Source: an uncultured Pseudomonadota bacterium (GTDB lineage Bacteria > Myxococcota_A > UBA796 > SXON01). From it: a stretch of DNA of 64,000 bases. Of the stretch, positions 1 through 64,000 are shown in pieces. The stretch's first letter is position 1, and every line of letters starts with the position of its first letter. The DNA is taken from positions 3,856 to 67,855 of the forward strand of contig CAIMSU010000332.1 in assembly GCA_903844155.1 (NCBI GenBank). The letters run 5' to 3'. A model generated the notes under the pieces. That model was not told where the DNA came from, searched no databases, and was given only the letters and a program-made list of their open reading frames with translations. Made by a program: the position numbers and the translations under genes.

Positions 1-23
1 TGGAGCGGTCGGCGCGGGCGGTC

Positions 24-2000
24 GTGCTTGGCGGGTCCCAGACGCTCGGCACCGGCGATGAAGCCCGCCTCTCCGAAGCGCGCGCCGCGCTGGCCCGGGA
101 CCCCGACGCCGCCCGGGTCCTCGCGGAGTCCGTTCTCGAGCACGCCCCCCGTGCCGCCGAGGCCCACGCGGTGCTCTCCGACGCCGCCTTCGGAAAAGAC
201 TGGGCGGCGGCTGAGATCCACGCGCTGCTGGCCCGGCAGCTCGACCCGGATGTTGCCGCCAACCATCTGCGGGTCGCGCGCATCCTGCACGTCGCCTATG
301 GCGGTCGCCGCGACGCCGAGGCCCTCGTTGCGTTGCGGCAGGCTGCGGCCTTGCGTCCGGACGAAGCCGCGATCCTGCTGCAACTCGCGGATCTTGAGGC
401 GTCGCAGGGCCAGTGGGAGCGCGAGCGGGCGGCCCTCAAACGCTGGCTGCAGGTCGCAACCGAGCCGGCGGGTGCCGAGGCCGACGACGTCCGCGAGCGC
501 ATCGCCGCCCTGGACCGCTCGCCCCCCGTGGTCCCCTCCACCGGCGCAAGCCCCGCCCTCCCGGGTATCTCCGACGATGCTGCCGCCGCCTGGCGGATCG
601 CCATTGTCTACCTCGACCGTGGTGATCTCGGCCCCGCGCGGACGGAGCTGGACCGCGCGATGACCCTCGCCCCGCACGTCCCCGCGCTCCTGAACCTCGA
701 CGCCCGGCTGCGTCGCGAGTCCGGCGATGTGCACGGCGCGATCGTCGCCTGGCAACAGAGCCTCCTCATCGACGCGCGACAGGGCGATGTCCAGCTCGCT
801 TTGGGGGAAACGCTGGATGCGCAGGGCGACGGGGAGGGGGCGTTGACGCACTATCGGGCCGCCGCGGACACCGGCGAGGCCGACGCCCACTACTTCCTCG
901 CACGATCGGCGGCGGCGCTTGGCGACTGGCAGACGGTCCAGTCCGAGCTGTCAGCGTTCGCGGGTGCGGGCGGGCGAGCCTCGCTGTACGCGGTCGCGGC
1001 AGAACGGCTCGGGGCGGAGGCGGACCGGCACGTGTGGACCGTGCGTGCGGTCGGGGCGGCGCTGCTTCTCGGCATTCTCGGCTTTCCAACAGCGTTCGTG
1101 GTGTGGCGGCGCGGTGGGGTCGACTTGCGCCACTTCCTGGATCGCTCCCCCGGGGCCTGGCACGACGCCGCGCGGATCCTGGCCGCCATCCGGCACGAGG
1201 TGCTCAAGCACAACACCACCGTGCTCCCCGACCTGGCCAGGGCACTCGACAACGGGGACCGCGCGAGCTGGGACGGCTGGCGACCCGGCGCTGGCGACCT
1301 GCTCACGCGCTTTGACGGCTACGTCGGCGCGCTGGAGTCCCTCGCGGATCAGCACGGGCTGCGGCTCGCCACGCACCGGGACCCGATCCTCGCGCCGATG
1401 CGCGCGTCGTTGAAGGCGCTCGTGCGGGCGGCGAAACGCAACCGGTCGCCCCGACCCGCGGACCTCCGCGTCCACAGCGAGGCCCTGAACGGCAGGGGGT
1501 ACGCCGCGCTTGGCACGCTCGTCACCGAGATCTGCATCCTTCCGGTCACCGTCGCCCTGATCGAGTCGGTCTACGCGCGCGTCTCCGGCGAGCCCGGATT
1601 CCGGGGAGATCGCGTGCCGCTCTCGGTGTCCGGCGTCCCCGGCCAGGTTCGCATGTTTCGCGGCGACCTCGAAGACATCCTCGCCAACCTGTTCCGCAAC
1701 GCGCTCGCAGCCGGCGCCCATCGCGTCGACGTGGTGCTCGGCGAGGACTCCGACCCGATCACCGGCCACTCCTGGTTTGAGCTGCGCGTTGAGGACGACG
1801 CCCCCGGGCAGCTCACGACCGGCATGATCCGCGGTCGCTACATCTCGCGCGGGCTCGGGCTCGCCGTCGACCTTTTGAACCGCCACGGCGGGACGATCCG
1901 GGTCGATCCGGCGCCTGCGGACGGTGACCGGGCCCGGAAGGCGGTCGTGGTGCAGATTCCGGCGGTCGAGGCGGCGAACGTCGAGGTCGAGTGGCGGTGA
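24..2000 (+). CDS. TPR-repeat membrane sensor with C-terminal histidine-kinase-like ATPase (HATPase_c) domain
   Basis: 658-aa ORF with a GTG start. The N-terminal half has TPR-like helical repeats. There is one hydrophobic segment (VGAALLLGILGFPTAFVVW) and a possible H-box (AAIRHEVLKHN). C-terminal N/G-box-like motifs are LFRNALAAG, RVEDDAPG and SRGLGLAV. Confidence 0.72.
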   Translation: MLGGSQTLGTGDEARLSEARAALARDPDAARVLAESVLEHAPRAAEAHAVLSDAAFGKDWAAAEIHALLARQLDPDVAANHLRVARILHVAYGGRRDAEALVALRQAAALRPDEAAILLQLADLEASQGQWERERAALKRWLQVATEPAGAEADDVRERIAALDRSPPVVPSTGASPALPGISDDAAAAWRIAIVYLDRGDLGPARTELDRAMTLAPHVPALLNLDARLRRESGDVHGAIVAWQQSLLIDARQGDVQLALGETLDAQGDGEGALTHYRAAADTGEADAHYFLARSAAALGDWQTVQSELSAFAGAGGRASLYAVAAERLGAEADRHVWTVRAVGAALLLGILGFPTAFVVWRRGGVDLRHFLDRSPGAWHDAARILAAIRHEVLKHNTTVLPDLARALDNGDRASWDGWRPGAGDLLTRFDGYVGALESLADQHGLRLATHRDPILAPMRASLKALVRAAKRNRSPRPADLRVHSEALNGRGYAALGTLVTEICILPVTVALIESVYARVSGEPGFRGDRVPLSVSGVPGQVRMFRGDLEDILANLFRNALAAGAHRVDVVLGEDSDPITGHSWFELRVEDDAPGQLTTGMIRGRYISRGLGLAVDLLNRHGGTIRVDPAPADGDRARKAVVVQIPAVEAANVEVEWR

Positions 2001-2060
2001 GGAGCGCCCAGATCATCTTCACCTGAGTCGGGCGGCACGGTCCGGGTTAGCCCTCCGGGG

Positions 2061-2534
2061 ATGCTCCGCCGCCTCGTCAACCTGCCCTTCGCCGTTGCCG
2101 GAAAAGCTGCGCGCGCGTTCCAGGCCCGCGAGGATGCGCGCACGGCCGCTCAGTATGGGCGCGCCGAAGACCCGGGGATGGTGGCCAACAACACGCACAC
2201 GCTGCCTGCGACCCTGACCCCGCCGGCGGAGGTCCAGATCGCCGCCAGCGCGGTCATCGGCCGCGCGGTGTTCGTGATCGACGTCCGGAACGCCGACGAG
2301 CGCGCGGAGGTGATCCCCGGGTCCCTGCACATGCCGATGCTGGAGACGAACGTGCGCGTGAGCGAGCTGCCGCCCGAGCAACGCGTGGTGGTCGTTTGCT
2401 CAGACGGCACGCGGGCAACCAAGGTGGCGTGCTTCTTCCGGGATCGCGGGATGGAGGACTCCTGGGCGTTGACCGGCGGGATTCCGGCCTGGCGCTCCGC
2501 TGGCGGGCCGTTGGAAGCGGGAGGCGGGCTGTGA
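2061..2534 (+). CDS. Rhodanese-domain sulfurtransferase-like protein
   Basis: Rhodanese-like core: VIDVRNADE...IPGSLHMP...VVVVCSDGTRA (active-site Cys loop)...GGIPAWRSAG. The start may instead be an internal Met (MVANN). Confidence 0.78.
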   Translation: MLRRLVNLPFAVAGKAARAFQAREDARTAAQYGRAEDPGMVANNTHTLPATLTPPAEVQIAASAVIGRAVFVIDVRNADERAEVIPGSLHMPMLETNVRVSELPPEQRVVVVCSDGTRATKVACFFRDRGMEDSWALTGGIPAWRSAGGPLEAGGGL

Positions 2535-3073
2535 ACTGGGCGCCCCCGGTGCTCCGGACCGAGCGGCTGGTGATCCGGCCGTTTCGCGTGGAAGATCTCG
2601 ACTTTGTCCATCGCTACGCCCGCGAGCACGACGCCGGAGCGTACGGCTCGTGGCTAGGTGGGACGACCCCCGGGGATGTCGCCCGGTACCTGGCGGACAC
2701 GATCGCCCGGTATCATCGGCCGCCAAGGTGCGATCTCGGCGTGGCCTTGAACGGGCAGCTCATCGGCGGCGTGGCGTTCCGGCAGGTGTGGATAGCACCG
2801 CTCGCGTTGGAGGTCGGGTGGGTATTACACCCGTCCATCGCCGGAAAGGGCCTCGCGCGCGAGGCGGTCTCGGCGCTGGTGCAGCACCTCACGACCATCG
2901 AGGAGGTCGTCCGACTCGAAGCGCGGGTTAGGACGGTTGACGAGCGGGGTGCCCGGTTGCTCAACGAGCTCGGCTTCAAGCGGGAGGGGACCATGGACTA
3001 CGGAAAGGCAGGCGGCGTCGGCATCTTCGGCCGGGTCCTCGAGCTGGCTGCACCGGTCGAGGCCGCTTCATGA
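2531..3073 (+). CDS. GNAT family N-acetyltransferase (RimJ/RimL-like)
   Basis: The GTG at 2531 overlaps the rhodanese stop (GTGA). The product begins VNWAPPVLRTERLVIRPFRVEDLDFVHRY, a typical RimJ/RimL-type N-terminus. An acetyl-CoA-binding-like segment follows (GWVLHPSIAGKGLAREAV). The ORF-track start at 2396 is probably too far upstream. Confidence 0.8.
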   Translation: MNWAPPVLRTERLVIRPFRVEDLDFVHRYAREHDAGAYGSWLGGTTPGDVARYLADTIARYHRPPRCDLGVALNGQLIGGVAFRQVWIAPLALEVGWVLHPSIAGKGLAREAVSALVQHLTTIEEVVRLEARVRTVDERGARLLNELGFKREGTMDYGKAGGVGIFGRVLELAAPVEAAS

Positions 3074-3723
3074 AACCCTCTTCCGGCTGGCCGCCCGACG
3101 CATCCGGCCTCCAGCCTGCAGCCTCCAGCCTCCTCCGCTGGACCGCCCTCGGCGCGCTCTTTGTCGCCGCGATCCTCGGCTGTGGCACTCAGGGCGAGCT
3201 CTACAAGCAGCAGGCCGTCAAGCTGGCCGACCAGGTCGAGCGCAAGGCGACGACGCCTGCCATGCCGTGCGGGGCGGTCGTTCGCGACACGCCGCCGGGC
3301 GAGTGCGTCACGTCGGACCTGAAGTGCGGCGACACCGTCGAGGGCACCACGCTTGGCGGTCACCACGACTGGGATCTTGAGTTCTATCGCTCCAAATTCT
3401 GTACTCCCTCTGGCGACTACTCGGCACCCGAGCGCGTCTATACGTTGAACGTCCCGAAGTACACCGCCGCGACCGTGGAGCTGCAGTCCGACTGCGTCGA
3501 CCTCGATCTCTTCGCGCTGTCGTACACCTACACGGGCGGGGCGTGCCCGGACATCGAGCACTCGGTCCCCAACTGCTCGGCGAACATCGATGTTGGCGGC
3601 GGGGAGTTGGAGCTACAGAGCTTCCAGGACCCGGGCGTGTACCTGTTGAGCGTGGACGGCAAGGCCGGCGCCGTCGGCACGTTCCGGCTCACGGTGCGGT
3701 GCGAGGACATCATCCGGCGCTAG
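3070..3723 (+). CDS. Lipoprotein with pre-peptidase C-terminal (PPC)-like beta domain
   Basis: ATGA overlap with the upstream stop. Lipobox AAILGC. The Cys-containing C-terminal segment (CGDTVEGTT...YLLSVDGKAGAVGTFRLTV) resembles a PPC or bacterial pre-peptidase domain. Confidence 0.62.
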   Translation: MKPSSGWPPDASGLQPAASSLLRWTALGALFVAAILGCGTQGELYKQQAVKLADQVERKATTPAMPCGAVVRDTPPGECVTSDLKCGDTVEGTTLGGHHDWDLEFYRSKFCTPSGDYSAPERVYTLNVPKYTAATVELQSDCVDLDLFALSYTYTGGACPDIEHSVPNCSANIDVGGGELELQSFQDPGVYLLSVDGKAGAVGTFRLTVRCEDIIRR

Positions 3724-5693
3724 GGCGTAGGCGTGCGTTCGGTGATGTCGTACACGTCGACGTTCCCGTAGCTGACGGGCGCGCCCCAGGGCTTCAGCAG
3801 CGCAGCGACAGCCTGGTACTCGGACGGGTTGCCGAAGGCGGCGCGGTCGACGAGGATGTGTGAAAATCCCGCTTCGCCGAGCGTGATGCGGTCGGCCTCG
3901 ATCGCCGAGGGGTCGGAAACCTGGACCGTGATGCGGCCGTGGGGCTTCTCGGCGGCGAGCAGGGCGGCGGTGTAGTTGTTCTCGCGCAAGTAGTGCGCGG
4001 GAAAGCCGAGGACTTCGTCGGGGATGGCCTGGCCGTGGACGAGCTGGTCGTAGAAGTGCACGCGCTGGAAACGCTCGGAGGCCTGGGCGAAATAGGGCAA
4101 TTCGAGGACGGCGCCGGCGCGGTCTTTGAGCGACAGGGCAGCGGGCGATGGCGCGAGGGAGGCGGTCGGGAGAGGGATGGGCACCGGCGAGACGACGACG
4201 AGCTCGACGAGCCAGGCCAGCGTGGCGAGCGCTGGGAGGAGTCGCGCCGATCCGCTCCGGCGCTCGACCGTCGCGAGTCCTTGCGCGGCGGCGATCGTGA
4301 GCGCGACGGTGGCCGGCAGCGCGTAGCGGAAGGGCTCCAAAAGCAGCTTCGTACCGGGCCAGTACGACCAGAGCAGCAGCCAGACGAGGTTGTCGGGGGC
4401 GGTCGAGGCGAGCGTGGCGGTGATGGGGCGGTACGGGCCGAGCGACGCGACCGCACAAAAGACGGCGGCGAGGCTCCACGCCAGCGTCTTTCGACGTCGA
4501 CCGGCCAGGACCAGACCGGCCAGCGCGGGGGGGTAGAGGCACAACCCGGGCGAGAAAGCCCGGTAGTACCGGCTCCCCGCCTCCCGTTCGATCAGCCGCG
4601 CCTTCCCGACGCCGACATAATCATCGAGGAACGCCGTGTAACGGTCCGGATGCGCGGGCAACAGGAACGGGAACGGCGGGGCATGACGGGTCTCCTCGAC
4701 CGACGCCGTCGACATCTGGCTGGATGACGCCGACATGATCCGCTGCATCTGCCAGGCGTAGGGCCCGGCGACGAGGGCAGCCCCAAGCACGACGCCGGCG
4801 AGGGACGTGAACCGGGCCGAGCGCGCCGGCACGAACGTCCCCGAGAGCACGAACGGAAGGAGCGGGATGGCGAGGATCGAGAACACCAGTGCGTTGTAGG
4901 GGCACGTCACAAACCCGAGCCCCGCACACACGCCCGCGAGCACGCCGGCGGTGATCCCGCTGAACCGCGACGGCGCCAGCAGGAACCGCAACGCCAGGAT
5001 CCACGGCCAGACGTTGAGCATGTCGCTGACCGCGCCGACCACGCAATAAACGAGGATCAGCGGCGTCAACCCAAATGCGACCGCCCCGAACACCGAAGCC
5101 CCGCGCGAGCGCGTCAGCCCGCGCAGCAGCGCCCGCATCGCCAGCATGTTCGCCAGCAGTTGCCCGTACACCAGCCCGTTCCAGGCCCACGCGCGCCCGA
5201 GCACCGGGCGAAGCACGCCCGTCACCAGCACTCCGACCGGGTCGGGATCGTTCAGGCTCCCCGGGTGTGGCCAGCCGACGGTGTCGACGAACCCGCCAAA
5301 GAGCCGGTGGCCCGTCAGGAATGTCTCAAAGCCCCAGAGCTTGACCGGCAGCTCGGACTCGGGATCGGCCAGGTAGCCGGTCGGCGTGTGGACGAGCGAC
5401 AAGAACGGCAACGCAGCCACAAACGCCAGGATCAGCAGATCCCCCCGATGTCGGGGCAACTCCACGCGCCCGTCCACGTCGTCCCGGGCGGGCGGCGCCA
5501 TCAACGGCCCCTTCGGTCCGGTGATGGCTGTTTGTAGCCTGTCGCGCCATGTTTTCAGGCCATCCGGTGTGGTCGTGCCATCGCTTGACGTGTCCACACC
5601 TGCGCGGGAGTCAGCGGGCGCGACCGCCGCTGACCGCGTCGAAGGCACGCTTCGTGCGGGGCACGAAGTCGCGCCTCCTCCTTGGCCAGGCAC
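3720..5693 (-). CDS. Polytopic integral membrane protein with large C-terminal soluble domain (possible GT-C-type glycosyltransferase)
   Basis: More than 10 hydrophobic segments followed by a soluble domain of about 170 aa. The true start may be the internal Met at 5501 (MAPPARDD...). Function was not recognised with confidence. Confidence 0.65.
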   Translation of the reverse strand: MPGQGGGATSCPARSVPSTRSAAVAPADSRAGVDTSSDGTTTPDGLKTWRDRLQTAITGPKGPLMAPPARDDVDGRVELPRHRGDLLILAFVAALPFLSLVHTPTGYLADPESELPVKLWGFETFLTGHRLFGGFVDTVGWPHPGSLNDPDPVGVLVTGVLRPVLGRAWAWNGLVYGQLLANMLAMRALLRGLTRSRGASVFGAVAFGLTPLILVYCVVGAVSDMLNVWPWILALRFLLAPSRFSGITAGVLAGVCAGLGFVTCPYNALVFSILAIPLLPFVLSGTFVPARSARFTSLAGVVLGAALVAGPYAWQMQRIMSASSSQMSTASVEETRHAPPFPFLLPAHPDRYTAFLDDYVGVGKARLIEREAGSRYYRAFSPGLCLYPPALAGLVLAGRRRKTLAWSLAAVFCAVASLGPYRPITATLASTAPDNLVWLLLWSYWPGTKLLLEPFRYALPATVALTIAAAQGLATVERRSGSARLLPALATLAWLVELVVVSPVPIPLPTASLAPSPAALSLKDRAGAVLELPYFAQASERFQRVHFYDQLVHGQAIPDEVLGFPAHYLRENNYTAALLAAEKPHGRITVQVSDPSAIEADRITLGEAGFSHILVDRAAFGNPSEYQAVAALLKPWGAPVSYGNVDVYDITERTPTP

Positions 5694-5696
5694 CGC

Positions 5697-7607
5697 CTAC
5701 TCCGCGCGCCCCGTGTAGATGTAGAGCACGGGCCCATCAGCGGTCTGCGCAGAGGCGCCAAAGTCGCCGTGGCTGTCCTGGTTCACGTCGCCGAGGCCGA
5801 CGAGCAGGGACGCAAAGCTACGGGTGGCGGAATCGGGTGTCAGCAGCGGGCAATTCGCCCAGTTGGGGTCCATCGTGGCCAGCGGCCCCAGGAAGATCGC
5901 CATCTCGCCGCCCGTGCCGCTGTCCGGGTCCGAGCCCGAGAGGACCAGATCGGGGATGGTGTCGCCGTTCACGTCGCCGGGGAGGGCGACGCCCAGCGCG
6001 TGGTACTCGTTGCCAGGCCCACCGGAGAGCGTGAGCTGGGCGACGGCGTTGGGGCTGTAGAGGCCGGTCCGCAGCGTTGTCCCGTTGAAGATCCACGCGC
6101 GACCGTCCGGCGAGCTCGGGTCCTTCGCGCCCTTGCCGGCCACGACCAGCTCGTTCACGCCGTCCTCGTCGAGATCGCCGACCGCCATGCTCGACCCGAA
6201 GGCCTGTCCGGCGTCGTCGGCCTCGATCTTCGCCCACGCGTCGCTGACGGTGGAGTGACCGGGGCCGCCGAGGAAGATGTCGACCTCACCCCGGTCGCTG
6301 CCCACGCTGGGGCTGCCGAGCGCAAAATCGTCGAGACCGTCGCCGTCGACGTCCCCGAGCGATGCGATGGTCGCGCCGATCGCCGAGTCGCCGGTGATTC
6401 GCTCGTAGGGACCGTCGACCCACGCTTCCCAGTCCGCCCCCGAGTAGACGTACACCGCGCCCGTGACGTCGCTCCCGCTTGCCTCCGACGGCGCGGAGAC
6501 GAGGATGTCGGCCACACCGTCGCCATCGACGTCGCCCGCGCCTGCCAGCGCCGTGCCGAAGCCGCCGGTCGTCGGGCCCTGGATCGTGGCGTCCGGCTTG
6601 GACGCGTCCCAGGCATTCAGGCGTTCGCCAAGGAAAAGCTCGACCTGACCCGCAGCCGGGGCACCGATGATGACGTCGCTGGTCCCGGACGCGTTCACAT
6701 CGCCGGCCGCAGCGCAGGAACTGCCGAACCCGGCCGTTCCCGTGGTCCAGTCCAGCTCCCGGTACGCGTCTGCGTGCGTGAGCGTGCCCTCGATCGGGCC
6801 CTTGTACATGTACGCGGCGTCGGTCGCGCCGCTGTCCCCGAGCGCGGCATCGCCCACGAGGATGTCGTTGGCGCCGTCGTAGTCGATGTCGCCGAGCGGG
6901 CACAGGGAGGTGGGGAAGTTCGCGCCGTGGTTGCCCGTGATCGTCGCGCCGGCCACGTCCGTGCCGCTGGTCGCGGGCCAGATGTAGGTGCCGCCGGAGC
7001 AGTCCTGATCGATGCCGTCTCCAGCCGGGTCCGTGGCGTGTGGGTGCACGCTCGAACGGCTGTCGTCGCAGTCGCCATTCTTCGAAACCCAGCCGGCCGG
7101 CCCGGTGCAGAGGGACTGCGTCACCCCGTCACTGCCGTAGCCATCGCCGTCGTAGTCCGCGTACCAGGTCGTCGCGTCGACGGCGTTGTTGTCGTAGATG
7201 CCGTCGCAATTGTTGTCGATGTCGTCGCAGTACTCGTCGGCACCCGGGTGCGTGTCCGGGTTGGAGTCGTCGCAGTCGCCGCCGATGCTGACCATGCCGA
7301 TGATCGGGATGCAGCTCCCGACGGCCGTCGCGTCGTCGCCGTAGGTGTCCCCGTCCGCGTCCGTGTAGTAGAGCGGGCTCGCCGGGTTTTCGTCGACGAC
7401 GCCGTTGCAGTTGTTGTCCAGCCCATCGCAGAGCTCGGCGGCACCGGGGTGGACGGTGGCGTTCGTGTCGTCGCAGTCGCCGGTGGCCACGCTGTAGCCG
7501 TCGTGGTCGGCGTCCGAGAAGTCCTGCGGGCTCAACTTCACCGTCTGCGCGCAGCCGACCAGCGCGAGTGCGAGCACCCCGGAGGCGATCGGCGCGAGGC
7601 TACTCAC
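5697..7607 (-). CDS. Lipoprotein with MopE-like Cys-rich metal-binding repeats and FG-GAP/VCBS (integrin-alpha-like) repeats
   Basis: GTG start, lipobox LALVGC. At least 4 repeats of the pattern DCDD.N..VHPGA.E.CDG.DNNC.G..D. These are followed by repeated GDVNGDG/GDVDGDG FG-GAP-like blades. Confidence 0.85.
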   Translation of the reverse strand: MSSLAPIASGVLALALVGCAQTVKLSPQDFSDADHDGYSVATGDCDDTNATVHPGAAELCDGLDNNCNGVVDENPASPLYYTDADGDTYGDDATAVGSCIPIIGMVSIGGDCDDSNPDTHPGADEYCDDIDNNCDGIYDNNAVDATTWYADYDGDGYGSDGVTQSLCTGPAGWVSKNGDCDDSRSSVHPHATDPAGDGIDQDCSGGTYIWPATSGTDVAGATITGNHGANFPTSLCPLGDIDYDGANDILVGDAALGDSGATDAAYMYKGPIEGTLTHADAYRELDWTTGTAGFGSSCAAAGDVNASGTSDVIIGAPAAGQVELFLGERLNAWDASKPDATIQGPTTGGFGTALAGAGDVDGDGVADILVSAPSEASGSDVTGAVYVYSGADWEAWVDGPYERITGDSAIGATIASLGDVDGDGLDDFALGSPSVGSDRGEVDIFLGGPGHSTVSDAWAKIEADDAGQAFGSSMAVGDLDEDGVNELVVAGKGAKDPSSPDGRAWIFNGTTLRTGLYSPNAVAQLTLSGGPGNEYHALGVALPGDVNGDTIPDLVLSGSDPDSGTGGEMAIFLGPLATMDPNWANCPLLTPDSATRSFASLLVGLGDVNQDSHGDFGASAQTADGPVLYIYTGRAE

Positions 7608-8568
7608 CCTGCCAGCCGACGACGAGCTGCTTCGGGTTCAGGAACGCGGAGACCACGATGCGCTGCGCGAGATCGACCCAGAGCAGGTACTCGCCCTTGT
7701 CCGTCACCGCGTGCGCGGCTGCGAGCTGGCGCGGGGCTGAGTGATGAAGATGGTAGAGGACGACCGAGGCGCCGACCGCCGCTTCGATCTGGTGCGTCGC
7801 GAGGAAACGGGCGCGGTGGGAGCGCCAGAGCGCGCTCATCGTCTTGCGATCCTCCGCGAACATCGCGTTGGCGACGTACACGTGCGCGCCCGGCAGCCCG
7901 GTGCCGAGGACCGCTTGAACGACGTCGCCGAGCTGATCGTCGGAGATGGCCTCCGCGACTCCCGCCGGCAGTGGCGTGGCAGCGGGCGCAGCGGGCGTTG
8001 CGATGGGGGCAGGTGGCGCAACGACCGGGGCCGGGGCTGCCGGAGCTGCCCTGGCGACCGTGGGCGCTGCGGGCGGGGGCGAGAACGCCGGCGCTGCGGG
8101 CACCAGGGCGGAGGGCGGCGCCGCTGCGGCTGCGGCCTCCTGCTTGCGAGCCAGCTCCATCGCCTCCAACGCCGAGAGCTTTCGGGTTGGTGGCGGGGCG
8201 GCGGAGAGCCCACGGGGTGCTGGCCTGGCCTCCACCCGGGGCTCCGGCTTGGGCTCGGCCTTCGGCTTTGGCGCCTCGGCCTTCGCGGGCGGCGGCGTTC
8301 CGGCCTTGGCCACGGCTGCTTTTGCCAGCATCTTCGCCAACTGCCGCGGGTCCGGGCCGGCGGTGGGCGAGGGCGGGAGGATGGGGCCCGGCATCGGGCG
8401 GCTGACCGGCTTGAGCGTTCGCACATGCGCGGGCTCAGGGGTGTCGCTCGCCTCGTTGGTGGGCTCGGGGATGGCGGCCTGGCCAAAAAGGCTGGAGAGA
8501 GGGTCCTTCTTCGGGCTGTTTGGGGTGGACACGAAGGCCTCGGGGATGGGTTCTGGTAACCGGGTCAT
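7600..8568 (-). CDS. Hypothetical protein with long Pro/Ala-rich linker and conserved-looking C-terminal domain
   Basis: High GC3 in this frame. The ATG at 8568 (MTRLPEPIPEAF) is preferred over the TTG at 8598. The Ala/Pro-rich stretch spans about 8000-8350. No family was recognised for the C-terminal domain of about 110 aa. Confidence 0.58.
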   Translation of the reverse strand: MTRLPEPIPEAFVSTPNSPKKDPLSSLFGQAAIPEPTNEASDTPEPAHVRTLKPVSRPMPGPILPPSPTAGPDPRQLAKMLAKAAVAKAGTPPPAKAEAPKPKAEPKPEPRVEARPAPRGLSAAPPPTRKLSALEAMELARKQEAAAAAAPPSALVPAAPAFSPPPAAPTVARAAPAAPAPVVAPPAPIATPAAPAATPLPAGVAEAISDDQLGDVVQAVLGTGLPGAHVYVANAMFAEDRKTMSALWRSHRARFLATHQIEAAVGASVVLYHLHHSAPRQLAAAHAVTDKGEYLLWVDLAQRIVVSAFLNPKQLVVGWQGE

Positions 8569-8619
8569 TGTGCGCCAGCCGGGGCGGCGGCGCGTCAAAC
8601 AAGCGTCAGAAAACGGAGC

Positions 8620-9093
8620 TTATCGCAGATGGCGGGCGAGGATCGGTGCCCATCGCCCGGTCGCGGCGAGCGCGAGGGGGGCCAGGCGTTGTTGCGCGGT
8701 CGCGTCGGACCGGGTCCCGTCAAGCACGGCGACGGCGAGGCCGCCGCGGTCGTCGTCGGAGAACCACGGCCCTACCCAGTCCGCAAAACGGGCGTCGTTC
8801 GCATACAGTTCGCCGAGGCAGGTCGCCGCGCGCATCGGAACCCAGGACGGGGCGATGTCGGCCTCGGCGATGGCGTCGAGCTTGGCGGCAAGGTCGGGGT
8901 CGGAGGGCAACGACCCGCAACTCACGGCGTCGCGCGAGCGGAATGCCGTGATGACCGGGTCCGTGTTCGTGAGGACGACTCCGTTGGCGGCCGTGATGGT
9001 GTCCGGCGCGGCGACGGGTGGACCGGCCAGCGCTGTGGGGGGCGAGGCCAGGAGGGTGGCGAAGACGAGACCGGAGGAGAGGAGGGTTCGCAT
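8620..9093 (-). CDS. Secreted hypothetical protein
   Basis: Signal-peptide-like N-terminus (MRTLLSSGLVFATLLASPPTALAG). Coding-like GC3. No family recognised. Confidence 0.58.
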   Translation of the reverse strand: MRTLLSSGLVFATLLASPPTALAGPPVAAPDTITAANGVVLTNTDPVITAFRSRDAVSCGSLPSDPDLAAKLDAIAEADIAPSWVPMRAATCLGELYANDARFADWVGPWFSDDDRGGLAVAVLDGTRSDATAQQRLAPLALAATGRWAPILARHLR

Positions 9094-9095
9094 GG

Positions 9096-10250
9096 CTATT
9101 CAACCCCGACGTAGTTGAGCATGATTCCAACCTGCTTCGGGGAGAGGTCCTGCTGGGGATCGCAGCTGGTGAACGTCGTGCAGATCGTGTAGGGGAACAT
9201 CAGGTTGGACCCCAGGTCCGCCTCACACGTGTTCTGGTTGGTGCAATCCTCCGTATCATCGAGGTAGTCCCAGTATTGCCAGCCGTCCTCGACCGGGTGG
9301 AACATGCCGAGGAAATGGCCCGTCTCGTGCGCCATCGTCTCGCCCATCATCTGGATCTCGCCGTCGCTGAAGTTGCCGTTTCCGCCGGCGTGACCCATCC
9401 AGGAGACCTCGACGGCCGTGATCTGCGTGGCCGCCATCGGCCCGGGGATCGCCGACGTCTCGCCGAGGATGGTCAGGTCTCCGGCGATGCTGTCTCCGAT
9501 CACCTCGATCAGCGGGTGATCGTCGTACTGCGCTGCGAGGTCCTGGTAGGCCTGCTCGCCGTCGGAGGTGTTCGGCAGGGCCGGGTCGAGCGCGATCTCC
9601 GCGTAGTCGACGGTCAATGTGATGCCGAACGCGGCCCAGATCTGCGTCCACGTCGCGACCGCGGCCTCAACACCCCGAACGACCTCGGGATCGCTGTCGA
9701 CGCCGGTGCAGTAGGCGACGATCACGTGCACAGCGCCGTGCGTCGGGTCGGCGTCCTTCCGGTAGGCGATGGTGATGTCCACGGGCTCGTTGGGCTTCTG
9801 GCTGTAGTTGGACTTCAACGTGTCCCCCACGAACGTCCAGGTGCCGCCCCGCGTCGGCCCGTCTTCCTCCCGGATCGGCCAGTTCGTGGTGTTCGCGTAC
9901 TTCGCCCCGTAAACGGCCTCCGTGTAGGAGTACTTGCTGGTCTGCCAGTCCTGCCAGTCCAGCACCTTCGTCCCGCTCGGGTCCGTGAGCGAGTCCGTGA
10001 AGACGACGCCGCCCTTGCCGTCGTCCTGCACGACCTGGAACCGCTCGCCATCCTGCACGTCGAGCGAGAGGGTGATGACGCCGCCGCTGTCCGAGACCAC
10101 GCTCTGGGTCTCGATCCGCAAGGGGTTCACAGCGGAATCCCCGTTGTTCTTGCCGTTGTTTCCAGTGTACGGGCACCCCGTCGTCGCGGACAGCGCGAGC
10201 AGCAGGACGGGGGCAAGGCAACTGGGCTGGCGGTGGAGGGGGCGGTTCAC
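9096..10250 (-). CDS. Metzincin-type zinc metalloprotease lipoprotein
   Basis: Lipobox LSATTGC. Extended zinc-binding motif HETGHFLGMFH (HExxHxxGxxH), as in metzincins and pappalysin-like M43 proteases. Confidence 0.8.
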   Translation of the reverse strand: MNRPLHRQPSCLAPVLLLALSATTGCPYTGNNGKNNGDSAVNPLRIETQSVVSDSGGVITLSLDVQDGERFQVVQDDGKGGVVFTDSLTDPSGTKVLDWQDWQTSKYSYTEAVYGAKYANTTNWPIREEDGPTRGGTWTFVGDTLKSNYSQKPNEPVDITIAYRKDADPTHGAVHVIVAYCTGVDSDPEVVRGVEAAVATWTQIWAAFGITLTVDYAEIALDPALPNTSDGEQAYQDLAAQYDDHPLIEVIGDSIAGDLTILGETSAIPGPMAATQITAVEVSWMGHAGGNGNFSDGEIQMMGETMAHETGHFLGMFHPVEDGWQYWDYLDDTEDCTNQNTCEADLGSNLMFPYTICTTFTSCDPQQDLSPKQVGIMLNYVGVE

Positions 10251-10291
10251 GACCCCACCTTATCCGCTGCGGGCAGGCGCCCTGTCGAAAA

Positions 10292-12382
10292 TCAGTCGAT
10301 GACCAGCACTTCGTCGCGGGAGACGGCGCGAAGCAAGGCCGCGAGCATGGCCTGCTTGCCCTCGTCCTCCTTGTAGACGTCCTTCAACTGGCCAATCAGG
10401 TCCTTCGCCCGACGGAAGGCGCCGACGAGGTCGCCGCTCATGTCCGTCTCCGAGTCGATGAACAGGAGGCAGTCGTTGAAGCTCCGACCCTCCGCCCACA
10501 TCGCCCCGAACGGGATCATCTCCGGGCACCAGGTCACCGGGAACCCGGTCATGCGCTCGGACTCGACGACGGGCTTGGACATGCGGATCTTGTTCGCGTC
10601 GCGCGCGGCGCCGAGCGCCTGGCCCTGCAGCCGCGCCCGCACGCGGACGTTCCGACCAAACTCCTTGTTGACCGCGCACAACAGCCCGAAAAGCGTCGGC
10701 CCCTCAAGGTCCTCGAGCATGCCGGACAGGATCAGCTCGGTGACGAAGATCTCCTCCATCTGGATGTGCGTCAGCACCTTGGCGCCGGCGTTGAACGCCA
10801 GATCCGGCTGGAGGTAGCCGATGTTCACGAGGAAGTGGATGCGCGATTCGAACTCCAACCACGAGCGGTTCTCGACGTCCTCCGCCCGACGTTCCAGCTT
10901 GTGGATGTCCTTCTCGTGCTGCTTGTGGGCGCCTTTTCGGACCTCCCCGAGCGCCTCCAACTGCACGCGCAGGCGCTCAGCGTCCTCACCCAGGCGCTTG
11001 GCCTCGGCCTGTCGGGCGAACGAGAGAAACGATCGTTCGACGATCTCGCGCACGCGCTCGAGCGGGTTGCGGGAGAGGAGGTTGACGACGGAGTTGAACG
11101 AGAGCGAGAAGCTCGACCGGACGGGCTCGGGCTGCCCTTGAAGCAGCCGGGGGAGGGCTTCTGAGAGGTCGTCCCACTCGCCGTGATCGACGCGGATGAC
11201 GACGTGGCCTTCGGTGTCCATCCCGCGCCGACCCGCGCGGCCGGCCTTCTGGAGGAACTCGCGCGTCGTGAGCGGGCGCATGGAGATGCCGTCGAACTTC
11301 TTGAGGCCGTCGAAGATGACGGTTCGAGCCGGCATGTTGATGCCGAGGGCGAAGGTGCTGGTGCAGTACAGCACCCGGACGAGGCGGCGCTCGTAGAGGT
11401 CCTCGACCAGCGCCTTGACCTGCACGTGGCAGCCAGCGTGATGCCAGGCCACGCCGGCGAGCAAGGCCCGGCGCAGATCATCGTCGATGAGCTGCGGGTT
11501 CTCCTTGTCGATGCGCTCAAGAATGGCGCGAACCGCGTTCACCTGCTCGGGCTCAAGGAGCGAGACGCCCTCGAGCCGCTCCGTGAGCGCGCGCCCGTTC
11601 TGCTCGGTCAGCTTGCGCGAGAAGACGAAGTACAAGCACGGGAGTCCGTTGGCTTCCCAGCAGGCGTGGACCACATCTGCGTGGCTCGTGGTCGGGCCCC
11701 GCGGCCGGCCTCGTCCGCCGCGTTCGGGCTTGCCACCCTGCTTCTTGAGCCAGCGCTGGTGCTCGGCGTCAAACGCCTTCGGCCGAAGCATGCCGGTGTC
11801 CCGCGAGTACACCCAGAAGTCCAGGGGGACCGTGCGTTTGTCCTGACGGATCACCACCATCGGCGTCTGCCGGACCTCGCTCATCCACTCGGCGAACTGG
11901 TTCGCGTTGGAGAGCGTGGCGGACAGCCCGAGGATCTGCACCGTCTTCGGCAAGTAGATCAACAGCTCTTCCCAGACCGTGCCGCGCTCGCGGTCGTCGA
12001 GGAAGTGGATCTCGTCGATGATGACGGCGTCGAGGTCCGCGAACTGGCCCGGCTCGTCGGACAGCAGCATGTTTCGCAGGATCTCCGTGGTCATCACGCG
12101 GCAGGCGGCGTCGCGGCGGATGACGAGGTCACCCGTCAGCAGGCCGACGGCGTCATCGCCATGCGCGCGGGTCCAGTCGCGAAACTTCTGGTTGGAGAGG
12201 GCTTTAATCGGCGCCGTGTAGATGACGGCGCGCTTTTTGGTGAGCGCGCGCTCAACCAACCAGTCGGCGATGATGGTCTTGCCGGTGCCAGTCGGCGCGC
12301 AGACGAGTACGGACTTGCCATCCTCCAGCGCGGCGATCGCATCGGCCTGGAAGGCGTCGAGCTCAAGATCGTGGAATTTCAT
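10292..12382 (-). CDS. Ski2/HelY-like DExH-box RNA helicase
   Basis: Walker A (APTGTGKT) and a DEIH box. Helicase C motifs (TSTFALGINMPA, QKAGRAGRRG). The C-terminal segment resembles a DSHCT domain (GDLVGAFRRAKDLIGQL...SRDEVLV). Confidence 0.9.
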   Translation of the reverse strand: MKFHDLELDAFQADAIAALEDGKSVLVCAPTGTGKTIIADWLVERALTKKRAVIYTAPIKALSNQKFRDWTRAHGDDAVGLLTGDLVIRRDAACRVMTTEILRNMLLSDEPGQFADLDAVIIDEIHFLDDRERGTVWEELLIYLPKTVQILGLSATLSNANQFAEWMSEVRQTPMVVIRQDKRTVPLDFWVYSRDTGMLRPKAFDAEHQRWLKKQGGKPERGGRGRPRGPTTSHADVVHACWEANGLPCLYFVFSRKLTEQNGRALTERLEGVSLLEPEQVNAVRAILERIDKENPQLIDDDLRRALLAGVAWHHAGCHVQVKALVEDLYERRLVRVLYCTSTFALGINMPARTVIFDGLKKFDGISMRPLTTREFLQKAGRAGRRGMDTEGHVVIRVDHGEWDDLSEALPRLLQGQPEPVRSSFSLSFNSVVNLLSRNPLERVREIVERSFLSFARQAEAKRLGEDAERLRVQLEALGEVRKGAHKQHEKDIHKLERRAEDVENRSWLEFESRIHFLVNIGYLQPDLAFNAGAKVLTHIQMEEIFVTELILSGMLEDLEGPTLFGLLCAVNKEFGRNVRVRARLQGQALGAARDANKIRMSKPVVESERMTGFPVTWCPEMIPFGAMWAEGRSFNDCLLFIDSETDMSGDLVGAFRRAKDLIGQLKDVYKEDEGKQAMLAALLRAVSRDEVLVID

Positions 12383-12457
12383 GTGGGGGGGCGGCTATCA
12401 AGGAAGTCGGCGGGAGGCTCCTTTTTGAGGCCGGAGGTGGGAGGAAGGCTGGAGCCA

Positions 12458-12628
12458 GGGGGGCGGGAGGCTGGAGGAGAGGAGATGCGAGGAGATGCGA
12501 ACATTTTACCGCCAAGCAACAACATCAAGACGCCGAGGTCGCCAGGAAGCAGAGGAAGGAAAGGCATTTCCTTGGCGGTTTCAGCCCTTCGTCTTCTCGC
12601 ACTGCCCTCCTCCCGCCTCCCGCCCCCC
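12458..12628. repeat. Composite intergenic repeat, copy A: 22-bp G-rich/C-rich inverted arms flanking a lower-GC structured core
   Basis: Arms 12458-12479 (ggggggcgggaggctggaggag) and 12607-12628 (ctcctcccgcctcccgcccccc) are reverse complements at 21 of 22 positions. A tandem 10-mer, ggagatgcga x2, lies at 12481-12500. An inner stem pairs accgccaag (12507-12515) with cttggcggt (12571-12579). The core matches copy B at 14862-14950 at roughly three quarters of positions by eye. Confidence 0.8.
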
Positions 12629-12640
12629 ACCTACGAGAAC

Positions 12641-12682
12641 CGACGACGTCACTTTTGATATGTATGCAAAGTGACGTCGTCG
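12641..12682. repeat. REP-like palindrome, copy 1 (CGACGACGTCACTTT / AAAGTGACGTCGTCG)
   Basis: Perfect 15-bp inverted repeat (12641-12655 and 12668-12682) around an AT-rich 12-nt loop. The same arms recur at 30563-30614. Confidence 0.85.
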
Positions 12683-12745
12683 ATTTTCGTATGTCCGGGG
12701 TGGGCGGCGGGCCGGTTATTCGCCGCGCGGCATTGGAGTGCGCGC

Positions 12746-14041
12746 TTGATCACCCGCTACAGTCGGCCCGACATGGTCGCGATCTGGACCCCTGAGCACC
12801 GCCTTTCTGTCATGCTGGAGGTGGAGCTGCTCGCGTGCGAGGCGATGGAGGCGAGGGGAGAGGTGCCCGCTGGGACGGCTGCTGTGTGTCGCGAGCGCGC
12901 GCGGTTTGAGATCGAGCGGGTGGACGAGCTCGAGAAGGTGCTCAAACACGACGTCATCGCGTTCCTGACGAACGTGGCCGAGCACGTTGGGGAGCCGGCG
13001 CGGCACCTGCACAAGGGGATGACATCGAGCGATGTGTTGGACACGGCGCTGGCGGTGCAACTCAAGCGCGCGGGAGAGCTCATCCGGATCGAGCTGACAC
13101 GGGCGATGGACGCGCTGGAGCGCCGCGCACGCGAGCACGTCGACACCATCTGCATCGGCCGGTCGCACGGTATCCACGCCGAGCCGGTGACGTTCGGGTG
13201 GAAGCTGTGTCTGTTGTGGGATGAGCTGCGACGCGGGCGGGAGCGGCTCGACCACGCGATCCTCGACATCAGCGTCGGGAAGATCAGCGGCGCGGTTGGC
13301 ACCTTCGCGCATGTCGACCCAAGCGTGGAGGCGTATGTGTGTGCGAAGCTGGGGCTGACACCCGCGCCGGCGTCGAACCAGGTCGTCCAGCGCGATCGCC
13401 ACGCGTTCTTCTTCAACGTGCTGGCGCTGATCGCTACGAGTGTCGAGAAGATTGCGGTTGAAATACGGCATCTACAGCGGACGGAGGTGTTGGAGGCCGA
13501 GGAGCCGTTCACGCCCGGCCAGAAGGGCTCATCCGCGATGCCGCACAAGCGGAACCCGATCCTCTCGGAGAATTTGACCGGTCTGGCGCGGGTGATGCGC
13601 GGGTACGCGTTCACCGCGATGGAGAACGTGCCGCTGTGGCACGAGCGGGACATCTCGCACTCCAGCGCGGAGCGGATCATCGCGCCAGATGCCACGGTGA
13701 CCCTGCACTTCATGCTCGGGAGGCTCGCGGGCCTGCTGGATGGGCTCGTCGTCTACCCAGAGCACATGGTGCGGAACATGGGGGCCTCGGGCGGGCTGTT
13801 CTACAGTCAGCGGGTGCTGCTTGCATTGGTCGAGTCCGGCCGCTCGCGGGAGGACGCCTACTCACTCGTCCAACGTAGTGCGATGCGGACATGGGCGGAG
13901 GGCATCCCGCTGCCCACCCTGCTGGCAGCGGATCCCGAGGTTGGCGGCGTGCTTGGTGCCGACGCCATCGCCGCGCTCTGTGACCCGGCCTGGTATGTCC
14001 GGCACGCGCGCGAGGTGCAGGCGCGGGTGTTCGAATCGTGA
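12746..14041 (+). CDS. purB: Adenylosuccinate lyase
   Basis: Begins LITRYSRPDMVAIWTPEHRL, the typical PurB N-terminus, from an in-frame TTG at 12746. Fumarate-lyase signature GSSAMPHKRNP. The ORF-track start at 12671 would run through the palindrome and is unlikely. Confidence 0.92.
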   Translation: MITRYSRPDMVAIWTPEHRLSVMLEVELLACEAMEARGEVPAGTAAVCRERARFEIERVDELEKVLKHDVIAFLTNVAEHVGEPARHLHKGMTSSDVLDTALAVQLKRAGELIRIELTRAMDALERRAREHVDTICIGRSHGIHAEPVTFGWKLCLLWDELRRGRERLDHAILDISVGKISGAVGTFAHVDPSVEAYVCAKLGLTPAPASNQVVQRDRHAFFFNVLALIATSVEKIAVEIRHLQRTEVLEAEEPFTPGQKGSSAMPHKRNPILSENLTGLARVMRGYAFTAMENVPLWHERDISHSSAERIIAPDATVTLHFMLGRLAGLLDGLVVYPEHMVRNMGASGGLFYSQRVLLALVESGRSREDAYSLVQRSAMRTWAEGIPLPTLLAADPEVGGVLGADAIAALCDPAWYVRHAREVQARVFES

Positions 14042-14703
14042 ATCGGCGATTGCTCATGATCATCGCGGCGATCGGGCTTTTCGTGGCGGGAGCGGCCACG
14101 GCAGAGCTCGTGTCTCAGATCGGGGACACGCGCGATTCTGCCGCTGCGATCCTGGAGCAACAGGCGAGGGGGGCCGCCGCGCTCAAGCAGGCGCACGCGC
14201 ACGAGCATCGCGGCACCCCGCTGCCACGCCCTGACCGGCCGACCCCCGCTCGGACATCGCGCGCCAGCCCCGTCTCCGCCCCGGTCAGCGATGGTCCGGC
14301 GCCCGGCGCAGCCCTCCCCGACGCCGCTCCCGCCTCCCCGTCGCCCGACCCCGTCGACCCCGTCGCCCCCGCGCCGCTTGCCGGAGACGCCCTCGTCGCC
14401 GCGCTGAACGAGGCCGAAGGCAGCGAATTGCTCCCCGCCGCCGGGCACTGCCTCCACGGCGCCGACCTCCCCGCCGCGTTCTCCGGCAGCCTCGCCGTCG
14501 ACCTGAACATCGACGCCACGGGCCTGACCGACGCCTCTGTCCGTGACGCCGGCACCAACACCATCGTCCTCCCTCAGGCCCTGCTGGACTGCCTCGCCGA
14601 CTCCGTCTGGGACGTGCCGTGGCCCGCTGCCAGCGACGGCGAGCACCAGGTCACCTACGCGCTTCAAGTGACCACGCGGAGCGGCCCATCGCCCGGTCCC
14701 TGA
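14038..14703 (+). CDS. Membrane-anchored Pro-rich protein with small C-terminal beta domain (weakly AgmX/PglI-C-terminal-like)
   Basis: The GTG start overlaps the purB stop (GTGA). N-terminal TM segment (LLMIIAAIGLFVAGAA), then a Pro/Ala-rich linker. The Cys-containing C-terminal segment ends ...WDVPWPAASDGEHQVTYALQV. Confidence 0.55.
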   Translation: MNRRLLMIIAAIGLFVAGAATAELVSQIGDTRDSAAAILEQQARGAAALKQAHAHEHRGTPLPRPDRPTPARTSRASPVSAPVSDGPAPGAALPDAAPASPSPDPVDPVAPAPLAGDALVAALNEAEGSELLPAAGHCLHGADLPAAFSGSLAVDLNIDATGLTDASVRDAGTNTIVLPQALLDCLADSVWDVPWPAASDGEHQVTYALQVTTRSGPSPGP

Positions 14704-14825
14704 CCTCCCGTGTGGCAATCCTCCTCCCGTAATTCGTATCAGCGCGTGGTGAAATGCACGCCGAGGATTGTGACCGTGTGCGATGCGGGCAGGTCGCTAC
14801 GGAGGGCGCAGCGGGCGAGGAGGAA

Positions 14826-14950
14826 GGCGGGGGAGGCGGGGGAGGCGGGGGAGGCGGGGGAGAAGATTTTGCCGCCAGGGAAGAACATCAGGCCGCCAAG
14901 CTCGCCAAGGAAGAGAAGAAGAACGGGCATTACCTTGGTGTCCCTGGCGC
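14826..14950. repeat. Composite intergenic repeat, copy B: tandem 9-mer (GGCGGGGGA x4) plus conserved lower-GC core
   Basis: 14826-14861 is four exact copies of GGCGGGGGA. The core 14862-14950 aligns with 12499-12585 of copy A. A stem pairs cgccaggga (14873-14881) with tccctggcg (14941-14949). Confidence 0.8.
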
Positions 14951-14967
14951 TGAACGTCGGAGTGTGG

Positions 14968-16251
14968 TCAGTAGAGGTACGGCACAATCCGCCACGGCAC
15001 CCGGCGCCGGTACTCGTCCCAGACAACACCGTATTTGGCGGCACAGCGCTTGTCGTCCCGCCCGGCGCGGTCGACGAGCAGGATCGTCAGGAACAACAGG
15101 TAGAACCAGGGGAGTGCGACGCCGAAGCCGCAAGGCAGGGTCCAGGCGAACGCGAGGAGGAGCTCGGGTGTGTAGTGGAAGTGCCGCGCCACGCCCCACC
15201 ATCCGCTCAAGAGGAGCAGGTTCTCGCGGCGCTGGCCGTCCCAGGTGACGTTGGGCGCGCGGACGGATTCAGCCGGTTTGCCCCAGATCTTCGCGGTCCC
15301 GTTGGAGCGTCGGAACGTCAACCGTTGCGCGTCCGCATCATAGTTGATCCACAAGGCAGCCAGCCCCAACGCCACGATCCCCGAAGCCGCCGCGTAGCCG
15401 GTCGCCGGCGCGTGCTCGACGAGGAACAGGTCGACGAGCGCGTACACGCTCGGGACCCAGGCCAGGACGCCCCAGCAGATGTAGTAGCCAAAGCGGTCGT
15501 GCATGATGTCGAGACTGCCGAAATAGCCGTCCTCCCACCAGAAGAACTTGTAGAGGTAGGCGACCTGCAGGGCGACGGAGGCGGCCATCGCTGGGCTGAC
15601 CGACCCCGTCAGCTCGGCCTGCTTCGCGGCAAAGCACAGGGCCGCGGCGCTCCATCCCATCATCGAAACACGGCAGTTGATCCACTGCTTCAGCGACACG
15701 CCGAGCAGGCGGGGGTGCAGCTCGACGCCCTGAAAGAAGTCAAAAAGGAGGTTGCCCGTGACGGTCACGTCCCGGCCAGACGGCGCCAGACGGCCCTTCG
15801 CGTAAAGGAGCAGGCAGACGACGAAGGCGGCGGGCGTGACCGTGGCGAGGATCGGACCCCAGAGGTCGTACAAACGGCCGATTTTGACGCCAGAGAACCA
15901 GGCGACGACGAGGCCGCCGTGGGTCACCCACCACGCCGCGATGCCGTTCAGGCGGTAGCGCGGACGATCGCCCGCCGGCGTGACGGGGCCGAGGTGCTCG
16001 GGGCCAGGCAGGAGGCGCAAGAGCAGGTACTGTGCGGCGATCCAGCCGATCATGACGGCGACGGCCTCTGCGCTCGGGACCGGCAGCTCCCGGGCGATGG
16101 ACGCGACGGAGGCGCTGTGGACGAGGTCGACGACCGAGCCACCGTGCCGGATCGTCACGACCCATACGAGCAGGCCGAGCGCGGGGGTGACGGCCATCAG
16201 CAGGAGCGGGCCGAGCGTCAGGCGGAGAAAGTCAGGCTTGGAGGGCGGCAT
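14968..16251 (-). CDS. ERG4/ERG24-family sterol reductase (C-7, C-14 or C-24(28) type)
   Basis: 427 aa and polytopic. The C-terminal signature LLLLSGWWGVARHFHYTPELL...LLVDRAGRDDKRCAAKYGVVWDEYRRRVPWRIVPYLY closely parallels the conserved C-terminus of DHCR7/TM7SF2/ERG24 enzymes. Confidence 0.88.
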   Translation of the reverse strand: MPPSKPDFLRLTLGPLLLMAVTPALGLLVWVVTIRHGGSVVDLVHSASVASIARELPVPSAEAVAVMIGWIAAQYLLLRLLPGPEHLGPVTPAGDRPRYRLNGIAAWWVTHGGLVVAWFSGVKIGRLYDLWGPILATVTPAAFVVCLLLYAKGRLAPSGRDVTVTGNLLFDFFQGVELHPRLLGVSLKQWINCRVSMMGWSAAALCFAAKQAELTGSVSPAMAASVALQVAYLYKFFWWEDGYFGSLDIMHDRFGYYICWGVLAWVPSVYALVDLFLVEHAPATGYAAASGIVALGLAALWINYDADAQRLTFRRSNGTAKIWGKPAESVRAPNVTWDGQRRENLLLLSGWWGVARHFHYTPELLLAFAWTLPCGFGVALPWFYLLFLTILLVDRAGRDDKRCAAKYGVVWDEYRRRVPWRIVPYLY

Positions 16252-16381
16252 CCGAGGCCGGATATCCTGTTGCAGGGGCGGGATTGCCTGGCGCGTGCGC
16301 CGCCGTGTGTGTGAGAGTTTCGGGATCCCGGGAAGAGCGGCCGAGGTCGTCTGTTAGAGGGAAGAACCGACCCGGACTCTG

Positions 16382-17518
16382 ATGTTCCTGACCACCCTCC
16401 TGGCCCTCGCCCCGCACGCGTTCGCCGTCAGCCCCAAGAAAGCGGCGAAAGCGGCGGACTTTGCCGATCAGGCGGACCGGGCCGAGCGCTCCGCCGATTT
16501 CGTGACCGCGGCAAAGCTGGCGAGCAAGGCCCTGAAGCTCGATCCCGACAACATGCGCGCCCACTTCGTGTTCGGCGAGACGCTCGTCGCGGTCGCCAGC
16601 GGGAGCGACTCGGAGACCAGTCGACAGCTCCTCGCCGGTGCCCTGTACGAGATGCAGCGGGTTGTGGAGCTTTCCCCGGATTCGTTTGAGGGCGCGGTCG
16701 CAGCCGGACTCCTCAAGCCCACCGCAGAGACGGGGCTGGTCCCCCAGCCGGACGTGCAATGCTCCCAGCCGGCCCAGGCAGAGTTCAACAAGGCGGAGGC
16801 TGCTTTTGCGCGCCACGACTACGTCGCCGCCAAGGCATCGTATGACACGGCGCTCCAGGCCTGCCCCACCAACCCCACCTGGTGGCTCGATTCGGGGGAC
16901 GCCTGGTTTTCGCAGAACGACTACGCCGGCGCCGAGACCCGCTACGACAAGGCGCTGGCGCTCGCACCATGTTTTGCGCCCGCGTACCGATTCAAGGCAG
17001 ACGCCGAGATCGGCAGCGGCGACGCCCCGGCCGGCTTCGTCGACGCCACCCGCGCCGTGGCTTGCGACCCGACCTACGACATCGGCTGGACCTACCTCCG
17101 GGGGCTCTGGTCGCAGGCGAACGGGCGCCTCGTCTGGAGTCGCCCAACGCGGATCTCGGCGGAGGCGGCGGCGAAGGGCACGGGCGAGGCGAAGGCGTGG
17201 GCGGCGTACTGGCAGGCGCGTTCGGAGCCCCTGCCGGATCCCCATGACGACGCCGCGGTCCTGGCGCGCGAGCGCAAGGCGGTGAGCGCTGGGGTGGACG
17301 TGTGGCGCACGCTCCTGCCGACCGAGCATGAGGCCAATCCGATGTGGGCGGAGCTCGCCGAGGCCCGCGACTCCAACGCCCTCGACCCCGCCATCTTCCT
17401 GTGGTTGTTGGACAAGGATCTCGCACCCGCCTTCGCAACCTGGCGAAACGAACACCTCCCCGAGACCGTCGCCTACATCAAGGACCACCTCGTCGACAAC
17501 GTGGACGGCCCCAAGTGA
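16382..17518 (+). CDS. Secreted TPR-repeat protein
   Basis: Signal peptide (MFLTTLLALAPHAFA). Several TPR-like units (e.g. AKASYDTALQACPTNPTWWLDSGDAWFSQNDYAGAETRYDKALALAP). Confidence 0.68.
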   Translation: MFLTTLLALAPHAFAVSPKKAAKAADFADQADRAERSADFVTAAKLASKALKLDPDNMRAHFVFGETLVAVASGSDSETSRQLLAGALYEMQRVVELSPDSFEGAVAAGLLKPTAETGLVPQPDVQCSQPAQAEFNKAEAAFARHDYVAAKASYDTALQACPTNPTWWLDSGDAWFSQNDYAGAETRYDKALALAPCFAPAYRFKADAEIGSGDAPAGFVDATRAVACDPTYDIGWTYLRGLWSQANGRLVWSRPTRISAEAAAKGTGEAKAWAAYWQARSEPLPDPHDDAAVLARERKAVSAGVDVWRTLLPTEHEANPMWAELAEARDSNALDPAIFLWLLDKDLAPAFATWRNEHLPETVAYIKDHLVDNVDGPK

Positions 17519-18678
17519 CCCGTCAGCGCTGGCGGTGGGGGGTCGCTGTTGCCCTGCTTGCGGTGTTGGCGGTCGGCGGCGCGGAGGCGAAGGTCGTCCA
17601 TCACAAAAAGAGCACGACCGTCGTGCCGATCTCCGCGAGCACGGAGGTGCCGGAGATGCGGGTGCATTTCCTGAACGTGGGCCAGGGGGCGTCCACCCTG
17701 ATTGAGTTTCCGTGCGGGGTGATGCTGGTCGACACGGGCGGCGAGCTCGACAAGGACTTCGACAGCAACGCCGCCTTGCAGGCCTACCTCGATGCCTTTT
17801 TCGCCCGTCGGACGGATCTGAACAAGACGATCGACCTGCTCTGGTTCACGCACCCGCACATCGACCACGTTCGCGGGGCGGCGACGGTTTTGAACAACTA
17901 CACCGTCAAGAACATCGTCGATGACGGGTACAAGGCGACCCAGGCGGACGCCGTCGTCTCCGTCGGCCTCGTCCGCGATTTTGTCGACAACCATGCCGAG
18001 GTTCACTACCAGGCCGTCGCAACGGACGATTTCGCGTCCGACGGCTCCGGCCTGACCTCCGCGGTCATCGACCCATTCCCCACGTGCAAGGGGGCGGATC
18101 CGAAGATCCAGGCGCTATGGGGCCAGCTCCGCTCGGACCCCGGCTGGGGTCAGGACGACTACGGCAAGGATCGCTTCGCCAACGCCAACAACCACAGCGT
18201 CGCGGCGCGCGTCGACCTCGGCAAGTCGAGCCTTTTGATCACGGGCGACATGGAGCTGCCCTCCATCGCCATGCTCCTTGACTCCCGGAAGCCCGAGCTG
18301 CTGGACGCGGACATCTACGAGGTTGGCCATCACGGGTCCGCCAACGGCACCACCGCGGACCTGTTGCGCGCCGTCACGCCCTCGTGGGCAGTCATGGAGG
18401 TTGGACCATACGATCGCAAGTCGAGCTGGACGGCGTGGGCGTACGGGCACCCGCGCGAGGGCACGATCGACCTGCTGGAGGCCGGGGTCACCGGCTTGCG
18501 GCCGAAGGAGTCCGAGGAGGTGGGGACCGGGGTGAAGTCGTTCATCCCGGAGGACATCGAGAAGGCGATCTATGCGACGGGATGGGACGGATCGCTGGTG
18601 CTCGACGCGAAGGCGGATGGGACGATCACCCTCGGGAAGGTCGACCTGGCGCAGCCGGCGCATCCGGAGCCGGGGTAG
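17515..18678 (+). CDS. Exported metallo-beta-lactamase-fold protein, ComEC C-terminal-domain-like
   Basis: The GTG at 17515 overlaps the upstream stop. N-terminal hydrophobic segment (VAVALLAVLAVGGAEA). Motifs VHFLNVGQGAS, MLVDTGG, HPHIDHVRG (HxHxDH) and EVGHHGS, as in the ComEC/Rec2 MBL domain. Confidence 0.78.
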   Translation: MTRQRWRWGVAVALLAVLAVGGAEAKVVHHKKSTTVVPISASTEVPEMRVHFLNVGQGASTLIEFPCGVMLVDTGGELDKDFDSNAALQAYLDAFFARRTDLNKTIDLLWFTHPHIDHVRGAATVLNNYTVKNIVDDGYKATQADAVVSVGLVRDFVDNHAEVHYQAVATDDFASDGSGLTSAVIDPFPTCKGADPKIQALWGQLRSDPGWGQDDYGKDRFANANNHSVAARVDLGKSSLLITGDMELPSIAMLLDSRKPELLDADIYEVGHHGSANGTTADLLRAVTPSWAVMEVGPYDRKSSWTAWAYGHPREGTIDLLEAGVTGLRPKESEEVGTGVKSFIPEDIEKAIYATGWDGSLVLDAKADGTITLGKVDLAQPAHPEPG

Positions 18679-20662
18679 GCGCGCGGACTGTCGGCAAACG
18701 GGCTTTCCACCACTCGAATGTGGCGTCCGTGGGCGCCCGGTAGGCCATGCACATTCGCGTGCCCATGGCGAGCAGCAGGCGAGCGGGCTCGGGCGAGCTT
18801 GCGGCGGCCTTCGCGTGGAACCCGCCGCCCACCCAGTTCAGGCTCGGCGCCGGCAACGGGATCTCCGCGACCTGCCGCGCGCTGAGCTTGATGGCATCGG
18901 TCGAGAGCGCCACGCCGGCGTACCGGGCGAGCGCCCAGGCCGAGACCGGCGGGGCGAGCAGGACGGCCAGCACGCGCCAGAGATCGGCGGGGTCGTTCGG
19001 GATGACCGTGATCGTCGGAACAGCGTTGAGCACGATGCCATCGGGATCGGCGAAGGCTTCGAGGACGCGGGTCTGGGTCGCCAGGACGATCTTCGGGACC
19101 AATCGGGTGGCGGCCCAGGCGCGCATCGACGGGCTCAGGCGGGCGAGGTCCACGCGGGGGCGCTCGTAGCGCACGCCCGCGTAGGTCCCGCCGCGCACGC
19201 CCCAAAGGGAACGTCCAACATCGATCATCCCGGTCACCACCAGGCGAGGGAACTCGCGCTCGTCCATCCCGTCCACGTGCTCGACGATGCAGCCGGCCAG
19301 GCCGTAGTACTGGTCGCGAAAATCGGCGGTTGTCCGGGCGATGTCGCCGAGGACGCGGTGGGGGCCGGCGGGGAGGGGGAGGTGGACGGCCGGGACGCCG
19401 AGCAGGTCGGCGACGAGGTGGCCCCAGGTCGGAGCGTCGGCGATTGCCTCGTGGCCGGCGAGAAGGGGCGCGGCCGGCTCAAAGTCGTTGCCGAACGCCC
19501 GACGGATGCCCATCTGGGTTCCGCGGAAGACCTCCAACGCGACGACGCAAACACGCACGTCTGCGTCCGGGAAGATGCGGTCGGTGGTCAGCCAGACGCT
19601 CCAGAACCGGGCGCGCTCGGTCAGCCGCTTGCGCGCGGGCTCGGCGTCCTTCGCGGCGAGCAGGGAGAGCGGGGTGACCAGCGCGACCCGGCCGCGGGGT
19701 CGGGCGAGGTCGACCGCGCGGAGGACGAAGAGCGTGGCGACGTCGGTGTAGGCGCGTCGGGCTGCGCCGAAGCGGGCCTGGAGCCGGGCGGCGGTTTCCC
19801 GGTCGACGGTCGTGTCCGCGCCAAGCTGGTTGAGGTAGGGCGGGTTGCCGACGACGGCGTCGAACCCCTCGCCGATGTCGGAGAATGGCGGGTCGTCGAG
19901 GAGTCCGTCCGCCCACTGTACCCGCGCCTCGAAGCGGTCGACGGGGACGGTCGGGTCGCCGAGCGCCAACCAGAGAACGGCCCTGCAGACGGCGATGGCG
20001 ACCGTATCGGTGTCCATGCCGTACAAGCCGCTCGCACCGTCTGCGCCGAGCCGTCGCAGCGCGGCGAGCAGGAAGTTGCCGGTTCCACAGGCGGGGTCGA
20101 GGACGGTGAACGCCCCGGCCCGGAGCCTGATGCCTTCGGGAAGGGAAGAAACTCCGGTTTCATCAAGAATATGCTCGACGAGCGCGGGCGGCGTGTAGTA
20201 GCTCCCCGAGCGCCGCCGGGCCCCATCGCCTGTTTCGGGCTCCACGAGCACAAAGGGGCCCTCGAACCGGGGGACGAGGCCGAGGATCGCCTCCCACGCC
20301 GCGCCGAGGCGCTCGGGCGGACCGTCACAGTCGGCGTCAAAGGGGCCGAAGACGCGGGCGTAGCGCTCGTCGCCGAGCGGGTCTGAGCCTCCGGGGCCAT
20401 CGAGCAGCTCGCAGCCGTTCAGTCGGAAGATGCTGAAGATGTCGCCGGCGCCCGGAAGTCGGGTGACCGCCGCGCGGAGCTGCCCGCGGGAGACGCCGGC
20501 GGGCAACAGACCCGACCGCCGCAACACCCAATACAGCGCGACGAAACGGAACAGTTCCTGCACCACCGCCCGCCCTTGCGCGTGCGCCCGTGCCAGCGCG
20601 AGGATGCGCTCGCCCCCGACGACATTCCCCGGCGCCAGGCACTCCGCTCCCAGCCGCTCCAT
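18626..20662 (-). CDS. Gamma-class N6-adenine DNA methyltransferase (Eco57I/TaqI-like family), solitary
   Basis: Motif X-like GSYYTPPALVEHIL, motif I VLDPACGTGNFLLAA and motif IV VVGNPPYL. A long C-terminal region is consistent with a target-recognition domain. The ATG at 20662 is preferred over the TTG at 20740 because the upstream codons have lower GC3. Confidence 0.82.
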   Translation of the reverse strand: MERLGAECLAPGNVVGGERILALARAHAQGRAVVQELFRFVALYWVLRRSGLLPAGVSRGQLRAAVTRLPGAGDIFSIFRLNGCELLDGPGGSDPLGDERYARVFGPFDADCDGPPERLGAAWEAILGLVPRFEGPFVLVEPETGDGARRRSGSYYTPPALVEHILDETGVSSLPEGIRLRAGAFTVLDPACGTGNFLLAALRRLGADGASGLYGMDTDTVAIAVCRAVLWLALGDPTVPVDRFEARVQWADGLLDDPPFSDIGEGFDAVVGNPPYLNQLGADTTVDRETAARLQARFGAARRAYTDVATLFVLRAVDLARPRGRVALVTPLSLLAAKDAEPARKRLTERARFWSVWLTTDRIFPDADVRVCVVALEVFRGTQMGIRRAFGNDFEPAAPLLAGHEAIADAPTWGHLVADLLGVPAVHLPLPAGPHRVLGDIARTTADFRDQYYGLAGCIVEHVDGMDEREFPRLVVTGMIDVGRSLWGVRGGTYAGVRYERPRVDLARLSPSMRAWAATRLVPKIVLATQTRVLEAFADPDGIVLNAVPTITVIPNDPADLWRVLAVLLAPPVSAWALARYAGVALSTDAIKLSARQVAEIPLPAPSLNWVGGGFHAKAAASSPEPARLLLAMGTRMCMAYRAPTDATFEWWKARLPTVRAPTPAPDAPAAPGRPSRG

Positions 20663-20811
20663 CGCCCGTCGGAATGCATCGCTGGTGCTGGGTTTCAACG
20701 CGTGGTGCCCGGTCGGCCGAATACCACGAATCGCCGGCAAAATCGCACCGGCCCTTGCTTTTGGGGGGTGTAAGGCGCTATTGTGGGTCTGTACGCCCGG
20801 AGCCTTTGCCC

Positions 20812-22530
20812 ATGTTCACGATGATGTCCGCCTCGCTCGCCGTCTTGAGCATGTCGACCCCCGCGCACGCCGGGGACTGGCCGGCCGGGGCGACCGTTCC
20901 CCAGGCGGCTACCGTGGACATCACGCCCGAGGGCTTTCAGGCCATCGCGGCGCTGATTCCCGCGTTGATCCCCAGCAACATCGCGATTCCGGAGACGGGG
21001 GCCTCCGGTGGCTACTGGTGCTTTGACTACATGTACGATCTCGCCGGCGGCTGGGTCGGTGTGCAGGTCACGGACGCGACGATCACCCCCGGCGACGGCG
21101 TGCTGGACATCAACGCGGATCTGCTGGTCAACGTGAACGATTCCAGCGATCCCTTTGATTTGTCCTACGAGATCCTCTGCTCGTCCGGCGACTGCGGCGG
21201 CTACGTCACCCCCTTCGCCGTCCACTTCTCCACGACCATGGCCCTCGCGGTCGTCGACAACGGCGACGGGACCACGTCCGTCGACGCGACCGTCGGCACC
21301 CCCGTCGTGACCTACGACCTCACGAACGACAACATCGTGCTGGATTGCTGGGTGCAGGACCTCGAAAATGTGCTGAGCTACTTCGGTCTGTCGCTCTACC
21401 AGCTCATCATCGACCAGGTCTCGGGTCAGCTCGACAGCACCATCGCCAACCTCGGCCCCACGCTTGAGACTGCCATTGAAAGCGCGTTTGCCTCGGCGAA
21501 CATCCAGCAGGATCTCAGCCTCAACGGCGTCACCGCGCACGTCCACTTCTACCCGTCCGACATCACGATCGACCCGACCGGCGTGCGGCTGACGATGGCG
21601 GGCTCGATGAGCGCGGACGCCGCGAGCTGCATCGCCGCCTACGACCCCGGCACGTCGCTAAAGACCGAGTCCTCGCCCCCGGATCTCGGCGTGGCGCCCT
21701 CCGGCGTCGACTCGCCGTTCCACCTCGGCATCTCGCTCTCGGACGACTTTGCCAACGAGGCGATGTACGCGCTGTGGCGTGGCGGATTGCTCTGCTACAA
21801 CCTGGCTCCGGACAACAGCACGTTCCCGCTGGACACGTCGGTCCTGAACCTGCTGACCGGCCAGGCGTTCGCCGACCTGTACCCGGAGAGCGAGCCGATG
21901 TCGCTCAACACGGTGCCGCGGGCCGCGCCGACGGTCAGCTACACGGGCACCCATCCGATCGACGTGAACCTCAACAACCTCGATCTGGACATGAACGCCG
22001 AGCTTGACGGCCGGATGTCCCGCATGATCGCGGTGACCCTGAACGGGCCCGTTGGCGTCACGCCGACCCTCGACGGTAGCACGGGCAGCCTGGCCATCGC
22101 GTTGGACGTGAACCCGGCGAACCTCAACCCCACCGTGACCTACAACGAGTTCTACCCGGACGCGAATTCCACGATCGAGGCCAGCTTTGGCACCTCGCTC
22201 TCGGGCGTGCTGGACACGGTGCTGGGCAGCCTGTTGAGCGGGCTGCAGTTCGCGATCCCGAGCTTCAGCGGGATCGGGCTCCAACAGCTTGAACTCGCCC
22301 CCGCTGGCACCAACCAGGACTGGCTTGGCGCGTACGCGTGGATTGGCGCGGTCACCTACACCAGCAGCAGCGGGTGCGGTGGGTGCGGCGGGAGCGACTC
22401 GGGCGGTGATTCCGGAGCGAGTAGCTCGTCAAGCTGCGGCGGTGGCTGCGCGACGGGCGGGATTCCTGCAGCGTGGTCGCTCGTGGTGCCGTTCGGGCTG
22501 CTGCTCGGCTTGCGTCGCCGCGGGGAGTGA
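20812..22530 (+). CDS. Secreted protein with MYXO-CTERM-type C-terminal sorting signal
   Basis: ATG at 20812 with a signal peptide (MFTMMSASLAVLSMSTPAHA). The C-terminus is a Cys/Gly/Ser tract (GCGGCGGSDSGG...CGGGCATGG), then a hydrophobic helix and an RRRGE tail. Confidence 0.78.
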   Translation: MFTMMSASLAVLSMSTPAHAGDWPAGATVPQAATVDITPEGFQAIAALIPALIPSNIAIPETGASGGYWCFDYMYDLAGGWVGVQVTDATITPGDGVLDINADLLVNVNDSSDPFDLSYEILCSSGDCGGYVTPFAVHFSTTMALAVVDNGDGTTSVDATVGTPVVTYDLTNDNIVLDCWVQDLENVLSYFGLSLYQLIIDQVSGQLDSTIANLGPTLETAIESAFASANIQQDLSLNGVTAHVHFYPSDITIDPTGVRLTMAGSMSADAASCIAAYDPGTSLKTESSPPDLGVAPSGVDSPFHLGISLSDDFANEAMYALWRGGLLCYNLAPDNSTFPLDTSVLNLLTGQAFADLYPESEPMSLNTVPRAAPTVSYTGTHPIDVNLNNLDLDMNAELDGRMSRMIAVTLNGPVGVTPTLDGSTGSLAIALDVNPANLNPTVTYNEFYPDANSTIEASFGTSLSGVLDTVLGSLLSGLQFAIPSFSGIGLQQLELAPAGTNQDWLGAYAWIGAVTYTSSSGCGGCGGSDSGGDSGASSSSSCGGGCATGGIPAAWSLVVPFGLLLGLRRRGE

Positions 22531-22566
22531 CGGGGCGTTAGCCGGTCTCCCCTCACGGAGTCCGGC

Positions 22567-23658
22567 TTGGCCATCGATACGCGCGTTCCCGTCACCGTCC
22601 TGACCGGCTTCCTCGGCGCCGGAAAGACGACGCTGCTCAACCGCATCCTCACCGAAAACCACGGTGCCGGGCGGATCGCCGTCATCGAGAACGAGTTCGG
22701 TGAGATCGGCATCGATCGGGCGTTGCTGACTGGGAAGGCCGTTTCGGCGACGGAGGAGGTGTTCGAGATGAACAACGGCTGCCTGTGCTGCACCGTCCGC
22801 GGCGACCTCATCCGCATCCTCGGCAGCCTGATGAAGCGGCGCGACAAGTTCGACCGCATCCTCATCGAGACCACTGGGCTCGCGGATCCCGCGCCCGTCA
22901 TCCAGACGTTCTTCATGGACGAGGCGCTCAAGGAGCAGCTTCGGCTCGACGGCGTCGTCACCGTCGTCGACGCGCGGCACGTCCATCTCCACCTGCCGGA
23001 CGAGCACGAGCACGGGCCGGATTGCCACCACGATCACGACCATGGGCACGCGCACGAGGAGCACGGCGGCGATGAACATGGCGGTGCCCAGCACGACGAG
23101 GACGGGCACGCCCACGCCAACGAGTGCGAGCAACAGATCGGCTTTGCGGACGTGATCCTGCTGAACAAGGTCGATCTGGTCGACGCCGCCCAGCTCAAGC
23201 GCGTGCAGGCGCGCGTCCGCGAGATCAACCCGATGGCGCGGCTGCTGCACAGCAAGTTCGGCGACGTCCCCGTGCAAAAGGTGCTCGACATCGGCGGTTT
23301 TGACCTGGAGCGCGCGTTGGAGATGGACCCCGGCTTCCTCAAGGAGTCGACCCACCACCACGACTCGGAGATCGGCTCCGTCAGCATCGTCCTTGACGGG
23401 TCGCTCGAGCCCGCGCTGTTCCAGCCGTGGATCGACGTGCTGCTCCGGGAGCGTGGGACGGACATCTTCCGGTCCAAGGGCATCCTCTCGATCGCCGGAA
23501 ACCCGCTGCGGGCCGTGTTCCAGGGCGTCCACATGCTGTTTGAGATGGCCGACGGCGCGGCGTGGGAGGCGAGCCCGCGTCGATCGCAGCTCGTGTTCAT
23601 CGGCCGCAACCTCGACAAGCAGGTGCTGACGGCTGGCCTGACCGCGTGCCTGGCGTGA
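22567..23658 (+). CDS. COG0523 (CobW/ZigA/YjiA-like) GTPase metallochaperone with His-rich insert
   Basis: P-loop GFLGAGKTTLLN, metal-binding CLCCTVRGDL, and a His-rich stretch HLPDEHEHGPDCHHDHDHGHAHEEHGGDEHGG. TTG start. Confidence 0.88.
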   Translation: MAIDTRVPVTVLTGFLGAGKTTLLNRILTENHGAGRIAVIENEFGEIGIDRALLTGKAVSATEEVFEMNNGCLCCTVRGDLIRILGSLMKRRDKFDRILIETTGLADPAPVIQTFFMDEALKEQLRLDGVVTVVDARHVHLHLPDEHEHGPDCHHDHDHGHAHEEHGGDEHGGAQHDEDGHAHANECEQQIGFADVILLNKVDLVDAAQLKRVQARVREINPMARLLHSKFGDVPVQKVLDIGGFDLERALEMDPGFLKESTHHHDSEIGSVSIVLDGSLEPALFQPWIDVLLRERGTDIFRSKGILSIAGNPLRAVFQGVHMLFEMADGAAWEASPRRSQLVFIGRNLDKQVLTAGLTACLA

Positions 23659-24671
23659 GACCCGTTCGTGGGGTGCCGGTCGCGACGCTGAAGGAGAACC
23701 TCGCGGCGATGGCATGGTCGCCGGACGGCGCTGCGCTCGCGTGGATCGATCTGGACGGTGCCATCGGCGTGCTGCGCGGCGGGGCGGTGAAGCGCTTCCA
23801 GACCGAGCCGGGTCCGCTGTGCCTCGCCTGGTCGCCGGACAGCCGCCGGTTCCTGACCGGTGGTGAGGACGGGGTCGCGCGGATCCTGGACGTAGCCGAC
23901 GGGAGCGTGACCGAATTCGGCGTGGGCGAGGCGACGACGCCGGGATCCGCGTGGATCTCTGGCGCGGTCTGGGGACCGACCTGCATCGCGCTTGCGGTCG
24001 GTCGTCGGGTGGAGCTGCGGGCGCCCGACGGCGCTTTGAAGGGCGAGCCGACGGTGTTTTCAGCGACCGTCAGCGCGCTGGTCCGCGATCCCGCCCGCGA
24101 CGGATTCATCGCCACCGCCTACGGCGATGCCGTCGCCATTCCCGCGCTCTCCGGCGCCGTCCGCCGCTTTACGATGAAGGGGTCGATCCTCGCCGCCGCG
24201 CCATCGCCCGACGGACGCTACGTCGCCCTCGGCTGCCAGGATTCGTCCGCCATGATCTGGCAGCGCAACCTCGCGGACGGGGCGGATGCGGAACCTCTCC
24301 GGATGGGCGGATTCCCCGGGAAGGTCCTGCACCTTGCCTGGGGCGACGGGCCGACGCTCCTGACCGCGGGTGGCGACGCGCTGGCCTGCTGGAGCTTCGC
24401 GGGGCGCGGGCCCGCGGGGGCTGACGGCGAGGGACTGCCCGGTCACGCTGGCCGCATCCTCGCGGTGCAGACGGCTCGCCGCGGTCGCGTGATGGTGAGC
24501 GTTGGCGAGGAGGGTGCGACGTCGCGGGTGATCTGCTGGGGCTATCGGCGGTCCTGGGAGCCGTTGGCGTCGGTGCAGGTGCCCGTCTCCACCCTCGCCT
24601 TGCGGGCGGACGGGCTGGGTTTTGCGGTGGCGGGCGAGACCCTCACCGTGATGGAATTCCCGCAGGGCTGA
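23655..24671 (+). CDS. WD40-like beta-propeller repeat protein
   Basis: The GTG start overlaps the COG0523 stop (GTGA). Repeated units such as LAWSPDGAALA, LAWSPDSRRFLTGGEDG and PSPDGRYVALGCQDSSAMIW. Confidence 0.7.
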   Translation: MRPVRGVPVATLKENLAAMAWSPDGAALAWIDLDGAIGVLRGGAVKRFQTEPGPLCLAWSPDSRRFLTGGEDGVARILDVADGSVTEFGVGEATTPGSAWISGAVWGPTCIALAVGRRVELRAPDGALKGEPTVFSATVSALVRDPARDGFIATAYGDAVAIPALSGAVRRFTMKGSILAAAPSPDGRYVALGCQDSSAMIWQRNLADGADAEPLRMGGFPGKVLHLAWGDGPTLLTAGGDALACWSFAGRGPAGADGEGLPGHAGRILAVQTARRGRVMVSVGEEGATSRVICWGYRRSWEPLASVQVPVSTLALRADGLGFAVAGETLTVMEFPQG

Positions 24672-24672
24672 T

Positions 24673-26012
24673 GTGCTGTACGACATCGAACTCTTCCGCG
24701 GCGAGCGTGAGATCCCCACCCCGATCCCCTCGGAGGAGGTGTACGCGGCGCTTGTTCAGCGCCACGGCGCCGTTCGGAGCGGCGCTGCGGCACGGCTCGG
24801 TGAGGCGCTGGCCACGCGGGTGATCGAGGAGGTTCAGGGCGCGGAGTTCACCGTTGCCACGGCCCCGATGGTGTACGCACCGACCCGGCGCTGCGCCCCT
24901 TCGTTCGAGTTCCGCGGCGCCGGGCGTGCGCACACACTTCTCGTCCGCGTCCGAAGGGCGGCGGGCGTGACCGGGAAGGGACTCGCAGCGCTCGTCATCG
25001 GCATGAGTGTCTGCTCGGCCGTGGGCTGCACGACCCCAGCAGGCCGCCCCAAGTCCACGGAAAATGACCATTCGGAACCAGCAATGCGGACTCATCGGTG
25101 GATTCGGCACCAACCGACAGCGCCACCGACTCCGGCCCCGCGGGGACTGTGTGGTCCTTCCTGGATTGTGGCTGGGAGAGTTGTTGCGCGCTGACCCCTG
25201 ATGGCCAGATGGCGTGCTGGGGGGTTGACCCGGAGGCGGGGACGTATGACATTCCCGCAGGGAGCTTCGTTGACGTGACGATGGATGCGGGGGGCGGGTG
25301 CGCGATCGATGATGCTGGGTGCGTGGTGTGCTGGGGTCCTGAGAACCACTCGGATCCGCCGACTGGCGCCTTTTCGCAGGTGCAAATAATCGGGGACGGC
25401 GGCTGCGCGCTGGATTCCGGCTCCGAACTCCGGTGCTGGGGCTCGGGGTACCCTGCGGATGGAAGCGACGTCGTGCCGGCACCGACCGGGACGCCGTTTG
25501 CCAAGCTCGGAGGAGGGGGGGCGATGCAGTGTGCCTTGAACTCGACCGGAACCGTGCAGTGCTGGGGCGACGCGCAGTATTTCGAGGGCGGCGAGAACCC
25601 CTACACCGGCGTGGACTACACCATGCCCCCAACGGACAGCGGGTACGCCTCCATCTCCTGCGGCGGCACCCATTGCTGCGTCCTCGATCCCGCAGGCTAC
25701 CCGACCTGTTGGGGGGGGGGATTTCATCCCGACTGAACCTGCAACAAGCGGGGGCGCAGCCGGGACGCCCACCACGTCCCAGTTCCTGAACATCAGCGGG
25801 GGTTCCGATTCAGAGTGTGGGGTGGAGCTCGACGGGAAGACCGCGTACTGTTGGGGGGGGATGAGTGGGGGCCCATGGCCTACACGATGGATGCGCCGGA
25901 GGGCGACCCGTGGGTGGACTACGAGAAGGCGACGTACGGGGGGGCCGGGTTGACGGTCTCGGGCGCTGTGCTCGGGAGCGGGGATGGGGAGAACCCGCCG
26001 GCTGGGCCTTGA
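24673..26012 (+). pseudogene. RCC1-like repeat protein, reading frame interrupted (apparent shift near 25068-25097, then compensating shifts at G10 25711-25720 and G8 25853-25860)
   Basis: High GC3 and the repeat motif C.L...G...CWG continue across three ORF-track fragments (24673..25194, 25098..25736, 25815..26012) and an unlisted frame between the two poly-G runs. That unlisted segment reads ...DFIPTEPATSGG...SECGVELDGKTAYCWGG. Confidence 0.5.
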
Positions 26013-26151
26013 TGGCTGGCCATCCCGGACCGCGCGCACGCCTGGGTGATCTCGACGGGATTGCGCCCGCGTCTGCACGTGACTTCGGGTCGACCTCGGA
26101 CGATCGTGCGGCGCGCAGGACCCCGGTCCGCGTCGAGCCCGCCGGGCCCTA

Positions 26152-27030
26152 CTAGTTCCCGCTGGTCGAGAAGTTCAGCGAATCGCCAATCCCGACCGAG
26201 ATGCTCGGCGTGTTGGTGATGACCGGCTTGCCGTTGTCCCCCAACGTCTGCTGCGTGAAGCCGACCTTGATGGCCACGGATTTGATGTTGATCGCGCCGA
26301 CCACCATCCAACTGAACTCGTCGCCAAACCCGATGGCCTTGTACTTTGCCCAGTCCACGTGCCGGCTCGGGTCGCTGGTGATGGAGGGGGCGATGCCCAC
26401 GGCGACGTGGTACTTCTTGGGTCCAACCAGCACTTTGAGCGGGAGTGAACCGGTGGCCGCGGGGGCGACGGTGGAGCCGTTGGAGAAGACGTAGCCGTTG
26501 TACGCGCCCTCCACGCCGAGCGTCGCGCCCCAGAGCTTGAATCGCGCGCCGGTGTCGTCCCCGATGTGGACGTCGTAGCTCGACGTCGTGCTGCCGCCGA
26601 AAGCGCCGGCTACGCCGCCGTAAAGGTCGCCCGTCCACTTCTTGTGGGTGTACTTGAACCCGCCGTCGACGCCCGCGGTGGCCGCGAGCGACGTGCCGCT
26701 GATGACGACGCCGCCGCCCGGAGCGACGTAGGGCTTGACCTTGAAGCCGGCGACGCGGAAGGTCTTGAAGAACTTGTCGCCGTTGGCGTCCGTGCTCGAG
26801 CTGGACTTGTTCTTGGAGTTGTTCTTGCTGGAGCTGCTGCTCTTGTTGTTCTTGCTGGAGCTGCTCGAATTGCTGGACTTGCTGCTGCTCTTGCTGGAAC
26901 CGCTGGAGCTTCCGGGCATGGAGGCGCCGTCCGGAGCGGGGGAGGTGTACATGGCCGCCGGGTCGAGCCCCGCGGGGTCGGCGGCGAGGGCGGCGGGGGT
27001 GTGGAGCGCGAGCGAGAGCGAGAGCAACAT
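26152..27030 (-). CDS. Secreted protein: Ser/Asn/Lys low-complexity linker plus beta-rich, possibly beta-barrel domain
   Basis: Signal peptide (MLLSLSLALHTPAALA). Low-complexity stretch SSSGSSKSSSKSSNSSSSSKNNKSSSSSKNNSKNKSSSS. This is followed by alternating Gly/aromatic beta-strand-like segments. Confidence 0.68.
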   Translation of the reverse strand: MLLSLSLALHTPAALAADPAGLDPAAMYTSPAPDGASMPGSSSGSSKSSSKSSNSSSSSKNNKSSSSSKNNSKNKSSSSTDANGDKFFKTFRVAGFKVKPYVAPGGGVVISGTSLAATAGVDGGFKYTHKKWTGDLYGGVAGAFGGSTTSSYDVHIGDDTGARFKLWGATLGVEGAYNGYVFSNGSTVAPAATGSLPLKVLVGPKKYHVAVGIAPSITSDPSRHVDWAKYKAIGFGDEFSWMVVGAINIKSVAIKVGFTQQTLGDNGKPVITNTPSISVGIGDSLNFSTSGN

Positions 27031-27129
27031 GGGAATCCTCGGTGACGGTGGTCTGGGGAGTGTCGGCGGAGCCGATGTAACCGCTCCACGGCCGACTTCA
27101 TTCCATCCGGCGCGCCGTGCGGCGGGTAG

Positions 27130-28590
27130 CTACCGGGGGACCGAGAGCCACACCCCGTCTGCCGATGCGGCGACGAGGCCGCGATCGATCATCGGCTCGA
27201 CGATGTCGAGGACCTGGTGCTCGGGCAACTCCATTCGTCGGGCCAGGACGGGCACAGTCAGCGCGCCAGTGCGCAGGTGTTGCATCACTTTTTGTGCGAC
27301 CGTGGTCAGGGTTTGCAGCGAAACGGGGGCGAGGATGCCCTGGACCGCGCCGGGCATCCCGGACGAGCGCCGCAGGACGGCCTCGGCGCGGTGGCGGTCG
27401 TGGCCAAGATTTTCGATGAGCAGCGTGATGTCGTCGAGCGTGAGCGGGCACGGATGGAGGTGGCGCGCGCCGCGGCGAGCGAGGGAGAGGAGCGGGCGGT
27501 CCGAGCGCACCAGCACGAGCGCAGAGGCCGGGTTCACGAGCAGCCGCAGCAGCAGATCCTCGCTGCCCGGAGCGCCGCCGTCGAGCGCGAGCACGCACGG
27601 CTCGCCGCTCGCGAGGTCCGCGGCGATGGCGTCCTGGTCGCCCGCCGGCACGATGCGCACACCTTCCCGCCGCGCGGCCTGGACGGTCTCGCGGATGAGC
27701 GCTCGCCGCCCCGATCCGGCCGGGCCGTGCAGCACGATCATCGAGCGTCCGCCTCCGATCGTCTCGACGAGCGCGCGGCGCAGCTGGTCACGCTCACGGG
27801 CCATCCCGACGATCGGCGCCCGGTTTGGCGTGCCGAGCGTGGCGCGAAGGTCCCCCGCGACGGCCCGAGCGGACGTGGGCCGGGCGCTCGGGCGGTGCGC
27901 CATGAGCTGCAGCACGAGCTCGTCCAGCGCGGCGGGCATCCGCGGGCGGACCGAGCTTGGGGGCTCGGGCAGCGTCGTCAACGGGGCCCAGACCAGCGCG
28001 TTGTTGTCGAGCGCTACGTCGCCCTTTCCGGGGCTGACGAAGGGTGGGCGACGGGTGAGGAGGGTGTGGATGATCGCGCCGAGGCCCCAGAGGTCTGTCG
28101 CGACCGTGGGGGCCGAGGAACGCAGCCGTTCGGGCGCCGCGTAGCCGGCCGTGGCGCCCGTCTCACCCGCCGGCGGGCCGTCGGTCGCGCTGCCGAGGTC
28201 GACCAGACGCGGCATGTTGTCATCGCCGACGAGCACGTTGCCTGGCTTCAGATCGCCGTGGATGACGCCCTCGGCGTGCAAGGTGCCGACGCCTTCAGCG
28301 AGCCGGGCGCTGAATTCCACGAGCGTCGAGAGCGGCTGACCGGGTGCCCACTCGGTCGAGGCTCCGCGGCTGGCGTGCTCCATCGCGAGCCAATCGCCTT
28401 CGGGGTCGGCGTCTACAAGCATGGCGATCGCGGGGTGGCGAAGCCGCCTCAGCAGCGCGACCTCGCGCCGCAGCGAGCCGGGCTGGTGGGCGACCTTCAG
28501 CGCAACGAGGCCGTCGGGGCCCTCGGCGAGCCACACGTGCGCGGTGGCGCCGCGCCCAAGTAGGCGGATCTGGCGGTACTTCTCCTTCAC
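27130..28590 (-). CDS. Ser/Thr protein kinase fused to a P-loop NTPase-like segment and a C-terminal winged-helix-like region
   Basis: Kinase motifs LGRGATAHVW, ALK, HGDLKPGNVLV, DLGSA and APE. Then MIVLHGPAGSGRRALI (P-loop). The C-terminal tail is ...LPEHQVLDIVEPMIDRGLV. The GTG at 28590 overlaps the upstream stop (GTGA); the alternative TTG is at 28599. Confidence 0.84.
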   Translation of the reverse strand: MKEKYRQIRLLGRGATAHVWLAEGPDGLVALKVAHQPGSLRREVALLRRLRHPAIAMLVDADPEGDWLAMEHASRGASTEWAPGQPLSTLVEFSARLAEGVGTLHAEGVIHGDLKPGNVLVGDDNMPRLVDLGSATDGPPAGETGATAGYAAPERLRSSAPTVATDLWGLGAIIHTLLTRRPPFVSPGKGDVALDNNALVWAPLTTLPEPPSSVRPRMPAALDELVLQLMAHRPSARPTSARAVAGDLRATLGTPNRAPIVGMARERDQLRRALVETIGGGRSMIVLHGPAGSGRRALIRETVQAARREGVRIVPAGDQDAIAADLASGEPCVLALDGGAPGSEDLLLRLLVNPASALVLVRSDRPLLSLARRGARHLHPCPLTLDDITLLIENLGHDRHRAEAVLRRSSGMPGAVQGILAPVSLQTLTTVAQKVMQHLRTGALTVPVLARRMELPEHQVLDIVEPMIDRGLVAASADGVWLSVPR

Positions 28591-28883
28591 GGATCCCAAA
28601 CCCGGGCCTGATCCTCAAGGTCGCGCTCGTCTGCCTGCAGCGCCTCGGCCTCCGTCTTCAACTCGCCCGCGCGTTTTTGAATCTTCTGCTCAATCTCAGC
28701 GCGCTTCTCGGGTGGGGCCGCGCGCCAGTCATCGATCCAGCCCTCGATCTCCTTGCAGTGCTGCGAGAGCACCGCGGCCTTGCGCCCGACCTCCGCGGTC
28801 TGCCCGGCGAGCACCGCAGAGGGCGACCCGCTCGGCGCCGGCCCGGTCGGGCGGTAGCAGGCGAGGATGAGCAGGAGGAGCAC
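28587..28883 (-). CDS. Small lipoprotein with coiled-coil-like tail
   Basis: GTG start, lipobox LILAC, charged helical C-terminus. Translationally coupled to the kinase gene. Confidence 0.5.
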   Translation of the reverse strand: MLLLLILACYRPTGPAPSGSPSAVLAGQTAEVGRKAAVLSQHCKEIEGWIDDWRAAPPEKRAEIEQKIQKRAGELKTEAEALQADERDLEDQARVWDP

Positions 28884-28906
28884 GGGCTGACTATATCGGG
28901 CCCGGC

Positions 28907-29539
28907 ATGTTTATCGACCCCGCCGCGCTCGAACCTGCAGCCCGGTATCGGCTGATGATCAGCGCGATCGTGCCGCGTCCGATCGCGTGGGTCGGCACGA
29001 ACGATGGCACCGGCGATTCCACGGGCGACAACCTGGCGCCGTTCTCGTACTTCATGGGGGTCTCCTCGGATCCGCCGCTGCTCGCTATCTCCGTGGCGCG
29101 CGCGTCGTGGCCGCGCGGTCAGGAGCGAGCAGGGTCCCCGCCGCTCAAACACACGGCTCGGAACATTCTCGCGACCGGGTTTTTCTCGGTGTCCATCCCG
29201 TCGCAGTCGGACCTTCAGGCCATGCACGCTACGTCGGCGCCGTGGGGCGGGTCGGAGTTTGAGGCGGTCGGGATTCCCCGGGCCGCGGGTGTGAGCGTCG
29301 CCGCGCCCCGTCCAGCGATGGCAGCGTTCACGTTCGAGTGCCGGTTGCACCAGGCGATCGACCTCGGCAGCACGCACCTTTTCGTTGGGCTGGTGGTCGG
29401 GATGATCGCCGGCGACGACGTGGTGGTCGACGGGCGCGTGGACCTTGCGCGCCTCGCCCCCGTCGCCCGCTTGGGGGGCGACGATTATGGTCGCGTGGAC
29501 CTGGCGTGTTCAATCCCCCGCGCGCGGGCAGGCGGGTGA
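28907..29539 (+). CDS. Flavin reductase-like (FMN-binding split-barrel) protein
   Basis: The N-terminal pattern YRLMISAIVPRPIAWVGT...NLAPFSYFMGVSSDPPLLAISV is typical of the flavin reductase domain family. Confidence 0.78.
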   Translation: MFIDPAALEPAARYRLMISAIVPRPIAWVGTNDGTGDSTGDNLAPFSYFMGVSSDPPLLAISVARASWPRGQERAGSPPLKHTARNILATGFFSVSIPSQSDLQAMHATSAPWGGSEFEAVGIPRAAGVSVAAPRPAMAAFTFECRLHQAIDLGSTHLFVGLVVGMIAGDDVVVDGRVDLARLAPVARLGGDDYGRVDLACSIPRARAGG

Positions 29540-30021
29540 GTTCGCGCCGCAGCGTGACGGCGGTCGCTGCGGCGGTGCTGTTGGCGACTGGCCTCTATTA
29601 CGCCTGGATCGCCGACGACGCGCAGGAGGGTTGGCGCTGGTGCCTGCAGGCGCCGGAGGCCCGCCAGGGGAGCGAGCTGGTGTTCCCGCTCTGGACGGTC
29701 ACCGGCGTCGACGATCCGCACCACTACAGGATCTCCGGGTTCGTCAAGGATCTGCCGGTCGACGGCGACAGCGCGGGGCTGGCCGTCGGCGACACGGTCT
29801 CGCTCGTCGCGACGTTTGACTGGAACGGCGGAAAACCCATCGCCCACCAGACGTATTTTGAGTTTCACCGCCTGCGCGCCTGGAAGGAGCGGCTGGGGGT
29901 GATCGGGTTCGTACTTGTCGCGATCTTCCTTCCGTTCTGCTTCGTCGTGCGCCGGGATGCGAACGGGCGGTGGTTGGCCGAGCGTCGCGCGTGGCCCGAG
30001 CCCGGGGGCCGCAGTGGCTGA
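29536..30021 (+). CDS. Membrane protein, unknown function
   Basis: The GTG at 29536 overlaps the upstream stop. N- and C-terminal TM segments (AVAAAVLLATGLYYAWI; VIGFVLVAIFLPFCFVV). Confidence 0.52.
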   Translation: MSSRRSVTAVAAAVLLATGLYYAWIADDAQEGWRWCLQAPEARQGSELVFPLWTVTGVDDPHHYRISGFVKDLPVDGDSAGLAVGDTVSLVATFDWNGGKPIAHQTYFEFHRLRAWKERLGVIGFVLVAIFLPFCFVVRRDANGRWLAERRAWPEPGGRSG

Positions 30022-30538
30022 CCTCATCACGCATTCGTGCACGGCGCTGCTCTGGAAGGTCGCGACGGTCGGCCCGGTGACACCGTCGTCGTCGCGGTGG
30101 CGCCTGCCCCCGACCCTCGCCACCTTCGTCCTCGGCACCTGCCTCCCCGACCTGCTCGGTCGCGTGCCGGCGATGGGATTGCTGGTGGCAAGCTGGCAAT
30201 TCCCGCAGATCCCGAGCTGGACGATCTACTTCTGGAGCGTGTTCCACATGCCGGTCGGCATCGCGCTCACCAGCGTGATCGTCGCGCAATGCTGGCGTGC
30301 GGGCGAACGAGCAGGGGCGTTTCGCCAGCTACTCGGCGGTGGAATGCTGCACGTCGCCGTGGATTTGCTGCAGACGCACCTCGGCGTCGGCTACCTGCTG
30401 CTTTTCCCGTTCTCGACCTGGGACTACGAGATGGGGCTGATCGGCAGCGAGGACACGGTGAAGATCGTGCCGGTGCTGCTGCCGTTGACGGTGGGGTTGT
30501 GTTTGTGGCGATGGGGGAGGGGAAGGGCTGCAGCTTGA
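30014..30538 (+). CDS. Polytopic membrane protein, possibly DUF457/YdjM-like metal-dependent hydrolase
   Basis: GTG at 30014, overlapping the upstream gene by 8 nt. Candidate metal-ligand motifs are ITHS, CLPDLLGR, FHMPVG and HVAVDLLQTH. The family call is tentative. Confidence 0.5.
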   Translation: MADLITHSCTALLWKVATVGPVTPSSSRWRLPPTLATFVLGTCLPDLLGRVPAMGLLVASWQFPQIPSWTIYFWSVFHMPVGIALTSVIVAQCWRAGERAGAFRQLLGGGMLHVAVDLLQTHLGVGYLLLFPFSTWDYEMGLIGSEDTVKIVPVLLPLTVGLCLWRWGRGRAAA

Positions 30539-30562
30539 CGCCGATCGGCGAATTCACGGCTC

Positions 30563-30614
30563 TCGACGACGTCACTTGTGGCGCATTCCGATGCGCCAAA
30601 AGTGACGTCGTCGA
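30563..30614. repeat. REP-like palindrome, copy 2, followed by a partial copy of the composite repeat (to about 30700)
   Basis: 24-bp inverted repeat with 1 mismatch (30563-30586 and 30591-30614) around a 4-nt loop. It shares CGACGACGTCACTT/AAGTGACGTCGTCG with 12641-12682. The downstream ggaggagaggaaga...gaaggcgcagagaaagagggagaacgg resembles parts of copies A and B. Confidence 0.8.
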
Positions 30615-30738
30615 CCGCCCCGGGGGGAGGAGAGGAAGACGCGCTCACGCGAAGGCGCAGAGAAAGAGGGAGAACGGCTCTTCTTTGCCGCTCCGGAGCT
30701 TTGCGTGGTCTCGGGTTCTCGCTCGGGGAGACGCGCGG

Positions 30739-31623
30739 ATGTATGCTGCGTCCATGTTGCTTCTGCTGTTTGCCTGTGAGCATGCCGGAACGGCCGTCAG
30801 GACGGCGGACTCCGGGGGTAACGGCGACTCGGACGCCACATCGGTCGACTCGACGGCGACGGCCGACTCGACGACCACCTTGGACTCTGCTTCGGACAGT
30901 GCCGCGGGCGGCGACACCGGCACCTGCACGCCCGCCACCTGGTCCATCGACGACTGCCCAGCGCTCGCGAGCCCCTGGGCGCTCAACTCCGCCGCGGATT
31001 TTGGGGCCGCGCGGTCGATGGGGTTGTTCTGGTTCGACCCGGAGCAGGACGCGGTCGACGACTCCGAGGCAGACGGCTGCCCGAGCTACGACGCGGCGAC
31101 CGCCACCTACTCGGGGGACTGCAGCACGGCCTCGGGCGTCAACTACGTCGGCACGATCACCCTTTCCAGCGCGGAGGACGATGGTCACTCGGCGACGCGG
31201 TACACCTTCTCGGGGTTCGCGGAGTCGGCCGCAGACGGGAGCTACCGCCTCGCGGTGGATGGGGTGTGGGACTGGTGGCGCGACGGCGACGTCGGGGAAT
31301 ACTTCCTGGACCTGAGCCTGTCTGTGGCCGGCACCGCCCCGCCTTGCCATGCCTGCCTGGCGACGTTGCCGGTCGGGAATGTGGAGATCGCTGGTCTATT
31401 GGCCTACAATGCCGACGAGTGGTGGATGGACGGCCAGGTGAACGTCGCGTCGAGCCCGGTCGGCGCGGGCGAGTTCTGCGAGGAGCAGTCGAACAACGAG
31501 ATCGACATCGCCGGCTCTCAGGCTGCGACGTGGGTCGCGGACGCGGCCGACGATTGGGGTTCCTGCGGGTGTCTCACCCTCGGGGACGACCCGACCGCCG
31601 CGGAGCCGTACTGCCTGCAGTGA
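30739..31623 (+). CDS. Lipoprotein, unknown function (Asp/Ser/Thr-rich linker, Cys-containing domain)
   Basis: ATG at 30739, lipobox LLFAC. The ORF-track start at 30037 runs through the upstream gene and the repeat, so it is unlikely. Confidence 0.6.
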   Translation: MYAASMLLLLFACEHAGTAVRTADSGGNGDSDATSVDSTATADSTTTLDSASDSAAGGDTGTCTPATWSIDDCPALASPWALNSAADFGAARSMGLFWFDPEQDAVDDSEADGCPSYDAATATYSGDCSTASGVNYVGTITLSSAEDDGHSATRYTFSGFAESAADGSYRLAVDGVWDWWRDGDVGEYFLDLSLSVAGTAPPCHACLATLPVGNVEIAGLLAYNADEWWMDGQVNVASSPVGAGEFCEEQSNNEIDIAGSQAATWVADAADDWGSCGCLTLGDDPTAAEPYCLQ

Positions 31624-31813
31624 GCCCATGGTCCCGAAACGGGGCCGTCGGTTCTGACACGTACGGGACCTGCGAAGGATCAACGCGCCGTTCCACGGCC
31701 CTCGGTCCGAACCCGCCCCGGGCCCGCAGAGGCGCCCAAAGGACGCCGAGGACCCCGCGTGCGACGTCAACCCCGCGCTCGTCGAGGGGGACGCTCCGGT
31801 TACAATTGGAGGT

Positions 31814-33166
31814 ATGCGCCACTTCGTCCTCGCCGCGACCTCCGTCCTCTCCCTCGTGGCCTGCGGTCACCCGACGAAGGACCAGCCCGACTCGGGCGAC
31901 AGCGGTCCCACCGGCGACGACGTACCCATCGCATCCGACCGTTCGATCCTGCTCTATACGGACACGACCCCGGTCGACATGAACGCCGCACAGCTCCCGG
32001 CGGATTGGACCGGGCCGCAGGAGACCCAGTGTGCGACCGACCCGACGCGCCAGTACCTCGGCGAGGTGTTCACGAGCGGCCTCAACGACATCGAAGTGAA
32101 TTGGCATTGGGCGCCGATCATCGGCGGTCCCGACCCGACGCGCCCGACGGTTGACCAGCCAGAGTGGTGGTACGCGGGGACCTTCGATGGCGGGAACGAC
32201 TCGAGCGACGACGTCCTCGCCGACCACCCCTTCGGTCTGGATTACAGTTGGGACGCGGCCGCGGACCCCGACTTTGCGTTCATGCCGTTTGCTGGCGACG
32301 AAGGCGGGACCGACCTGCACCTGGAGATCGAGCAGGGGACCTTCCCGCGTCACGAGCTTGGCTACGAGCCGGCCGTTGGCGGGCGCGTGCTGGACCGCGG
32401 GGTTTGGGTGCTTGATTGTGGACATCCACCGTACGGGGCCGAGATGCACCCGCCGACCTTCCTCTCGTTCGCGGACCCGGGCGATGGGACGACGACGAGC
32501 GCCATGGCGATCGTCGAGCCGTATCGGTCATCCCTTTTGTTCAACGCCGATAGTTCTTTGGCGGACCAGTTCACGGACGTCGTCCGCTACACCGACGCCG
32601 CGACGCTCTCCTTCCCGCACGAATTCATCGCTTCGGTCCTTGATGCGGTCGCTGGGAATGTGGACCACATCTCCACGCCCGCGCTCATGGTCGCGAACCA
32701 ATTTCCGGCCGTCGATTTCCTCGTGTGCGCGCCCCTCCCACGCCCCGCAGGCGCGACGCTGGACGCGCACTGGCGGGTGGTCGCGCGCACGGGGATCACG
32801 GCGACGGCGACCGAAGAGCCGGACGGCGGCTGCGTGCGAGTACAGGCGTCGCAAGCCACCAATTACGAGCCCTTGGCGTTGCCTTACGCACAGGCGCCGT
32901 GGTCGTGGGCCGACCTCTCTGCGAGCGCGAGCGGGCAGCTCGGCAGCACCATTGACGTGCGCCAGGCGATCATCGACGCGCTCGCTGGGCTCGGCATCGA
33001 CGCGAGTCAGGTCACGGCGTTGCAGGAAGATCATCCGCCGATGGTGGACAGTTACGCGGCGCTGGCGCCTTCGGCTGACGCGGGCGATCTGAGCGGCCAG
33101 AACGTCGAGACGGACGACACGCAGGCGTTTCCGCTCACGGCGAGGGTGAGCGCGGGGTGGAAGTAG
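31814..33166 (+). CDS. Lipoprotein, unknown function
   Basis: GGAGG sits 5 nt upstream of the ATG. Lipobox SLVAC. 450 aa with coding-like GC3. Confidence 0.7.
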   Translation: MRHFVLAATSVLSLVACGHPTKDQPDSGDSGPTGDDVPIASDRSILLYTDTTPVDMNAAQLPADWTGPQETQCATDPTRQYLGEVFTSGLNDIEVNWHWAPIIGGPDPTRPTVDQPEWWYAGTFDGGNDSSDDVLADHPFGLDYSWDAAADPDFAFMPFAGDEGGTDLHLEIEQGTFPRHELGYEPAVGGRVLDRGVWVLDCGHPPYGAEMHPPTFLSFADPGDGTTTSAMAIVEPYRSSLLFNADSSLADQFTDVVRYTDAATLSFPHEFIASVLDAVAGNVDHISTPALMVANQFPAVDFLVCAPLPRPAGATLDAHWRVVARTGITATATEEPDGGCVRVQASQATNYEPLALPYAQAPWSWADLSASASGQLGSTIDVRQAIIDALAGLGIDASQVTALQEDHPPMVDSYAALAPSADAGDLSGQNVETDDTQAFPLTARVSAGWK

Positions 33167-33167
33167 C

Positions 33168-34016
33168 TCACGGCACCCCCGGCAACCGCGGATCCGTCAG
33201 GTCCCCGTGCTCCGGGAGGATCAAGTTTCGCCCCAGGAAACGCCGCAGGATCGGGTGTTCCGAGCGCACGACCTCCGCCGTCGTCCCGTTCGCGATGAGC
33301 TTGCCCTGGTAGAGCATGGCGATGCGGTCGGCGACGTTGATGGTGCCGACGATGTCGTGCGAGATGACGACGAACGTGATGCCAAGCTGCTCTTTCATGC
33401 TGTGGATGAGGGCGTCGATGGCGTCTGACGTCATGGGGTCGAGGCCGGAGTTGGGCTCGTCGAAGAGCACGATCTCCGGCTCATTCACGATGGCGCGGGC
33501 GAGGCCGACGCGCTTGCGCTGACCGCCGGAGAGGGCGCTGGTGGCGCGATCGTAGAGGCCGGGGAGCTCGACCATCTCGAGCACGTGGTCGACGCGCTCA
33601 CGCTTCTCGCGCGCGGAGAGGTCGGGGCGGTGTTGTTGCAGGGGGAAGGCGATGTTCTCGCCGACGCAGAGGGAGTCGAAGAGCGCGCCGTCCTGAAAGA
33701 GCATGCCGAGCCGCTTTCGCACGCGGTAGACCTCCGTGTGCTTCGCGCGGGACATGTCGATGCCAAGCACATGCACGCTGCCCGAGTCGGGGTGCAGCAG
33801 GCCGACGATGTGCTTGAGCAGCACGCTCTTGCCGGTGCCGGAGGGGCCGATGACGGCGGTCGTCTGGCCGCGGGCGAAGGTGAGGGACACGTCGTCGAGG
33901 ACGGTGAGGGCGCCGAACGCCTTGCACACGTGGTCGAACACGATCGGGGGCTTGTCGTCGTCGCGGGAGCCGGCGGGCAGCGACCCCGGCAGCATCGATC
34001 GCAGCTTGCTAGCCAT
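33168..34016 (-). CDS. mlaF: Mla/Mce-type ABC transporter ATP-binding protein
   Basis: Walker A GPSGTGKS, ABC signature LSGGQRKRVGLARA, Walker B IVLFDEP. Overlaps the permease gene by 8 nt. Confidence 0.86.
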   Translation of the reverse strand: MASKLRSMLPGSLPAGSRDDDKPPIVFDHVCKAFGALTVLDDVSLTFARGQTTAVIGPSGTGKSVLLKHIVGLLHPDSGSVHVLGIDMSRAKHTEVYRVRKRLGMLFQDGALFDSLCVGENIAFPLQQHRPDLSAREKRERVDHVLEMVELPGLYDRATSALSGGQRKRVGLARAIVNEPEIVLFDEPNSGLDPMTSDAIDALIHSMKEQLGITFVVISHDIVGTINVADRIAMLYQGKLIANGTTAEVVRSEHPILRRFLGRNLILPEHGDLTDPRLPGVP

Positions 34017-34740
34017 AGAGCACCTGCGAGACGAGGTAATTCAGCGAGACGCAGACGACGCTGGAGATGACCACCGCCGCGTTCGTTGCCTGGCCGACGC
34101 CCTCCGGGCCCTTCTTGCTCGCAAAACCACAGTAGGTGCTGACGAAACAGATGACGATGCCGAACAAGAACCCCTTGATCACGCCGGTCATCAGGTCAAA
34201 ACCGCTGGTGGCGTTTCGCGCGAATTCGAGGAAGACGGCGCCGTTCAGGCCGAGCTGGATCGTCGCGGTGAAGTAGCTGGCGGTGACGGTGGTGAAGATG
34301 GAGATGACCGTCAGCGCGGGCATGACGAGCATGATCCCGTACAGTCGCGGCGTGACGAGCCACCACAGCGGGTTGACGGCCATGACTTCGAGCGCGTCGA
34401 TCTGCTCGCGCGTCTTCATGACCGCGATCTGGCTGGCCATCTCGGTGCCGGCCTTGGAAGCCACCATCGCCGCAGCGATGATCGGCGCCAATTCCCGGAT
34501 CCCGGCGAGGGCGACGAACATGCCGACGAGCCGCTGCCCGCCGAGGGGGACGAAGGCGTTGTAGCCCTGCAAGCACAGGTTCGTGCCGACGAAGATGCTG
34601 ATGGTGAGCAGCACCGGCAGGCTCCGCACCCCGATGCGGTAGGCCTCCTCCATGCAGCGACCGGGCGGCGGTGCCTTGAGCGCGCACGCCGCGAACCAGT
34701 CGACCACGAACCCCGCGAAGCCGCCGAGCCAGCGGATCAT
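34009..34740 (-). CDS. mlaE: Mla/Mce-type ABC transporter permease (MlaE/YrbE family)
   Basis: Polytopic protein with characteristic segments ...RELAPIIAAAMVASKAGTEMASQIAVMKTREQIDALEVMAVNP.... Confidence 0.84.
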   Translation of the reverse strand: MIRWLGGFAGFVVDWFAACALKAPPPGRCMEEAYRIGVRSLPVLLTISIFVGTNLCLQGYNAFVPLGGQRLVGMFVALAGIRELAPIIAAAMVASKAGTEMASQIAVMKTREQIDALEVMAVNPLWWLVTPRLYGIMLVMPALTVISIFTTVTASYFTATIQLGLNGAVFLEFARNATSGFDLMTGVIKGFLFGIVICFVSTYCGFASKKGPEGVGQATNAAVVISSVVCVSLNYLVSQVLYG

Positions 34741-34821
34741 CGGGCTCGTCGGGGAAGGCGCACGCTGCAGGGTAATCCGGTCGTGCTCGGGGAAGGCGAC
34801 CTCGCGGGGTTAGCGGCGGCA

Positions 34822-36264
34822 GTGCCCGTCTCGGTCCAGCGCCGCTCGCTCCAGCTCCTGCCGCTCGCGCTGGTCAGCCGGGGCGTGGCGTTCACCGTGC
34901 CGATCTTCCTGGCCCAGTGGTACGGCGTGTCGGCGGACATGGACGCGTTCTACTACGCGCTTGGCATTCCGACGCTGCTGTTGGTGGTCGGCTCGAGCGC
35001 GGTCGGGAGCGTGCTGGTGCCGGCGCTGGCGCGTGTGCGGGGCACGGGCGACGATCGCGAGGGCGGCGCGCTGCTTGGGAGCGCGGCGGGCTGGGCTGGA
35101 CTCTCGGCTGTCGCGCTCGGCGCGTTGCTCGCGACGGTCCTTCCGCAGGTGCTGGCGCTGATCTCGGAGTTCACGCCGGCGACGATCGCGGAGACGCAGC
35201 GCTTCTGTTTTGAGCTGCTCCCGTTCCTCGGGTGCGTCGCCGCCGCGGGCGCGCTGCGGTCGGGCGTCGAGATCCAGGCCCGGTTCCTGTGGAGTACGAC
35301 GTCGCCGTTGTTGCGGACCGCCGCGTTGCTGACGGTCGCGGTGGCGCTGCGGCGCGAAGGTCCCCTGGGACTGCCGGTGGCCATGTTCGTCGGCGCGGTC
35401 GTGGAGATGCTGTGGTTGACCCTGGGACTCTGGCGTACACCGCTGCGGCCCACGCCGACGGTCTGGCCAGCAGCGCTCGGGCCGGCGCTCGCCCGTTTTG
35501 GACCGGTGCTCATCGGTGAGACGCTGGTCGCGCTGAACGTCGTCGTCGACAAGGTCTTTGCCGCGCTGCTTCCCGAGGGCAGCGTGAGCCTGCTCGAGTA
35601 CGCGGACCGCGCGCGCGTCATCCCGATGACGTTGTTTGAAGCATCCCTTCTGGTGGTTGCCTTCAACTCCTGGGCGGTCGTACCGGCGGCGGAGCGGGCG
35701 TCCGAGGTGCGACGTGCCCTGCGCTGGGTGCTGCTGATCGTCCCGCCGGTGCTCGGTGGGCTGTACGTTGGCCGGAACGTGGCGATCTCGCTGCTGTTTG
35801 AGCGGGGCGCCTTCACGCCGGACCACACGGTCGCCGTCGCCGCCGCGTTCGGCACGTTCCTGCCGGGCGTGCTCTCCGCCATGCTCGCCGGTCTGGCCGT
35901 CAAGGCGCACCTGCTGGCCGACCGGGCGCGTCTGGTCCTCGTCTACGGCCTGACATCGTTCGCGCTGAACATCGTGTTTGACGTGGCGCTGCTCCGCTAC
36001 GGGATCGCGGGTCTGGCGCTGGGGACGTCGCTCACGAGCATGATCGTCGCCGCGATCTCGCTGCGGAGACTCGCTGGAGACCTGCCGACGGGGCGGTCGT
36101 GGTGGAAGCCGGGGTTGCTGGCGGGCAGTAGCCTCGCGCTCGCGGCGGGCGCCGCCGTTTCGGGCGTTGCGCCAGCCTCCATGATCGACGGGCGACTATG
36201 GGCGGTGGCTGTGCCTTTTGTGGGGTTGCTGGTGGTTGGCCTGACCGAGGCGAGGCGGTCGTGA
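34822..36264 (+). CDS. murJ: Lipid II flippase MurJ/MviN family
   Basis: From an in-frame GTG at 34822: ...LALVSRGVAFTVPIFLAQWYGVSADMDAFYYALGIPTLL, the MurJ N-terminal pattern. About 14 TM segments. The upstream 360 codons of ORF 33736..36264 are antisense to mlaEF and were rejected. Confidence 0.78.
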   Translation: MPVSVQRRSLQLLPLALVSRGVAFTVPIFLAQWYGVSADMDAFYYALGIPTLLLVVGSSAVGSVLVPALARVRGTGDDREGGALLGSAAGWAGLSAVALGALLATVLPQVLALISEFTPATIAETQRFCFELLPFLGCVAAAGALRSGVEIQARFLWSTTSPLLRTAALLTVAVALRREGPLGLPVAMFVGAVVEMLWLTLGLWRTPLRPTPTVWPAALGPALARFGPVLIGETLVALNVVVDKVFAALLPEGSVSLLEYADRARVIPMTLFEASLLVVAFNSWAVVPAAERASEVRRALRWVLLIVPPVLGGLYVGRNVAISLLFERGAFTPDHTVAVAAAFGTFLPGVLSAMLAGLAVKAHLLADRARLVLVYGLTSFALNIVFDVALLRYGIAGLALGTSLTSMIVAAISLRRLAGDLPTGRSWWKPGLLAGSSLALAAGAAVSGVAPASMIDGRLWAVAVPFVGLLVVGLTEARRS

Positions 36265-37394
36265 GGCGAGTCGACCTCCTTTCGCGTGCCCTCGTCGCCT
36301 GCGCGCTCATGACGGCGCCGTACATCGACTGGGAGATCGCCGCGGATCTCGGGCGATGGCACCTGAACGTGCCCGTCGCGGACCTCTGCGCGCTCCTTGC
36401 GCTCGGACTTGCCGGCGTTTCAGGGCAGCTCGCGCGCGTGGGGATCGGCGAAACGCTCGGGTGGCTGACGCTCGTTGCCGTTGGCCTCGCATCTGCCCAC
36501 ATCGGTGCGGGCCTCCCTGGCGTCGGCCCGGACGGCTACCACACCCTGCTTCGGAAGCCGATCTTCATGCTCCTGGGGTGGCGCATCGCCTTTGCGGGGG
36601 TCGTCCGACGAACGACCGTTTGCGGGAACCGGCGATGGGCGATCGGGTGGTTGACGGCGGGTGCCTGCGTGTGTGCCGGGGTCCTGATCGCCAGCTCCAT
36701 CGCCCGCATTCAGGCAGGCCAGACGTTCTGGTGGGCCGCCATCGCCGGGCTGACCAACAACGGAAAGACGCTCGCAGTCTACCTCGCGCCCCTCCTCGCG
36801 CTCATCGGTTCACCCGTCGCCGTCGCGCTCGTGCTGATCGCGATCGGCCTCTCGTGGTCCAAGTCCGCGTGGATCACGGCGCTTTTCGCGCTCGCCTGGG
36901 TGCGGCTGCCCGCGCGCGTCCGCGGGCCCGTGGTCGCCGTCGGCGCCGTCGCCGGGCTCGTCGCCATGACGTTCCTCCCGTATCTCGCCCGTTCGCCCGA
37001 GCAGATCGACGCGCTGAACTCCCGCATCTCCCTCGACAAGCGCGCGTGGGAGATGTTCTGCGCGCACCCGTTCATCGGCTGGGGCGCCGGCTCCAACGTG
37101 CGCTACGAGGTCTCGACCTACCCGGACTACCGGGTCAACGGCGTCGACGCCCACGGTGTTTTCGCCAAGCTCGGCAGCGAATTCGGCGTCCTCGGCACGC
37201 TCGGCTGGCTCGTCGCCACGACGTCGCTCCTGCTGCACTTTCGCCGTCGCGCCCGCGGCTCCCGCTTCGACGACGCCCTGTACGGCTGCTTTCTCGCCCT
37301 CCACCTGAACCTGCTCACCTCCACGGAGACCTTCAGCCAGACGCACTGGGCGATCCTCGGCCTCCTCTGTGGTCTTTCAGCCCGCCGCCGCTGA
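36261..37394 (+). CDS. O-antigen ligase/polymerase (Wzy_C) family membrane protein
   Basis: The GTG overlaps the murJ stop. Polytopic. Loop motif SKSAWITALFAL...FCAHPFIGWGAGSNV is typical of O-antigen ligase-like proteins. Confidence 0.74.
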   Translation: MRRVDLLSRALVACALMTAPYIDWEIAADLGRWHLNVPVADLCALLALGLAGVSGQLARVGIGETLGWLTLVAVGLASAHIGAGLPGVGPDGYHTLLRKPIFMLLGWRIAFAGVVRRTTVCGNRRWAIGWLTAGACVCAGVLIASSIARIQAGQTFWWAAIAGLTNNGKTLAVYLAPLLALIGSPVAVALVLIAIGLSWSKSAWITALFALAWVRLPARVRGPVVAVGAVAGLVAMTFLPYLARSPEQIDALNSRISLDKRAWEMFCAHPFIGWGAGSNVRYEVSTYPDYRVNGVDAHGVFAKLGSEFGVLGTLGWLVATTSLLLHFRRRARGSRFDDALYGCFLALHLNLLTSTETFSQTHWAILGLLCGLSARRR

Positions 37395-37395
37395 C

Positions 37396-38652
37396 CTACA
37401 TCCCGTCGCAGGGGTCGTTGGGCTGGCCGGGGGTGCCGGCGTCGGTCATGCCGGCGGGGATGGTGGTCTCGTCGCACCAGTGCGCCATGTCGTCGTTGAG
37501 GACGCCGTCGAGCATCGTGGGATCGAGGCCGTAGGCGGCGCCGGGGATGATCGCGTCCGTGCTGGTGTCGTTGTAGTCGAACTTGTCGATGTCGACGCCG
37601 TCGGGGCTGGTGAGGTCGAGCTCGTCGTCGTTGTTGGCGATGGCCATGCCGGAGCCGTGGCCAGTGCCGGCGGCGGGCTCGATGCCGAGGGGGTTGCGGT
37701 AGAAGGCGGCGTCGCAGGGAACGCCACCGTTGGTGGTCGGGTCGATGTCGGCGCAGATGACGACGTACTCGTGGGGCGGGACTGGCACCGAGGCGTCGAA
37801 GACCCAGATGTCCGTGCCGTCGTCATGCAGCGTGTAATTCGCGAGGTCCAACGTGCTGCCTGACGTGTTGTACAGCTCCACGTACTCGCCATACTGGTCT
37901 TCCACGGCGTTGGGGTCGACCATGACCTCCGTGAAGATGAGGTCCCCGGGCTGGGGGACGACGACCTGATCGGTGACGTCCACGGTGATCGACGCCGAGC
38001 CGACCTCACCGTCCGTGTCCGTGCAGGTGAGCGTGATGACGTGGGTGGCGATGGTGAGCGACGACGTCAGCAGCGCGGACTGGCCGCCCCCGGAGATCGC
38101 GCCGGGGAGCGCACCGTCGACGTCCGAGGACCAGGCGAACACGAGGTCGTTGGGGGCCGTGGCGCTGTCGTTCGCCTCGCCGGTGAAGGTGATGGAGGTG
38201 CCCGCGGTGACGCTGGTGCCGTCGGCGGGTGCGGTGATGAGGACGACGGGCGGGCCGAGCGGGCCTTCGACCTGGAACGCCACGCTGGTCGACGCGGAGG
38301 AGCCGTCGAGGTCGGTGACGAGCATGTCGATGGTGTGGTCGCCGAGCGTCATCGTTGACGCGTCAAGGGGCGTCGAGACGTTCCCGTCGGCGTCAGCGGT
38401 GACGGGCGTGGCCGTCCCGCTGTCCAGCGACCAGGTGACGGCGAGCTGGGGCGCGGGATCTTCGGCGTCGCTGACGACGGCCTGGACGATGCCGTCGGTC
38501 CCTTGTCGCCAGACGGCGTCGGCGATCGGGGAGGTGATGCCGATGACCGGCTTCTGGTTCACGTGACCGATCTTGCTGTCCGATTGGCAGCCACCGAGCA
38601 TGGCGGCGAGACTGACGACGATCAACGTGCAGAAGTGGTGGGTCGGGTGCAT
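37396..38652 (-). CDS. Lipoprotein with two Ig-like domains and a C-terminal lamin-tail domain (LTD)
   Basis: Lipobox MLGGC. Two repeats of about 95 aa (VVSDAEDP...VAFQV and GEANDSATAP...ITVDV). The LTD pattern is LIFTEVMVDPNAVEDQYGEYVELYNTSGSTLDLANYTLHD. Confidence 0.8.
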   Translation of the reverse strand: MHPTHHFCTLIVVSLAAMLGGCQSDSKIGHVNQKPVIGITSPIADAVWRQGTDGIVQAVVSDAEDPAPQLAVTWSLDSGTATPVTADADGNVSTPLDASTMTLGDHTIDMLVTDLDGSSASTSVAFQVEGPLGPPVVLITAPADGTSVTAGTSITFTGEANDSATAPNDLVFAWSSDVDGALPGAISGGGQSALLTSSLTIATHVITLTCTDTDGEVGSASITVDVTDQVVVPQPGDLIFTEVMVDPNAVEDQYGEYVELYNTSGSTLDLANYTLHDDGTDIWVFDASVPVPPHEYVVICADIDPTTNGGVPCDAAFYRNPLGIEPAAGTGHGSGMAIANNDDELDLTSPDGVDIDKFDYNDTSTDAIIPGAAYGLDPTMLDGVLNDDMAHWCDETTIPAGMTDAGTPGQPNDPCDGM

Positions 38653-38689
38653 GAAGGCTCCGCTCTGAGGACGCCTATCAAGGAGGCGC

Positions 38690-39049
38690 CTACTCCGTAC
38701 ACTCCAACACCGTCAGCCCCACGCCCGGATCGCAGTCAACCCAGCCCTCTGGCGCCGTACACGCTGTGTACCCGACGCATTCGTCCGTCGCGTTGCCGTT
38801 CGCGTCGGGCGGGCTCGCGTAGCGGGTGCCAGCGGAGCAGTCCTTTGACGGCGTTGCCGCGCAGACGAGGTTTTTCGTGACGGCGGAAGGCGGCAGGCAC
38901 CAGGTCCCGTTCGGGTTGTCCATCTCGGTGCCGATGAAGATGGAGCAACCATCCTGCTTCTGGCAGATGCCCGTGTCGTATTTCGCGCAGGGGTCGCCAT
39001 TGTTGCAGCCGATAAGGAGGGCGACGAGGACGACGAGGCGGGTGCGCAT
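38690..39049 (-). CDS. Small Cys-rich lipoprotein
   Basis: ATG at 39049, lipobox LLIGC, 12 Cys in 119 aa. Only the last 120 codons of ORF 38690..40987 are credible; the rest is antisense to prs and the GT gene. Confidence 0.6.
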   Translation of the reverse strand: MRTRLVVLVALLIGCNNGDPCAKYDTGICQKQDGCSIFIGTEMDNPNGTWCLPPSAVTKNLVCAATPSKDCSAGTRYASPPDANGNATDECVGYTACTAPEGWVDCDPGVGLTVLECTE

Positions 39050-39127
39050 CCGGTCTTGTATCCGGTGCGTCGATCGCCTTGCCGCGCCCCCGGTCGCGTG
39101 TGACGATGCGGTGCACCCCGGGTCACG

Positions 39128-40072
39128 ATGTACCTTGAGCTCCGCCTCCTCGCCGGCAACGCCAACCCCGTGCTCGCCGCCGCCATCGCCGCGGCCATCG
39201 GGGCGCCGCTCGGCAACGCGCGTGTCGGCAAGTTCTCGGACGGCGAGATCCAGGTCGAGATCGAGGACAACGTGCGCGGGCGCGACGTCTTCCTCATCCA
39301 GCCGACCTGCTTTCCCGCCAACGACAACCTGATGGAATTGTTGATCATGGCGGACGCCTGCAAGCGGGCGAGCGCCGGGCGGATCACGGCGGTGATCCCG
39401 TACTATGGCTACTCGCGGCAGGACCGCAAGGTCGCCCCGCGTGCCCCGATCAGCGCCAAGCTCGTCGCCGACCTGCTCACCACCGCCGGCATCGACCGCG
39501 TGCTGACCATGGACCTGCACGCTGGCCAGATCCAGGGCTTCTTCAACATCCCGGTCGACAATCTCTACGCCGGGCCCACCCTGCGGGCCGCCGTCGCCAA
39601 GCACATCGACGGTGCGAACACCGTCATCGTCTCGCCAGACGCCGGGGGTGTCGAGCGCGCGCGCGGGTTCGCAAAGCCGCTCGGCGCCGGCCTCGCCATC
39701 ATCGACAAGCGCCGCAGCGGCCCGAACCAGTCCGAGGCGCTGCACATCATCGGCGACGTGAAGGAGAAGGACTGCGTGATCGTGGACGACATGATCGACA
39801 CGGCGGGCACGCTCACCAAGGCGGCGTCGGCGTTGAAGGGCGGGGGCGCTCGTCGGATCTTCGCGGTCGCCACGCATCCGGTCCTCTCCGGGCCGGCCAT
39901 CACGCGGCTGCAGGAGAGCGATGTCGAACGCGTGTTCGTCACCGACTCGATCCCGCTTCGCCCCGAGGCCGTCGCGAGCGGCAAATTCATGCAGGTGCCG
40001 GTCGCGACGCTGCTCGCCGAGGCGATGCGGTCGATCCACTCCAACGACTCCGTGAGCCGGCTCTTCCGGTAG
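39128..40072 (+). CDS. prs: Ribose-phosphate pyrophosphokinase (PRPP synthetase)
   Basis: N-terminus LRLLAGNANPVLAAAIA. Motifs YYGYSRQDRK and DLHAGQIQGFF. PRPP-binding loop CVIVDDMIDTAGT. Confidence 0.93.
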   Translation: MYLELRLLAGNANPVLAAAIAAAIGAPLGNARVGKFSDGEIQVEIEDNVRGRDVFLIQPTCFPANDNLMELLIMADACKRASAGRITAVIPYYGYSRQDRKVAPRAPISAKLVADLLTTAGIDRVLTMDLHAGQIQGFFNIPVDNLYAGPTLRAAVAKHIDGANTVIVSPDAGGVERARGFAKPLGAGLAIIDKRRSGPNQSEALHIIGDVKEKDCVIVDDMIDTAGTLTKAASALKGGGARRIFAVATHPVLSGPAITRLQESDVERVFVTDSIPLRPEAVASGKFMQVPVATLLAEAMRSIHSNDSVSRLFR

Positions 40073-40093
40073 CGACAATGCTACGCTGACCCC

Positions 40094-42265
40094 ATGCGCG
40101 TAGCAGTCCTGACACGGCCCGACCTCTTCCCCGCGTGGCACGGCGCGGCGGTCAAGATCGTGCGGACGGTCGAGGCGCTCGCTGCGCGGGGCGACGTCGT
40201 CAGCGTGGTGACCGAGGATCGGGACCGGTACTGGCGCGTGGACCGTGAGGGCTGGCATGACGTGGCGTTTGGCGCCCGTTTTCGCGCGATGCAGGAGTGG
40301 CCGGTGCTTCGGAACCAGGCGCGGGCGGCGCGGTGGGTCGCGAGGGCGGGGTATCCCGTGGAAGAGCTGGCATTGTACCGGCCGATGTTCGACCCGGCGT
40401 GGTGGGCCAGGGTGCTGTACGTGGGGCACGCCGAGGCGATCGACGTCTGGCAGCCGGAGTTTCCGGGGTTTGTCGTGCCCGCGGTCCTCGCGCGACGGGT
40501 GCTCGGCGGGCGGATCACGGTCGGGACGCACAACGCCGAGTTTGACCGGTTGGCACAGACCAACTCGCTGGCGCCGGCGCGGCTGAAGCGCCTCCGTCGG
40601 ATCGAAGCCGCGTTGCTCAACCGCGCGGACGACGTCGTCGCCTGCTCCATGCCCGACGCGGAACGCCTGCGGGAAGCCGGCGTTGAACGTCCTATCTGGC
40701 ACGTGCCGCACGGGGTGGAGGTTGGCGCCTATCGAGGCCCCGGAACGCCCGATCTGCGCGTCCGGTACGGGCTCGGCGGCGGTCCCGTCGTCTTCTTCCA
40801 CGGCACGCTGCACTACGGTCCAAACCGCGATGCCGTCGAGTACCTCGCGCGCGAGCTGGCGCCGATTTTGCCGCCTGCGACGACCATCCTCATCGCAGGT
40901 CTGACTCCGCCGCGTGAGCTGGAGGGGCCGCAGGGCGACGGCGCGACGGTCCGGTTCACGGGCCCCGTCGACGACCTCGCGGGCCACATCCGGGCCGCGG
41001 ACGTGTGCGTGTGCCCCGTGTTTGCCGGCGGCGGGACGCGGATGAAGCTGTTGGAGTATTTCGCCGCGGGGAAGCCGGTGGTCTCGACGGCGCTAGGTGC
41101 TGAGGGGCTCAACGTCGAGCATGACCGGGAGCTGATCCTCGCGGAGCGGGCGGAGTTCGCGCGGGCGGTCGAGGACCTGCTCTGGGACGCGGCGCTGCGT
41201 CGTCGGGTGGGGCAGGCGGCGAGGCGTTGGGTGGGCGCGTACGACTGGAGCGCCGTCGGGCGGGCGTGGCAGGCGGTTCACCGGGGAGAAGGCCGGGATT
41301 TTGTGGCCGAGGTGCCGGTGGACGCGCACCTTCCCGTCCGCGCCGTGTCCAAGCCGCGCACGCTGCTCTTCCTGATAAACCGCGGCTGCAACCTACGTTG
41401 TTCGTTCTGCGACCTCTGGGAGGGGAGCGAGAACGTCTCGCTGGAGCGGGCGGCGTCGTTGTTCGACGAGGCCGTCGCCATTGAGACGAAGTCGGTCGTG
41501 CTGACCGGTGGCGAGCCGATGATCCACCCGCAGTTTTTTGAGATCGTCGCTGCGGCGCGGGCGAGGGGGCTCTCGGTGAACGTGACGACGAACGGCACGT
41601 TGGTTGAGCGAAACTGGGCGCGGATCCTGGAGTCTCGGCTGGACAGTCTGTCGATGAGCATTGACGGGCTTCCGGAGACGCACGATCGGCTCCGCGGGCG
41701 CACGGGATCGTTCGCCCGCACGTGGAAAGCGCTGGAGCGTGTGGTGGCGCACGGGCTTGACGCGTGCGTGTACTTCACCGTCACGCGCGAGAACGTCGGC
41801 GAGCTTGTGGAGGTCTGGCGCCGGGTAATGAGGCTCGGCGCCCGCTTTGACTTCTGGCCCGTGAACGACGCCCCGGACCTCTACCTGCGCGCCGAGGACG
41901 AGCCTGTCTGGCGCGCCGCCGTCGAGACCATCGCGGCCACGGACCCTGCTGTGGCTGGTCGAGCGCACTACTACGCGCAGGCGCTCGGCTACCACCGCGG
42001 TGAAACCGGGCCCGTCCGCTGCCTCGGCTTCATCGATCAGTACGGCGTGCGCTACGACGGCGCGTTCCTGCCGTGCTGCGTGTGGGGCGGCGAGGGGCTG
42101 GCGGCCGGAAACGTATGGGAAACGCCGCTTTCCACGCTTTGGCGCTCTCCGGAGGTTCAGGCGAGGCGCGAGCGGCTCTACGCGGCCGGCTGCACGGTCG
42201 GCTGCTACAACCACAGCTTGTACGAATTCGGTGTTTCGACCGGGCTTTCACACCGGTTGCCCTGA
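40094..42265 (+). CDS. Fusion protein: GT4/GT1-type glycosyltransferase (N-terminal) plus radical SAM domain with SPASM/twitch-like Cys motifs (C-terminal)
   Basis: GT-B C-terminal pattern: FFHGTLHYGPN...GGGTRMKLLEYFAAGKPVVST. Then the CX3CX2C radical SAM motif in the context GCNLRCSFCD, and GGEPM. The tail has C-X12-G-X4-C (CLGFIDQYGVRYDGAFLPC) and GCTVGC. Confidence 0.84.
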   Translation: MRVAVLTRPDLFPAWHGAAVKIVRTVEALAARGDVVSVVTEDRDRYWRVDREGWHDVAFGARFRAMQEWPVLRNQARAARWVARAGYPVEELALYRPMFDPAWWARVLYVGHAEAIDVWQPEFPGFVVPAVLARRVLGGRITVGTHNAEFDRLAQTNSLAPARLKRLRRIEAALLNRADDVVACSMPDAERLREAGVERPIWHVPHGVEVGAYRGPGTPDLRVRYGLGGGPVVFFHGTLHYGPNRDAVEYLARELAPILPPATTILIAGLTPPRELEGPQGDGATVRFTGPVDDLAGHIRAADVCVCPVFAGGGTRMKLLEYFAAGKPVVSTALGAEGLNVEHDRELILAERAEFARAVEDLLWDAALRRRVGQAARRWVGAYDWSAVGRAWQAVHRGEGRDFVAEVPVDAHLPVRAVSKPRTLLFLINRGCNLRCSFCDLWEGSENVSLERAASLFDEAVAIETKSVVLTGGEPMIHPQFFEIVAAARARGLSVNVTTNGTLVERNWARILESRLDSLSMSIDGLPETHDRLRGRTGSFARTWKALERVVAHGLDACVYFTVTRENVGELVEVWRRVMRLGARFDFWPVNDAPDLYLRAEDEPVWRAAVETIAATDPAVAGRAHYYAQALGYHRGETGPVRCLGFIDQYGVRYDGAFLPCCVWGGEGLAAGNVWETPLSTLWRSPEVQARRERLYAAGCTVGCYNHSLYEFGVSTGLSHRLP

Positions 42266-42324
42266 GAGCCTCCAGCCTGAACCCCCCAGCCTTGATAGCT
42301 GCGCCCGCAAGTGAGGATGCGACG

Positions 42325-43074
42325 ATGCCGTGGGTGTCTGTACAGTTCAAGGGCAAGGAGGTCTGGGCCGAGTGCGACGCTGCAGGGGCGCCGGTGGTGA
42401 CAGGTGCGCTGCGACGCGTGCGCTACTCCCCGGCTGCGGGTGCCAAGCTCTACACGGCAAACGCTGGAAACATCCAGGCGACGGGCGCCCGGCCGGTGGA
42501 CCTGCCGGAGGGGACCGCGCAGGAGCCAGCCGCGACGGGCAGCGCGCCGGGGTCGGTCGGTCGGACGGGTAGCGGTTTCGGGAAGGCGGGGACGAGGACA
42601 GCCGCGCAGGCGACGGCCGCGAAGGTGGACGCAAAAGCCCGGTTGGATGCGCTTGGTCCCGAGGTCATCCGGGCGTTCACCGATGGCGCGTGCTCGGGAA
42701 ATCCCGGGCCGGCGGGGGCGGGCTGCGTGGTCAAGCTGCCGGACGGGCGGGTCATCGAGCGCCACAAGGGGCTCGGCGAGGGGACGAACAACATCGCGGA
42801 GCTCGTCGCCATCGGCATGGCGCTGGAGGTGCTGCGCGAGCTTGGGGTCGACAAGCAGAGCCCCGTCGCGATCTTCTCGGACTCGGCCTACGCGCAGGGG
42901 GTGTTGACGAAAGGCTGGAAGGCGAAGGCAAATGTCGTGCTCATCCGCAAGATCCGCGAGGCGATGGCGGAGTGGCCGAAGGTGGAGTTGAACTGGGTCG
43001 CCGGGCACGTCGGCATCGCGGAGAACGAGCGGGCGGACGCGCTGGCGAACAAGGGCGTGTACGAGAGCCGGTAA
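42325..43074 (+). CDS. rnhA: Ribonuclease HI with an N-terminal extension of about 115 aa
   Basis: RNase H core: FTDGACSGNPGPAGAGCVV...TNNIAELVAIGMALE...IFSDSAY...GHVGIAENERADALA. The ATG at 42325 is preferred. Confidence 0.84.
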   Translation: MPWVSVQFKGKEVWAECDAAGAPVVTGALRRVRYSPAAGAKLYTANAGNIQATGARPVDLPEGTAQEPAATGSAPGSVGRTGSGFGKAGTRTAAQATAAKVDAKARLDALGPEVIRAFTDGACSGNPGPAGAGCVVKLPDGRVIERHKGLGEGTNNIAELVAIGMALEVLRELGVDKQSPVAIFSDSAYAQGVLTKGWKAKANVVLIRKIREAMAEWPKVELNWVAGHVGIAENERADALANKGVYESR

Positions 43075-43077
43075 GCG

Positions 43078-43722
43078 TCAGGCGTCGCGGCGGAACATCA
43101 CGTCGGTGCGCAGGACGGTCTTTCGGCCGGCCGTGACCAACGCGCCCTCGTGCAGGATGCGGTGCTGAAAGAGGAGGGCCATGCCGCGTTTTGGCACGAC
43201 CGCGGTTCGGCCATCGAGGAACCGGGTGGCGCCGCCCTCGCAGCCCTCGTCGAGGTAGAACATCAGCGTGAGCTGGGATTCCTCGACGTTGGACCGACGA
43301 AAGGAGCCGTCGATGTGCGGCGCGAAGACCTGACCGGGCCCGTAGCGGTACACGCGCAGGCGCTCGTTCAGGCCGATCGGCCGCCAGGCGTCGTACATCA
43401 CCATGGGGATCGTGTGGGCAACGCGATCGTAGAGCATCGCCGCGAGGCCCGGGTGGTCGACCATCGCCCGATCGTTGTTGCGGATGTCCGGACGCATGAC
43501 CGGACCGATCGCTGTCGTGATTGGCGCGATCGAGAGGTCGAGCGTGTCGACCCATTCCAGCAGCTCGTCGCATTCGGTGGCGGTCAGCGCCTCGTCTACG
43601 CACCACACGAGCGCGCAGGAAGGGTCCACGACGAACCCCTGAAACCTGCCAGGAAAACCCGGCAGGACCACGCGCGCAGGCAAGCGCGGGGCGACGTCCT
43701 CAGTTGTCCTGCGCCCCGTCAT
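43078..43722 (-). CDS. 2OG-Fe(II) oxygenase (prolyl 4-hydroxylase-like)
   Basis: Motifs YGPGQVFAPHIDG (HxD), ...LLFQHRILHEG (distal His) and ...RKTVLRTDVMF. The start is uncertain: ATG 43722 overlaps the upstream gene by 23 nt, and the alternative is GTG 43671. Confidence 0.74.
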   Translation of the reverse strand: MTGRRTTEDVAPRLPARVVLPGFPGRFQGFVVDPSCALVWCVDEALTATECDELLEWVDTLDLSIAPITTAIGPVMRPDIRNNDRAMVDHPGLAAMLYDRVAHTIPMVMYDAWRPIGLNERLRVYRYGPGQVFAPHIDGSFRRSNVEESQLTLMFYLDEGCEGGATRFLDGRTAVVPKRGMALLFQHRILHEGALVTAGRKTVLRTDVMFRRDA

Positions 43723-44071
43723 CGATCCAGCTCTCCAGCTCGGCGAGGTGCGTTGCGTCCAGGCCACCGCTACCCGACGGCATCGCGATGCCGGTGATCC
43801 CCGACTGGTTTGCGCACTTCTGCCAGAGAAAGCTGTTGGCGTGGTCGCCGGGCTCGACGAGGTTGATCGAAGGATCCAGCGAGGACGGCACGCCGACGGT
43901 CGCCGCGTAGGAGTTGCCATCGGTGAGCGAGAGGCCCTGGGCGCCGCCGCCGCTGCCGTGGCAGGTCGAGAACGCGCAGGACTTTGTGTAGATGTCGGCC
44001 TGGACGTCGGTGAGCGTGGATGGGGCCGGGGCACCGGTGCAGCCGGTCAGCAAGAAAACGAGGAGCAACAT
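43700..44071 (-). CDS. Small lipoprotein with PSCyt1-like cytochrome c domain (CX4CH variant)
   Basis: Lipobox LLTGC. The pattern IYTKSCAFSTCHGSGGGAQGLSL...LVEPGDHANSFLWQK...MPSGSGGLDATHLAELESWIDDGA mirrors the planctomycete-type cytochrome c domain. Confidence 0.62.
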   Translation of the reverse strand: MLLLVFLLTGCTGAPAPSTLTDVQADIYTKSCAFSTCHGSGGGAQGLSLTDGNSYAATVGVPSSLDPSINLVEPGDHANSFLWQKCANQSGITGIAMPSGSGGLDATHLAELESWIDDGAQDN

Positions 44072-44077
44072 GGATCT

Positions 44078-45034
44078 TCAGTCCGAGCAGATGTCAGCGG
44101 TGAGGGCGGGGTAGACCATCGAGACGGCCGCGCACATCTCGCCGGGGAACGTGAGGTCGTTGTCCGTGTCGTTGTACCATTCGCAGGTTGTACGCCAGAC
44201 GCTGCCCGCTTCGGCGACGAAGGGGCTGGCGGTGTGGTCCTCGATCGGGGGCGTGTCCCGATAGGCCGGGTCCCATTGCTCCTCGTAGAAGGTGGTGGAG
44301 GTGCCGTCGGGATCGATCTTCTCGAGCTTGAAGTGCGTGCCCCACTCGTGCATGTGCCCGATGAAGTACAGCATGTTGTAGGGCGTCGCGAAGGTGCAGT
44401 CGAACGTGTCGGTCTGCGCGGAGTGGGCGGGGATGCTGAACTTGTCCTCGTTGGTGGTCCAAGGCGCTGCCCAGTCGGTGACCTGGTCGTCCGGAATCGT
44501 GTTGGAGATGCCGATGGCGTTGACCAGCAGCGTGTTTCCGGACGTGTTCACGTTGTGGACCTGCAGGATCGTCCGCTGCCCGCTGCGGAGCTTCGTCGCG
44601 ATGCCGGTCGGGAGTGCCATGCCGAACGCCTCGCCATTGCCGCCGGTCGGCAGGATGATGGGCTGCAGGTCGCTCATCGGCAGATCGGCGGTCTGCGTGC
44701 AGTCGAAGAACTCGCCGTCCGGCATGTCGATCGCGTTGGTGCTCGTACCGAGCAGGAGTACGTGGTGGCCGTACTCCGCCTGCTGGTAGCCGCCGAACGT
44801 GGTGAGCGCGACGTCGGGACCGGTGTACGTGCCGGCGAGGCACATCTGGGTGTCGGTGTAGGGAGGCACTTCGAACGCCGGCATCTCCCACGAGATGTCG
44901 GTCGGGCCGACGGCCGGGTAGTCGACGCCAGCGGTCATCGTGAGGTCGACGACGGCGCTGCCGGAGCCCGTGTCGGCGGGTTGGGTGCAGGCGCCGAGCG
45001 CGGGGAGGATCAGGAGGAGGAGAGGGGAACGCAT
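44078..45034 (-). CDS. Lipoprotein, copper type II ascorbate-dependent monooxygenase (PHM/DBH)-like
   Basis: Lipobox ALGAC. The spaced motifs match the CuH and CuM ligand sets of peptidylglycine alpha-hydroxylating monooxygenase: YGHHVLLLG (HH), TILQVHNVN (compare PHM LQVHY), GHMHEWG (HxH) and PGEMCAAVSMVY (compare PHM DEMCNLYIMYY). Confidence 0.76.
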   Translation of the reverse strand: MRSPLLLLILPALGACTQPADTGSGSAVVDLTMTAGVDYPAVGPTDISWEMPAFEVPPYTDTQMCLAGTYTGPDVALTTFGGYQQAEYGHHVLLLGTSTNAIDMPDGEFFDCTQTADLPMSDLQPIILPTGGNGEAFGMALPTGIATKLRSGQRTILQVHNVNTSGNTLLVNAIGISNTIPDDQVTDWAAPWTTNEDKFSIPAHSAQTDTFDCTFATPYNMLYFIGHMHEWGTHFKLEKIDPDGTSTTFYEEQWDPAYRDTPPIEDHTASPFVAEAGSVWRTTCEWYNDTDNDLTFPGEMCAAVSMVYPALTADICSD

Positions 45035-45053
45035 CAGGGTGTCCGGGCTCGGG

Positions 45054-45581
45054 TCAAGAGGAGGGGTCGAGCATGTTCATGACGACGGTGAAGGGGGTCT
45101 CGGCGCCTGCGACGACGATGACCTTGTCCTCGTTCGGGATGGTGATCGGCTCGCCGGGGTTGGCGCAGCCGTCGCCGTTCAAATCCAGGCAGCCGAGGAT
45201 CCAGACAACGCCGCCAGCGAGGGGTTGCGTGGTGTAGACGACCCCGGTGGGGCCGCCGTTGTTGGTCAGATCGAGCGCGACGGAGATGTCTTCGAGCGAG
45301 ACGGCGCCGTCGTTCGGGCCGAGCGCGGTTGCATCCGCCTCGGCGTAGATCGAACCACCAAACGTACCGACGGGCGGCGCGGTCATCGACGGGATGAGGT
45401 CGGCCTCCATCTGGAAAGCCAGGGCGAGGGTCCCGGGGCCATGGGCGGTGTCGTGCGCACTCGAAGAGTCGCTGGAGGTGGCGCTGTCGCTCGCGGTCTT
45501 GCCGGCCGAGCAGGCCGCGCTGAGGACCGGCAAGAGACAGGTCGCGAGCAGGAGGTTCAAGCGCATGAGTCGCGGTAGCAT
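45054..45581 (-). CDS. Lipoprotein, unknown function
   Basis: Lipobox LSAAC and a Ser/Asp-rich linker. First gene of the apparent operon. An alternative ATG lies at 45566. Confidence 0.6.
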   Translation of the reverse strand: MLPRLMRLNLLLATCLLPVLSAACSAGKTASDSATSSDSSSAHDTAHGPGTLALAFQMEADLIPSMTAPPVGTFGGSIYAEADATALGPNDGAVSLEDISVALDLTNNGGPTGVVYTTQPLAGGVVWILGCLDLNGDGCANPGEPITIPNEDKVIVVAGAETPFTVVMNMLDPSS

Positions 45582-45647
45582 ACCCCCGGGGCGTCCGCGC
45601 GGGATGCCTTGTCAAGGAGGTGTCAAGGCATGGCAGATCCCCCTGGA

Positions 45648-46307
45648 TCAGGGGAAGAGCGAGCCCTGCCGCAGCACGTCGAGCGTGCCCCATCGCGTGC
45701 GGACGCAGGTGGGGAGGGGCTCACTGCGGTTGATGAAGCCGAGCAGCCAGGCGCGGGTGACCGGGTCGGAGGGATACCCGCTGCCGACGCCTCCGACGCC
45801 CGCATATTCGGCGTTGAGCGCCTCGATCGCCTCATCCCGCAGGACCTTCGCAAAGATGCTCGCTGCGCCTACGACCGGCCAGGTCGCGTCCGCCTTTGGC
45901 TCGATCGTCCAGCCCCGAACACCGCTGCGTCGGACGAGATCGGCCTGCAACTTCGGGATTCCGCGAGGATTCACGGGCGCGTCGAGGAACACGTGGTCGG
46001 GGTTGGTCTGGCGGACGATGTCGAGGAAGGCGTCGACCTCAAGGGCGTTGAGGTTGCCTTCGTCGATGCGGGCTGGCGGGATGGAGCGTGTGTGCGCTGA
46101 GCCCAGCTGTGCCAGGCCCGCTCGCACGCTTGTCCGTCGGCGAGCGGAGAGCGCTTTGGAGTCGTCCGCCCCCGCGGCCCGAAGCGGGAGCTGGCACGCC
46201 AGAAGTGGCTCGGCGCCCTCGTGTTCATAGAGGAAACCGCCCACGACGAGCGGCCCGAGGACGCAGCCGCGGCCGGCTTCGTCGAGGCCAAGGATGCGTA
46301 GCTTCAT
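45648..46307 (-). CDS. rnhB: Ribonuclease HII
   Basis: ATG at 46307. Motifs ILGLDEAGRGCVLGPLVV, DSKALS, ASIFAKVLRD and GSGYPSD. The upstream part of ORF 45648..46796 is antisense to nuoA and was rejected. Confidence 0.87.
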   Translation of the reverse strand: MKLRILGLDEAGRGCVLGPLVVGGFLYEHEGAEPLLACQLPLRAAGADDSKALSARRRTSVRAGLAQLGSAHTRSIPPARIDEGNLNALEVDAFLDIVRQTNPDHVFLDAPVNPRGIPKLQADLVRRSGVRGWTIEPKADATWPVVGAASIFAKVLRDEAIEALNAEYAGVGGVGSGYPSDPVTRAWLLGFINRSEPLPTCVRTRWGTLDVLRQGSLFP

Positions 46308-46418
46308 CCGAACCGGTAACCAGCCATCCGGTCCGTTGCCCACGCCCTCCTCCCGCGTTACTCGCGCGCCCTTGCCCCCCGCTTCGCCGCCCCGCGCCTG
46401 CTCCTGTCGAGGTGTCCC

Positions 46419-46790
46419 GTGATCAGCCCCTACGTCCCGCTGATGATGTCGCTGGTCATCGCCGTCGGGTTCAGTCTGGTCTTTGTGGGATTGAGCAAGT
46501 TCTTCGGGCCGCAACGCCCGAACGCAACCAAAGAGTCGCTGTACGAGTGCGGCATGCCCTCCGTCGCGCAGGCGCATCAGCGGTTCTCGGTCAAGTTCTA
46601 CCTTGTCGCGGTGCTTTTCATCCTGTTTGACCTGGAAGCGGTGTTCCTCTTTCCCTGGGCCGTCGTGTACAAGCAGTTCGTGCTTGACGGTCACGCCGCA
46701 TTCCTGCTGTCCGAGATGTTCTTCTTCCTCGGCGTGCTTTTTGCCGGGTGGGTCTACTGCTGGAAGCGGGGAGCGCTGCAATGGGACTAG
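46419..46790 (+). CDS. nuoA: NADH-quinone oxidoreductase subunit A
   Basis: Three TM segments. Motif YECGMP...[15 protein letters not shown] start. Confidence 0.9.
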
Positions 46791-47260
46791 AAACACAGGT
46801 CACGTCGCCCTTCCTCGCCACGCGCATGGACGAGGTGATCAACTGGGGCCGCAAGTACTCGATGTGGCCGATGCCCTTCGGCACGGCATGCTGCGCGATC
46901 GAGTTCATGGGCGTCGTCAGCTCGCGCTTCGACATCAGCCGGTTCGGAGCGGAGCTCGTACGCTTCTCGCCGCGACAGGCGGATCTGCTGCTCGTCATGG
47001 GCACGATCACGCAGAAGCAGGCGCCGGTGCTCAAGCAGATCTACGACCAGATGCCGAACCCGAAGTGGGTGCTCTCGATGGGCGCTTGTGCGAGCACGGG
47101 CGGCTTCTACGACAACTACACGACCGTGCAGGGGATCGACGAGATCATCCCGGTCGACGTGTACGTCGCGGGCTGCCCGCCGCGGCCGGAGAACGTGATC
47201 GGCGCCGTGGTGAAGATCATGGAGAAGATCGATCGGGAGAAGGCGGCAGACTGGCGGTAG
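46781..47260 (+). CDS. nuoB: NADH-quinone oxidoreductase subunit B
   Basis: N2 cluster cysteines: [28 protein letters not shown] at 46781 overlaps nuoA by 10 nt. Confidence 0.93.
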
Positions 47261-47304
47261 TGGAGCTGGATTGCGACGGCGACAGCGCCGAGAGGAGCAG
47301 AACG

Positions 47305-47841
47305 ATGATGACGGAAGCCGACGTAGCCGCCAAGGTGCAAGAGCGCTTCGGCGGTCGTATTCTCGCTGCCAATGCCTTTCGGGGGCAGTCGGTCGTGACC
47401 ATCGCGCCAAAGGACCTGCGCGAGGTGCTGCTTTTCCTGCGTGACACGCTCGCCTTTGAGTGGCTGATCGACGTCGGGGGGGTGGACTACCTCGGGTACG
47501 ACGACGGGCCCGGGAAGGACGAGCGTGAGTGGCGGTTCGAGGTCGTCTACGCGATGCTCTCGATGGCGAACAACGTGCGCTTTCGCGTGAAGGTCGCGGT
47601 GGCCGATGAGTCCGTGACGGTCCCGAGCGTCTGGGACCTCTGGGCCATCGCAAACTGGGAAGAGCGCGAGGTCTGGGACATGTACGGCATCGTGTTCGAG
47701 CACCATCCCAACCTTCGGCGCATCCTCTGCCACGACGAGTTCGTCGGCCACGCCCTCCGCAAGGACTACCCGATCACCCGTCGCCAGAAGCTCTCCGCGC
47801 CCAGCGAGAACATCCTCTGCGACCGCTCGGAGATCGCATGA
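47305..47841 (+). CDS. nuoC: NADH-quinone oxidoreductase subunit C
   Basis: 30-kDa subunit pattern NWEEREVWDMYGIVFEHHPNLRRIL. ATG at 47305. Confidence 0.9.
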   Translation: MMTEADVAAKVQERFGGRILAANAFRGQSVVTIAPKDLREVLLFLRDTLAFEWLIDVGGVDYLGYDDGPGKDEREWRFEVVYAMLSMANNVRFRVKVAVADESVTVPSVWDLWAIANWEEREVWDMYGIVFEHHPNLRRILCHDEFVGHALRKDYPITRRQKLSAPSENILCDRSEIA

Positions 47842-49061
47842 CCAGCGCTCCTGGTTCGACCCCCGGGCGCTCGACGACGGAGGTCCAGCCGCTTCCCAGC
47901 GACCTGCTGACCATCAACATGGGCCCAGCCCATCCCGCCACGCACGGCACGCTGCGTCTGCAGCTCCAGCTCGACGGCGAGACCATCGTCAACTGCGGGG
48001 CTGAGATCGGCTACTTGCACCGCGGCTTTGAGAAGCAGGCCGAGAACTGCCAGTATCAGCTCGTCATCCCCTACGCCGAGCGCCTCAACTACATGGGCCC
48101 GGTGCACAACTCCAACGCGTGGTGCCACGCGTGCGAGGGCCTGCTCGGCATCGAGGCGCCACCGCGCGCACAGGCCCTTCGGGTGATCACCTCCGAGCTG
48201 GCGCGCATCATCGATCACGCCGTCTGCATCGGCACGAACCTCGTGGACATGGGAGCGCTGACGAACTTCTGGTACATGTACAACTACCGGGAGAAGATCT
48301 ACGACCTGATGGAGGAGCTCACCGGCGCGCGGATGATGGTCAACTACCCGCGTATCGGCGGGGTTTGCCTCGACGCGCCGGACGGCTGGCTGGAGAGCGT
48401 GGTCCGGGTGATGGCGGACATGCAGGAGGTCGTGGCCGAGGTGTCCGGGCTCGTCTCCCGCAACCGCATCTTCATGGACCGGACGCAGGGTGTAGGCGTG
48501 ATCTCCAAGGAGATGGCGATCTCGCACTCGGTCACGGGCCCCTGCGCGCGGGCCGCGGGGATCAACTGGGACCTACGCAAGTCGCAGCCCTATTGGGGTT
48601 ACGACAAGCTGAATTTCGAGGTGCCCGTCGAGACCGCGGGCGACACCTACGCGCGCACCATGGTGCGGTTCCGTGAGATGGAAGAGAGCCGCAAGCTCGT
48701 CCTTCAGGCGATCACGAGCATCCCCGGCGGCGCCGTCATGGTGACCGACCACCTCGTCGCGCTACCGCCGAAAGACAAGGTCTACAACACGATGGAAGGC
48801 TTGATCAACCACTTCAAGCTGATCATGCACGGCATCCGCCCGCCGCGCGGGGAGTTCTATTCGGCCACTGAAGGCGGGAACGGCGAGCTCGGGTACTACA
48901 TCGTCTCGGACGGCGGCCCGAACGCCTGGCGGCTGCGCATCCGGCCTCCGTGCTTCGCCAACTACTCCGTGTTCCCCAAGATCATCACCGGGCAGCTCGT
49001 CGCAGACGCCGTCGCAGCGCTCGGATCCATCAACATCATCGCCGGAGAGCTCGACCGATGA
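47838..49061 (+). CDS. nuoD: NADH-quinone oxidoreductase subunit D
   Basis: 49-kDa subunit. Motifs MGPAHPATHGTLRL and GYLHRGFEKQAEN, with C-terminal ...IIAGELDR. ATGA overlap with nuoC. Confidence 0.94.
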   Translation: MTSAPGSTPGRSTTEVQPLPSDLLTINMGPAHPATHGTLRLQLQLDGETIVNCGAEIGYLHRGFEKQAENCQYQLVIPYAERLNYMGPVHNSNAWCHACEGLLGIEAPPRAQALRVITSELARIIDHAVCIGTNLVDMGALTNFWYMYNYREKIYDLMEELTGARMMVNYPRIGGVCLDAPDGWLESVVRVMADMQEVVAEVSGLVSRNRIFMDRTQGVGVISKEMAISHSVTGPCARAAGINWDLRKSQPYWGYDKLNFEVPVETAGDTYARTMVRFREMEESRKLVLQAITSIPGGAVMVTDHLVALPPKDKVYNTMEGLINHFKLIMHGIRPPRGEFYSATEGGNGELGYYIVSDGGPNAWRLRIRPPCFANYSVFPKIITGQLVADAVAALGSINIIAGELDR

Positions 49062-49627
49062 GCTCGCATTCCACGCCGATTCCGCCGTCGCGCGGGCCTG
49101 TCGAATGGTCCGCTTCGGACGCCGTGAAGGTCGCGGACATCATGTCTCGCTACCCGACGAAGCAGGCCGCGGTCATGCCGTTGCTGTGGCTCGCGCAGGA
49201 CCAGTGGGAGTGGATTGACCTCGACGTCATGCGGCTCGTCGCGCGCACGATCGACTGCCCGCCGAGCCAGGTGCACGCCGTCGCCAGCTTCTACACGATG
49301 TTCAAGAAGGCGCCGACCGGCAAGTACCTGATCCAGGTCTGCCAGACGCTCTCCTGCGCGCTCGTCGGGGCGGAGAAGATCATGGCGCACCTCGAAAAGC
49401 GGCTGGAGATCGACGACCACGGCAACTCCAGGGACGGCCTCTTCACCCTCCTCCGGGTCGAGTGCCTCGCATCGTGCGGCTCTGCGCCGATGATGCAGGT
49501 GAACGATCACTTTTACGAACGCCTCACGACCGAGACGTGCGACCAGATCATCGCGGGATTGCGGAGCGGCAAGCCGCTCGCGCTGCCTCGCCCAGAGGTG
49601 GACGAATGGACTTTCCGCGTATCCTGA
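49058..49627 (+). CDS. nuoE: NADH-quinone oxidoreductase subunit E
   Basis: 24-kDa subunit 2Fe-2S cysteines: VCQTLSCALVG and VECLASCGSAPMM. ATG at 49058. Confidence 0.9.
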   Translation: MSSHSTPIPPSRGPVEWSASDAVKVADIMSRYPTKQAAVMPLLWLAQDQWEWIDLDVMRLVARTIDCPPSQVHAVASFYTMFKKAPTGKYLIQVCQTLSCALVGAEKIMAHLEKRLEIDDHGNSRDGLFTLLRVECLASCGSAPMMQVNDHFYERLTTETCDQIIAGLRSGKPLALPRPEVDEWTFRVS

Positions 49628-50928
49628 GCGGGAATTGGGACAAACCCAACTCCCATACGCTCGCCGTCGCCCGCTCGTGCGGGACCTATTCGCGCGTGGA
49701 GATGGCGCTCAAGAAGGCGCCGTCCGAGCTCATCCAGATCGTGAAGGACTCGGGCCTGCGCGGTCGCGGGGGCGCGGGCTTTCCGACCGGCATGAAGTGG
49801 AGCTTCGTCCCCGGGCCGGAAAAGCGCGGGAACAAGCCGGTCTACCTGCTGTGCAACGCGGACGAGTCCGAGCCGGGCACGTTCAAGGACCGCTACTGCA
49901 TGTGGAAGGACCCCCACCTGATGATCGAGGGCATGATCATCGCGGCGCATGCGATCGGCTGCAAGGTCGGGTACGTCTACATCCGTGGCGAATTCCGGTA
50001 CATCTACGACCGGTTGTGGGAGGCGGTGCATGAGGCCCGCGCGGCCGGGCTGCTCGGCGAGAACATCCTGGGGACGGGTGTGGACTTCCAGCTCCACATC
50101 CACCTCGGCGCCGGCGCCTACATCTGCGGCGAGGAGACGGCGCTGATCTCCAGCCTCGAAGGCGAGAAAGGCCAGCCCAAGCTCAAGCCGCCGTTCCCGG
50201 CCGTCGAAGGCGCGTGGCACTGTCCCACGATCGTCAACAACGTCGAGACACTCGCGGCCGTCCCGTGGATCATCCAGAACGGCGCGGCTGCCTACAAGGC
50301 GCTCGGCACCGAGAAGAGCCCGGGCACCAAGCTCTTTTCCTGCTCCGGCCACATCCGCAAGCCGGGCGTCTACGAGATCCCGCTCGGCTACCCGATGAAG
50401 GACCTGCTGGAGATCGAGTGCGGCGGTCTGCTGCCTGGCCGCAAGCTCAAGGCCGTGATTCCCGGCGGATCGTCCGTGCCGGTGATGACGCCTGAGGAGG
50501 TGTACAAGTGCACCATGGACTACGAGTCCATCAGCACCGTCGCCGGTAGTTACCTCGGCTCGGGCGGGTTCATCGTGATGGACGACACGACGGACCTCGT
50601 CGACGCGCTGACCAACCTGCTTCGGTTCTACGCACACGAGAGCTGCGGCCAATGCACGCCCTGCAGAGAGGGCTGCGGCTGGATGTACCACATCCTTTGC
50701 CGCGTCCGGGACAATTGCGCGACCGCGGAGGATCTTGTGACGCTCAAGGACCTCGCCGACAACATCCATTCCAAGACGATCTGCTTCTTTGGCGCCTCGG
50801 CGGCGATGCCGGTGCAGAGCTTCCTGCTGAAGTTCAAGGGCGAGTTCCTGGCGCGGATCGAGGCGGCCTCGAAGGGCATTCCAGCGGGCTCCTCGGTCAC
50901 GAGTCCCGAGCAACGGGTGGGAGCGTAG
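49606..50928 (+). CDS. nuoF: NADH-quinone oxidoreductase subunit F
   Basis: FMN/NADH site GLRGRGGAGFPTGMKW. N3 cluster ESCGQCTPCREG. ATG at 49606. Confidence 0.93.
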   Translation: MDFPRILSGNWDKPNSHTLAVARSCGTYSRVEMALKKAPSELIQIVKDSGLRGRGGAGFPTGMKWSFVPGPEKRGNKPVYLLCNADESEPGTFKDRYCMWKDPHLMIEGMIIAAHAIGCKVGYVYIRGEFRYIYDRLWEAVHEARAAGLLGENILGTGVDFQLHIHLGAGAYICGEETALISSLEGEKGQPKLKPPFPAVEGAWHCPTIVNNVETLAAVPWIIQNGAAAYKALGTEKSPGTKLFSCSGHIRKPGVYEIPLGYPMKDLLEIECGGLLPGRKLKAVIPGGSSVPVMTPEEVYKCTMDYESISTVAGSYLGSGGFIVMDDTTDLVDALTNLLRFYAHESCGQCTPCREGCGWMYHILCRVRDNCATAEDLVTLKDLADNIHSKTICFFGASAAMPVQSFLLKFKGEFLARIEAASKGIPAGSSVTSPEQRVGA

Positions 50929-52503
50929 ATGCCAAAGGTCAAGATCAACGACGTGGAAGTCGACGTCCCCGCCGGGACGAACATGATCGAGGCGGCCGCG
51001 CTCGCGGGCGTGGAGATCCCGCACTACTGCTACCACCCGAACCTGTCGATCGCGGGAAACTGCCGGATGTGCCTCGTGGACATCGTCGGCGGCCGTGCGC
51101 CCGAGATCGCGTGCAACATGGTTGCGCGCGAGGGTCTGGCCATCCGGACGGACACGCCGAACGTCAAGAAGATGCGCCAGTCGGTGATGGAGTTCCTCCT
51201 TGTCAACCACCCGCTTGACTGTCCGATCTGCGACCAGTCCGGTGAGTGTCGGCTCCAGGACTACTACATGGAGCACGGGAACTACGATTCCCGCGGCATC
51301 GAAGAGAAGGTCTCCAAGCACAAGCGGCAGGACATCGGCGACAAGATTGTGTTGGACGCCGAGCGCTGCGTCCAATGCTCGCGGTGTGTGCGGTTTGGCG
51401 ACGAGGTGACGGAGACCGGGGACCTGCGGCTGATGAACCGCGGCGACCACACCGAGATCGGGATGTTCCCGGGGGAACGCCTCGAACATCACTACCAGGG
51501 CAACCTCGCGGACATCTGCCCGGTCGGCGCGCTGACGAACAAGGATTTTCGCTTCCAACGCCGCGTCTGGTATCTGCGCGAGACGGCGAGCGTGTGCAAC
51601 GGCTGCGCGACCGGCTGCAACATCCAGGTGTGTCACCAGGAGGGCGAGGTCTTCCGATACCTCCCCCGTCGCAACGACGCCGTGAACAAGTCCTGGATGT
51701 GCGACCACGGGCGCGACCTCGTCCCCGGGATCGCGGGGTTGAACCGGATCCTTCGCTCGAAGGTGGACGGTCAGGCCGTCGACGTCGAGGCGGCGTTGAG
51801 CAGCCTCGCCGCGCGCCTGAAGGCGGCGAAGACTGTGGGTGTCGTTCTCGGAAACCGGGCGACGAACGAGGGAAACTGGGCGCTGCTGCAAGCGGTGCGC
51901 AAGAACCTCCCGAACGCGAAGGTCTACGCGGTCGCGGGCAACGACCCGGGCAGCGTTGAGTTCGCGGACAAGCTGCTCATCGACGCCGACAAGAACCCCA
52001 ACAGCGCCGGCGTGAGGCTCCTCGCCGGGGTCGACGGGCGGGTTGGCGACGCCGCCGATCTCGGGTCGGCGCTCGGCAGCATCGACCTCCTGCTCGTGCT
52101 TCAGGACGACGTCCTCGGCAGGCTCGCCGGGCATGGCAAACCAGCGGCCGTCGCGTTCCTCGGGGTGTCGAAGAACGCGACCTCGGAGGCGGCGAACATC
52201 CTCATCCCCGTGTGTCACACTGTGGAGATGGACGGGTCGTATGTCAACCGCACGGGGCGCGTGCAACGGCTTCGTCGGGCGGTGACCGCCGCCGGAGACG
52301 CGCTTCCGGCGTGGCTTGTGTTGGAGCGGCTTGGGGCCAAGCTCGGTGCCGCGCCCGGAACGGGCATGGTCGCCACCGCCTTCAACGCGATGGCGAAGGT
52401 AGTTCCCGCGATGAAAGGCATGGAATTCAAGGCCCTCGGTGACGCCGGCCTCCCGCTCGCCGTCGAGCCGGCCGCTGTCGCAGCGACGGAGGCACTCGCA
52501 TGA
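50929..52503 (+). CDS. nuoG: NADH-quinone oxidoreductase subunit G (short form, 524 aa)
   Basis: Motifs CYHPNLSIAGNCRMCLV, HPLDCPICDQSGECRLQ, CVQCSRCVRF and CPVGAL. Confidence 0.9.
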   Translation: MPKVKINDVEVDVPAGTNMIEAAALAGVEIPHYCYHPNLSIAGNCRMCLVDIVGGRAPEIACNMVAREGLAIRTDTPNVKKMRQSVMEFLLVNHPLDCPICDQSGECRLQDYYMEHGNYDSRGIEEKVSKHKRQDIGDKIVLDAERCVQCSRCVRFGDEVTETGDLRLMNRGDHTEIGMFPGERLEHHYQGNLADICPVGALTNKDFRFQRRVWYLRETASVCNGCATGCNIQVCHQEGEVFRYLPRRNDAVNKSWMCDHGRDLVPGIAGLNRILRSKVDGQAVDVEAALSSLAARLKAAKTVGVVLGNRATNEGNWALLQAVRKNLPNAKVYAVAGNDPGSVEFADKLLIDADKNPNSAGVRLLAGVDGRVGDAADLGSALGSIDLLLVLQDDVLGRLAGHGKPAAVAFLGVSKNATSEAANILIPVCHTVEMDGSYVNRTGRVQRLRRAVTAAGDALPAWLVLERLGAKLGAAPGTGMVATAFNAMAKVVPAMKGMEFKALGDAGLPLAVEPAAVAATEALA

Positions 52504-53861
52504 CCTTCGACGACGTGCTCCCCTACCTCGTCGCGCTCGGCCGCTGTGTGTTCGCGGTCGTGTTCGTGATGCAGATCCTCCCGTTGCTGATCTGGGCCGA
52601 GCGCAAGGGCGCGGCGTACATCCAGGATCGTCCGGGCCCCAACCGCGCGCACGTGATGGGCATTCGCGCCGCTGGCCTGGTCCACACGCTGAACGACGTC
52701 GTGAAGCTGATCATGAAGGAGGACATCGTCCCCGGTCACGTCGAGAAGCGGTACTGGGCCGCTGCGCCCGTAATCGCGATGTCGGTCGCACTGTGCACGT
52801 TCATCGTCGTGCCCTTCGGCGACAACTTCATGGGCTACCAGCTCAAGGTCTCGGACATCGATGGCGGCTTGCTCTTCGTGCTCGCGGCCACGGGGATGGG
52901 CGTGTACGGCGTCATGCTGGCCGGTTGGGCGTCCAACAACAAGTTCAGCCTCCTCGGCGGCCTTCGCGCGAGCGCGCAGATGGTCAGCTACGAGCTTTCG
53001 ATGGGGCTTTCGGCGGTGGTGGTGTTCCTGATCGCCGGCTCCGTGTCCTTGTCGGCCATCGCCGAGATGCAGGCGGGCGCGATCTGGAACTGGACGGTGT
53101 TCACCCCGATGGGGTTCATCGCGTTCGTGCTCTTCTGGACGGCTGCCTTCGCCGAGACCAACCGGACGCCCTTCGATCTTCCCGAGGGAGAAGCCGAGCT
53201 TGTTGGCGGTTACCATACCGAGTACAGCTCGCTGCGCTTCGCGCTGTTCTTCATGGCCGAGTACGCGAACATGATCGTCGCCAGCTCGGTGACGGCGACG
53301 CTGTTCTTCGGCGGCTACAACCTGCCGTTCGTGACGCCCGCGCAGCTCCGCGAGCACGCGGACTGGGTGTTGATGGCTGCGGCGCTGGCGGCACCCACCT
53401 TCGTCTACTTCGCGTACGAGGCCAACAAGCGCAAACAACGCCCGTTCTACCAGGCGTTGCCAGCGGGTGACGCGCGCCTGAAGGAGCCGATGGTGTTCGT
53501 CGGCCTGTGGCTCGGCGCGGCGGTCGCGCACGTCGGGATCGGGATCGCGGGCGCGCTCGGGCTGGCCAGCAAGCTCTCGCTGAACTTCATCAGCTTCGGG
53601 TACCTGGAGAGCACCGCGGTCTTCGGTCCGGACCTTGTCACCGCCATCGTCGGCATCACCGTGCTCGCGGCGAAGATCCTGTTCGGTTGCTGGTTCTTCA
53701 TCTGGGTTCGGTGGACGGTCCCGCGCTTCCGGTACGACCAGCTCATGGACCTCGGGTGGAAGCGCATGCTCCCGCTCGCGCTCGGGAATGTCATGTTCGC
53801 GGCGATCTGGGTCGCGTTCTTTCCGACCGGCCTGATCTCCACCCTCTTCGGCAGCAAGTAG
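52500..53861 (+). CDS. nuoH: NADH-quinone oxidoreductase subunit H (453 aa, with internal insertion)
   Basis: ND1-family motifs: AERKGAAYIQDRPGPN, AETNRTPFDLPEGEAELVGGYHTEYS and VRWTVPRFRYDQLMDLGWK. Confidence 0.92.
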   Translation: MTFDDVLPYLVALGRCVFAVVFVMQILPLLIWAERKGAAYIQDRPGPNRAHVMGIRAAGLVHTLNDVVKLIMKEDIVPGHVEKRYWAAAPVIAMSVALCTFIVVPFGDNFMGYQLKVSDIDGGLLFVLAATGMGVYGVMLAGWASNNKFSLLGGLRASAQMVSYELSMGLSAVVVFLIAGSVSLSAIAEMQAGAIWNWTVFTPMGFIAFVLFWTAAFAETNRTPFDLPEGEAELVGGYHTEYSSLRFALFFMAEYANMIVASSVTATLFFGGYNLPFVTPAQLREHADWVLMAAALAAPTFVYFAYEANKRKQRPFYQALPAGDARLKEPMVFVGLWLGAAVAHVGIGIAGALGLASKLSLNFISFGYLESTAVFGPDLVTAIVGITVLAAKILFGCWFFIWVRWTVPRFRYDQLMDLGWKRMLPLALGNVMFAAIWVAFFPTGLISTLFGSK

Positions 53862-53870
53862 GATCCCGCG

Positions 53871-54509
53871 ATGGCACTCCCCGCCGCCCGAAAAATGTCC
53901 AGCGGAATGTCCGCGGGCGAATCCATCTATCTCGTCGAGATGCTGAAGGGCCTCGCCCTGACGATGACCCATATCATCAAGAACATCTTCGATCAGGACC
54001 GCTTCCGGACCGTCGAGTACCCGGACGTGCGTAAGAGCATGACCGAGCGCTACCGGGGCGCCCACCGTCTGCTCCTGCGTCCGGACGGCAAGGTCAAGTG
54101 TGTCGCGTGCATGTGTTGTCCGACAATCTGCCCGGCCAAGTGCATCACCATCATCGCCGGCGAAGATCCGAACGACGCGGCCGAGAAGTTCCCGGTCGAG
54201 TTCGACATCGACATGCTCCGGTGCATCTTCTGCGGGTTCTGCGTCGAGGCCTGCCCCAAGGACGCGATCCGCATGGATACGCGCATCTACGAGATCAACG
54301 CCTACACGCGCCAGGCCATGGTCCACAACAAGACGTACATGGTGAACCTGATGGACGGGCTCAAGCCTCCCGCGGAGGAGTTCTACCGGGCTAACCCGGA
54401 CAATGCGCCGGCGGGATTCGCGGGGGACGAGCCGGCAGTTCCGGTCGGGCAGCCGTTCGTGAACCTCGCGGCCGGCGCCGAGGCCTCGGGCGCCGGGAGG
54501 GCGCGCTGA
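53871..54509 (+). CDS. nuoI: NADH-quinone oxidoreductase subunit I
   Basis: Two 4Fe-4S ferredoxin motifs: CVACMCCPTICP and CIFCGFCVEACP. Confidence 0.92.
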   Translation: MALPAARKMSSGMSAGESIYLVEMLKGLALTMTHIIKNIFDQDRFRTVEYPDVRKSMTERYRGAHRLLLRPDGKVKCVACMCCPTICPAKCITIIAGEDPNDAAEKFPVEFDIDMLRCIFCGFCVEACPKDAIRMDTRIYEINAYTRQAMVHNKTYMVNLMDGLKPPAEEFYRANPDNAPAGFAGDEPAVPVGQPFVNLAAGAEASGAGRAR

Positions 54510-55012
54510 TGTTCGAAGCGGTGCTCTTCTATGTGTTCTCCCTCGTCGCCATGATGTCGGGCGTCGGCGTGGTGACGATGCGGAACCCCATCGCCAGCGC
54601 GCTCTCGTTGGTCGTCTGCTTCTTCTTCCTCGCCGCCGACTACGTCTTGTTGGACGCCCACTTTGTCGCCGTCATCCAGATCCTCGTGTACGCCGGCGCC
54701 ATCATGGTGCTGTTCATCTTCGTCATCATGTTGCTGAACCTGCGCCACGGCGACCAGCTCACGTTCGAGGACATCGGTCGGCGCAGCATCGTTGGCATGG
54801 GGACGGCCGGATTGCTCGCGGTTGGGCTGTTCACCGCGCTCGGTCAGCTTCCGGTGGTGCTGCCAGCGCAGATCCCGGCGGACTACGGCACGATCGCGTA
54901 CATCGGGAAGGCCTTGTTCGAGGGGCCCTACCTGCTCCCGTTTGAGACGGTGTCGGCGTTGTTGACGGTCGCTGTCGTGGGCGCGGTCGTGCTCGCCAAG
55001 AAGGAGATCTGA
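54509..55012 (+). CDS. nuoJ: NADH-quinone oxidoreductase subunit J
   Basis: ND6-like, five TM segments (...[22 protein letters not shown]...). Position within the operon supports the call. Confidence 0.88.
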
Positions 55013-55320
55013 TGGAGTCGGTCGGGCTCGTGCCGGTGCTCGTGGTGAGCGTGTTCTTGTTTGTGACGGGCGTTGCGGGCGTGTTGACGCGCAAGAACGC
55101 GCTGATCGTGTTCATGAGTGTCGAGCTGATGCTCAACGCCGTGAACCTCTCTTTTGTGGCCTTCGCGCGGCAGTCTGGCCACGCCGACGGCATGATCTAC
55201 GCGGTCTTCGTGATGGCTGTCGCCGCCGCAGAAGCCGCCGTCGGCCTGGCGCTCGTCATCCTGTTGTTCCGCAACCGGGTGACCGTCAAGCTCGATGACC
55301 TCGACACGATGAAGGGCTGA
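55012..55320 (+). CDS. nuoK: NADH-quinone oxidoreductase subunit K
   Basis: ND4L-like, 102 aa. Motif [22 protein letters not shown]. Confidence 0.92.
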
Positions 55321-55322
55321 AC

Positions 55323-57340
<2,018 letters not shown>

Positions 57341-57344
<4 letters not shown>

Positions 57345-58867
57345 TGCTCTCGCTCGTCACCTTCCTTCCGTTCGTCGGCGCGCTGCTCGTCGCCATTCTG
57401 CCGCAGGGCGTCGCCAAAATGGCGTCGCTTGGGGTGTCGCTGCTTGTGTTGGCCGTCTCCCTGCCGCTTTGGTTCGGCTACGACCCGGCCGGCGCGAACT
57501 TCCAGTTCGTCGAAAACATGCCCTGGATCGATGCCTTCGGCGTGTCGTACCACATGGGCATCGACGGCGTCAGCCTCCTGCTCATCCTGTTGACGACCGT
57601 ATTGACGCCCATCATCGTGCTCGCCGGGTTCTCCGGCGTCGAGCACGGTCATCGCGGCTACTTCGCGCTTATGCTCGCGCTCGAAGGCGCGATGATCGGC
57701 ACGTTCTGCGCGCTCGACACCTTCGTGTTCTACGTGTTCTGGGAGCTCGTCCTCATCCCGATGTACTTCCTCATCGGCATCTGGGGCGGCCAACGCCGTA
57801 TCTACGCGACGGTCAAGTTCTTCATCTACACCGTTGTCGGCTCGCTCTTGATGCTTGTCGCATTCATCGCGCTCTACCATTGGCAATACACGCAGACGGG
57901 TGTCTGGTCGACCGATCTGGAGACGCTGCTCAAGCTGCACATCCCGTATTCGGCGCAGCTTTGGATGTTCCTGTGTTTTGCCCTGGCGTTCGCGATCAAG
58001 GTGCCGATGTTTCCGTTCCACACGTGGCTGCCGGACGCGCACGTGGAGGCGCCCACGGGCGGCTCAGTGGTGCTGGCTGGCGTGATGCTGAAGATGGGGA
58101 CGTACGGGTTCTACCGCTTTGCGATGCCACTTTTCCCGGACGCCGTGGTCACATTCGGGCCGGCGATGATCGGGCTCGCGGTCATCGGCATCGTCTACGG
58201 CGCGCTCGTGGCGATGGTGCAGGACGACGTCAAGAAGCTCGTCGCGTACAGCTCCGTCAGCCACCTCGGCTACTGCATGCTCGGCCTGTTCGCGCTGAAC
58301 GCGCAGGGCGTGAGCGGGTCCGTCTTCCAGATGATCAACCATGGCATCTCCACCGGCGCGCTGTTCCTGCTCGTCGGCGTCCTCTACGAGCGGCGCCACA
58401 CGCGCATGATCGCGGAGTACGGTGGGCTGGCCAAGGTCGTACCGAAGTTCGCCTTCGTGTTTATGGTCGTCACGTTCAGCTCCATCGGCCTGCCCGGCTT
58501 GAACGGGTTCGTCGGCGAATTCCTCGTCCTACTCGGCGCGTTCCAGTTCGCGCCGGTTCCGACCGCGATCGCCGTCAGCGGCGTCATCTTCGGCGCCACG
58601 TACATGCTCTGGTGCTTCCAGCGCATGGTGTTCGGGCCGCTGCAGAACGCCGCGAACGCCGAGCTCAAGGACCTCGTCCCCCGCGAGATGGCGTACCTCG
58701 CGCCGTTGCTCGTCGCGATCGTGCTCCTCGGCGTGTACCCGCAGCCGTTCCTCGACCGCATCAACCCCTCCGTCAACCGCTTCGTCGCTCGCTTCGCCGA
58801 GCATTACGACGGCACGCCCTACAAGCACGCCGGGCCGGTCCCAGGCTGGATCGCGGGGAACCACTAA
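57341..58867 (+). CDS. nuoM: NADH-quinone oxidoreductase subunit M
   Basis: ND4 antiporter-like. Motifs FWELVLIPMYFLIGIWGG, KVPMFPFHTWLPDAHVEAPTGGSVVLAG and VAYSSVSHLG. Confidence 0.93.
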
Positions 58868-60334
58868 ATGCCAACCTTCAACGACCTCTGGCTCGTCTCG
58901 CCCTCGCTGCTCTTGTTCTTCGGCGCGCTCGTCATCATGCTGGCGGAGGCCATCGTCCGACCGGCGTCCAAGTCGGGCTTTTCGGCCATCGCGATGGTCG
59001 TTCTCTTCGCGTCGGCGGGCCTCACCGCCAGCCTCTACGGCAGCGACCCCGCGAGTGCCTTTGGCGGCATGCTGCGCGTCGACAAGTTCGGCCTGTTCTC
59101 CCAGCTCATCTGCCTCATCGCAGGGATGCTCGCCGTCAGCTTCAGCAACGACTACCTCGAGCGCCTCGGCCTGCGGGTGGGCGAGTACTACGCGCTGGTC
59201 CTGTTCGGCGTGATGGGGATGGGGCTGATGGCCCAGGCGAACGACCTGATCATGGTGTTCGTCTCGCTGGAGGTGATGAGCATCTCGATGTACATCCTGT
59301 GCGCGCTCAAGCGGGCGGACCCGCGCAGCGTGGAGGCGGGATTCAAGTATTTCATCCTGGGTGCGTTCAGCTCGGGGCTGATGCTCTACGGCATCTCGTT
59401 CCTGTACGGGGGCGTTGGGACGACGTCGCTGCCGGGCATCTCGGCGTACTTCATGGGGCCGCACGCACCAGGACAGGAAGGCGTGCTGGTCGCGATCGGC
59501 GGGGCCCTGCTGATCACCGGGTTCGGCTTCAAGGTCGCGAGCGTGCCGTTCCACATGTGGGCGCCGGACGTCTACCAGGGCGCGCCGATCACGGTGACGT
59601 CGCTCATGGCCTCGGGCGTGAAGGCGGCGAGCTTCGCGGCGTTCGCCCGGTTCGTGTTCGGTGTCGTCGGGGCGCACGTCTCGGGGTTCACGGGCGTGCT
59701 CTGGTGGATGGCGGCGTTGACGATGGTGGTCGGCAATCTCGGTGCGCTGGCCCAGCGCGATCTGAAGCGGATGCTGGCCTACTCGTCGATCGCGCACGCC
59801 GGCTACCTGCTGATGGCGCTGAGCGCTGCGGCTGAGGGGTCAGCCCGCGCGAACCCGGCGCTGGCGTCGTTGCTCTACTACCTGCTCGCCTACACGTTCA
59901 TGAACGCCGGCGCCTTCATTGTGCTCGCGGCGTTCACGCGCGACGGGGCGGACAACACCGACATCGACGCGCTCGCCGGCCTCGGCAAGCGAAAGCCCTG
60001 GCTGGCGGCCGGATTGTCCCTTTGCCTCCTGTCAATGGCGGGCATCCCGCCGACGATGGGCTTTGTCGGCAAGTTCTACCTCTTCTCAGCCGCGATCCAG
60101 TCCGGCAACGTCGGACTCGCGATCGTTGGTGCGCTGGCTGCGGCTTCCGGCGTCTACTACTACTTGCGGCCCATGGTCTACATGTACATGAAGGACGGGC
60201 ACGCGGAGACGGAGTCGTCGCCCGCGGCGTACGCAGGATTGGCCGTGTCGGGATTTGCGCTGCTTGCGTTTGGGCTCATCCCCGGGCCGATGCTCGCGGT
60301 GGCACAGCAGTCGCTGCAGAGTCTGTTCGGGTAG
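58868..60334 (+). CDS. nuoN: NADH-quinone oxidoreductase subunit N
   Basis: ND2 antiporter-like. Motifs GFKVASVPFHMWAPDVYQGAP and MLAYSSIAHAGY. Confidence 0.92.
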   Translation: MPTFNDLWLVSPSLLLFFGALVIMLAEAIVRPASKSGFSAIAMVVLFASAGLTASLYGSDPASAFGGMLRVDKFGLFSQLICLIAGMLAVSFSNDYLERLGLRVGEYYALVLFGVMGMGLMAQANDLIMVFVSLEVMSISMYILCALKRADPRSVEAGFKYFILGAFSSGLMLYGISFLYGGVGTTSLPGISAYFMGPHAPGQEGVLVAIGGALLITGFGFKVASVPFHMWAPDVYQGAPITVTSLMASGVKAASFAAFARFVFGVVGAHVSGFTGVLWWMAALTMVVGNLGALAQRDLKRMLAYSSIAHAGYLLMALSAAAEGSARANPALASLLYYLLAYTFMNAGAFIVLAAFTRDGADNTDIDALAGLGKRKPWLAAGLSLCLLSMAGIPPTMGFVGKFYLFSAAIQSGNVGLAIVGALAAASGVYYYLRPMVYMYMKDGHAETESSPAAYAGLAVSGFALLAFGLIPGPMLAVAQQSLQSLFG

Positions 60335-60454
60335 CCCCGGGGCATTGGCCGGCGACCCTGCCGCCCCGAGAATCCCACAAGGACCACAGGATCCCCGTCC
60401 GTAGACGATCGTTTGCGCTACGATTGCGCTATACTGCGTCCGACCGGAGTATCC

Positions 60455-62218
60455 ATGCCTACGCCTCGCCTGTTGACCTCGTCCCCCGTTGTCAGCGCCA
60501 TGGTCCTGCTGGCCGTCTGCTCACTCCTGGCGCCCGGGTGCAACAAGGGCACGTCCAAGGACGGTTCGGCCTCCTCGATCCAGGAGACCGCCGGCCTCAC
60601 GTTCACGCCGCCGCAGGCGGGTCGCGGCACGACGGTGGACGCGCGCATCACGTCCGGATCGTCCGTCTTCAGCTTCGACGGGACGGACACGCTCGATCTC
60701 GGCGCCGGCGTGACGGTAAACAGCTTCACCGTCCTCGACGGTTGGACGGCGAACGCGAACATCAGCATCGACCCGGCGGCTGACCTCGGCGCTCGGGACG
60801 CAACCCTTGGCACGTCAAAAGGGTCGCTGGTCATCGGCGGCGCGCTGACGATCACGGACGACTCGTTCACGCTCACCCCCGGCCGCGGACTCATCGGCGA
60901 GAGCCTCTCCGTCGAGATGTTCGGCACCAACACGAAGTGGACCGGCGGGTCGACGTGGGCCTGGTTCGGCGACGGCATCGAGGTCACCAACGTGACCGTC
61001 CTGTCGAAGACGGACGCGATCGCGGACATCACCATCGATCGCGACGCCGTCCCCGGCCTGCGGGACGTGTCGATGGACGCTGGGACGGCCGTCACCACGC
61101 TTTACAGCGGCTTCCAGGTCGACCGCGTCAGCGAGTCCGCCACGTTCGACCCGCCAGAGGCCTACCAGGGCGACAGCGTCGACTTCACGATCACGGGTGT
61201 CGGCACGCACTTCGACTCGACCAGCGCGCTTGAGTTCTGGAAGAACGGCGACCAGAAGGGCGACATCCTCATCGACACCATCACGGCGACGGACGCCGAG
61301 CACATGAGCGGCACGCTGACGGTGTCGAACGCGGCGGAGACGGGCCTCCGGGACGTCCACGCGAACACCAGCAGCGAGGGCGTCGTCATGCAGGACGCGC
61401 TGGACATCCTCGCCACGCCGCCCGATCTCTCGAACGTCGGCATCTCCCTGGCCTTCAACGTCGTCCGCGGCATCGACAACGCGACGGGCGCCATCTCCGA
61501 GCAGGTGACCGGCGAGGCGATCTTCTACATCCCGCTGAGCCCGCCCTGTGGTGCCTCCCCGCCGCCGTCCTCCGGGCCCATGCCGTACGACCAGAACGGC
61601 ACGTTTGAGTTCCCCGATCCCGTCACCCAGCCCGATTGCCCGTCCAACCAGACCGTTGGCGCCGGCGAGCACGTGTGGTTCGAGAGCCCGTGCAACGTCG
61701 TGACGCTGGACCGGCAGGTCGACGCGTCGAGCGGCACGATCTACTACACCGCGGCCCTCACCATGGCCGACTACTGCCCCAACCAGAACTACGACCTCCA
61801 CACGGAGGGCGAGGAAGGCGGGATCGGCGAGTACATCCTCCCGGGCGTTCAACCAACCGTTCCGGCCGACTACACGATGCTGACGCCCGCGCTGTGGGGC
61901 AACTACACCCAGAGCGAGGCCTCTGACTTCGAGTACACGTGGACGCCCGCGCAGACCTACCCGAACGCGATCTTCGCGACCGGCATCGTCGGCACGCTGG
62001 TCTCGGACGGCAAGAGCGGTCAGGTCGCGGCCCTGCCCTGGGACGACGGTGACCACACCTATCTGGCCTCGGAGCTCTCCACCCTGCAGCCCGGAAACGT
62101 GAGCTTCTACATGGAGAGCTACATCAAGGGCACGTACTTCGGGTTCCCGTTCTCCACCATCCAGACGAACATCTCCAACTCGTACATCTACCTCGGGGCC
62201 TCGATGGTGCTTCAGTGA
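60455..62218 (+). CDS. Lipoprotein with three tandem Ig-like domains and a large C-terminal domain of unknown function
   Basis: ATG at 60455, lipobox LAPGC. Three units of about 95 aa share the pattern ...G.GV.V..(F/V)TVL...A.A.I.ID..A..G.RD.... No family recognised for the C-terminal ~270 aa. Confidence 0.68.
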   Translation: MPTPRLLTSSPVVSAMVLLAVCSLLAPGCNKGTSKDGSASSIQETAGLTFTPPQAGRGTTVDARITSGSSVFSFDGTDTLDLGAGVTVNSFTVLDGWTANANISIDPAADLGARDATLGTSKGSLVIGGALTITDDSFTLTPGRGLIGESLSVEMFGTNTKWTGGSTWAWFGDGIEVTNVTVLSKTDAIADITIDRDAVPGLRDVSMDAGTAVTTLYSGFQVDRVSESATFDPPEAYQGDSVDFTITGVGTHFDSTSALEFWKNGDQKGDILIDTITATDAEHMSGTLTVSNAAETGLRDVHANTSSEGVVMQDALDILATPPDLSNVGISLAFNVVRGIDNATGAISEQVTGEAIFYIPLSPPCGASPPPSSGPMPYDQNGTFEFPDPVTQPDCPSNQTVGAGEHVWFESPCNVVTLDRQVDASSGTIYYTAALTMADYCPNQNYDLHTEGEEGGIGEYILPGVQPTVPADYTMLTPALWGNYTQSEASDFEYTWTPAQTYPNAIFATGIVGTLVSDGKSGQVAALPWDDGDHTYLASELSTLQPGNVSFYMESYIKGTYFGFPFSTIQTNISNSYIYLGASMVLQ

Positions 62219-63135
62219 CTGATCCGGCCCGGTCCGCCCGTCGGATCCTCCCTGTGCTGCTCACGCTGTCGTTGGCCACCGGATGCATCGACAACGGCAT
62301 CCACGGCGCGCGCAAGTCCGCCGTGGCAGTCGTGCTCGGCGATTTTGACGACCTGACGACCTCGCTGGTCGCGCTGGATGTCGCGAGTGAGCCCTGGGAC
62401 GGCTTCATCGTGCAAGCCACGTATTCGCCGGCGGACAACCGATTGCAGCGGGGAGATCTGCAGAACCAGGCGGAGGAGATCCTCACCCAGAACGACAGCA
62501 ACACGCTCGTCCTGAACGACTACGGCACCCTGTTTGTCGCCTCGGGAACCCGGGGCTTCGGCACTGTCCAGTACAACGACGCCACGCTCCCCGACAACGG
62601 GATGATCACCGACGCGGCGCTGTCCCACGTCTGTGACTTTGCAAACGAAGGCGGCCTGCTGGTTGTCACCGACTGGGCCTACGATCTCGTCGAGCACTGC
62701 TGGCCGGACAACATCGAGTTCGTCGGCGATGACACGGTCGTGGACGCCGCGCAAACCGGTATTCCGGGGAACGGGGTGCTCGCCACGGTGAACGACTCCA
62801 AGCTCGCGGCGGACGTCGGGGATGTGGTGACGTTGGACTACAACTACAGCGATTGGTCCGTGATCAACTCGGTGTCGAGCGACACCGAGGTCCTGCTCTC
62901 CGGCGACGTGTCGTACCAGCCGTCCGCTACCGAGGCCGCGAAGACGCTCACCGGCGTCCCGCTGCTCGTGCGGTTTGCCCCTGGTGCCAACAAGGCCGGC
63001 CAGGTCATCTACAGCACGTTTCATCTCTCGGCCCAGAACCCGACCTTGCAGCAGGCTATTCTGCTCGACGGCATGACCGGGCTCACCCGCGGCGGCGGTG
63101 GCGTGCCGGACTCCGGAGGCAGCAGTGGCTCGTAG
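62215..63135 (+). CDS. Lipoprotein, unknown function
   Basis: The GTG overlaps the upstream stop (GTGA). Lipobox LATGC. Gly/Ser-rich C-terminal tail. Confidence 0.63.
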   Translation: MTDPARSARRILPVLLTLSLATGCIDNGIHGARKSAVAVVLGDFDDLTTSLVALDVASEPWDGFIVQATYSPADNRLQRGDLQNQAEEILTQNDSNTLVLNDYGTLFVASGTRGFGTVQYNDATLPDNGMITDAALSHVCDFANEGGLLVVTDWAYDLVEHCWPDNIEFVGDDTVVDAAQTGIPGNGVLATVNDSKLAADVGDVVTLDYNYSDWSVINSVSSDTEVLLSGDVSYQPSATEAAKTLTGVPLLVRFAPGANKAGQVIYSTFHLSAQNPTLQQAILLDGMTGLTRGGGGVPDSGGSSGS

Positions 63136-64000
63136 CATCCCCAGGTTCGCGGCCCTGCTCGCGCTCGTTCCGCTCTCGGTCTCCTGTCAGGATCAGGGCT
63201 ACACCCAGCTCAAGCACCAGGACTTCTTCCAACAGAACACCCTGCAGACCGTGGACGTGCTGCTGGTCGTCGACAACTCGTGCTCCATGGTCGAGGAGCA
63301 GAACAAGCTCGCCACCAACTTCGACACGTTCATCCAGTATTTCACGGATGCGAACGTGGACTGGCAGATCGGCGTCGTGACGACCGACATGGCGCAGGCC
63401 AAGTTCTCCGGTCGGCTCATCGGCGGCGACGACGAGATCATGCTCTACGACGCGACCGGGCAGGCCCAGGACAGCGTCTCCTACGACAAGACCTGGCCGG
63501 TGGGCCCCGGCGTGGTCTTCTCGCTGGACCCCAGCTACGACACCGTCACTTCCAACGACTCCCTCGACCACTGGTGTACGACCGTAGCAGCGACGCCCGG
63601 CGCGCCCAATCCGGGCTGCGGTGGCACGGGGACAGGCGCGGACGATCGGCTCGGCAGCATCGTCATCACCGAATTCGTCCCCGACCCCGATCCCGTCGAC
63701 GACACGCTTGGCGAGTGGTTCGAGGTCACGAACATCTCGGCGACGGACGTGGATCTCTCCGGCTGGTCCATCGCGGACACCGGGCGAAACCTCTACACCG
63801 TCCCGGACGGCACCACCATCGCCGCTGGCGGGATCAAGGTCTTCGGGCGGTCGGCGGACACGTCCGTCAACGGCGGAATCCCGGTCGATGTCGCCTACGG
63901 CGATGCATTCACCCTGAACAACCACGATTTGTTCATCACGCCGCAGACGGATGACCCATCGGAGGTCTTCTCCGAGATCGTCGCGCAGGGGACCAGTGGC
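63125..64000 (+). CDS. Lipoprotein with vWA-like MIDAS motif and an embedded lamin-tail domain (partial, runs off the window)
   Basis: This frame is not listed in the ORF track because it has no stop before the window end. GTG at 63125 gives VARSIPRFAALLALVPLSVSC (lipobox). Then VDVLLVVDNSCSM (DxSxS) and the LTD pattern IVITEFVPDPDPVDDTLGEWFEVTNISATDVDLSGWSIAD. The frame stays open with high GC3 to 64000. Confidence 0.7.
   Translation, partial: MARSIPRFAALLALVPLSVSCQDQGYTQLKHQDFFQQNTLQTVDVLLVVDNSCSMVEEQNKLATNFDTFIQYFTDANVDWQIGVVTTDMAQAKFSGRLIGGDDEIMLYDATGQAQDSVSYDKTWPVGPGVVFSLDPSYDTVTSNDSLDHWCTTVAATPGAPNPGCGGTGTGADDRLGSIVITEFVPDPDPVDDTLGEWFEVTNISATDVDLSGWSIADTGRNLYTVPDGTTIAAGGIKVFGRSADTSVNGGIPVDVAYGDAFTLNNHDLFITPQTDDPSEVFSEIVAQGTSG

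Follow-up and report, generated by a model that had tools for sequence, protein, structure and literature searches.

Bacterial MITEs such as the Correia elements of Neisseria are non-coding sequences of 100-250 nt with terminal inverted repeats, present in many intergenic copies that result from a lineage-specific burst. Another kind of dispersed repeat is represented by the REP/REPIN-RAYT systems and the TIR-TIRYT "TIRtrons", in which short palindromic intergenic repeats, numbering tens to hundreds and often arranged as inverted doublets, are associated with a repeat-flanked partner gene (PMC3116915, PMC3733652). The presence of repeats on both sides of a transposase gene is the arrangement described for RAYT and TIRYT/TIRtron systems (PMC3733652). 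Different repeats can also be combined: the BIMEs of enterobacteria are described as composite intergenic blocks with different palindromic repeats side by side in set orientations (PMC2817692). For a small nuclease that cuts a dispersed repeat with which it is associated, the nearest printed case is that of the Ssn GIY-YIG nucleases, which interact with the NTS repeat and cut near it in single-stranded DNA (PMC11893778). The function of another protein family relevant to this work, GxxExxY, is listed as unknown by Pfam (PMC3424549); no solved structure was matched by the sequence of a GxxExxY protein, and no description of an association between GxxExxY and hairpins was found in the literature searched.

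The window analyzed here, a 64,000-nt stretch of DNA, contains a structured segment at positions 12458-12628. This segment is likely to be one copy of a recently multiplied non-coding DNA hairpin repeat (family A), which would derive from a single founder, represent a gene-less member of a GxxExxY-linked hairpin class and lie in a BIME-like selfish mosaic beside a second repeat (family B). The features that carry this reading are the multicopy dispersal of the repeat, its common descent, lineage restriction and intergenic position, the absence of a coding signal, and its shared arm design. The genome to which the window belongs (G000) is a draft of 8.13 Mb with 68.7% GC, in 375 contigs and with about 5% contamination, so the family copy counts given below are lower bounds. 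The MYXO-CTERM sorting signal had 43 matches in this genome and none in control genomes, which identifies the genome as that of a member of the Myxococcota.

Structure of the helicase-purB spacer

The helicase-purB spacer occupies window positions 12383-12746 (364 nt). The divergent gene context proposed in the first-pass annotation was borne out, the flanking genes being a DEAD/DSHCT-type helicase, on the minus strand with its start at 12382, and adenylosuccinate lyase (purB). The start of purB was placed at the TTG at 12747, based on the N-terminus MITRYSRPEM conserved in three same-genus genomes; alternative starts are a GTG at 12671, which gives the longest open frame, and the ATG at 12774 selected by the gene caller. 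The orthologous spacer measures approximately 57, 75 and 135 nt in the same-genus genomes G001, G003 and G004, compared with 364 nt here, and the extra ~300 nt correspond to the repeat block formed by families A and B. Gene order after purB is not conserved in the same-genus genomes. At window 12393-12405, the spacer also contains a motif, TTCCTTGATA(G/T), that is kept in the helicase-purB spacer of both G000 and G001 (L007) on opposite strands, facing the helicase in the former and purB in the latter.

Most of the structural details that had been read from the letters of this spacer proved to be real (features are given on the plus strand). The inverted G/C outer arms extend over 27 nt, 12458-12484 against 12602-12628, with 24/27 matches (89% complementarity), whereas 300 dinucleotide shuffles of the 364-nt spacer gave a mean of 16.8 arm matches and a maximum of 20. 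The left of these arms is G-rich and built of ~7-nt periodic units (GGGGGGC GGGAGGC TGGAGGA GAGGAG), similar G-rich tandem modules adjoining other family A copies, and the right one is its C-rich complement, defined by the pairing, the shuffles and the fold. The tandem duplication of a 10-mer, AGGAGATGCG x2, is located within the left arm at 12480-12499 and pairs imperfectly with 12586-12601 in the fold. The lower-GC core (12500-12585) has 52% GC, against 67.7% in the window and 78-85% in the arms, and it holds the nested inner stem, in which 12508-12519 pairs with 12568-12579 (12 nt, 92%). When 12450-12720 was folded as single-stranded DNA, two separate hairpins were obtained, at 12458-12628 and ~12633-12699 (z = -7.4).

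The core corresponds to family A. Its left arm, at 12500-12547 (consensus GGGGAGAAGAATTTACCGCCAAGGAAGAACATCAAGACGCCAAGGTCGCCAAGGA; an nhmmer profile detects 22 copies in the genome), includes the end motif ACATTTTACC, unit 1 (ACCGCCAAGC, 12508-12517), a degenerate unit (AACAACATCAAG, 12518-12529), unit 2 (ACGCCGAGG, 12530-12538) and unit 3 (TCGCCAGGA, 12539-12547). Alignment of the copies places a short loop, GAAGCAGAGGAAGGAAAGGCATTT, at 12548-12569, followed at 12570-12584 by a truncated right arm consisting of a single unit, CCTTGGCGGT, and the end motif TTCAG; in most other copies the right arm has two to four CTTGGCG units and then GGTTCAATC. The window copy is of the short-loop subtype; its left arm has three units and its right arm only one, and most of its pairing comes from the outer G-rich and C-rich arms around the A arms. 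Next to it, at 12632-12691, lies an inverted doublet of family B (REPIN/TIR-like) with the units TACGAGAACCGACGACGTCACTTTTGATA and TATGCAAAGTGACGTCGTCGATTTTCGTA. What the first-pass annotation treated as a single element is thus composite, with at least three repeat families nested in one another and a fourth kind of sequence next to them.

Recurrence elsewhere in the window had been claimed for two places. The nearer one is genuine, 12460-12575 and 14826-14938 being 74% identical over an alignment of 119 nt (E = 7e-17). The second family A copy lies here at 14856-14950, with the left arm intact and the right arm degenerate, and is abutted by a tandem 9-mer, GGCGGGGGA x4, at 14827-14862 and adjoined by a 63-nt palindromic repeat of family C at 14712-14774. 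The stem pairing, said to be maintained in this copy by different bases, is so maintained at one pair only, where CCAAGG/CCTTGG becomes CCAGGG/CCCTGG, and not elsewhere. The core fragment reported at 30615-30700 was not recovered, the similarity being limited to an 18-nt purine-rich match (E = 0.08); instead, the piece of the composite that truly recurs near 30600, and the only one, is the neighboring family B-type palindrome, 12641-12683 matching a variant at 30563-30614.

Copies and descent of family A

Searches of the whole draft genome with blastn and an nhmmer profile identified 22 strong, dispersed copies of family A on 20 contigs. Seventeen of them are two-armed and fold as long hairpins, and five are left halves only. 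In the window plus orientation the consensus reads GGGGAGAAGAATTT-ACCGCCAAGG-AAGAACATCAAG-ACGCCAAGG-TCGCCAAGGA, loop, TCCTTGGCG..CTTGGCG..CCTTGGCGGT-TCAATC. The arms are composed of tandem 8-10-nt CGCCAAG units ending in GATTGAACC- or GAATTTACC-type motifs, and the loops range from ~20 to 110 nt between copies, with short-loop and long-loop subtypes. The units ACCGCCAAGG, ACGCCAAGG and TCGCCAAGG make up the left arm, two to four CTTGGCG units the right arm in 17 copies; the right end is GGCGGTTCAATC in most copies, the left end is the variant GAATTTACC, and GATTTTACC also occurs in a Chloroflexia locus (L067). Ten consensus pairs are retained in 12-17 of the 17 two-armed copies.

All 22 copies have in common the 12-nt degenerate unit AAGAACATCAAG, which resembles a degenerate fourth unit, and a 23-mer spanning it had no exact match in a search of one genome each of 185,579 species. 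The copies also share their end motifs and are 75-97% identical over 50-130 nt. The shared unit, together with the lack of a match in that search, indicates that a single marked founder gave rise to the copies, as opposed to separate construction at every locus, and at the level of sequence the descent of all 22 from a single founder can be regarded as demonstrated. Family A was not found in four same-genus genomes. According to crude GC3-based gene calls, 19 of the 22 copies are intergenic, about 9-10 of these lying between convergent genes, three between divergent genes and five in tandem spacers, with one flanking gene called for the other two; of the five copies in tandem spacers, one runs in the direction of the genes and four run against it.

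The proposal of a MITE-like mobile repeat is thus upheld in part. In its favor are the 22 dispersed copies, the mostly intergenic position, the single founder, and the failure to find the family in the same-genus genomes searched or in the orthologous spacer. Like the Correia-type MITEs, family A is non-coding, measures 100-250 nt, has terminal inverted repeats and occurs in many intergenic copies after a lineage-specific burst. Unlike them, it yielded neither a target-site duplication nor a parent insertion sequence sharing its ends, and it cannot be called a demonstrated MITE. The homology boundaries revealed no evident direct repeat, and the spacers of the relatives have diverged too far for a precise empty site to be read from them; no long-range end pair encloses a transposase gene in this genome, nor does any autonomous element there carry family A ends. 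Among the copies, none was seen present in one strain and absent in another, and no movement was seen. The missing target-site duplication is a prediction of hairpin-based mechanisms, although it proves nothing.

One long-range arm pair, on contig C228, was considered as a parent element and rejected, as what lies between the arms is a palindrome together with an ordinary open reading frame of exported-protein-like type. At this site (G000:C228:57470-58575) a plain CGCCAAG left arm faces a family A half-copy across ~1 kb, a stretch in which a family B-like palindrome is accompanied by an open reading frame whose start resembles a signal peptide, and the arrangement is either a split element or two half elements. 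Co-variation of the outer stems between copies was likewise rejected: the own flanks of a copy pair no better than the flanks of other copies (permutation p = 0.22), and the purine-rich left flanks pair equally well with any pyrimidine-rich right flank. No cargo of the 23S rRNA intervening-sequence protein type (PF05635) was present in this genome.

Tandem arrays of 7-9-nt units abut several family A copies, including GGCGGGGGA x4, CCTCCCG x7 and CTCGCCT x11. Long arrays of this type were observed at C93:45555-45616, C350:6110-6191, C47:32380-32473 and C10:3038-3122 of G000, consisting of CCTCCCG x7, CTCGCCT x11, GTGCTCC x12 and CGCGCCAAC x8, two of them directly beside CGCCAAG hairpins. These long arrays may be slippage expansions of arm units. 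Hairpins of 190-320 nt with tandem-unit arms made of other units (CCCGGACCT and GGTGTGGCC types) were also detected in G000, at C164:25958-26275, C195:923-1146, C202:10124-10429 and C289:9344-9533.

Companion repeats and candidate partner genes

Family C is a 63-nt near-perfect palindrome, GTGACAATCCTCCTCCCGCATTTCGTATC..GATACGAAATGCGGGAGGAGGATTGTAAC, with the ends GTGACAATCCTC and GAGGATTGTAAC, present at 41 loci in G000. Of the 22 family A copies, 14 have a family C element no more than 300 nt away (control mean 0.24, maximum 3), and the two are co-oriented in all 12 of those 14 in which the orientation could be read. A unit of ~240 nt, comprising family C, a spacer and family A, can be aligned as a whole across at least seven copies. 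The window copy of family A is unusual in that its neighbor belongs to family B instead of family C. No partner gene was found for family C; a search for genes bracketed by family C or B, made with crude gene calls, returned nothing and also missed the known case on contig C268 described below. Approximately three family C loci were observed in the same-genus genome G001. By analogy, the helicase-purB block resembles a BIME, a mosaic of selfish repeats (PMC2817692): family A, enclosed by G/C arms, stands next to family B, and 14 of the 22 copies have a family C element nearby, co-oriented in the 12 that could be read. The differences are that the sequences and the lineage are unrelated, and that no IHF or gyrase binding is known for the present repeats.

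Family B has a 29-nt unit, TATCAAAA-GTGACGTCGTCGG-TTTTGATA, which forms the inverted doublet at 12632-12691 of the window. A total of 172 units were counted at 103 loci, of which 53 are single, 29 are "-+" doublets and one is a "+-" doublet; the family was not found in five related genomes. Family B doublets occur on both sides of a Y1 transposase-like gene encoding 265 residues (G000:C268:23799-24595; L017 1502-2298), one ~40 nt upstream of the gene and the other overlapping its stop codon. The C268 protein possesses HLH and YIHAN motifs and a C-terminal helix-turn-helix-like tail; it scores above the cut-off of the Pfam Y1_Tnp model (27.3 bits, cut-off 23) and below that of the NCBI RAYT model NF047646 (39.8 bits, cut-off 80). 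By these motifs and scores it is best described as RAYT-like (TIRYT-like in the terms of PMC3733652) rather than as a certified RAYT. Family B conforms to the picture of the REPIN-RAYT systems and TIRtrons, with the differences that the transposase lies below the NCBI RAYT cut-off and that no GTAG tag was seen beside the stem; CGTC is located inside the loop core GACGTCGTC and not beside the stem TATCAAAA/TTTTGATA. Family A is similar to these systems in copy number, location and hairpin form, but it is 110-250 nt long, has tandem-unit arms and flanks no tyrosine transposase gene, its candidate partner being instead a PD-(D/E)XK-type protein. A second RAYT-like paralogue (G000:C113:46393-47178) has an HAH motif and the same C-terminal tail as the C268 protein; it is flanked by a different palindrome, TACCACAAGTGCTCTCCGCAGTTGTGGTA, and may have its own repeat family.

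The candidate partner of family A belongs to the GxxExxY family (PF13366/TIGR04256), of which this genome has two genes, on contigs C213 and C343. The C343 gene lies exactly between inverted CGCAAAG x3 arms. At the C213 gene, the sequence TTCCTTGGCGCACTTGGCGGCCTTGGCGGTTCAATC, found 60 nt past the stop codon, is a right arm of the family A type (CCTTGGCG x3 and GGTTCAATC), and this CGCCAAG-type arm is present on one side only. Across 81 genomes of the order, most strong GxxExxY loci show the design of inverted arms built of tandem units; the units differ between loci (CGCAAAG, CACGGAG, CGCGGAG, CGCCAAG), and both arms within one locus are complementary. Compared with 400 control genes, the inverted similarity of the flanks exceeded the 95th percentile in 10/18 GxxExxY loci of the order and the 99th percentile in 6/18. 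A complete two-armed GxxExxY cassette with CGCCAAG arms was identified in a Sorangium genome (L081).

The exact arm GAACCGCCAAG..CGCCAAG..CGCCAAG was found at at least 118 loci, nearly all of them gene-less, and the hosts of the CGCCAAG arm include Planctomycetota, Chloroflexota, Cyanobacteria, Verrucomicrobiota, Acidobacteriota, several classes of Proteobacteria, and Sorangium. A GxxExxY gene accompanies only one of 80 CGCCAAG-armed loci from other species, so the link to the nuclease is one of shared design and not of proximity. In this genome, CGCCAAG stands alone as an amplified unit type: it forms 22 exact triples, and no other type exceeds three. Family A shares with the GxxExxY-linked hairpins the arms of at least three tandem 7-10-nt units, inverted and forming one hairpin, the GATTGAACC- and GGTTCAATC-type ends, and the large excess of gene-less over gene-bearing copies. 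It differs from them by its extra conserved degenerate unit and its GAATTTACC left end, seen in no other species genome, and by being often joined to the family C palindrome. The shared arm design thus suggests that family A is a gene-less member of this hairpin class, into which its arms fit.

A more speculative extension, which we regard as doubtful, is an undescribed partnership between family A and the resident GxxExxY gene, in which the small PD-(D/E)XK-like nuclease would recognize tandem-unit-arm hairpins and either spread them or spread with them, the 22-copy gene-less burst then having arisen in trans from one marked founder. The closest parallel, Ssn/NTS (PMC11893778), is alike in that a small nuclease gene is linked to a dispersed repeat far outnumbering it; the differences are a GIY-YIG instead of a PD-(D/E)XK-like fold, another repeat design, and biochemistry that exists for Ssn and not for GxxExxY proteins.

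Alternative explanations and significance of family A

The first-pass annotation had offered structured small RNAs or regulatory elements as an alternative to a mobile repeat, and family A could accordingly be imagined as a cis-regulatory RNA that acts on neighboring genes as a processing site, stabilizer or terminator. The strong long fold (z = -7.4), the 12-nt unpaired stretch conserved in sequence and the location of about half of the 19 intergenic copies between convergent genes, where 3' elements would sit, are in agreement with such a role. However, no Rfam family matched anywhere in the window at gathering thresholds, the only hits, below threshold, being generic miRNA-precursor hairpin models, and the observation that the repeat is not a described family holds for Rfam as well as for the papers searched. 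RNAalifold, applied to the 17 two-armed copies with the loop removed, gave 10 pairs with no compensatory change, a result that neither supports nor excludes RNA structure, as these pairs barely vary. The copies are found in mixed types of spacer and in both orientations, being co-directional with the genes in only one tandem spacer against four, and the helicase-purB spacer has no sigma-70-like promoter, intrinsic-terminator pattern or terminator-like T run. Moreover, the family was not found in the four same-genus genomes searched, and the orthologous spacer of these relatives lacks it. An RNA function, left without support by these results, is improbable. The idea that the minus strand encodes a small hydrophobic protein, MPFLPLLPGDLGVLMLLLGGKMF..., could be based on the 83-codon minus-strand open frame (12379-12630) that contains the window copy, on the ATG in the loop of short-loop copies and on the 49-residue product that the gene caller listed at the second copy. 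It was rejected, and we consider it extremely unlikely: variability in the minus-strand frame (MPFLPLLPGDLGVL...) is equal across codon positions (0.093, 0.087, 0.115), the tails beyond the conserved block are not conserved but differ per copy with the flank, long-loop copies have no ATG, and the conserved residues merely translate the CTTGGCG repeat. By codon-position variability, family A is non-coding.

Two further explanations concern the origin of the hairpins as DNA. Each hairpin could be the product of its own locus, created by slippage and template switching among short tandem units, with no element being copied from one place to another. The varied tandem 7-10-nt arrays abutting several copies fit this view, and so does the variation of arm units between GxxExxY cassettes whose own arms stay complementary. 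Against it, the degenerate unit and end motifs are common to 22/22 copies, with 75-97% identity over 50-130 nt, and at least seven copies have the contiguous ~240-nt unit of family C, spacer and family A; the degenerate unit and the ~240-nt unit point to founder copying and not to repeated new formation, which makes local origin quite improbable. Alternatively, family A might be moved not by GxxExxY but by one of the two RAYT/TIRYT-like tyrosine transposases, as a REPIN-like passenger of the family B machinery. The two Y1 HUH transposase-like genes are each flanked by their own palindromic repeat, such enzymes act on single-stranded hairpins and leave no target-site duplication, and the window copy of family A lies directly beside a family B doublet. 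Nevertheless, neither gene is flanked by family A or C sequence, no more than two of the 22 family A copies have family B sequence within 300 nt (control mean 0.3), and the family A arms share no sequence with family B units, so that this route, too, appears unlikely.

The preferred reading, a hairpin repeat multiplied from one founder, would imply that family A spreads as DNA, probably through a single-stranded hairpin intermediate. A resident enzyme may help it in trans, candidates being the GxxExxY protein encoded on C213, with its matching CGCCAAG arm, or a tyrosine transposase. Any effect on the expression of the helicase or purB would then be a by-product.

Taken as a family of sequences, family A looks like selfish DNA rather than a regulatory RNA, and can be placed among the REP/MITE-like elements as a new, marked subfamily with a putative link to an uncharacterized nuclease family. 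This bears on annotation, since the long intergenic "structure" before a housekeeping gene would be selfish DNA that has accumulated there rather than a regulator. Family A is also of interest as a recently amplified and cleanly marked subfamily within a hairpin class that crosses phyla and is linked by design to the uncharacterized GxxExxY nucleases. Because it combines 22 copies of a single founder with just two nuclease genes, this would be a convenient genome for testing whether GxxExxY proteins act on such hairpins.

Follow-up and report, generated by a model that had tools for sequence, protein, structure and literature searches.

So far, sugar-acting radical SAM enzymes have come mainly from antibiotic pathways, where they occur as stand-alone proteins. 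For the hopanoid enzymes HpnI and HpnJ, a glycosyltransferase step is followed by radical SAM remodelling, and in characterised export systems the C-terminal domain of Wzt binds the terminal modification of the chain. The sugar-modifying radical SAM enzymes BlsE, DesII, BtrN and NeoN form a functional grouping, not one sequence family. BlsE abstracts hydrogen from a pyranose whose precursor is UDP-glucuronic acid, and its GGEP residues are essential (PMC3715490). According to PMC10991966, NeoN uses a cysteine as hydrogen donor in sugar epimerisation, and mutation of one Cys turns HygY, a twitch epimerase, into a dehydrogenase. WbdD is described in PMC3482155 as modifying the chain end and thereby controlling O-antigen length. 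For the calditol synthase Cds, attachment of a glycosyl residue followed by radical SAM remodelling has been proposed, and the SPASM subfamily is defined by two auxiliary clusters (PMC13459092).

The window, the whole 64,000-nucleotide stretch of DNA analysed here, carries on its + strand, at 40094..42265, an ORF that encodes both a GT-B glycosyltransferase and a radical SAM domain within one polypeptide of 723 aa. The preliminary description had proposed this single ORF from a set of motifs; we found a complete frame from ATG to TGA, and the translation contains every one of them: GGGTRMKLLEYFAAGKPVVST at aa 312, GCNLRCSFCD at aa 431, GGEPM at aa 472, C-x12-G-x4-C at aa 643-661, PCC at aa 660 and GCTVGC at aa 699. 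It had also held that the fusion is genuine and does not result from two genes joined by an error, and the data bear this out. GC3 ranges from 0.82 to 0.88 in each 300-nt interval across the ORF, domain junction included, and the two alternative frames give no better reading over 41250-41400. In a database search, the best 120 of 314 clusters combine the glycosyltransferase and radical SAM domains over at least 96% of the query, at 49-100% identity to the query protein. With the FDFWPVNDA block as search pattern, 98 reference-genome contigs were found to encode a relative of the fusion; the carriers, ~98 species-level genomes, are all uncultured and mostly Myxococcota. Since more than 100 independent assemblies, produced by different studies, keep the fusion uninterrupted, a split hidden by sequencing error is excluded. 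The inter-domain linker (aa 396-419; 41279..41350, + strand), for which AF2 models no helix or strand over aa 397-422, carries a lineage-specific insertion of ~25 aa in one subclade (alignment columns 446-490), as a real linker would, which again indicates that the fusion is genuine. That an assembly or annotation error fused two genes thus has a negligible probability: nothing was found in favour of it, and conservation of the identical architecture across assemblies already refutes it, besides the uniform GC3 and the unbroken frame. Overall, this ORF is a real, conserved and uncharacterised bacterial fusion gene.

AF2 gives a confident model of the fusion protein (pLDDT 89, pTM 0.76; the sole stretch with pLDDT <50 is 433-441), composed of a GT-B half and a BlsE-like radical SAM half. 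The GT-B (GT4-like) domain occupies the N-terminus (aa 1-395; 40094..41278, + strand). It matches Pfam Glyco_transf_4 over aa 17-209 (39.1 bits, gathering cut-off 28.5), Glyco_trans_1_4 over aa 231-363 (80.3 bits, cut-off 27) and Glycos_transf_1 (33.8 bits, cut-off 26.4), and Foldseek aligns it to MshA, sucrose-phosphate synthase and BshA with TM 0.72-0.76, so that both the GT4-type fold and the family profiles are present. The nearest curated family, the PEP-CTERM/XrtA-system glycosyltransferase TIGR03087, is matched at 84.3 bits, far under its 316.65 cut-off, and the GT half is therefore not a member. In PimA, E274 and E282 are the Glu pair of the EX7E motif, and R196 and K202 form the pair that binds the donor diphosphate. 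When the GT half is aligned to PimA, E282 corresponds to E321, the second Glu of the motif being kept, and E274 to G313, the first being replaced; R196 corresponds to T238, and K202 to D246, which lies in a variable column. The ‘GT4-type retaining’ assignment of the preliminary description hence stands for the fold and the Pfam families, but the GT half has neither the first EX7E Glu nor the Arg/Lys pair, which makes its catalytic competence less than certain. The presumed nucleotide-sugar donor site is the GGGTRMKLLEY motif (aa 312-322; 41027..41059, + strand), in which G312-R316, K318 and E321 are invariant across the alignment. Invariant polar residues are found in both Rossmann lobes of this half (H16, E122, H146, N147, E149, R152, H236, T238, H240, Y241, N244, R316, K318 and E321).

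The radical SAM core, a partial TIM barrel with the alternation of strands and helices seen in the AF2 model, spans aa 420-600 (41351..41893, + strand) and is delineated by Pfam, PDB profiles and AF2. Pfam Radical_SAM (PF04055) covers aa 428-563 with 94.3 bits against a cut-off of 29.5 (E 1e-26), and the PDB profile matches of this half include SkfB and BlsE. Both hallmarks of the superfamily are present. The predicted [4Fe-4S] ligands of the CX3CX2C motif, C432-x3-C436-x2-C439 (41387..41410, + strand), are 97-100% conserved among 41 clade members and invariant in the fusion-family alignment, and each residue of the SAM-binding motif GGEP (G472, G473, E474 and P475; 41507..41518, + strand) is 100% conserved in the same 41 members. 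A third block, FDFWPVNDA (aa 585-593; 41846..41872, + strand), is invariant in the fusion family and provides a clade signature, with F587, P589 and V590 being 97-100% conserved across the clade. By structure, Foldseek ranks BlsE first for the radical SAM half (7vob; TM 0.73 over 327 residues, 330 aligned columns, E 7e-14), and DesII is among the matches listed; this half thus resembles sugar-modifying radical SAM enzymes.

The C-terminal iron-sulfur domain (aa 640-723; 42011..42262, + strand) scores above threshold with Pfam SPASM (PF13186; aa 647-701, 25.5 bits, cut-off 21.5), and its profile can be aligned to the C-terminal regions of both SkfB and BtrN. Its layout is C643-x12-G656-x4-C661, C662 and C700-x3-C704; these five Cys are 97-100% conserved, and no other conserved Cys column occurs in the tail of the 41 clade members. 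The full SPASM motif, which Grell et al. reportedly laid out in 2015 as CX9-15GX4C - gap - CX2CX5CX3C - gap - C, has seven Cys, a pattern that the tail does not display. A C-x12-G-x4-C hairpin with two downstream Cys is the single-auxiliary-cluster layout of twitch enzymes, and the tail has both the CX9-15GX4C hairpin and enough downstream Cys for one cluster. Of the earlier ‘SPASM/twitch-like’ label, we therefore retain twitch-like, an abridged SPASM, and drop the seven-Cys SPASM: the five conserved Cys would fit one auxiliary cluster plus a spare Cys.

An alignment of 29 diverse fusion members displays 62% mean column identity with invariant residues dense in both putative active sites, and both halves, judged from these members, are evidently under strong purifying selection. 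The fusion protein reaches no NCBIfam equivalog model at its cut-off, source names and cluster-member labels of its relatives are generic and state no function, and the full-text literature searched does not describe the architecture, which upholds the earlier view that it is uncharacterised. The literature searched likewise offered nothing relevant on a radical SAM step in ABC-transporter-dependent glycan assembly, and the papers listed on that pathway do not use the term ‘radical SAM’.

The preliminary description had further suggested that the fusion couples glycosyl transfer to radical chemistry on one substrate, and the distribution of the radical SAM half supports this. At E<=1e-30, the clade has 64 representatives among 1.84 billion proteins, of which 10 are fused to the window-type GT4, one to another GT-B domain and 13 to a GT2 of GT-A fold, while 10 are stand-alone. 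A split ortholog also exists (locus L084), in which a separate GT4 gene, scoring 419 bits against the GT-half profile with 42% identity, stops 2 bp short of a radical SAM gene whose product is 47% identical to the window radical SAM half. At three unrelated loci, L087, L090 (Omnitrophota) and L091 (Woesearchaeota), clade members adjoin Wzm, a Wzt carrying a Wzt_C domain and several glycosyltransferase genes, and L090 also encodes a WecA/MraY-type initiating transferase. Of four stand-alone members inspected, two (L085 and L086) have no glycosyltransferase gene nearby. These data establish the identities of the domains, the conservation of their motifs and a recurrent genetic link with glycosyltransferases; fusion or adjacency to glycosyltransferases of two folds, together with the Wzm/Wzt context in relatives, indirectly supports a carbohydrate as the candidate substrate.

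In the window, the fusion gene lies, as previously described, between prs and an RNase H gene. The ribose-phosphate pyrophosphokinase gene prs (39128..40072, + strand; Pfam) ends 21 nt upstream, and since it adjoins the fusion gene in only 3 of 65 related loci we rejected it as a functional partner; its position beside the window gene is incidental context. The RNase H gene (42325..43074, + strand; Pfam RNase_H), whose likely ATG is 59 nt past the fusion stop codon and whose product carries an N-terminal extension of ~115 aa without assignment, immediately follows the fusion gene on the same strand in 41 of 63 related loci, across fusion-protein identities of 42-79%, and is the only commonly conserved adjacent neighbour. 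To find further neighbours, every ORF of 90 aa or longer at 84 loci was clustered. The only recurrent ones encode RNase H, RNase HII, NuoA/C/D and, in particular subclades, a MaoC dehydratase, a GT2 and a lipoprotein. The gene had been described as standing alone, and indeed no precursor-peptide or sugar-nucleotide genes occur near it in the window or, among the clustered ORFs, at the 84 related loci. The window likewise harbors no Wzm/Wzt, no second radical SAM gene and no separate GT4, the only hit being a generic ABC ATPase at 33168-34016. The gene of ~394 aa found immediately upstream of the fusion in L001 and L002 encodes a thioredoxin-like lipoprotein (CGPC, AhpC/Redoxin-like) that is present in 16 loci only and has no homolog in the window; a Wzy_C-like ORF at 36198-37394, considered as its counterpart, shows no similarity to it. 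Scanning 38600-43400 revealed no promoter-like site, and no terminator-like site was detected in the gap between prs and the fusion gene nor in that between the fusion and RNase H genes. Terminator-like matches do occur within coding sequence or outside these two gaps, and look like chance.

We lean, without great confidence, towards the fusion protein being a soluble cytoplasmic bifunctional glycoconjugate enzyme, with sugar transfer and radical modification of that sugar as its two activities; no hydrophobic segment was found in the protein. For this enzyme, we infer the donor, the acceptor, the order of the steps and the type of reaction as follows. The GT-B domain would bind a nucleotide-sugar at GGGTR-x-K-x2-E321 and pass the sugar to an acceptor. 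C432, C436 and C439 would hold the [4Fe-4S] cluster and GGEP would bind SAM, whose cleavage would yield a 5'-deoxyadenosyl radical that takes a hydrogen atom from this very sugar, immediately before or after its transfer. One auxiliary Fe-S cluster, presumably held by four among C643, C661, C662, C700 and C704, together with the spare Cys, would complete the reaction. The likeliest chemistries would be a BtrN-like oxidation to a keto-sugar, an epimerisation of the NeoN and HygY kind, in which a Cys donates hydrogen, or a BlsE-like decarboxylation. If a rare sugar were made in place from a common donor, the absence of sugar-nucleotide genes would be explained. The sugar reading gains by analogy from BlsE and DesII, the structural matches of the radical SAM half, both of which act on sugars; against it, the window-type family has no glycan cluster in the 84 loci, and the highest sequence scores, which could point elsewhere, belong to the peptide-modifying SkfB (PDB) and StsB (NCBIfam).

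A broader proposal, which we put forward as a tentative and somewhat doubtful one, is that the clade represents an undescribed form of glycan tailoring, in which a sugar is radical-modified by a domain tethered to its own glycosyltransferase. The sugar would be epimerised, oxidised, decarboxylated or ring-rearranged during cytoplasmic assembly of a polyprenol-linked glycan. In the Wzm/Wzt-linked relatives, the modified residue might be a chain-terminating cap read by Wzt_C, and the Myxococcota fusion of the window might represent a pared-down form, encoded in the core genome, that converts a common nucleotide-sugar into an envelope sugar specific to the lineage.

The same mechanism can be written with a lipid instead of a polysaccharide as acceptor, the glycosyltransferase acting on a membrane lipid or small polyol, as do PimA and MshA, and the radical SAM domain rearranging or oxidising the head-group sugar. 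The closest solved relatives of the GT half (PimA, MshA, BshA, GlgM and sucrose-phosphate synthase) use small or lipid acceptors, a lone core-genome gene is expected for a membrane-lipid role, and radical SAM head-group remodelling is the proposed calditol route (PMC13459092). Some subclades also have lipid-related genes nearby: a MaoC dehydratase occurs in 24 loci, L001 has a fatty-acid desaturase and L002 a lipase, and an LPG_synthase_TM gene lies near P0032. However, the 84 loci show no consistent linkage to any lipid gene, distant clade members reside in Wzm/Wzt polysaccharide clusters and not in lipid clusters, and the protein has no membrane-binding segment, although PimA-type enzymes are peripheral too; we thus regard a lipid acceptor as unlikely. 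It is decidedly less probable that the GT-B half is inactive and serves as a nucleotide-sugar or glycan binding module that presents the substrate, leaving the radical SAM domain as sole catalyst. The replacement of the first EX7E Glu by G313, and of PimA R196/K202 by T238 and a variable Asp, would fit such a module, but the dense invariant polar residues of both Rossmann lobes are what one expects of an active enzyme whose donor site is a variant, and the GGGT-R-x-K region lies within the 80-bit match to Glyco_trans_1_4.

If the top sequence matches are followed instead (StsB in NCBIfam, E 1e-28; SkfB and CteB in PDB), the radical SAM/SPASM-like domain might crosslink or modify a ribosomal peptide or protein that the glycosyltransferase glycosylates, SPASM/twitch enzymes being best known from peptide maturation. 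Yet all NCBIfam maturase families score far under their cut-offs (StsB 100 bits vs 625, SkfB 62 vs 300, PapB 60 vs 340 and the mycofactocin maturase 78 vs 265), and the GT domain sits where a peptide-recognition domain would precede the radical SAM core. Neither an RRE domain nor an adjacent precursor gene was found, the gaps of 21 and 59 nt to prs and RNase H being too short for the latter, and no precursor-type neighbour is conserved in the 84 loci among the ORFs of at least 90 aa that were clustered. With relatives in polysaccharide export clusters and the sugar enzyme BlsE as top full-length fold match, we consider a RiPP-type maturase very improbable. A role in nucleic-acid modification, in which a base or sugar of DNA or RNA would be glycosylated and radical-modified in conjunction with the downstream RNase H, has still less to recommend it and strikes us as far-fetched. 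GT-B enzymes of phage T4 do glucosylate DNA, RNase H follows the fusion gene directly in the 41 loci with no terminator-like site between them in the window, 30 loci have RNase HII ~3.4 kb downstream, and in the window prs adjoins the fusion gene. Against this, the RNase H adjacency is absent in one third of loci and that of prs from nearly all, the surrounding nuo operon suggests that the gene order is an inherited core-genome one and not a functional unit, the clade relatives are found with glycosyltransferases and Wzm/Wzt and not with nucleic-acid enzymes, and a Pfam search of the fusion protein detects no nucleic-acid-binding domain.

What is new here is a twitch-type clade that is repeatedly tied to glycosyltransferases, by fusion to two unrelated folds, by split genes and by Wzm/Wzt clusters in bacteria and an archaeon. 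These recurrent ties suggest that the synthesis of cell-surface glycans or glycolipids includes a radical step that has gone unrecognised. If confirmed, the bifunctional glycoconjugate enzyme would bring a new reaction type to polysaccharide biosynthesis, would explain unusual sugars made without dedicated nucleotide-sugar pathways, and would offer a single-polypeptide system for studying glycosyl transfer and radical modification together. As the carriers are all uncultured, the product may be a novel envelope component of widespread freshwater and marine Myxococcota.

Compared with known systems, the GT half shares the GT-B fold, the Pfam families and the second EX7E Glu with MshA, PimA, BshA, sucrose-phosphate synthase and GlgM. 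It differs from PimA-type GT4 enzymes by a Gly in place of the first EX7E Glu and by an H236/T238/H240/Y241/N244 block plus R316/K318 in place of the Arg/Lys pair. For the radical SAM half, BlsE, the cytosylglucuronate decarboxylase of blasticidin S (PDB 7VOB/7VOC), has CX3CX2C and GGEP in common with the window protein and matches its core with sequence-profile E-values of 4e-22 and 2e-30, the sequence similarity ending past the core at profile position 182. BlsE is however a stand-alone protein of ~360 aa from an antibiotic cluster with no fused GT. The match of the clade profile to BtrN is confined to the BtrN C-terminal region (profile positions 238-306), with no single stretch over threshold alone and a low overall sequence similarity. 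BtrN, NeoN and HygY are small stand-alone proteins of aminoglycoside pathways, unlike the window fusion; by analogy, the extra conserved Cys of the C661-C662 pair could be a hydrogen donor of the NeoN/HygY type.

The highest sequence scores belong to the group of maturases that comprises SkfB, StsB, CteB, SuiB and PqqE; SkfB (E 4e-32) aligns over the whole domain including the cysteine tail, and the window protein scores above threshold with Pfam SPASM. In contrast to these SPASM/twitch peptide maturases, the window protein has no peptide-recognition domain and no precursor gene, retains five of the seven SPASM Cys, and has its genomic ties with glycosyltransferases. WbdD, the kinase-methyltransferase chain terminator of E. 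coli O9a, is a multidomain enzyme of ABC-transporter-dependent glycan assembly, and the clade relatives resemble such systems in that a glycosyltransferase fused to a modifying domain is encoded beside Wzm and a Wzt with the Wzt_C domain; the modifying domain of the clade is a radical SAM domain, and the window gene has no Wzm/Wzt neighbour. Likened by description, Cds and HpnI/HpnJ follow the same attach-then-remodel logic as the fusion, but with the two activities residing in separate proteins.

The fusion gene (40094-42265, + strand) is a single uninterrupted ORF from ATG to TGA encoding 723 aa. The sequence motifs quoted for it in the preliminary description were all found, each where it had been placed, and the glycosyltransferase (GT), radical SAM and SPASM domains called there all score above their curated Pfam thresholds: Glyco_transf_4 at aa 17-209, Glyco_trans_1_4 at aa 231-363, Radical_SAM at aa 428-563 (E 1e-26) and SPASM at aa 647-701. 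The frame is indeed continuous and its GC3 uniform, staying within 0.82-0.88 across all 300-nt windows, the domain junction included. Upstream, prs (39128-40072, +) ends 21 nt before the gene, and the likely ATG of the RNase H gene (42325, +) lies 59 nt past its stop codon. A promoter/terminator scan came up empty, both for promoter-like sites across 38600-43400 and for terminator-like sites in the prs-fusion and fusion-RNase H gaps; prs, the fusion gene and the RNase H gene may therefore be co-transcribed.

The possibility that two genes had been joined by a sequencing or assembly error is excluded by the relatives of the protein. A search of 5.8 billion protein clusters returned 314 matches at E<=1e-10; in each of the best 120, the alignment spans 96% or more of the query and both the GT and the radical SAM domain are present (SPASM being listed for all but two), with identities to the window protein from 49% to 100%. 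Scanning one genome per GTDB species, we observed relatives on 98 contigs. All belong to metagenome-assembled genomes (MAGs), most bearing a Myxococcota or 'Deltaproteobacteria' label; the samples came from lakes, rivers and marine sites, and no cultured organism is represented. Across an alignment of 29 diverse fusion members, mean column identity is 62%, conservation is dense in both halves, and the sole large indel (~25 aa) falls within the inter-domain linker.

The C-terminal half carries C432-x3-C436-x2-C439, GGEP at aa 472-475 and an invariant FDFWPVNDA block at aa 585-593, followed by the cysteine tail. Among 41 members of the clade defined by this radical SAM half, covering every architecture, exactly eight Cys columns are conserved: the CX3CX2C trio plus C643, C661, C662, C700 and C704. 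The tail had been described as SPASM/twitch-like, and it is the second term that holds: since only five tail cysteines are conserved, the seven-cysteine SPASM signature is absent despite a Pfam SPASM match just above threshold, and the pattern fits a twitch-type domain with one auxiliary cluster and one spare Cys. Consistent with this assignment, the clade profile aligned with SkfB along the entire length (E 4e-32), and it also matched BtrN, through the C-terminal region alone. In structural comparisons of the predicted model, BlsE was the best full-length match to the radical SAM half (TM 0.73), and DesII was also among the matches. No hydrophobic segment was found in the fusion protein, which is predicted to be soluble and cytoplasmic.

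The full-length structure prediction envisaged in the preliminary description gave a confident AlphaFold2 model (mean pLDDT 89, pTM 0.76), in which aa 1-395 adopt a predicted GT-B fold. This modelled half superposes (TM ~0.7) on the retaining GT4 enzymes MshA, sucrose-phosphate synthase, BshA, GlgM, HepE, PglA and PimA. The label 'GT4-type retaining' thus stands for the fold and the Pfam families, but the domain departs from the standard GT4: aligned with PimA, it retains the second Glu of the EX7E motif (E321) and has Gly (G313) in place of the first. The diphosphate-binding residues of PimA, R196 and K202, align with the invariant T238 and with a variable Asp (D246), respectively. The fusion family has its own invariant polar set in the 29-member alignment instead (H16, E122, H146, N147, E149, R152, H236, T238, H240, Y241, N244, R316, K318 and E321), which argues for a functional GT active site with a variant donor pocket. 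Against TIGR03087, the curated family nearest to it, the domain falls far short of the cut-off score.

We then considered the genomic context by taking all flanking ORFs of 84 loci, from 90 aa upward, and clustering them. The gene had been described as standing alone, with no obvious precursor-peptide or sugar-nucleotide genes nearby, and this is borne out in the window and in the 84 loci: the search for co-occurring genes revealed recurrent neighbours and no dedicated pathway genes around the window-type fusion. Of the 63 loci with enough sequence, 41 have RNase H immediately downstream in the same orientation; RNase HII, nuoA, nuoC and nuoD recur farther downstream, and prs is upstream in only 3 of 65. 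From gene order, this neighbourhood is inherited core genome, and the fusion gene behaves like a lineage housekeeping gene rather than a member of a mobile biosynthetic island. Some 3-6 kb upstream of the fusion gene, the window carries a MurJ-family lipid II flippase gene (33736-36264, +), whose listed ORF extends too far at the 5' end, as the Pfam match begins at aa 393. Immediately after it comes a gene for a Wzy_C (O-antigen ligase/polymerase-like) membrane protein (36198-37394, +); this pairing is not conserved across loci, and the two genes provide a loose envelope context.

Several other features of the window and of the related loci were recorded. Between the Wzy_C gene and prs lies a predicted lipoprotein with Big_7 Ig-like and Lamin Tail (LTD, E 2e-17) domains (37396-38652, -). 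The RNase H gene (42325-43074, +; listed as 42073-43074) encodes a ~115-aa N-terminal extension without Pfam match, made of a short domain and a low-complexity Ala/Gly/Thr linker, before the RNase H domain proper (aa 116-245). A 123-aa predicted lipoprotein with a conserved SCAFSTCHG motif (43700-44071, -) recurs in 15 related loci and adjoins a 318-aa secreted protein without Pfam match (44078-45034, -); the SCAFSTCHG gene is overlapped by the 2OG-Fe(II) oxygenase ORF as listed (43078-44034, -), whose true start is therefore probably farther downstream. Farther away, one gene joins a Ser/Thr protein kinase domain to an AAA_16 (STAND-type) ATPase (27130-28599, -), near genes for a WD40 beta-propeller (23562-24671) and a CobW-family GTPase (22567-23658). 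Note that many carrier MAGs in the set of related loci (L004-L083) are titled Klebsiella pneumoniae, Bifidobacterium breve or 'uncultured Enterobacterales'. The fusion proteins they encode share 46-77% identity with the window protein, much as those of Myxococcota-labelled MAGs in the set do, most loci of the set have 60-77% GC, and these titles look like taxonomic mislabels in the source records.

An exhaustive phmmer search of 1.84 billion representative proteins with the radical SAM half retrieved only 64 proteins at E<=1e-30, delineating a small, well-separated clade. Architectures were assigned from local profiles and Pfam: ten representatives are window-type GT4 fusions (6 full-length, 4 fragments), one is another GT-B fusion (P0135, Woesearchaeota archaeon), 13 are fused to a GT2 of the unrelated GT-A fold (8 with two radical SAM domains in tandem; of the 13, P0129 and P0133 are named as Omnitrophota), and ten stand alone (~320-365 aa), the remainder being fragments or having N-termini without assignment. 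A gap of 2 bp separates the closest stand-alone member, P0126 (47% identical), from a distinct GT4 gene upstream of it. This GT4 matches the profile of the window GT half at 419 bits (42% identity); by sequence, the two genes correspond to a split version of the fusion, and another radical SAM gene comes after them. As the clade is fused to GTs of two unrelated folds and also occurs in split-gene form, this constitutes classical Rosetta-stone evidence that the radical SAM domain and the GT work in the same pathway. At three unrelated loci, L087, L090 (Omnitrophota) and L091 (Woesearchaeota), clade members adjoin genes for Wzm (ABC2_membrane) and Wzt (ABC_tran + Wzt_C), accompanied by several GT2 and GT4 genes and by additional radical SAM genes; L090 also holds a WecA/MraY-type initiating transferase. 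Judged by gene content, these loci match the layout of ABC-transporter-dependent, polyprenol-linked glycan assembly. No GT was found near the stand-alone members at L085, where menaquinone genes adjoin, or at L086, in a tandem radical SAM/SPASM run.

These loci show further variation. Giant proteins of 1130-1490 aa (L090:10001-13540, P0129, P0131, P0138, P0140, P0143, P0158 and P0164) are built from GT2, ~300-650 aa without assigned domain, and two tandem radical SAM domains; the L090 gene lies ~1.5 kb downstream of Wzm/Wzt(Wzt_C), with one unassigned 415-aa gene between. In P0141 (GT2 and a single radical SAM domain), the middle region has a weak coiled-coil-type match (RNase_Y_N, aa 431-521), reminiscent of the coiled-coil molecular rulers carried by O-antigen chain terminators. 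A reverse-order protein at L090:21904-23540 (802 aa, running off the locus), with N-terminal Radical_SAM/SPASM and then GT4 domains, is another independent radical SAM-GT fusion. At L086:5828-13979, the tandem radical SAM and SPASM genes, including clade member P0139, precede a HAD hydrolase, and two of them look to have been broken up, each into one Radical_SAM ORF and one SPASM ORF.

The sequences show two intact, conserved domains with their cofactor motifs, and a strong genetic link to GTs. We consider it somewhat better than an even chance that the protein is a bifunctional glycosylation and radical-tailoring enzyme. The GT domain would move a sugar from a common nucleotide-sugar onto an acceptor, and the radical SAM domain would abstract a hydrogen atom from the transferred sugar to yield an unusual residue; such in-place modification would explain the absence of sugar-nucleotide genes nearby. 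Oxidation or epimerisation would be favoured over decarboxylation or rearrangement, because the predicted single auxiliary cluster with an adjacent spare Cys resembles sugar-acting radical SAM enzymes. These include BtrN (a dehydrogenase) and the epimerases NeoN and HygY. According to PMC10991966 and the works it cites, Cys249 of NeoN is the hydrogen donor in epimerisation, and HygY, a twitch epimerase, becomes a dehydrogenase when one Cys is mutated. BlsE, for its part, decarboxylates a glucuronide derived from UDP-glucuronic acid (PMC3715490).

The distant relatives favour a polyprenol-linked glycan as acceptor, while the nearest solved relatives of the GT half and the lone core-gene status favour a membrane lipid or small polyol. 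The same mechanism acting on a lipid head group, for which the proposed glycosyltransferase-then-radical-SAM route to calditol is a precedent (PMC13459092), has perhaps a one-in-several likelihood in our judgement. It is improbable that the GT domain is inactive and serves binding alone, as the altered motif could suggest, given its invariant polar residues. Slightly less plausible still is a peptide maturase: the protein shares with SkfB and StsB only a generic core similarity, its family-model scores are sub-threshold, it contains no recognition domain, clustering of ORFs of at least 90 aa from the 84 loci found no precursor gene, and the genomic associations are with GTs. A nucleic-acid modification tied to RNase H, the most exotic reading and one with little to support it, seems highly improbable.

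Overall, the observation made in the preliminary description is confirmed, and its interpretation is supported and extended. As suspected there, the GT-radical SAM pairing is not a characterised architecture: it carries automatic database names only ('radical SAM protein' or 'MoaA/NifB/PqqE/SkfB family radical SAM enzyme/glycosyltransferase involved in cell wall biosynthesis'). The literature searched contains no description of a conserved single polypeptide joining the two, nor of a dedicated radical SAM clade on GT-A and GT-B enzymes in Wzm/Wzt clusters, and the term 'radical SAM' is absent from the papers listed on ABC-transporter-dependent glycan assembly. Clean, well conserved and amenable to experiment, the fusion offers a lead to new radical chemistry in the synthesis of glycans or glycolipids. 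Both parts belong to known kinds, GT-B glycosyltransferases and twitch-type radical SAM domains, and the logic of glycosyl transfer followed by radical SAM chemistry on the sugar also has precedents, with separate proteins, in the blasticidin S pathway and the proposed calditol route.

Follow-up and report, generated by a model that had tools for sequence, protein, structure and literature searches.

A putative lipid-anchored copper monooxygenase of the PHM/DBH type in a conserved three-gene module of Myxococcota

Introduction

Work on peptidylglycine alpha-hydroxylating monooxygenase (PHM), dopamine beta-hydroxylase (DBH) and related enzymes has been almost entirely confined to animals, where these enzymes depend on ascorbate and make amidated peptide hormones (PHM) and noradrenaline (DBH); they are the textbook case of electron transfer over a long distance between two copper sites that are not coupled. 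PHM, the catalytic core of PAM (PDB 1phm, 1opm and 3mll), is a two-domain beta-sandwich that works in an oxidizing, extracytoplasmic or luminal location; its ligands follow the pattern HH...H...HxH...M, and the Met lies in an EMC motif, in which the adjacent Cys is part of a disulfide. In the group that comprises DBH (human enzyme, PDB 4zel) and tyramine beta-monooxygenase or MOXD1-type enzymes, DBH has extra, non-catalytic beta-sandwich domains (DOMON and dimerization domains). A search of open-access papers and preprints for bacterial PHM/DBH-like enzymes returned nothing relevant.

Two further described systems are of importance for the locus analysed here. Cytochromes of the FoxE/PSCyt1 type have a characteristic layout in which the haem motif is followed by ...PG(D/E)...S.L..., ...MP... 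and ...WI..GA, and the prolyl-4-hydroxylase (P4H) of Bacillus anthracis (PDB 3itq/5hv0) combines a 2OG-FeII_Oxy_3 domain with an HxD...H triad and a 2OG-binding Lys. We have characterized in silico a group of four genes, designated A, P, C and O, the products of which can be compared with these proteins, and have traced the group through related genomes.

Results

The window, that is, the whole 64-kb stretch of DNA that was analysed, contains the four genes on the minus strand, on which all features described below are located, in the order A (45054..45581), P (44078..45034), C (43700..44071) and O (43078..43722). A and P are separated by 19 nt and P and C by 6 nt, and C and O overlap by 23 nt when the ATG is taken as the start of O; the open reading frames and their translations thus agree with the arrangement described in an earlier note on this DNA, and all motifs quoted there for P and C were found in the translations. 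The first three genes encode lipoproteins of 175 aa (A, lipobox SAAC, Cys24), 318 aa (P, LGAC, Cys16) and 123 aa (C, LTGC, Cys11), and O, read from the ATG, encodes a protein of 214 aa. The same four products appear in the public gene calls for identical contigs. An alternative GTG start at 43669-43671 would shorten O to about 197 aa, and the closest O homologue (P0211) begins at this position, which would replace the overlap with a gap of 28 nt. The GC3 values of the four genes, 0.87-0.92, are like those of neighbouring genes. A scan of the region 42800-46600 did not reveal a sigma-70-like promoter, and terminator-like sites were not more frequent in this region than in shuffled sequences; the operon boundaries are therefore drawn from gene spacing alone. 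O is packed tightly behind C both in the source genome and in one related locus (L058), and is probably co-transcribed with C.

The relationship of P to the copper monooxygenases was seen only with a profile of 41 sequences and with structure, and not in single-sequence searches. The single-sequence Pfam search that the earlier note had suggested gave no significant match to P: Cu2_monoox_C (PF03712) was found with an E-value of 0.045 and 13.7 bits, below the cut-off of 23 bits, and Cu2_monooxygen (PF01082) did not match at all. There was likewise no match in NCBIfam, and the corresponding search of the PDB resulted in nothing but a chance match to an antibody. With the profile, human DBH was the sole PDB protein that was found by sequence (E 1.7e-4), alignment of P with the DBH core by hhalign gave 83% and an E-value of 8.7e-6, and sub-threshold matches to Cu2_monoox_C were present in 26 of the 41 family members (best E-value, 2.7e-5). 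The AlphaFold2 (AF2) model of P was confident (pLDDT 91.4, pTM 0.84), and the structural check on the 318-aa protein gave a clear outcome at the level of the fold: the 31 best Foldseek matches in the PDB were exclusively PHM/DBH structures (E 2e-15 to 4e-11, TM about 0.6 over about 305 residues; for PHM, E about 1e-15 and TM 0.61-0.64), and the first match to any other protein had an E-value of 5e-5 and a TM score of 0.19. Judged by the predicted structure and the profile alignments, P is a genuine but very remote homologue of PHM and DBH, with an identity to PHM of only about 15%. The family is large, with at least 5170 clusters at 50% identity (E <= 1e-3), and its diverse members were annotated as 'hypothetical protein' or had no name in the cluster entries that were checked, which gave no taxonomy either.

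At the level of sequence, the proposed copper ligands of P correspond to both metal sites of the animal enzymes. His90-His91 (44762..44767, in YGHHVLLLG, residues 88-96) are invariant and were aligned by HMMER with residues 223/224 of the DBH chain, which we take to be His262/263, and the proposed third CuH ligand, His160 (44555..44557, in LQVHN, residues 157-161), is present in 196/196 family proteins and aligns with the His of DBH 'HYHN', His333. The proposed HxH ligands of CuM, His227-Met228-His229 (44348..44356, in GHMHEWG, residues 226-232), are also found in 196/196 proteins and were aligned by hhalign with DBH 'HTH', His412/414, and the Met ligand of this site would be Met300 (44135..44137) in the EMC motif (GEMCAAV, residues 298-304), which is present in 195/196 proteins, the exception being a gap, and aligns with DBH 'EEMC', Met487. 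All six residues thus align with DBH ligands when the HMMER and hhalign alignments are combined, and wherever a family protein (n=196) covers the respective position, the ligand is retained, which argues against a chance occurrence of the motifs. Six cysteines (C65, C112, C213, C284, C301 and C316) are also conserved in the 196 relatives, and all of them have a Cys counterpart in DBH in the profile-versus-PDB alignment. Almost all P homologues have the lipobox Cys, and a lipobox-like N-terminus was found in 147 of 196 family members, consistent with an oxidizing, extracytoplasmic location like that of PHM. The proposal that P is PHM/DBH-like has thus held up, on the basis of the fold and of the complete, conserved CuH (HH + H) and CuM (HxH + M) sets, and copper binding and hydroxylase chemistry are predicted for it. 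In contrast to the animal enzymes, P is bacterial and lipid-anchored, has no PAL partner, and, at 318 aa, is of monomer size and lacks the DOMON and dimerization domains of DBH.

A genome scan with a 9-sequence subset of the P alignment yielded 53 non-redundant related loci of Myxococcota, in which A adjoins P in 47 cases, C in 41 and both genes in 38. These linkages are retained down to about 27-32% identity, although the gene order has been shuffled between clades (A>P>C>, C>P>A>, C<P>A> and P>C<A<). In addition, gene fusions link the three products: C is fused to the N-terminus of P in P0071 (39% identity, E 6e-20) and in an open reading frame of L042, and P0092 and P0131 have A attached to the C-terminal end of P (hhalign 99.9%, E 3e-33). 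In about a quarter of the 53 loci there is no C beside P, and C is therefore either not obligatorily linked to P or encoded elsewhere in these genomes. The conserved unit consists of three genes, A-P-C, and not of four; the neighbourhood, the conservation of which the earlier note had proposed to survey, is thus kept with respect to A, P and C, and O adjoins it in only one of the 53 related loci.

A is the most consistently linked partner of P, and its weight was underestimated in the earlier note, which had listed it as an unknown lipoprotein. It has a C-terminal domain of about 130 aa, which is homologous to the domains found beside P, and this domain is probably beta-rich. A profile search with A did not find a match in the PDB, the match to Pfam was weak (DUF2141, E 0.004, in 2 of 22 members), and no His, Cys or Met is conserved among A homologues. 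Whether separate or fused, the A domain can be loosely compared with the extra domains of DBH, but similarity of A to the DOMON or dimerization domains could not be detected.

The profile of C matched both haem domains of the dihaem cytochrome FoxE (PDB 5mab; E 8.7e-5), and C has the layout of the FoxE/PSCyt1-type cytochromes. The Pfam matches were below the threshold (Cytochrome_CBB3, E 0.012; PSCyt1, E 0.14), and the single-sequence PSCyt1 search proposed earlier was thus not significant. The extended haem-c-type attachment motif CAFSTCH (residues 32-38, 43958..43978) contains the invariant residues C32, C37 and H38, and a candidate distal axial ligand is present in Met97-Pro98 (43778..43783), which is invariant in the alignment of C homologues; in class I cytochromes c, the axial Met stands just before the C-terminal helix. 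Unlike the FoxE/PSCyt1-type proteins, C is a single-domain lipoprotein that is genetically linked to a copper monooxygenase, and every C homologue has a longer motif in place of CXXCH (CX4CH in 37/40, CX5CH in 3/40, CXXCH in 0/40), with a conserved insert, A/V-F-S-T/S. The AF2 model of C was poor (pLDDT 62), and its nominal top folds (hydrazine synthase and FoxE) were set aside because the fold search was not significant. The earlier description of C as cytochrome-c-like with a CX4CH motif is borne out by the motif in all 40 homologues and by the FoxE match; the domain resembles c-type cytochromes, its attachment motif is conserved although non-canonical, and haem binding is predicted for it.

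The assignment of O as a P4H-like 2OG-Fe(II) oxygenase was likewise upheld: the Pfam match to 2OG-FeII_Oxy_3 is above the cut-off (E 1.8e-10), and O aligns with the P4H of B. anthracis (E 7e-7, about 25% identity) at H136-x-D138, H191 and K201. Unlike that enzyme, O is found beside A-P-C, in two lineages only: the source genome and L058, the one locus of the 53 with the same four-gene order (P 68% and O 72% identical to the source). It is absent from L008, L010 and L011, three of the closest relatives, in which the synteny is otherwise identical, and from the more distant syntenic loci L007, L013 and L015. More than 569 stand-alone homologues exist, for example, in genomes of Archangium and Myxococcus, the family is spread across the Myxococcota, and in L060 a copy with 70% identity stands in surroundings unrelated to the module. 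Neither a signal peptide nor a lipobox is present in O, and its homologues have no export signal. A recent horizontal acquisition of O was rejected, as its codon usage is native (GC3 0.87). O is thus probably a cytoplasmic enzyme and a late, lineage-limited addition that does not belong to the module.

Discussion

With moderate confidence, we propose that A-P-C is a putative envelope-anchored two-copper monooxygenase that is reduced by a dedicated cytochrome c, and that O is functionally independent. All three lipoproteins would act outside the cytoplasmic membrane. P would belong to the non-coupled two-copper monooxygenases of PHM/DBH type; in it, His90, His91 and His160 would form the electron-transfer site CuH and His227, His229 and Met300 would form CuM, the site of O2 activation and substrate hydroxylation, in a scaffold that three disulfides presumably stabilize. 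Ascorbate is not made by most bacteria, and C is proposed to be the donor of the two single electrons required per turnover, so that the likely reductant would be a cytochrome c instead of the ascorbate used by PHM. As a small monohaem c-type cytochrome with CX4CH attachment and His38/Met97 ligation, C might dock at CuH and be re-reduced by periplasmic electron carriers. The pairing of C and P, which the earlier note had raised as a possibility, is supported by the conserved adjacency and by the gene fusion. A might be a non-metal accessory domain with a role in substrate binding or presentation, or in keeping the complex together. Genes for cytochrome maturation, copper handling or candidate substrates were not found among the other genes of the 64-kb window.

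It is unlikely, albeit worth serious consideration, that C is a haem-free derivative of a cytochrome c, which would either bind copper via Cys32, Cys37, His38 and Met97 and load P as a metallochaperone (compare Sco, with CxxxC + His, and PCuAC) or act as a thiol-disulfide redox partner, in which case P would be a copper monooxygenase with another donor. Cys2-His-Met is a plausible ligand set for Cu(I), and copper enzymes often adjoin their chaperones. The complete lack of CXXCH among the homologues and the fixed insert of two to three residues with its conserved sequence suggest a specific local structure and more than a simple tolerance of a longer motif; a motif so strictly conserved is unusual for a monohaem cytochrome and could be the mark of a changed function, and the weak matches to cytochrome families and the low-confidence model point in the same direction. 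However, the hallmarks of haem c are retained, namely a His that directly follows the second Cys, the invariant Met-Pro pair, and helices at both termini; in the profile alignment, the CH of C falls on the CXXCH in each of the two FoxE haem domains; and a stoichiometric fusion of C and P fits an electron-transfer domain better than a chaperone. Moreover, CX4CH has been described as a rare haem-binding motif and is thus an established variant of haem attachment (bioRxiv 10.1101/2024.01.05.574438; PMC10734462).

The substrate of P would be some extracytoplasmic compound with a C-H bond, and a glycine-extended peptide is an improbable candidate. At the positions of the residues that we take to anchor the glycine carboxylate in rat PHM, that is, Arg240, Asn316 and Tyr318, P has Ile225, Ala302 and Val304, as judged by spacing from the ligands and not by superposition, and the corresponding alignment columns are variable in the family. 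The missing counterparts of these binders and the fact that no substrate can be named would also fit a P that has the fold and the copper sites of PHM and is no C-H hydroxylase; it might then serve as a cytochrome-c:O2 oxidoreductase or oxidase, detoxify superoxide or further reactive oxygen species (ROS), or sequester copper in the envelope. Proteins with MopE-type metal-binding motifs are encoded near some of the loci, but these motifs are very common in Myxococcota, so that proximity carries little weight; one in the source window is 37 kb away from the module, and such neighbours were rejected as a link to copper. We regard a non-hydroxylating P as quite improbable, because the full His2-Met set of CuM and His3 set of CuH are strictly conserved in the 196 relatives, and this combination is, to our knowledge, the signature of O2-activating, hydroxylating chemistry in every characterized member; in addition, the presence of A as a conserved additional domain fits substrate handling better.

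Least probable is the four-gene pathway envisaged in the earlier note; in such a pathway, O and P would act successively on one peptide, protein or small molecule. The position of O on the same strand directly behind C, the recurrence of the order in a second, diverged genome and the native codon usage would be in line with it, but O is missing from 52 of the 53 loci, including the six syntenic ones, and belongs to a large stand-alone family that lacks the export signals of A, P and C. Most likely, O is functionally independent of A-P-C and would have been inserted downstream of the module in one small sub-lineage, although its tight packing behind C in the source genome and in L058 makes a local functional tie conceivable.

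If A-P-C is an envelope-anchored monooxygenase with its own cytochrome, a wider interpretation can be offered, although only tentatively and with a little more doubt than trust: the module might represent self-contained, ascorbate-independent PHM/DBH chemistry that is lipid-anchored and wired to the respiratory electron pool via a CX4CH cytochrome c of its own, in a large prokaryotic family without a match in Pfam or NCBIfam that may resemble the ancestor of the enzymes that make neuropeptides and catecholamines in animals.

The analysis provides a function-linked context for three protein families that are nameless or called 'hypothetical protein' in the sources. If the proposal is true, a large bacterial branch with a dedicated and sometimes fused protein donor would show how PHM/DBH chemistry proceeds without ascorbate, and it would offer small, expressible prokaryotic models with a defined one-electron donor for studies of the transfer from CuH to CuM. 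C would add a case in which a CX4CH motif is strictly conserved in a monohaem protein. The family would furthermore offer a starting point for tracing how the peptide-amidating and catecholamine enzymes arose, and it would suggest that widespread Myxococcota of fresh water carry out a new hydroxylation reaction in their envelope.

Gene layout and genomic context

Within 43078-45581, the ORF listing and re-translation give four co-directional genes on the minus strand, and the same four gene calls are made on identical public contigs: the lipoprotein gene A (45054-45581, 175 aa), the gene P for a protein resembling peptidylglycine alpha-hydroxylating monooxygenase (PHM) and dopamine beta-hydroxylase (DBH) (44078-45034, 318 aa), the cytochrome-c-like lipoprotein gene C (43700-44071, 123 aa), and the 2OG-Fe(II) oxygenase gene O (43078-43722, 214 aa with the ATG at 43722). 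The gaps of 19 nt and 6 nt and the C/O overlap of 23 nt with that ATG are as the earlier note described, and all motifs that it cited were found in place. The start of O is ambiguous, the nearest homologue beginning where GTG 43669-43671 sits; this start would replace the overlap by a 28-nt gap. Lipoprotein signal peptides open A (SAAC), P (LGAC) and C (LTGC), and the GC3 of all four genes (0.87-0.92) is like that of neighbouring genes, the G+C of the window being about 68%.

The RNase HII gene rnhB (45648-46343, minus strand) lies on the same strand, 66 nt upstream of the module formed by A, P and C, and the divergent nuo operon starts at 46419. Between rnhB and A there are two TTGACA hexamers and no recognisable -10 element. 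Downstream and convergent on the module are the gene for an RNase HI homologue extended by about 100 aa at its N-terminus (rnhA, 42325-43074, plus strand), both RNase H genes flanking the module, one on each side, and a gene for a 723-aa protein in which a GT4-family glycosyltransferase is fused to a radical-SAM/SPASM domain (40094-42265, plus strand). This fusion gene keeps its synteny with the module, as rnhA< GT<, in the related loci L007, L008, L010, L011, L013 and L058.

Elsewhere in the window, a protein of the ERG4/ERG24 sterol-reductase family (14968-16353, minus strand; strong Pfam match, E 3.4e-73) hints at sterol-type lipid metabolism. A MopE-type protein with the 'putative metal-binding motif' (PF11617) and FG-GAP repeats is encoded at 5697-7637 (minus strand); PF11617 proteins also lie a few kb or less from the module in L002, L004 and L007, probably reflecting a high Myxococcota background of the motif. 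Of the two lamin-tail-domain (LTD) proteins (37396-38712, minus strand; 63077-64000, plus strand), one also has a bacterial Ig domain, and the module of L002 has an LTD protein as a neighbour. The plus-strand ORF 20467-22530, without a Pfam match, may be spurious; it overlaps a gene for an N6-adenine methyltransferase/Eco57I-like restriction-modification protein (18626-20815, minus strand).

Relationship of P to PHM and DBH

Searched as a single sequence, P matched only Cu2_monoox_C in Pfam (E 0.045, below the cut-off), nothing in NCBIfam, and nothing beyond a chance match in the PDB; none of the 48 clusters returned by a homologue search had an informative name or Pfam domain. Of the Pfam families that the earlier note named for searching, that of O was matched above its cut-off; the Cytochrome_CBB3 and PSCyt1 matches of C were both sub-threshold. 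With the P family profile, the only significant PDB sequence was human DBH (E 1.7e-4), the HH pair, H160, M300 and all six cysteines of P falling on their DBH counterparts, and hhalign of P against the DBH core (E 8.7e-6) placed the HxH of P on the HTH of DBH. The AlphaFold2 model of P is confident (pLDDT 91.4, pTM 0.84), and a Foldseek search of the PDB with it puts PHM and DBH structures, and no others, in the top 31 places (E 2e-15 to 4e-11, TM about 0.6, about 15% identity), followed by a match with E 5e-5 and TM 0.19. Profile match, hhalign and predicted structure are three independent lines, and they establish the proposed relationship of P to PHM/DBH.

In a 41-sequence alignment, H90, H91, H160, H227, H229, M300, six cysteines, E230, E299 and W254 are invariant, and the six ligands are kept in every family sequence covering the position (196 sequences). 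An exhaustive profile search cut at E <= 1e-3 puts the family at no fewer than 5170 clusters (50% identity), and one cut at E <= 1e-10 leaves 2185. Judged from alignments and model, P is a genuine member of the PHM/DBH superfamily, in a highly divergent bacterial branch that has kept the complete set of ligands for two coppers. At the spacing of the residues that we take, with their numbering, to clamp the glycine carboxylate in PHM, P has Ile225, Ala302 and Val304, in a comparison by ligand spacing and not by superposition; because the clamp has no counterpart, a peptidyl-glycine substrate is unlikely.

Tandem paralogues of the gene in L021 (1404-3538) and L027 (3610-5936), in the order A> P> P> C>, suggest local duplication and possibly substrate diversification. 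Two types of Cys-rich C-terminal extension of about 100 aa, in P0113/P0173 and P0123/P0170, stand in place of the A domain.

Linkage of A, P and C

Six-frame ORFs from 50 genomic loci and from loci found by direct look-ups were searched with the four window proteins, and linkage was counted over the 53 non-redundant loci carrying P. A adjoined P in 47/53, C in 41/53, both together in 38/53, and O in 1/53. P stays linked to A and C down to about 27-32% identity and across the arrangements A>P>C>, C>P>A>, C<P>A> and P>C<A<, which argues for selection rather than inertia. The linkage is confirmed by fusions, of C with P in P0071 (E 6e-20) and in one ORF of L042 containing both, and of P with A in P0092 and P0131. 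Adjacency and fusions thus mark A-P-C as the conserved functional unit.

The conserved domain of A spans about 130 residues, in which the alignment of A homologues reveals no conserved His, Cys or Met and for which no PDB relative was found; its role is probably that of an accessory domain without a metal. Its marginal similarity to DUF2141 invites the guess that the fold is beta-rich.

Relatives of the window are MAGs labelled Myxococcota or Deltaproteobacteria, and sample and isolate names suggest a lake origin for many of them. Records titled Bifidobacterium breve, Enterobacteriaceae, Klebsiella or Enterobacterales (L010, L014, L018, L020, L022) all contain the A-P(-C) module, seen elsewhere only in Myxococcota MAGs, whose nuo/rnhB synteny is also present in L010 and L014; the five MAG records are probably mislabelled bins.

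C as a putative electron donor

C homologues from 40 loci have C-x4-CH in 37, C-x5-CH in 3 and CXXCH in none, and C32, A33, F34, S35, C37, H38, M97, P98 and W115 are invariant in a 13-sequence alignment. In the dihaem c-type cytochrome FoxE (5mab), both haem domains are matched by the C profile (E 8.7e-5), the CH of C aligning with that of the FoxE CXXCH. CX4CH is on record as a rare haem-c attachment motif (bioRxiv 10.1101/2024.01.05.574438; PMC10734462). The structure prediction for C was poor (pLDDT 62), and a fold search from it was uninformative. Our reading of C is a cytochrome c with a single haem, ligated by His and Met, and with a widened attachment loop. Less probably, C has turned into a Cys2-His-Met copper or thiol-redox domain.

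The alignments, model and loci show the fold, the conserved ligands, the signals for location, and the linkage of the genes with their fusions; the metals and haem, the way the electrons flow, the reaction and its substrate are inferred in the mechanism proposed here. Envelope-anchored P would bind two coppers, at the proposed sites CuH and CuM; C would supply CuH with two electrons, one at a time, standing in for ascorbate; O2 would be activated at CuM (His227, His229, Met300); and P would hydroxylate a C-H bond of an extracytoplasmic substrate, with A aiding substrate binding or complex assembly. A two-copper monooxygenase P, with C as electron donor and A as accessory, is the reading we hold to be reasonably probable. 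That P, with this fold and ligand set, is not a hydroxylase seems improbable.

O as a lineage-limited insertion

As the earlier note proposed, O is a bona fide P4H-like 2OG-Fe(II) oxygenase, matching the Pfam family (E 1.8e-10) and Bacillus anthracis P4H (E 7e-7), whose HxD...H triad and Lys align with those of O. The synteny nuoA< rnhB> A> P> C> rnhA< GT< is found without O in L008, L010 and L011 (P 70-75% identical) and in the more distant L007, L013 and L015; only L058 shares the form A-P-C-O (P 68%, O 72% identical). More than 569 O homologues, including those of cultured Archangium, Myxococcus and Vitiosangium, make up a large separate family, one copy, 70% identical, lies in an unrelated genomic context, and an export signal is absent from O and its homologues alike. 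These observations mark O as a cytoplasmic enzyme inserted, in a limited lineage, behind an extracytoplasmic module, with which it may be co-transcribed in this genome and is unlikely to share a pathway. Conservation of the neighbourhood thus extends to A, P and C and stops short of O, and the true four-gene pathway that the earlier note proposed has become very improbable.

Relation to known systems

The case for this reading of A-P-C is coherent and purely computational. Fold and active-site pattern of P are the same as in PHM/DBH. Some bacterial proteins with a Cu2_monooxygen domain are present in databases, so that bacterial homologues as such are not new; a search of the open-access literature, incomplete in coverage, found nothing on bacterial enzymes of the PHM/DBH type. 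What is new in comparison with PHM/DBH is the bacterial lipoprotein form of P, its dedicated cytochrome-c-like partner, sometimes fused to it and with an invariant CX4CH (CX5CH in 3/40), and the conserved A domain accompanying it, in a family that is large and yet recognised by neither Pfam nor NCBIfam.
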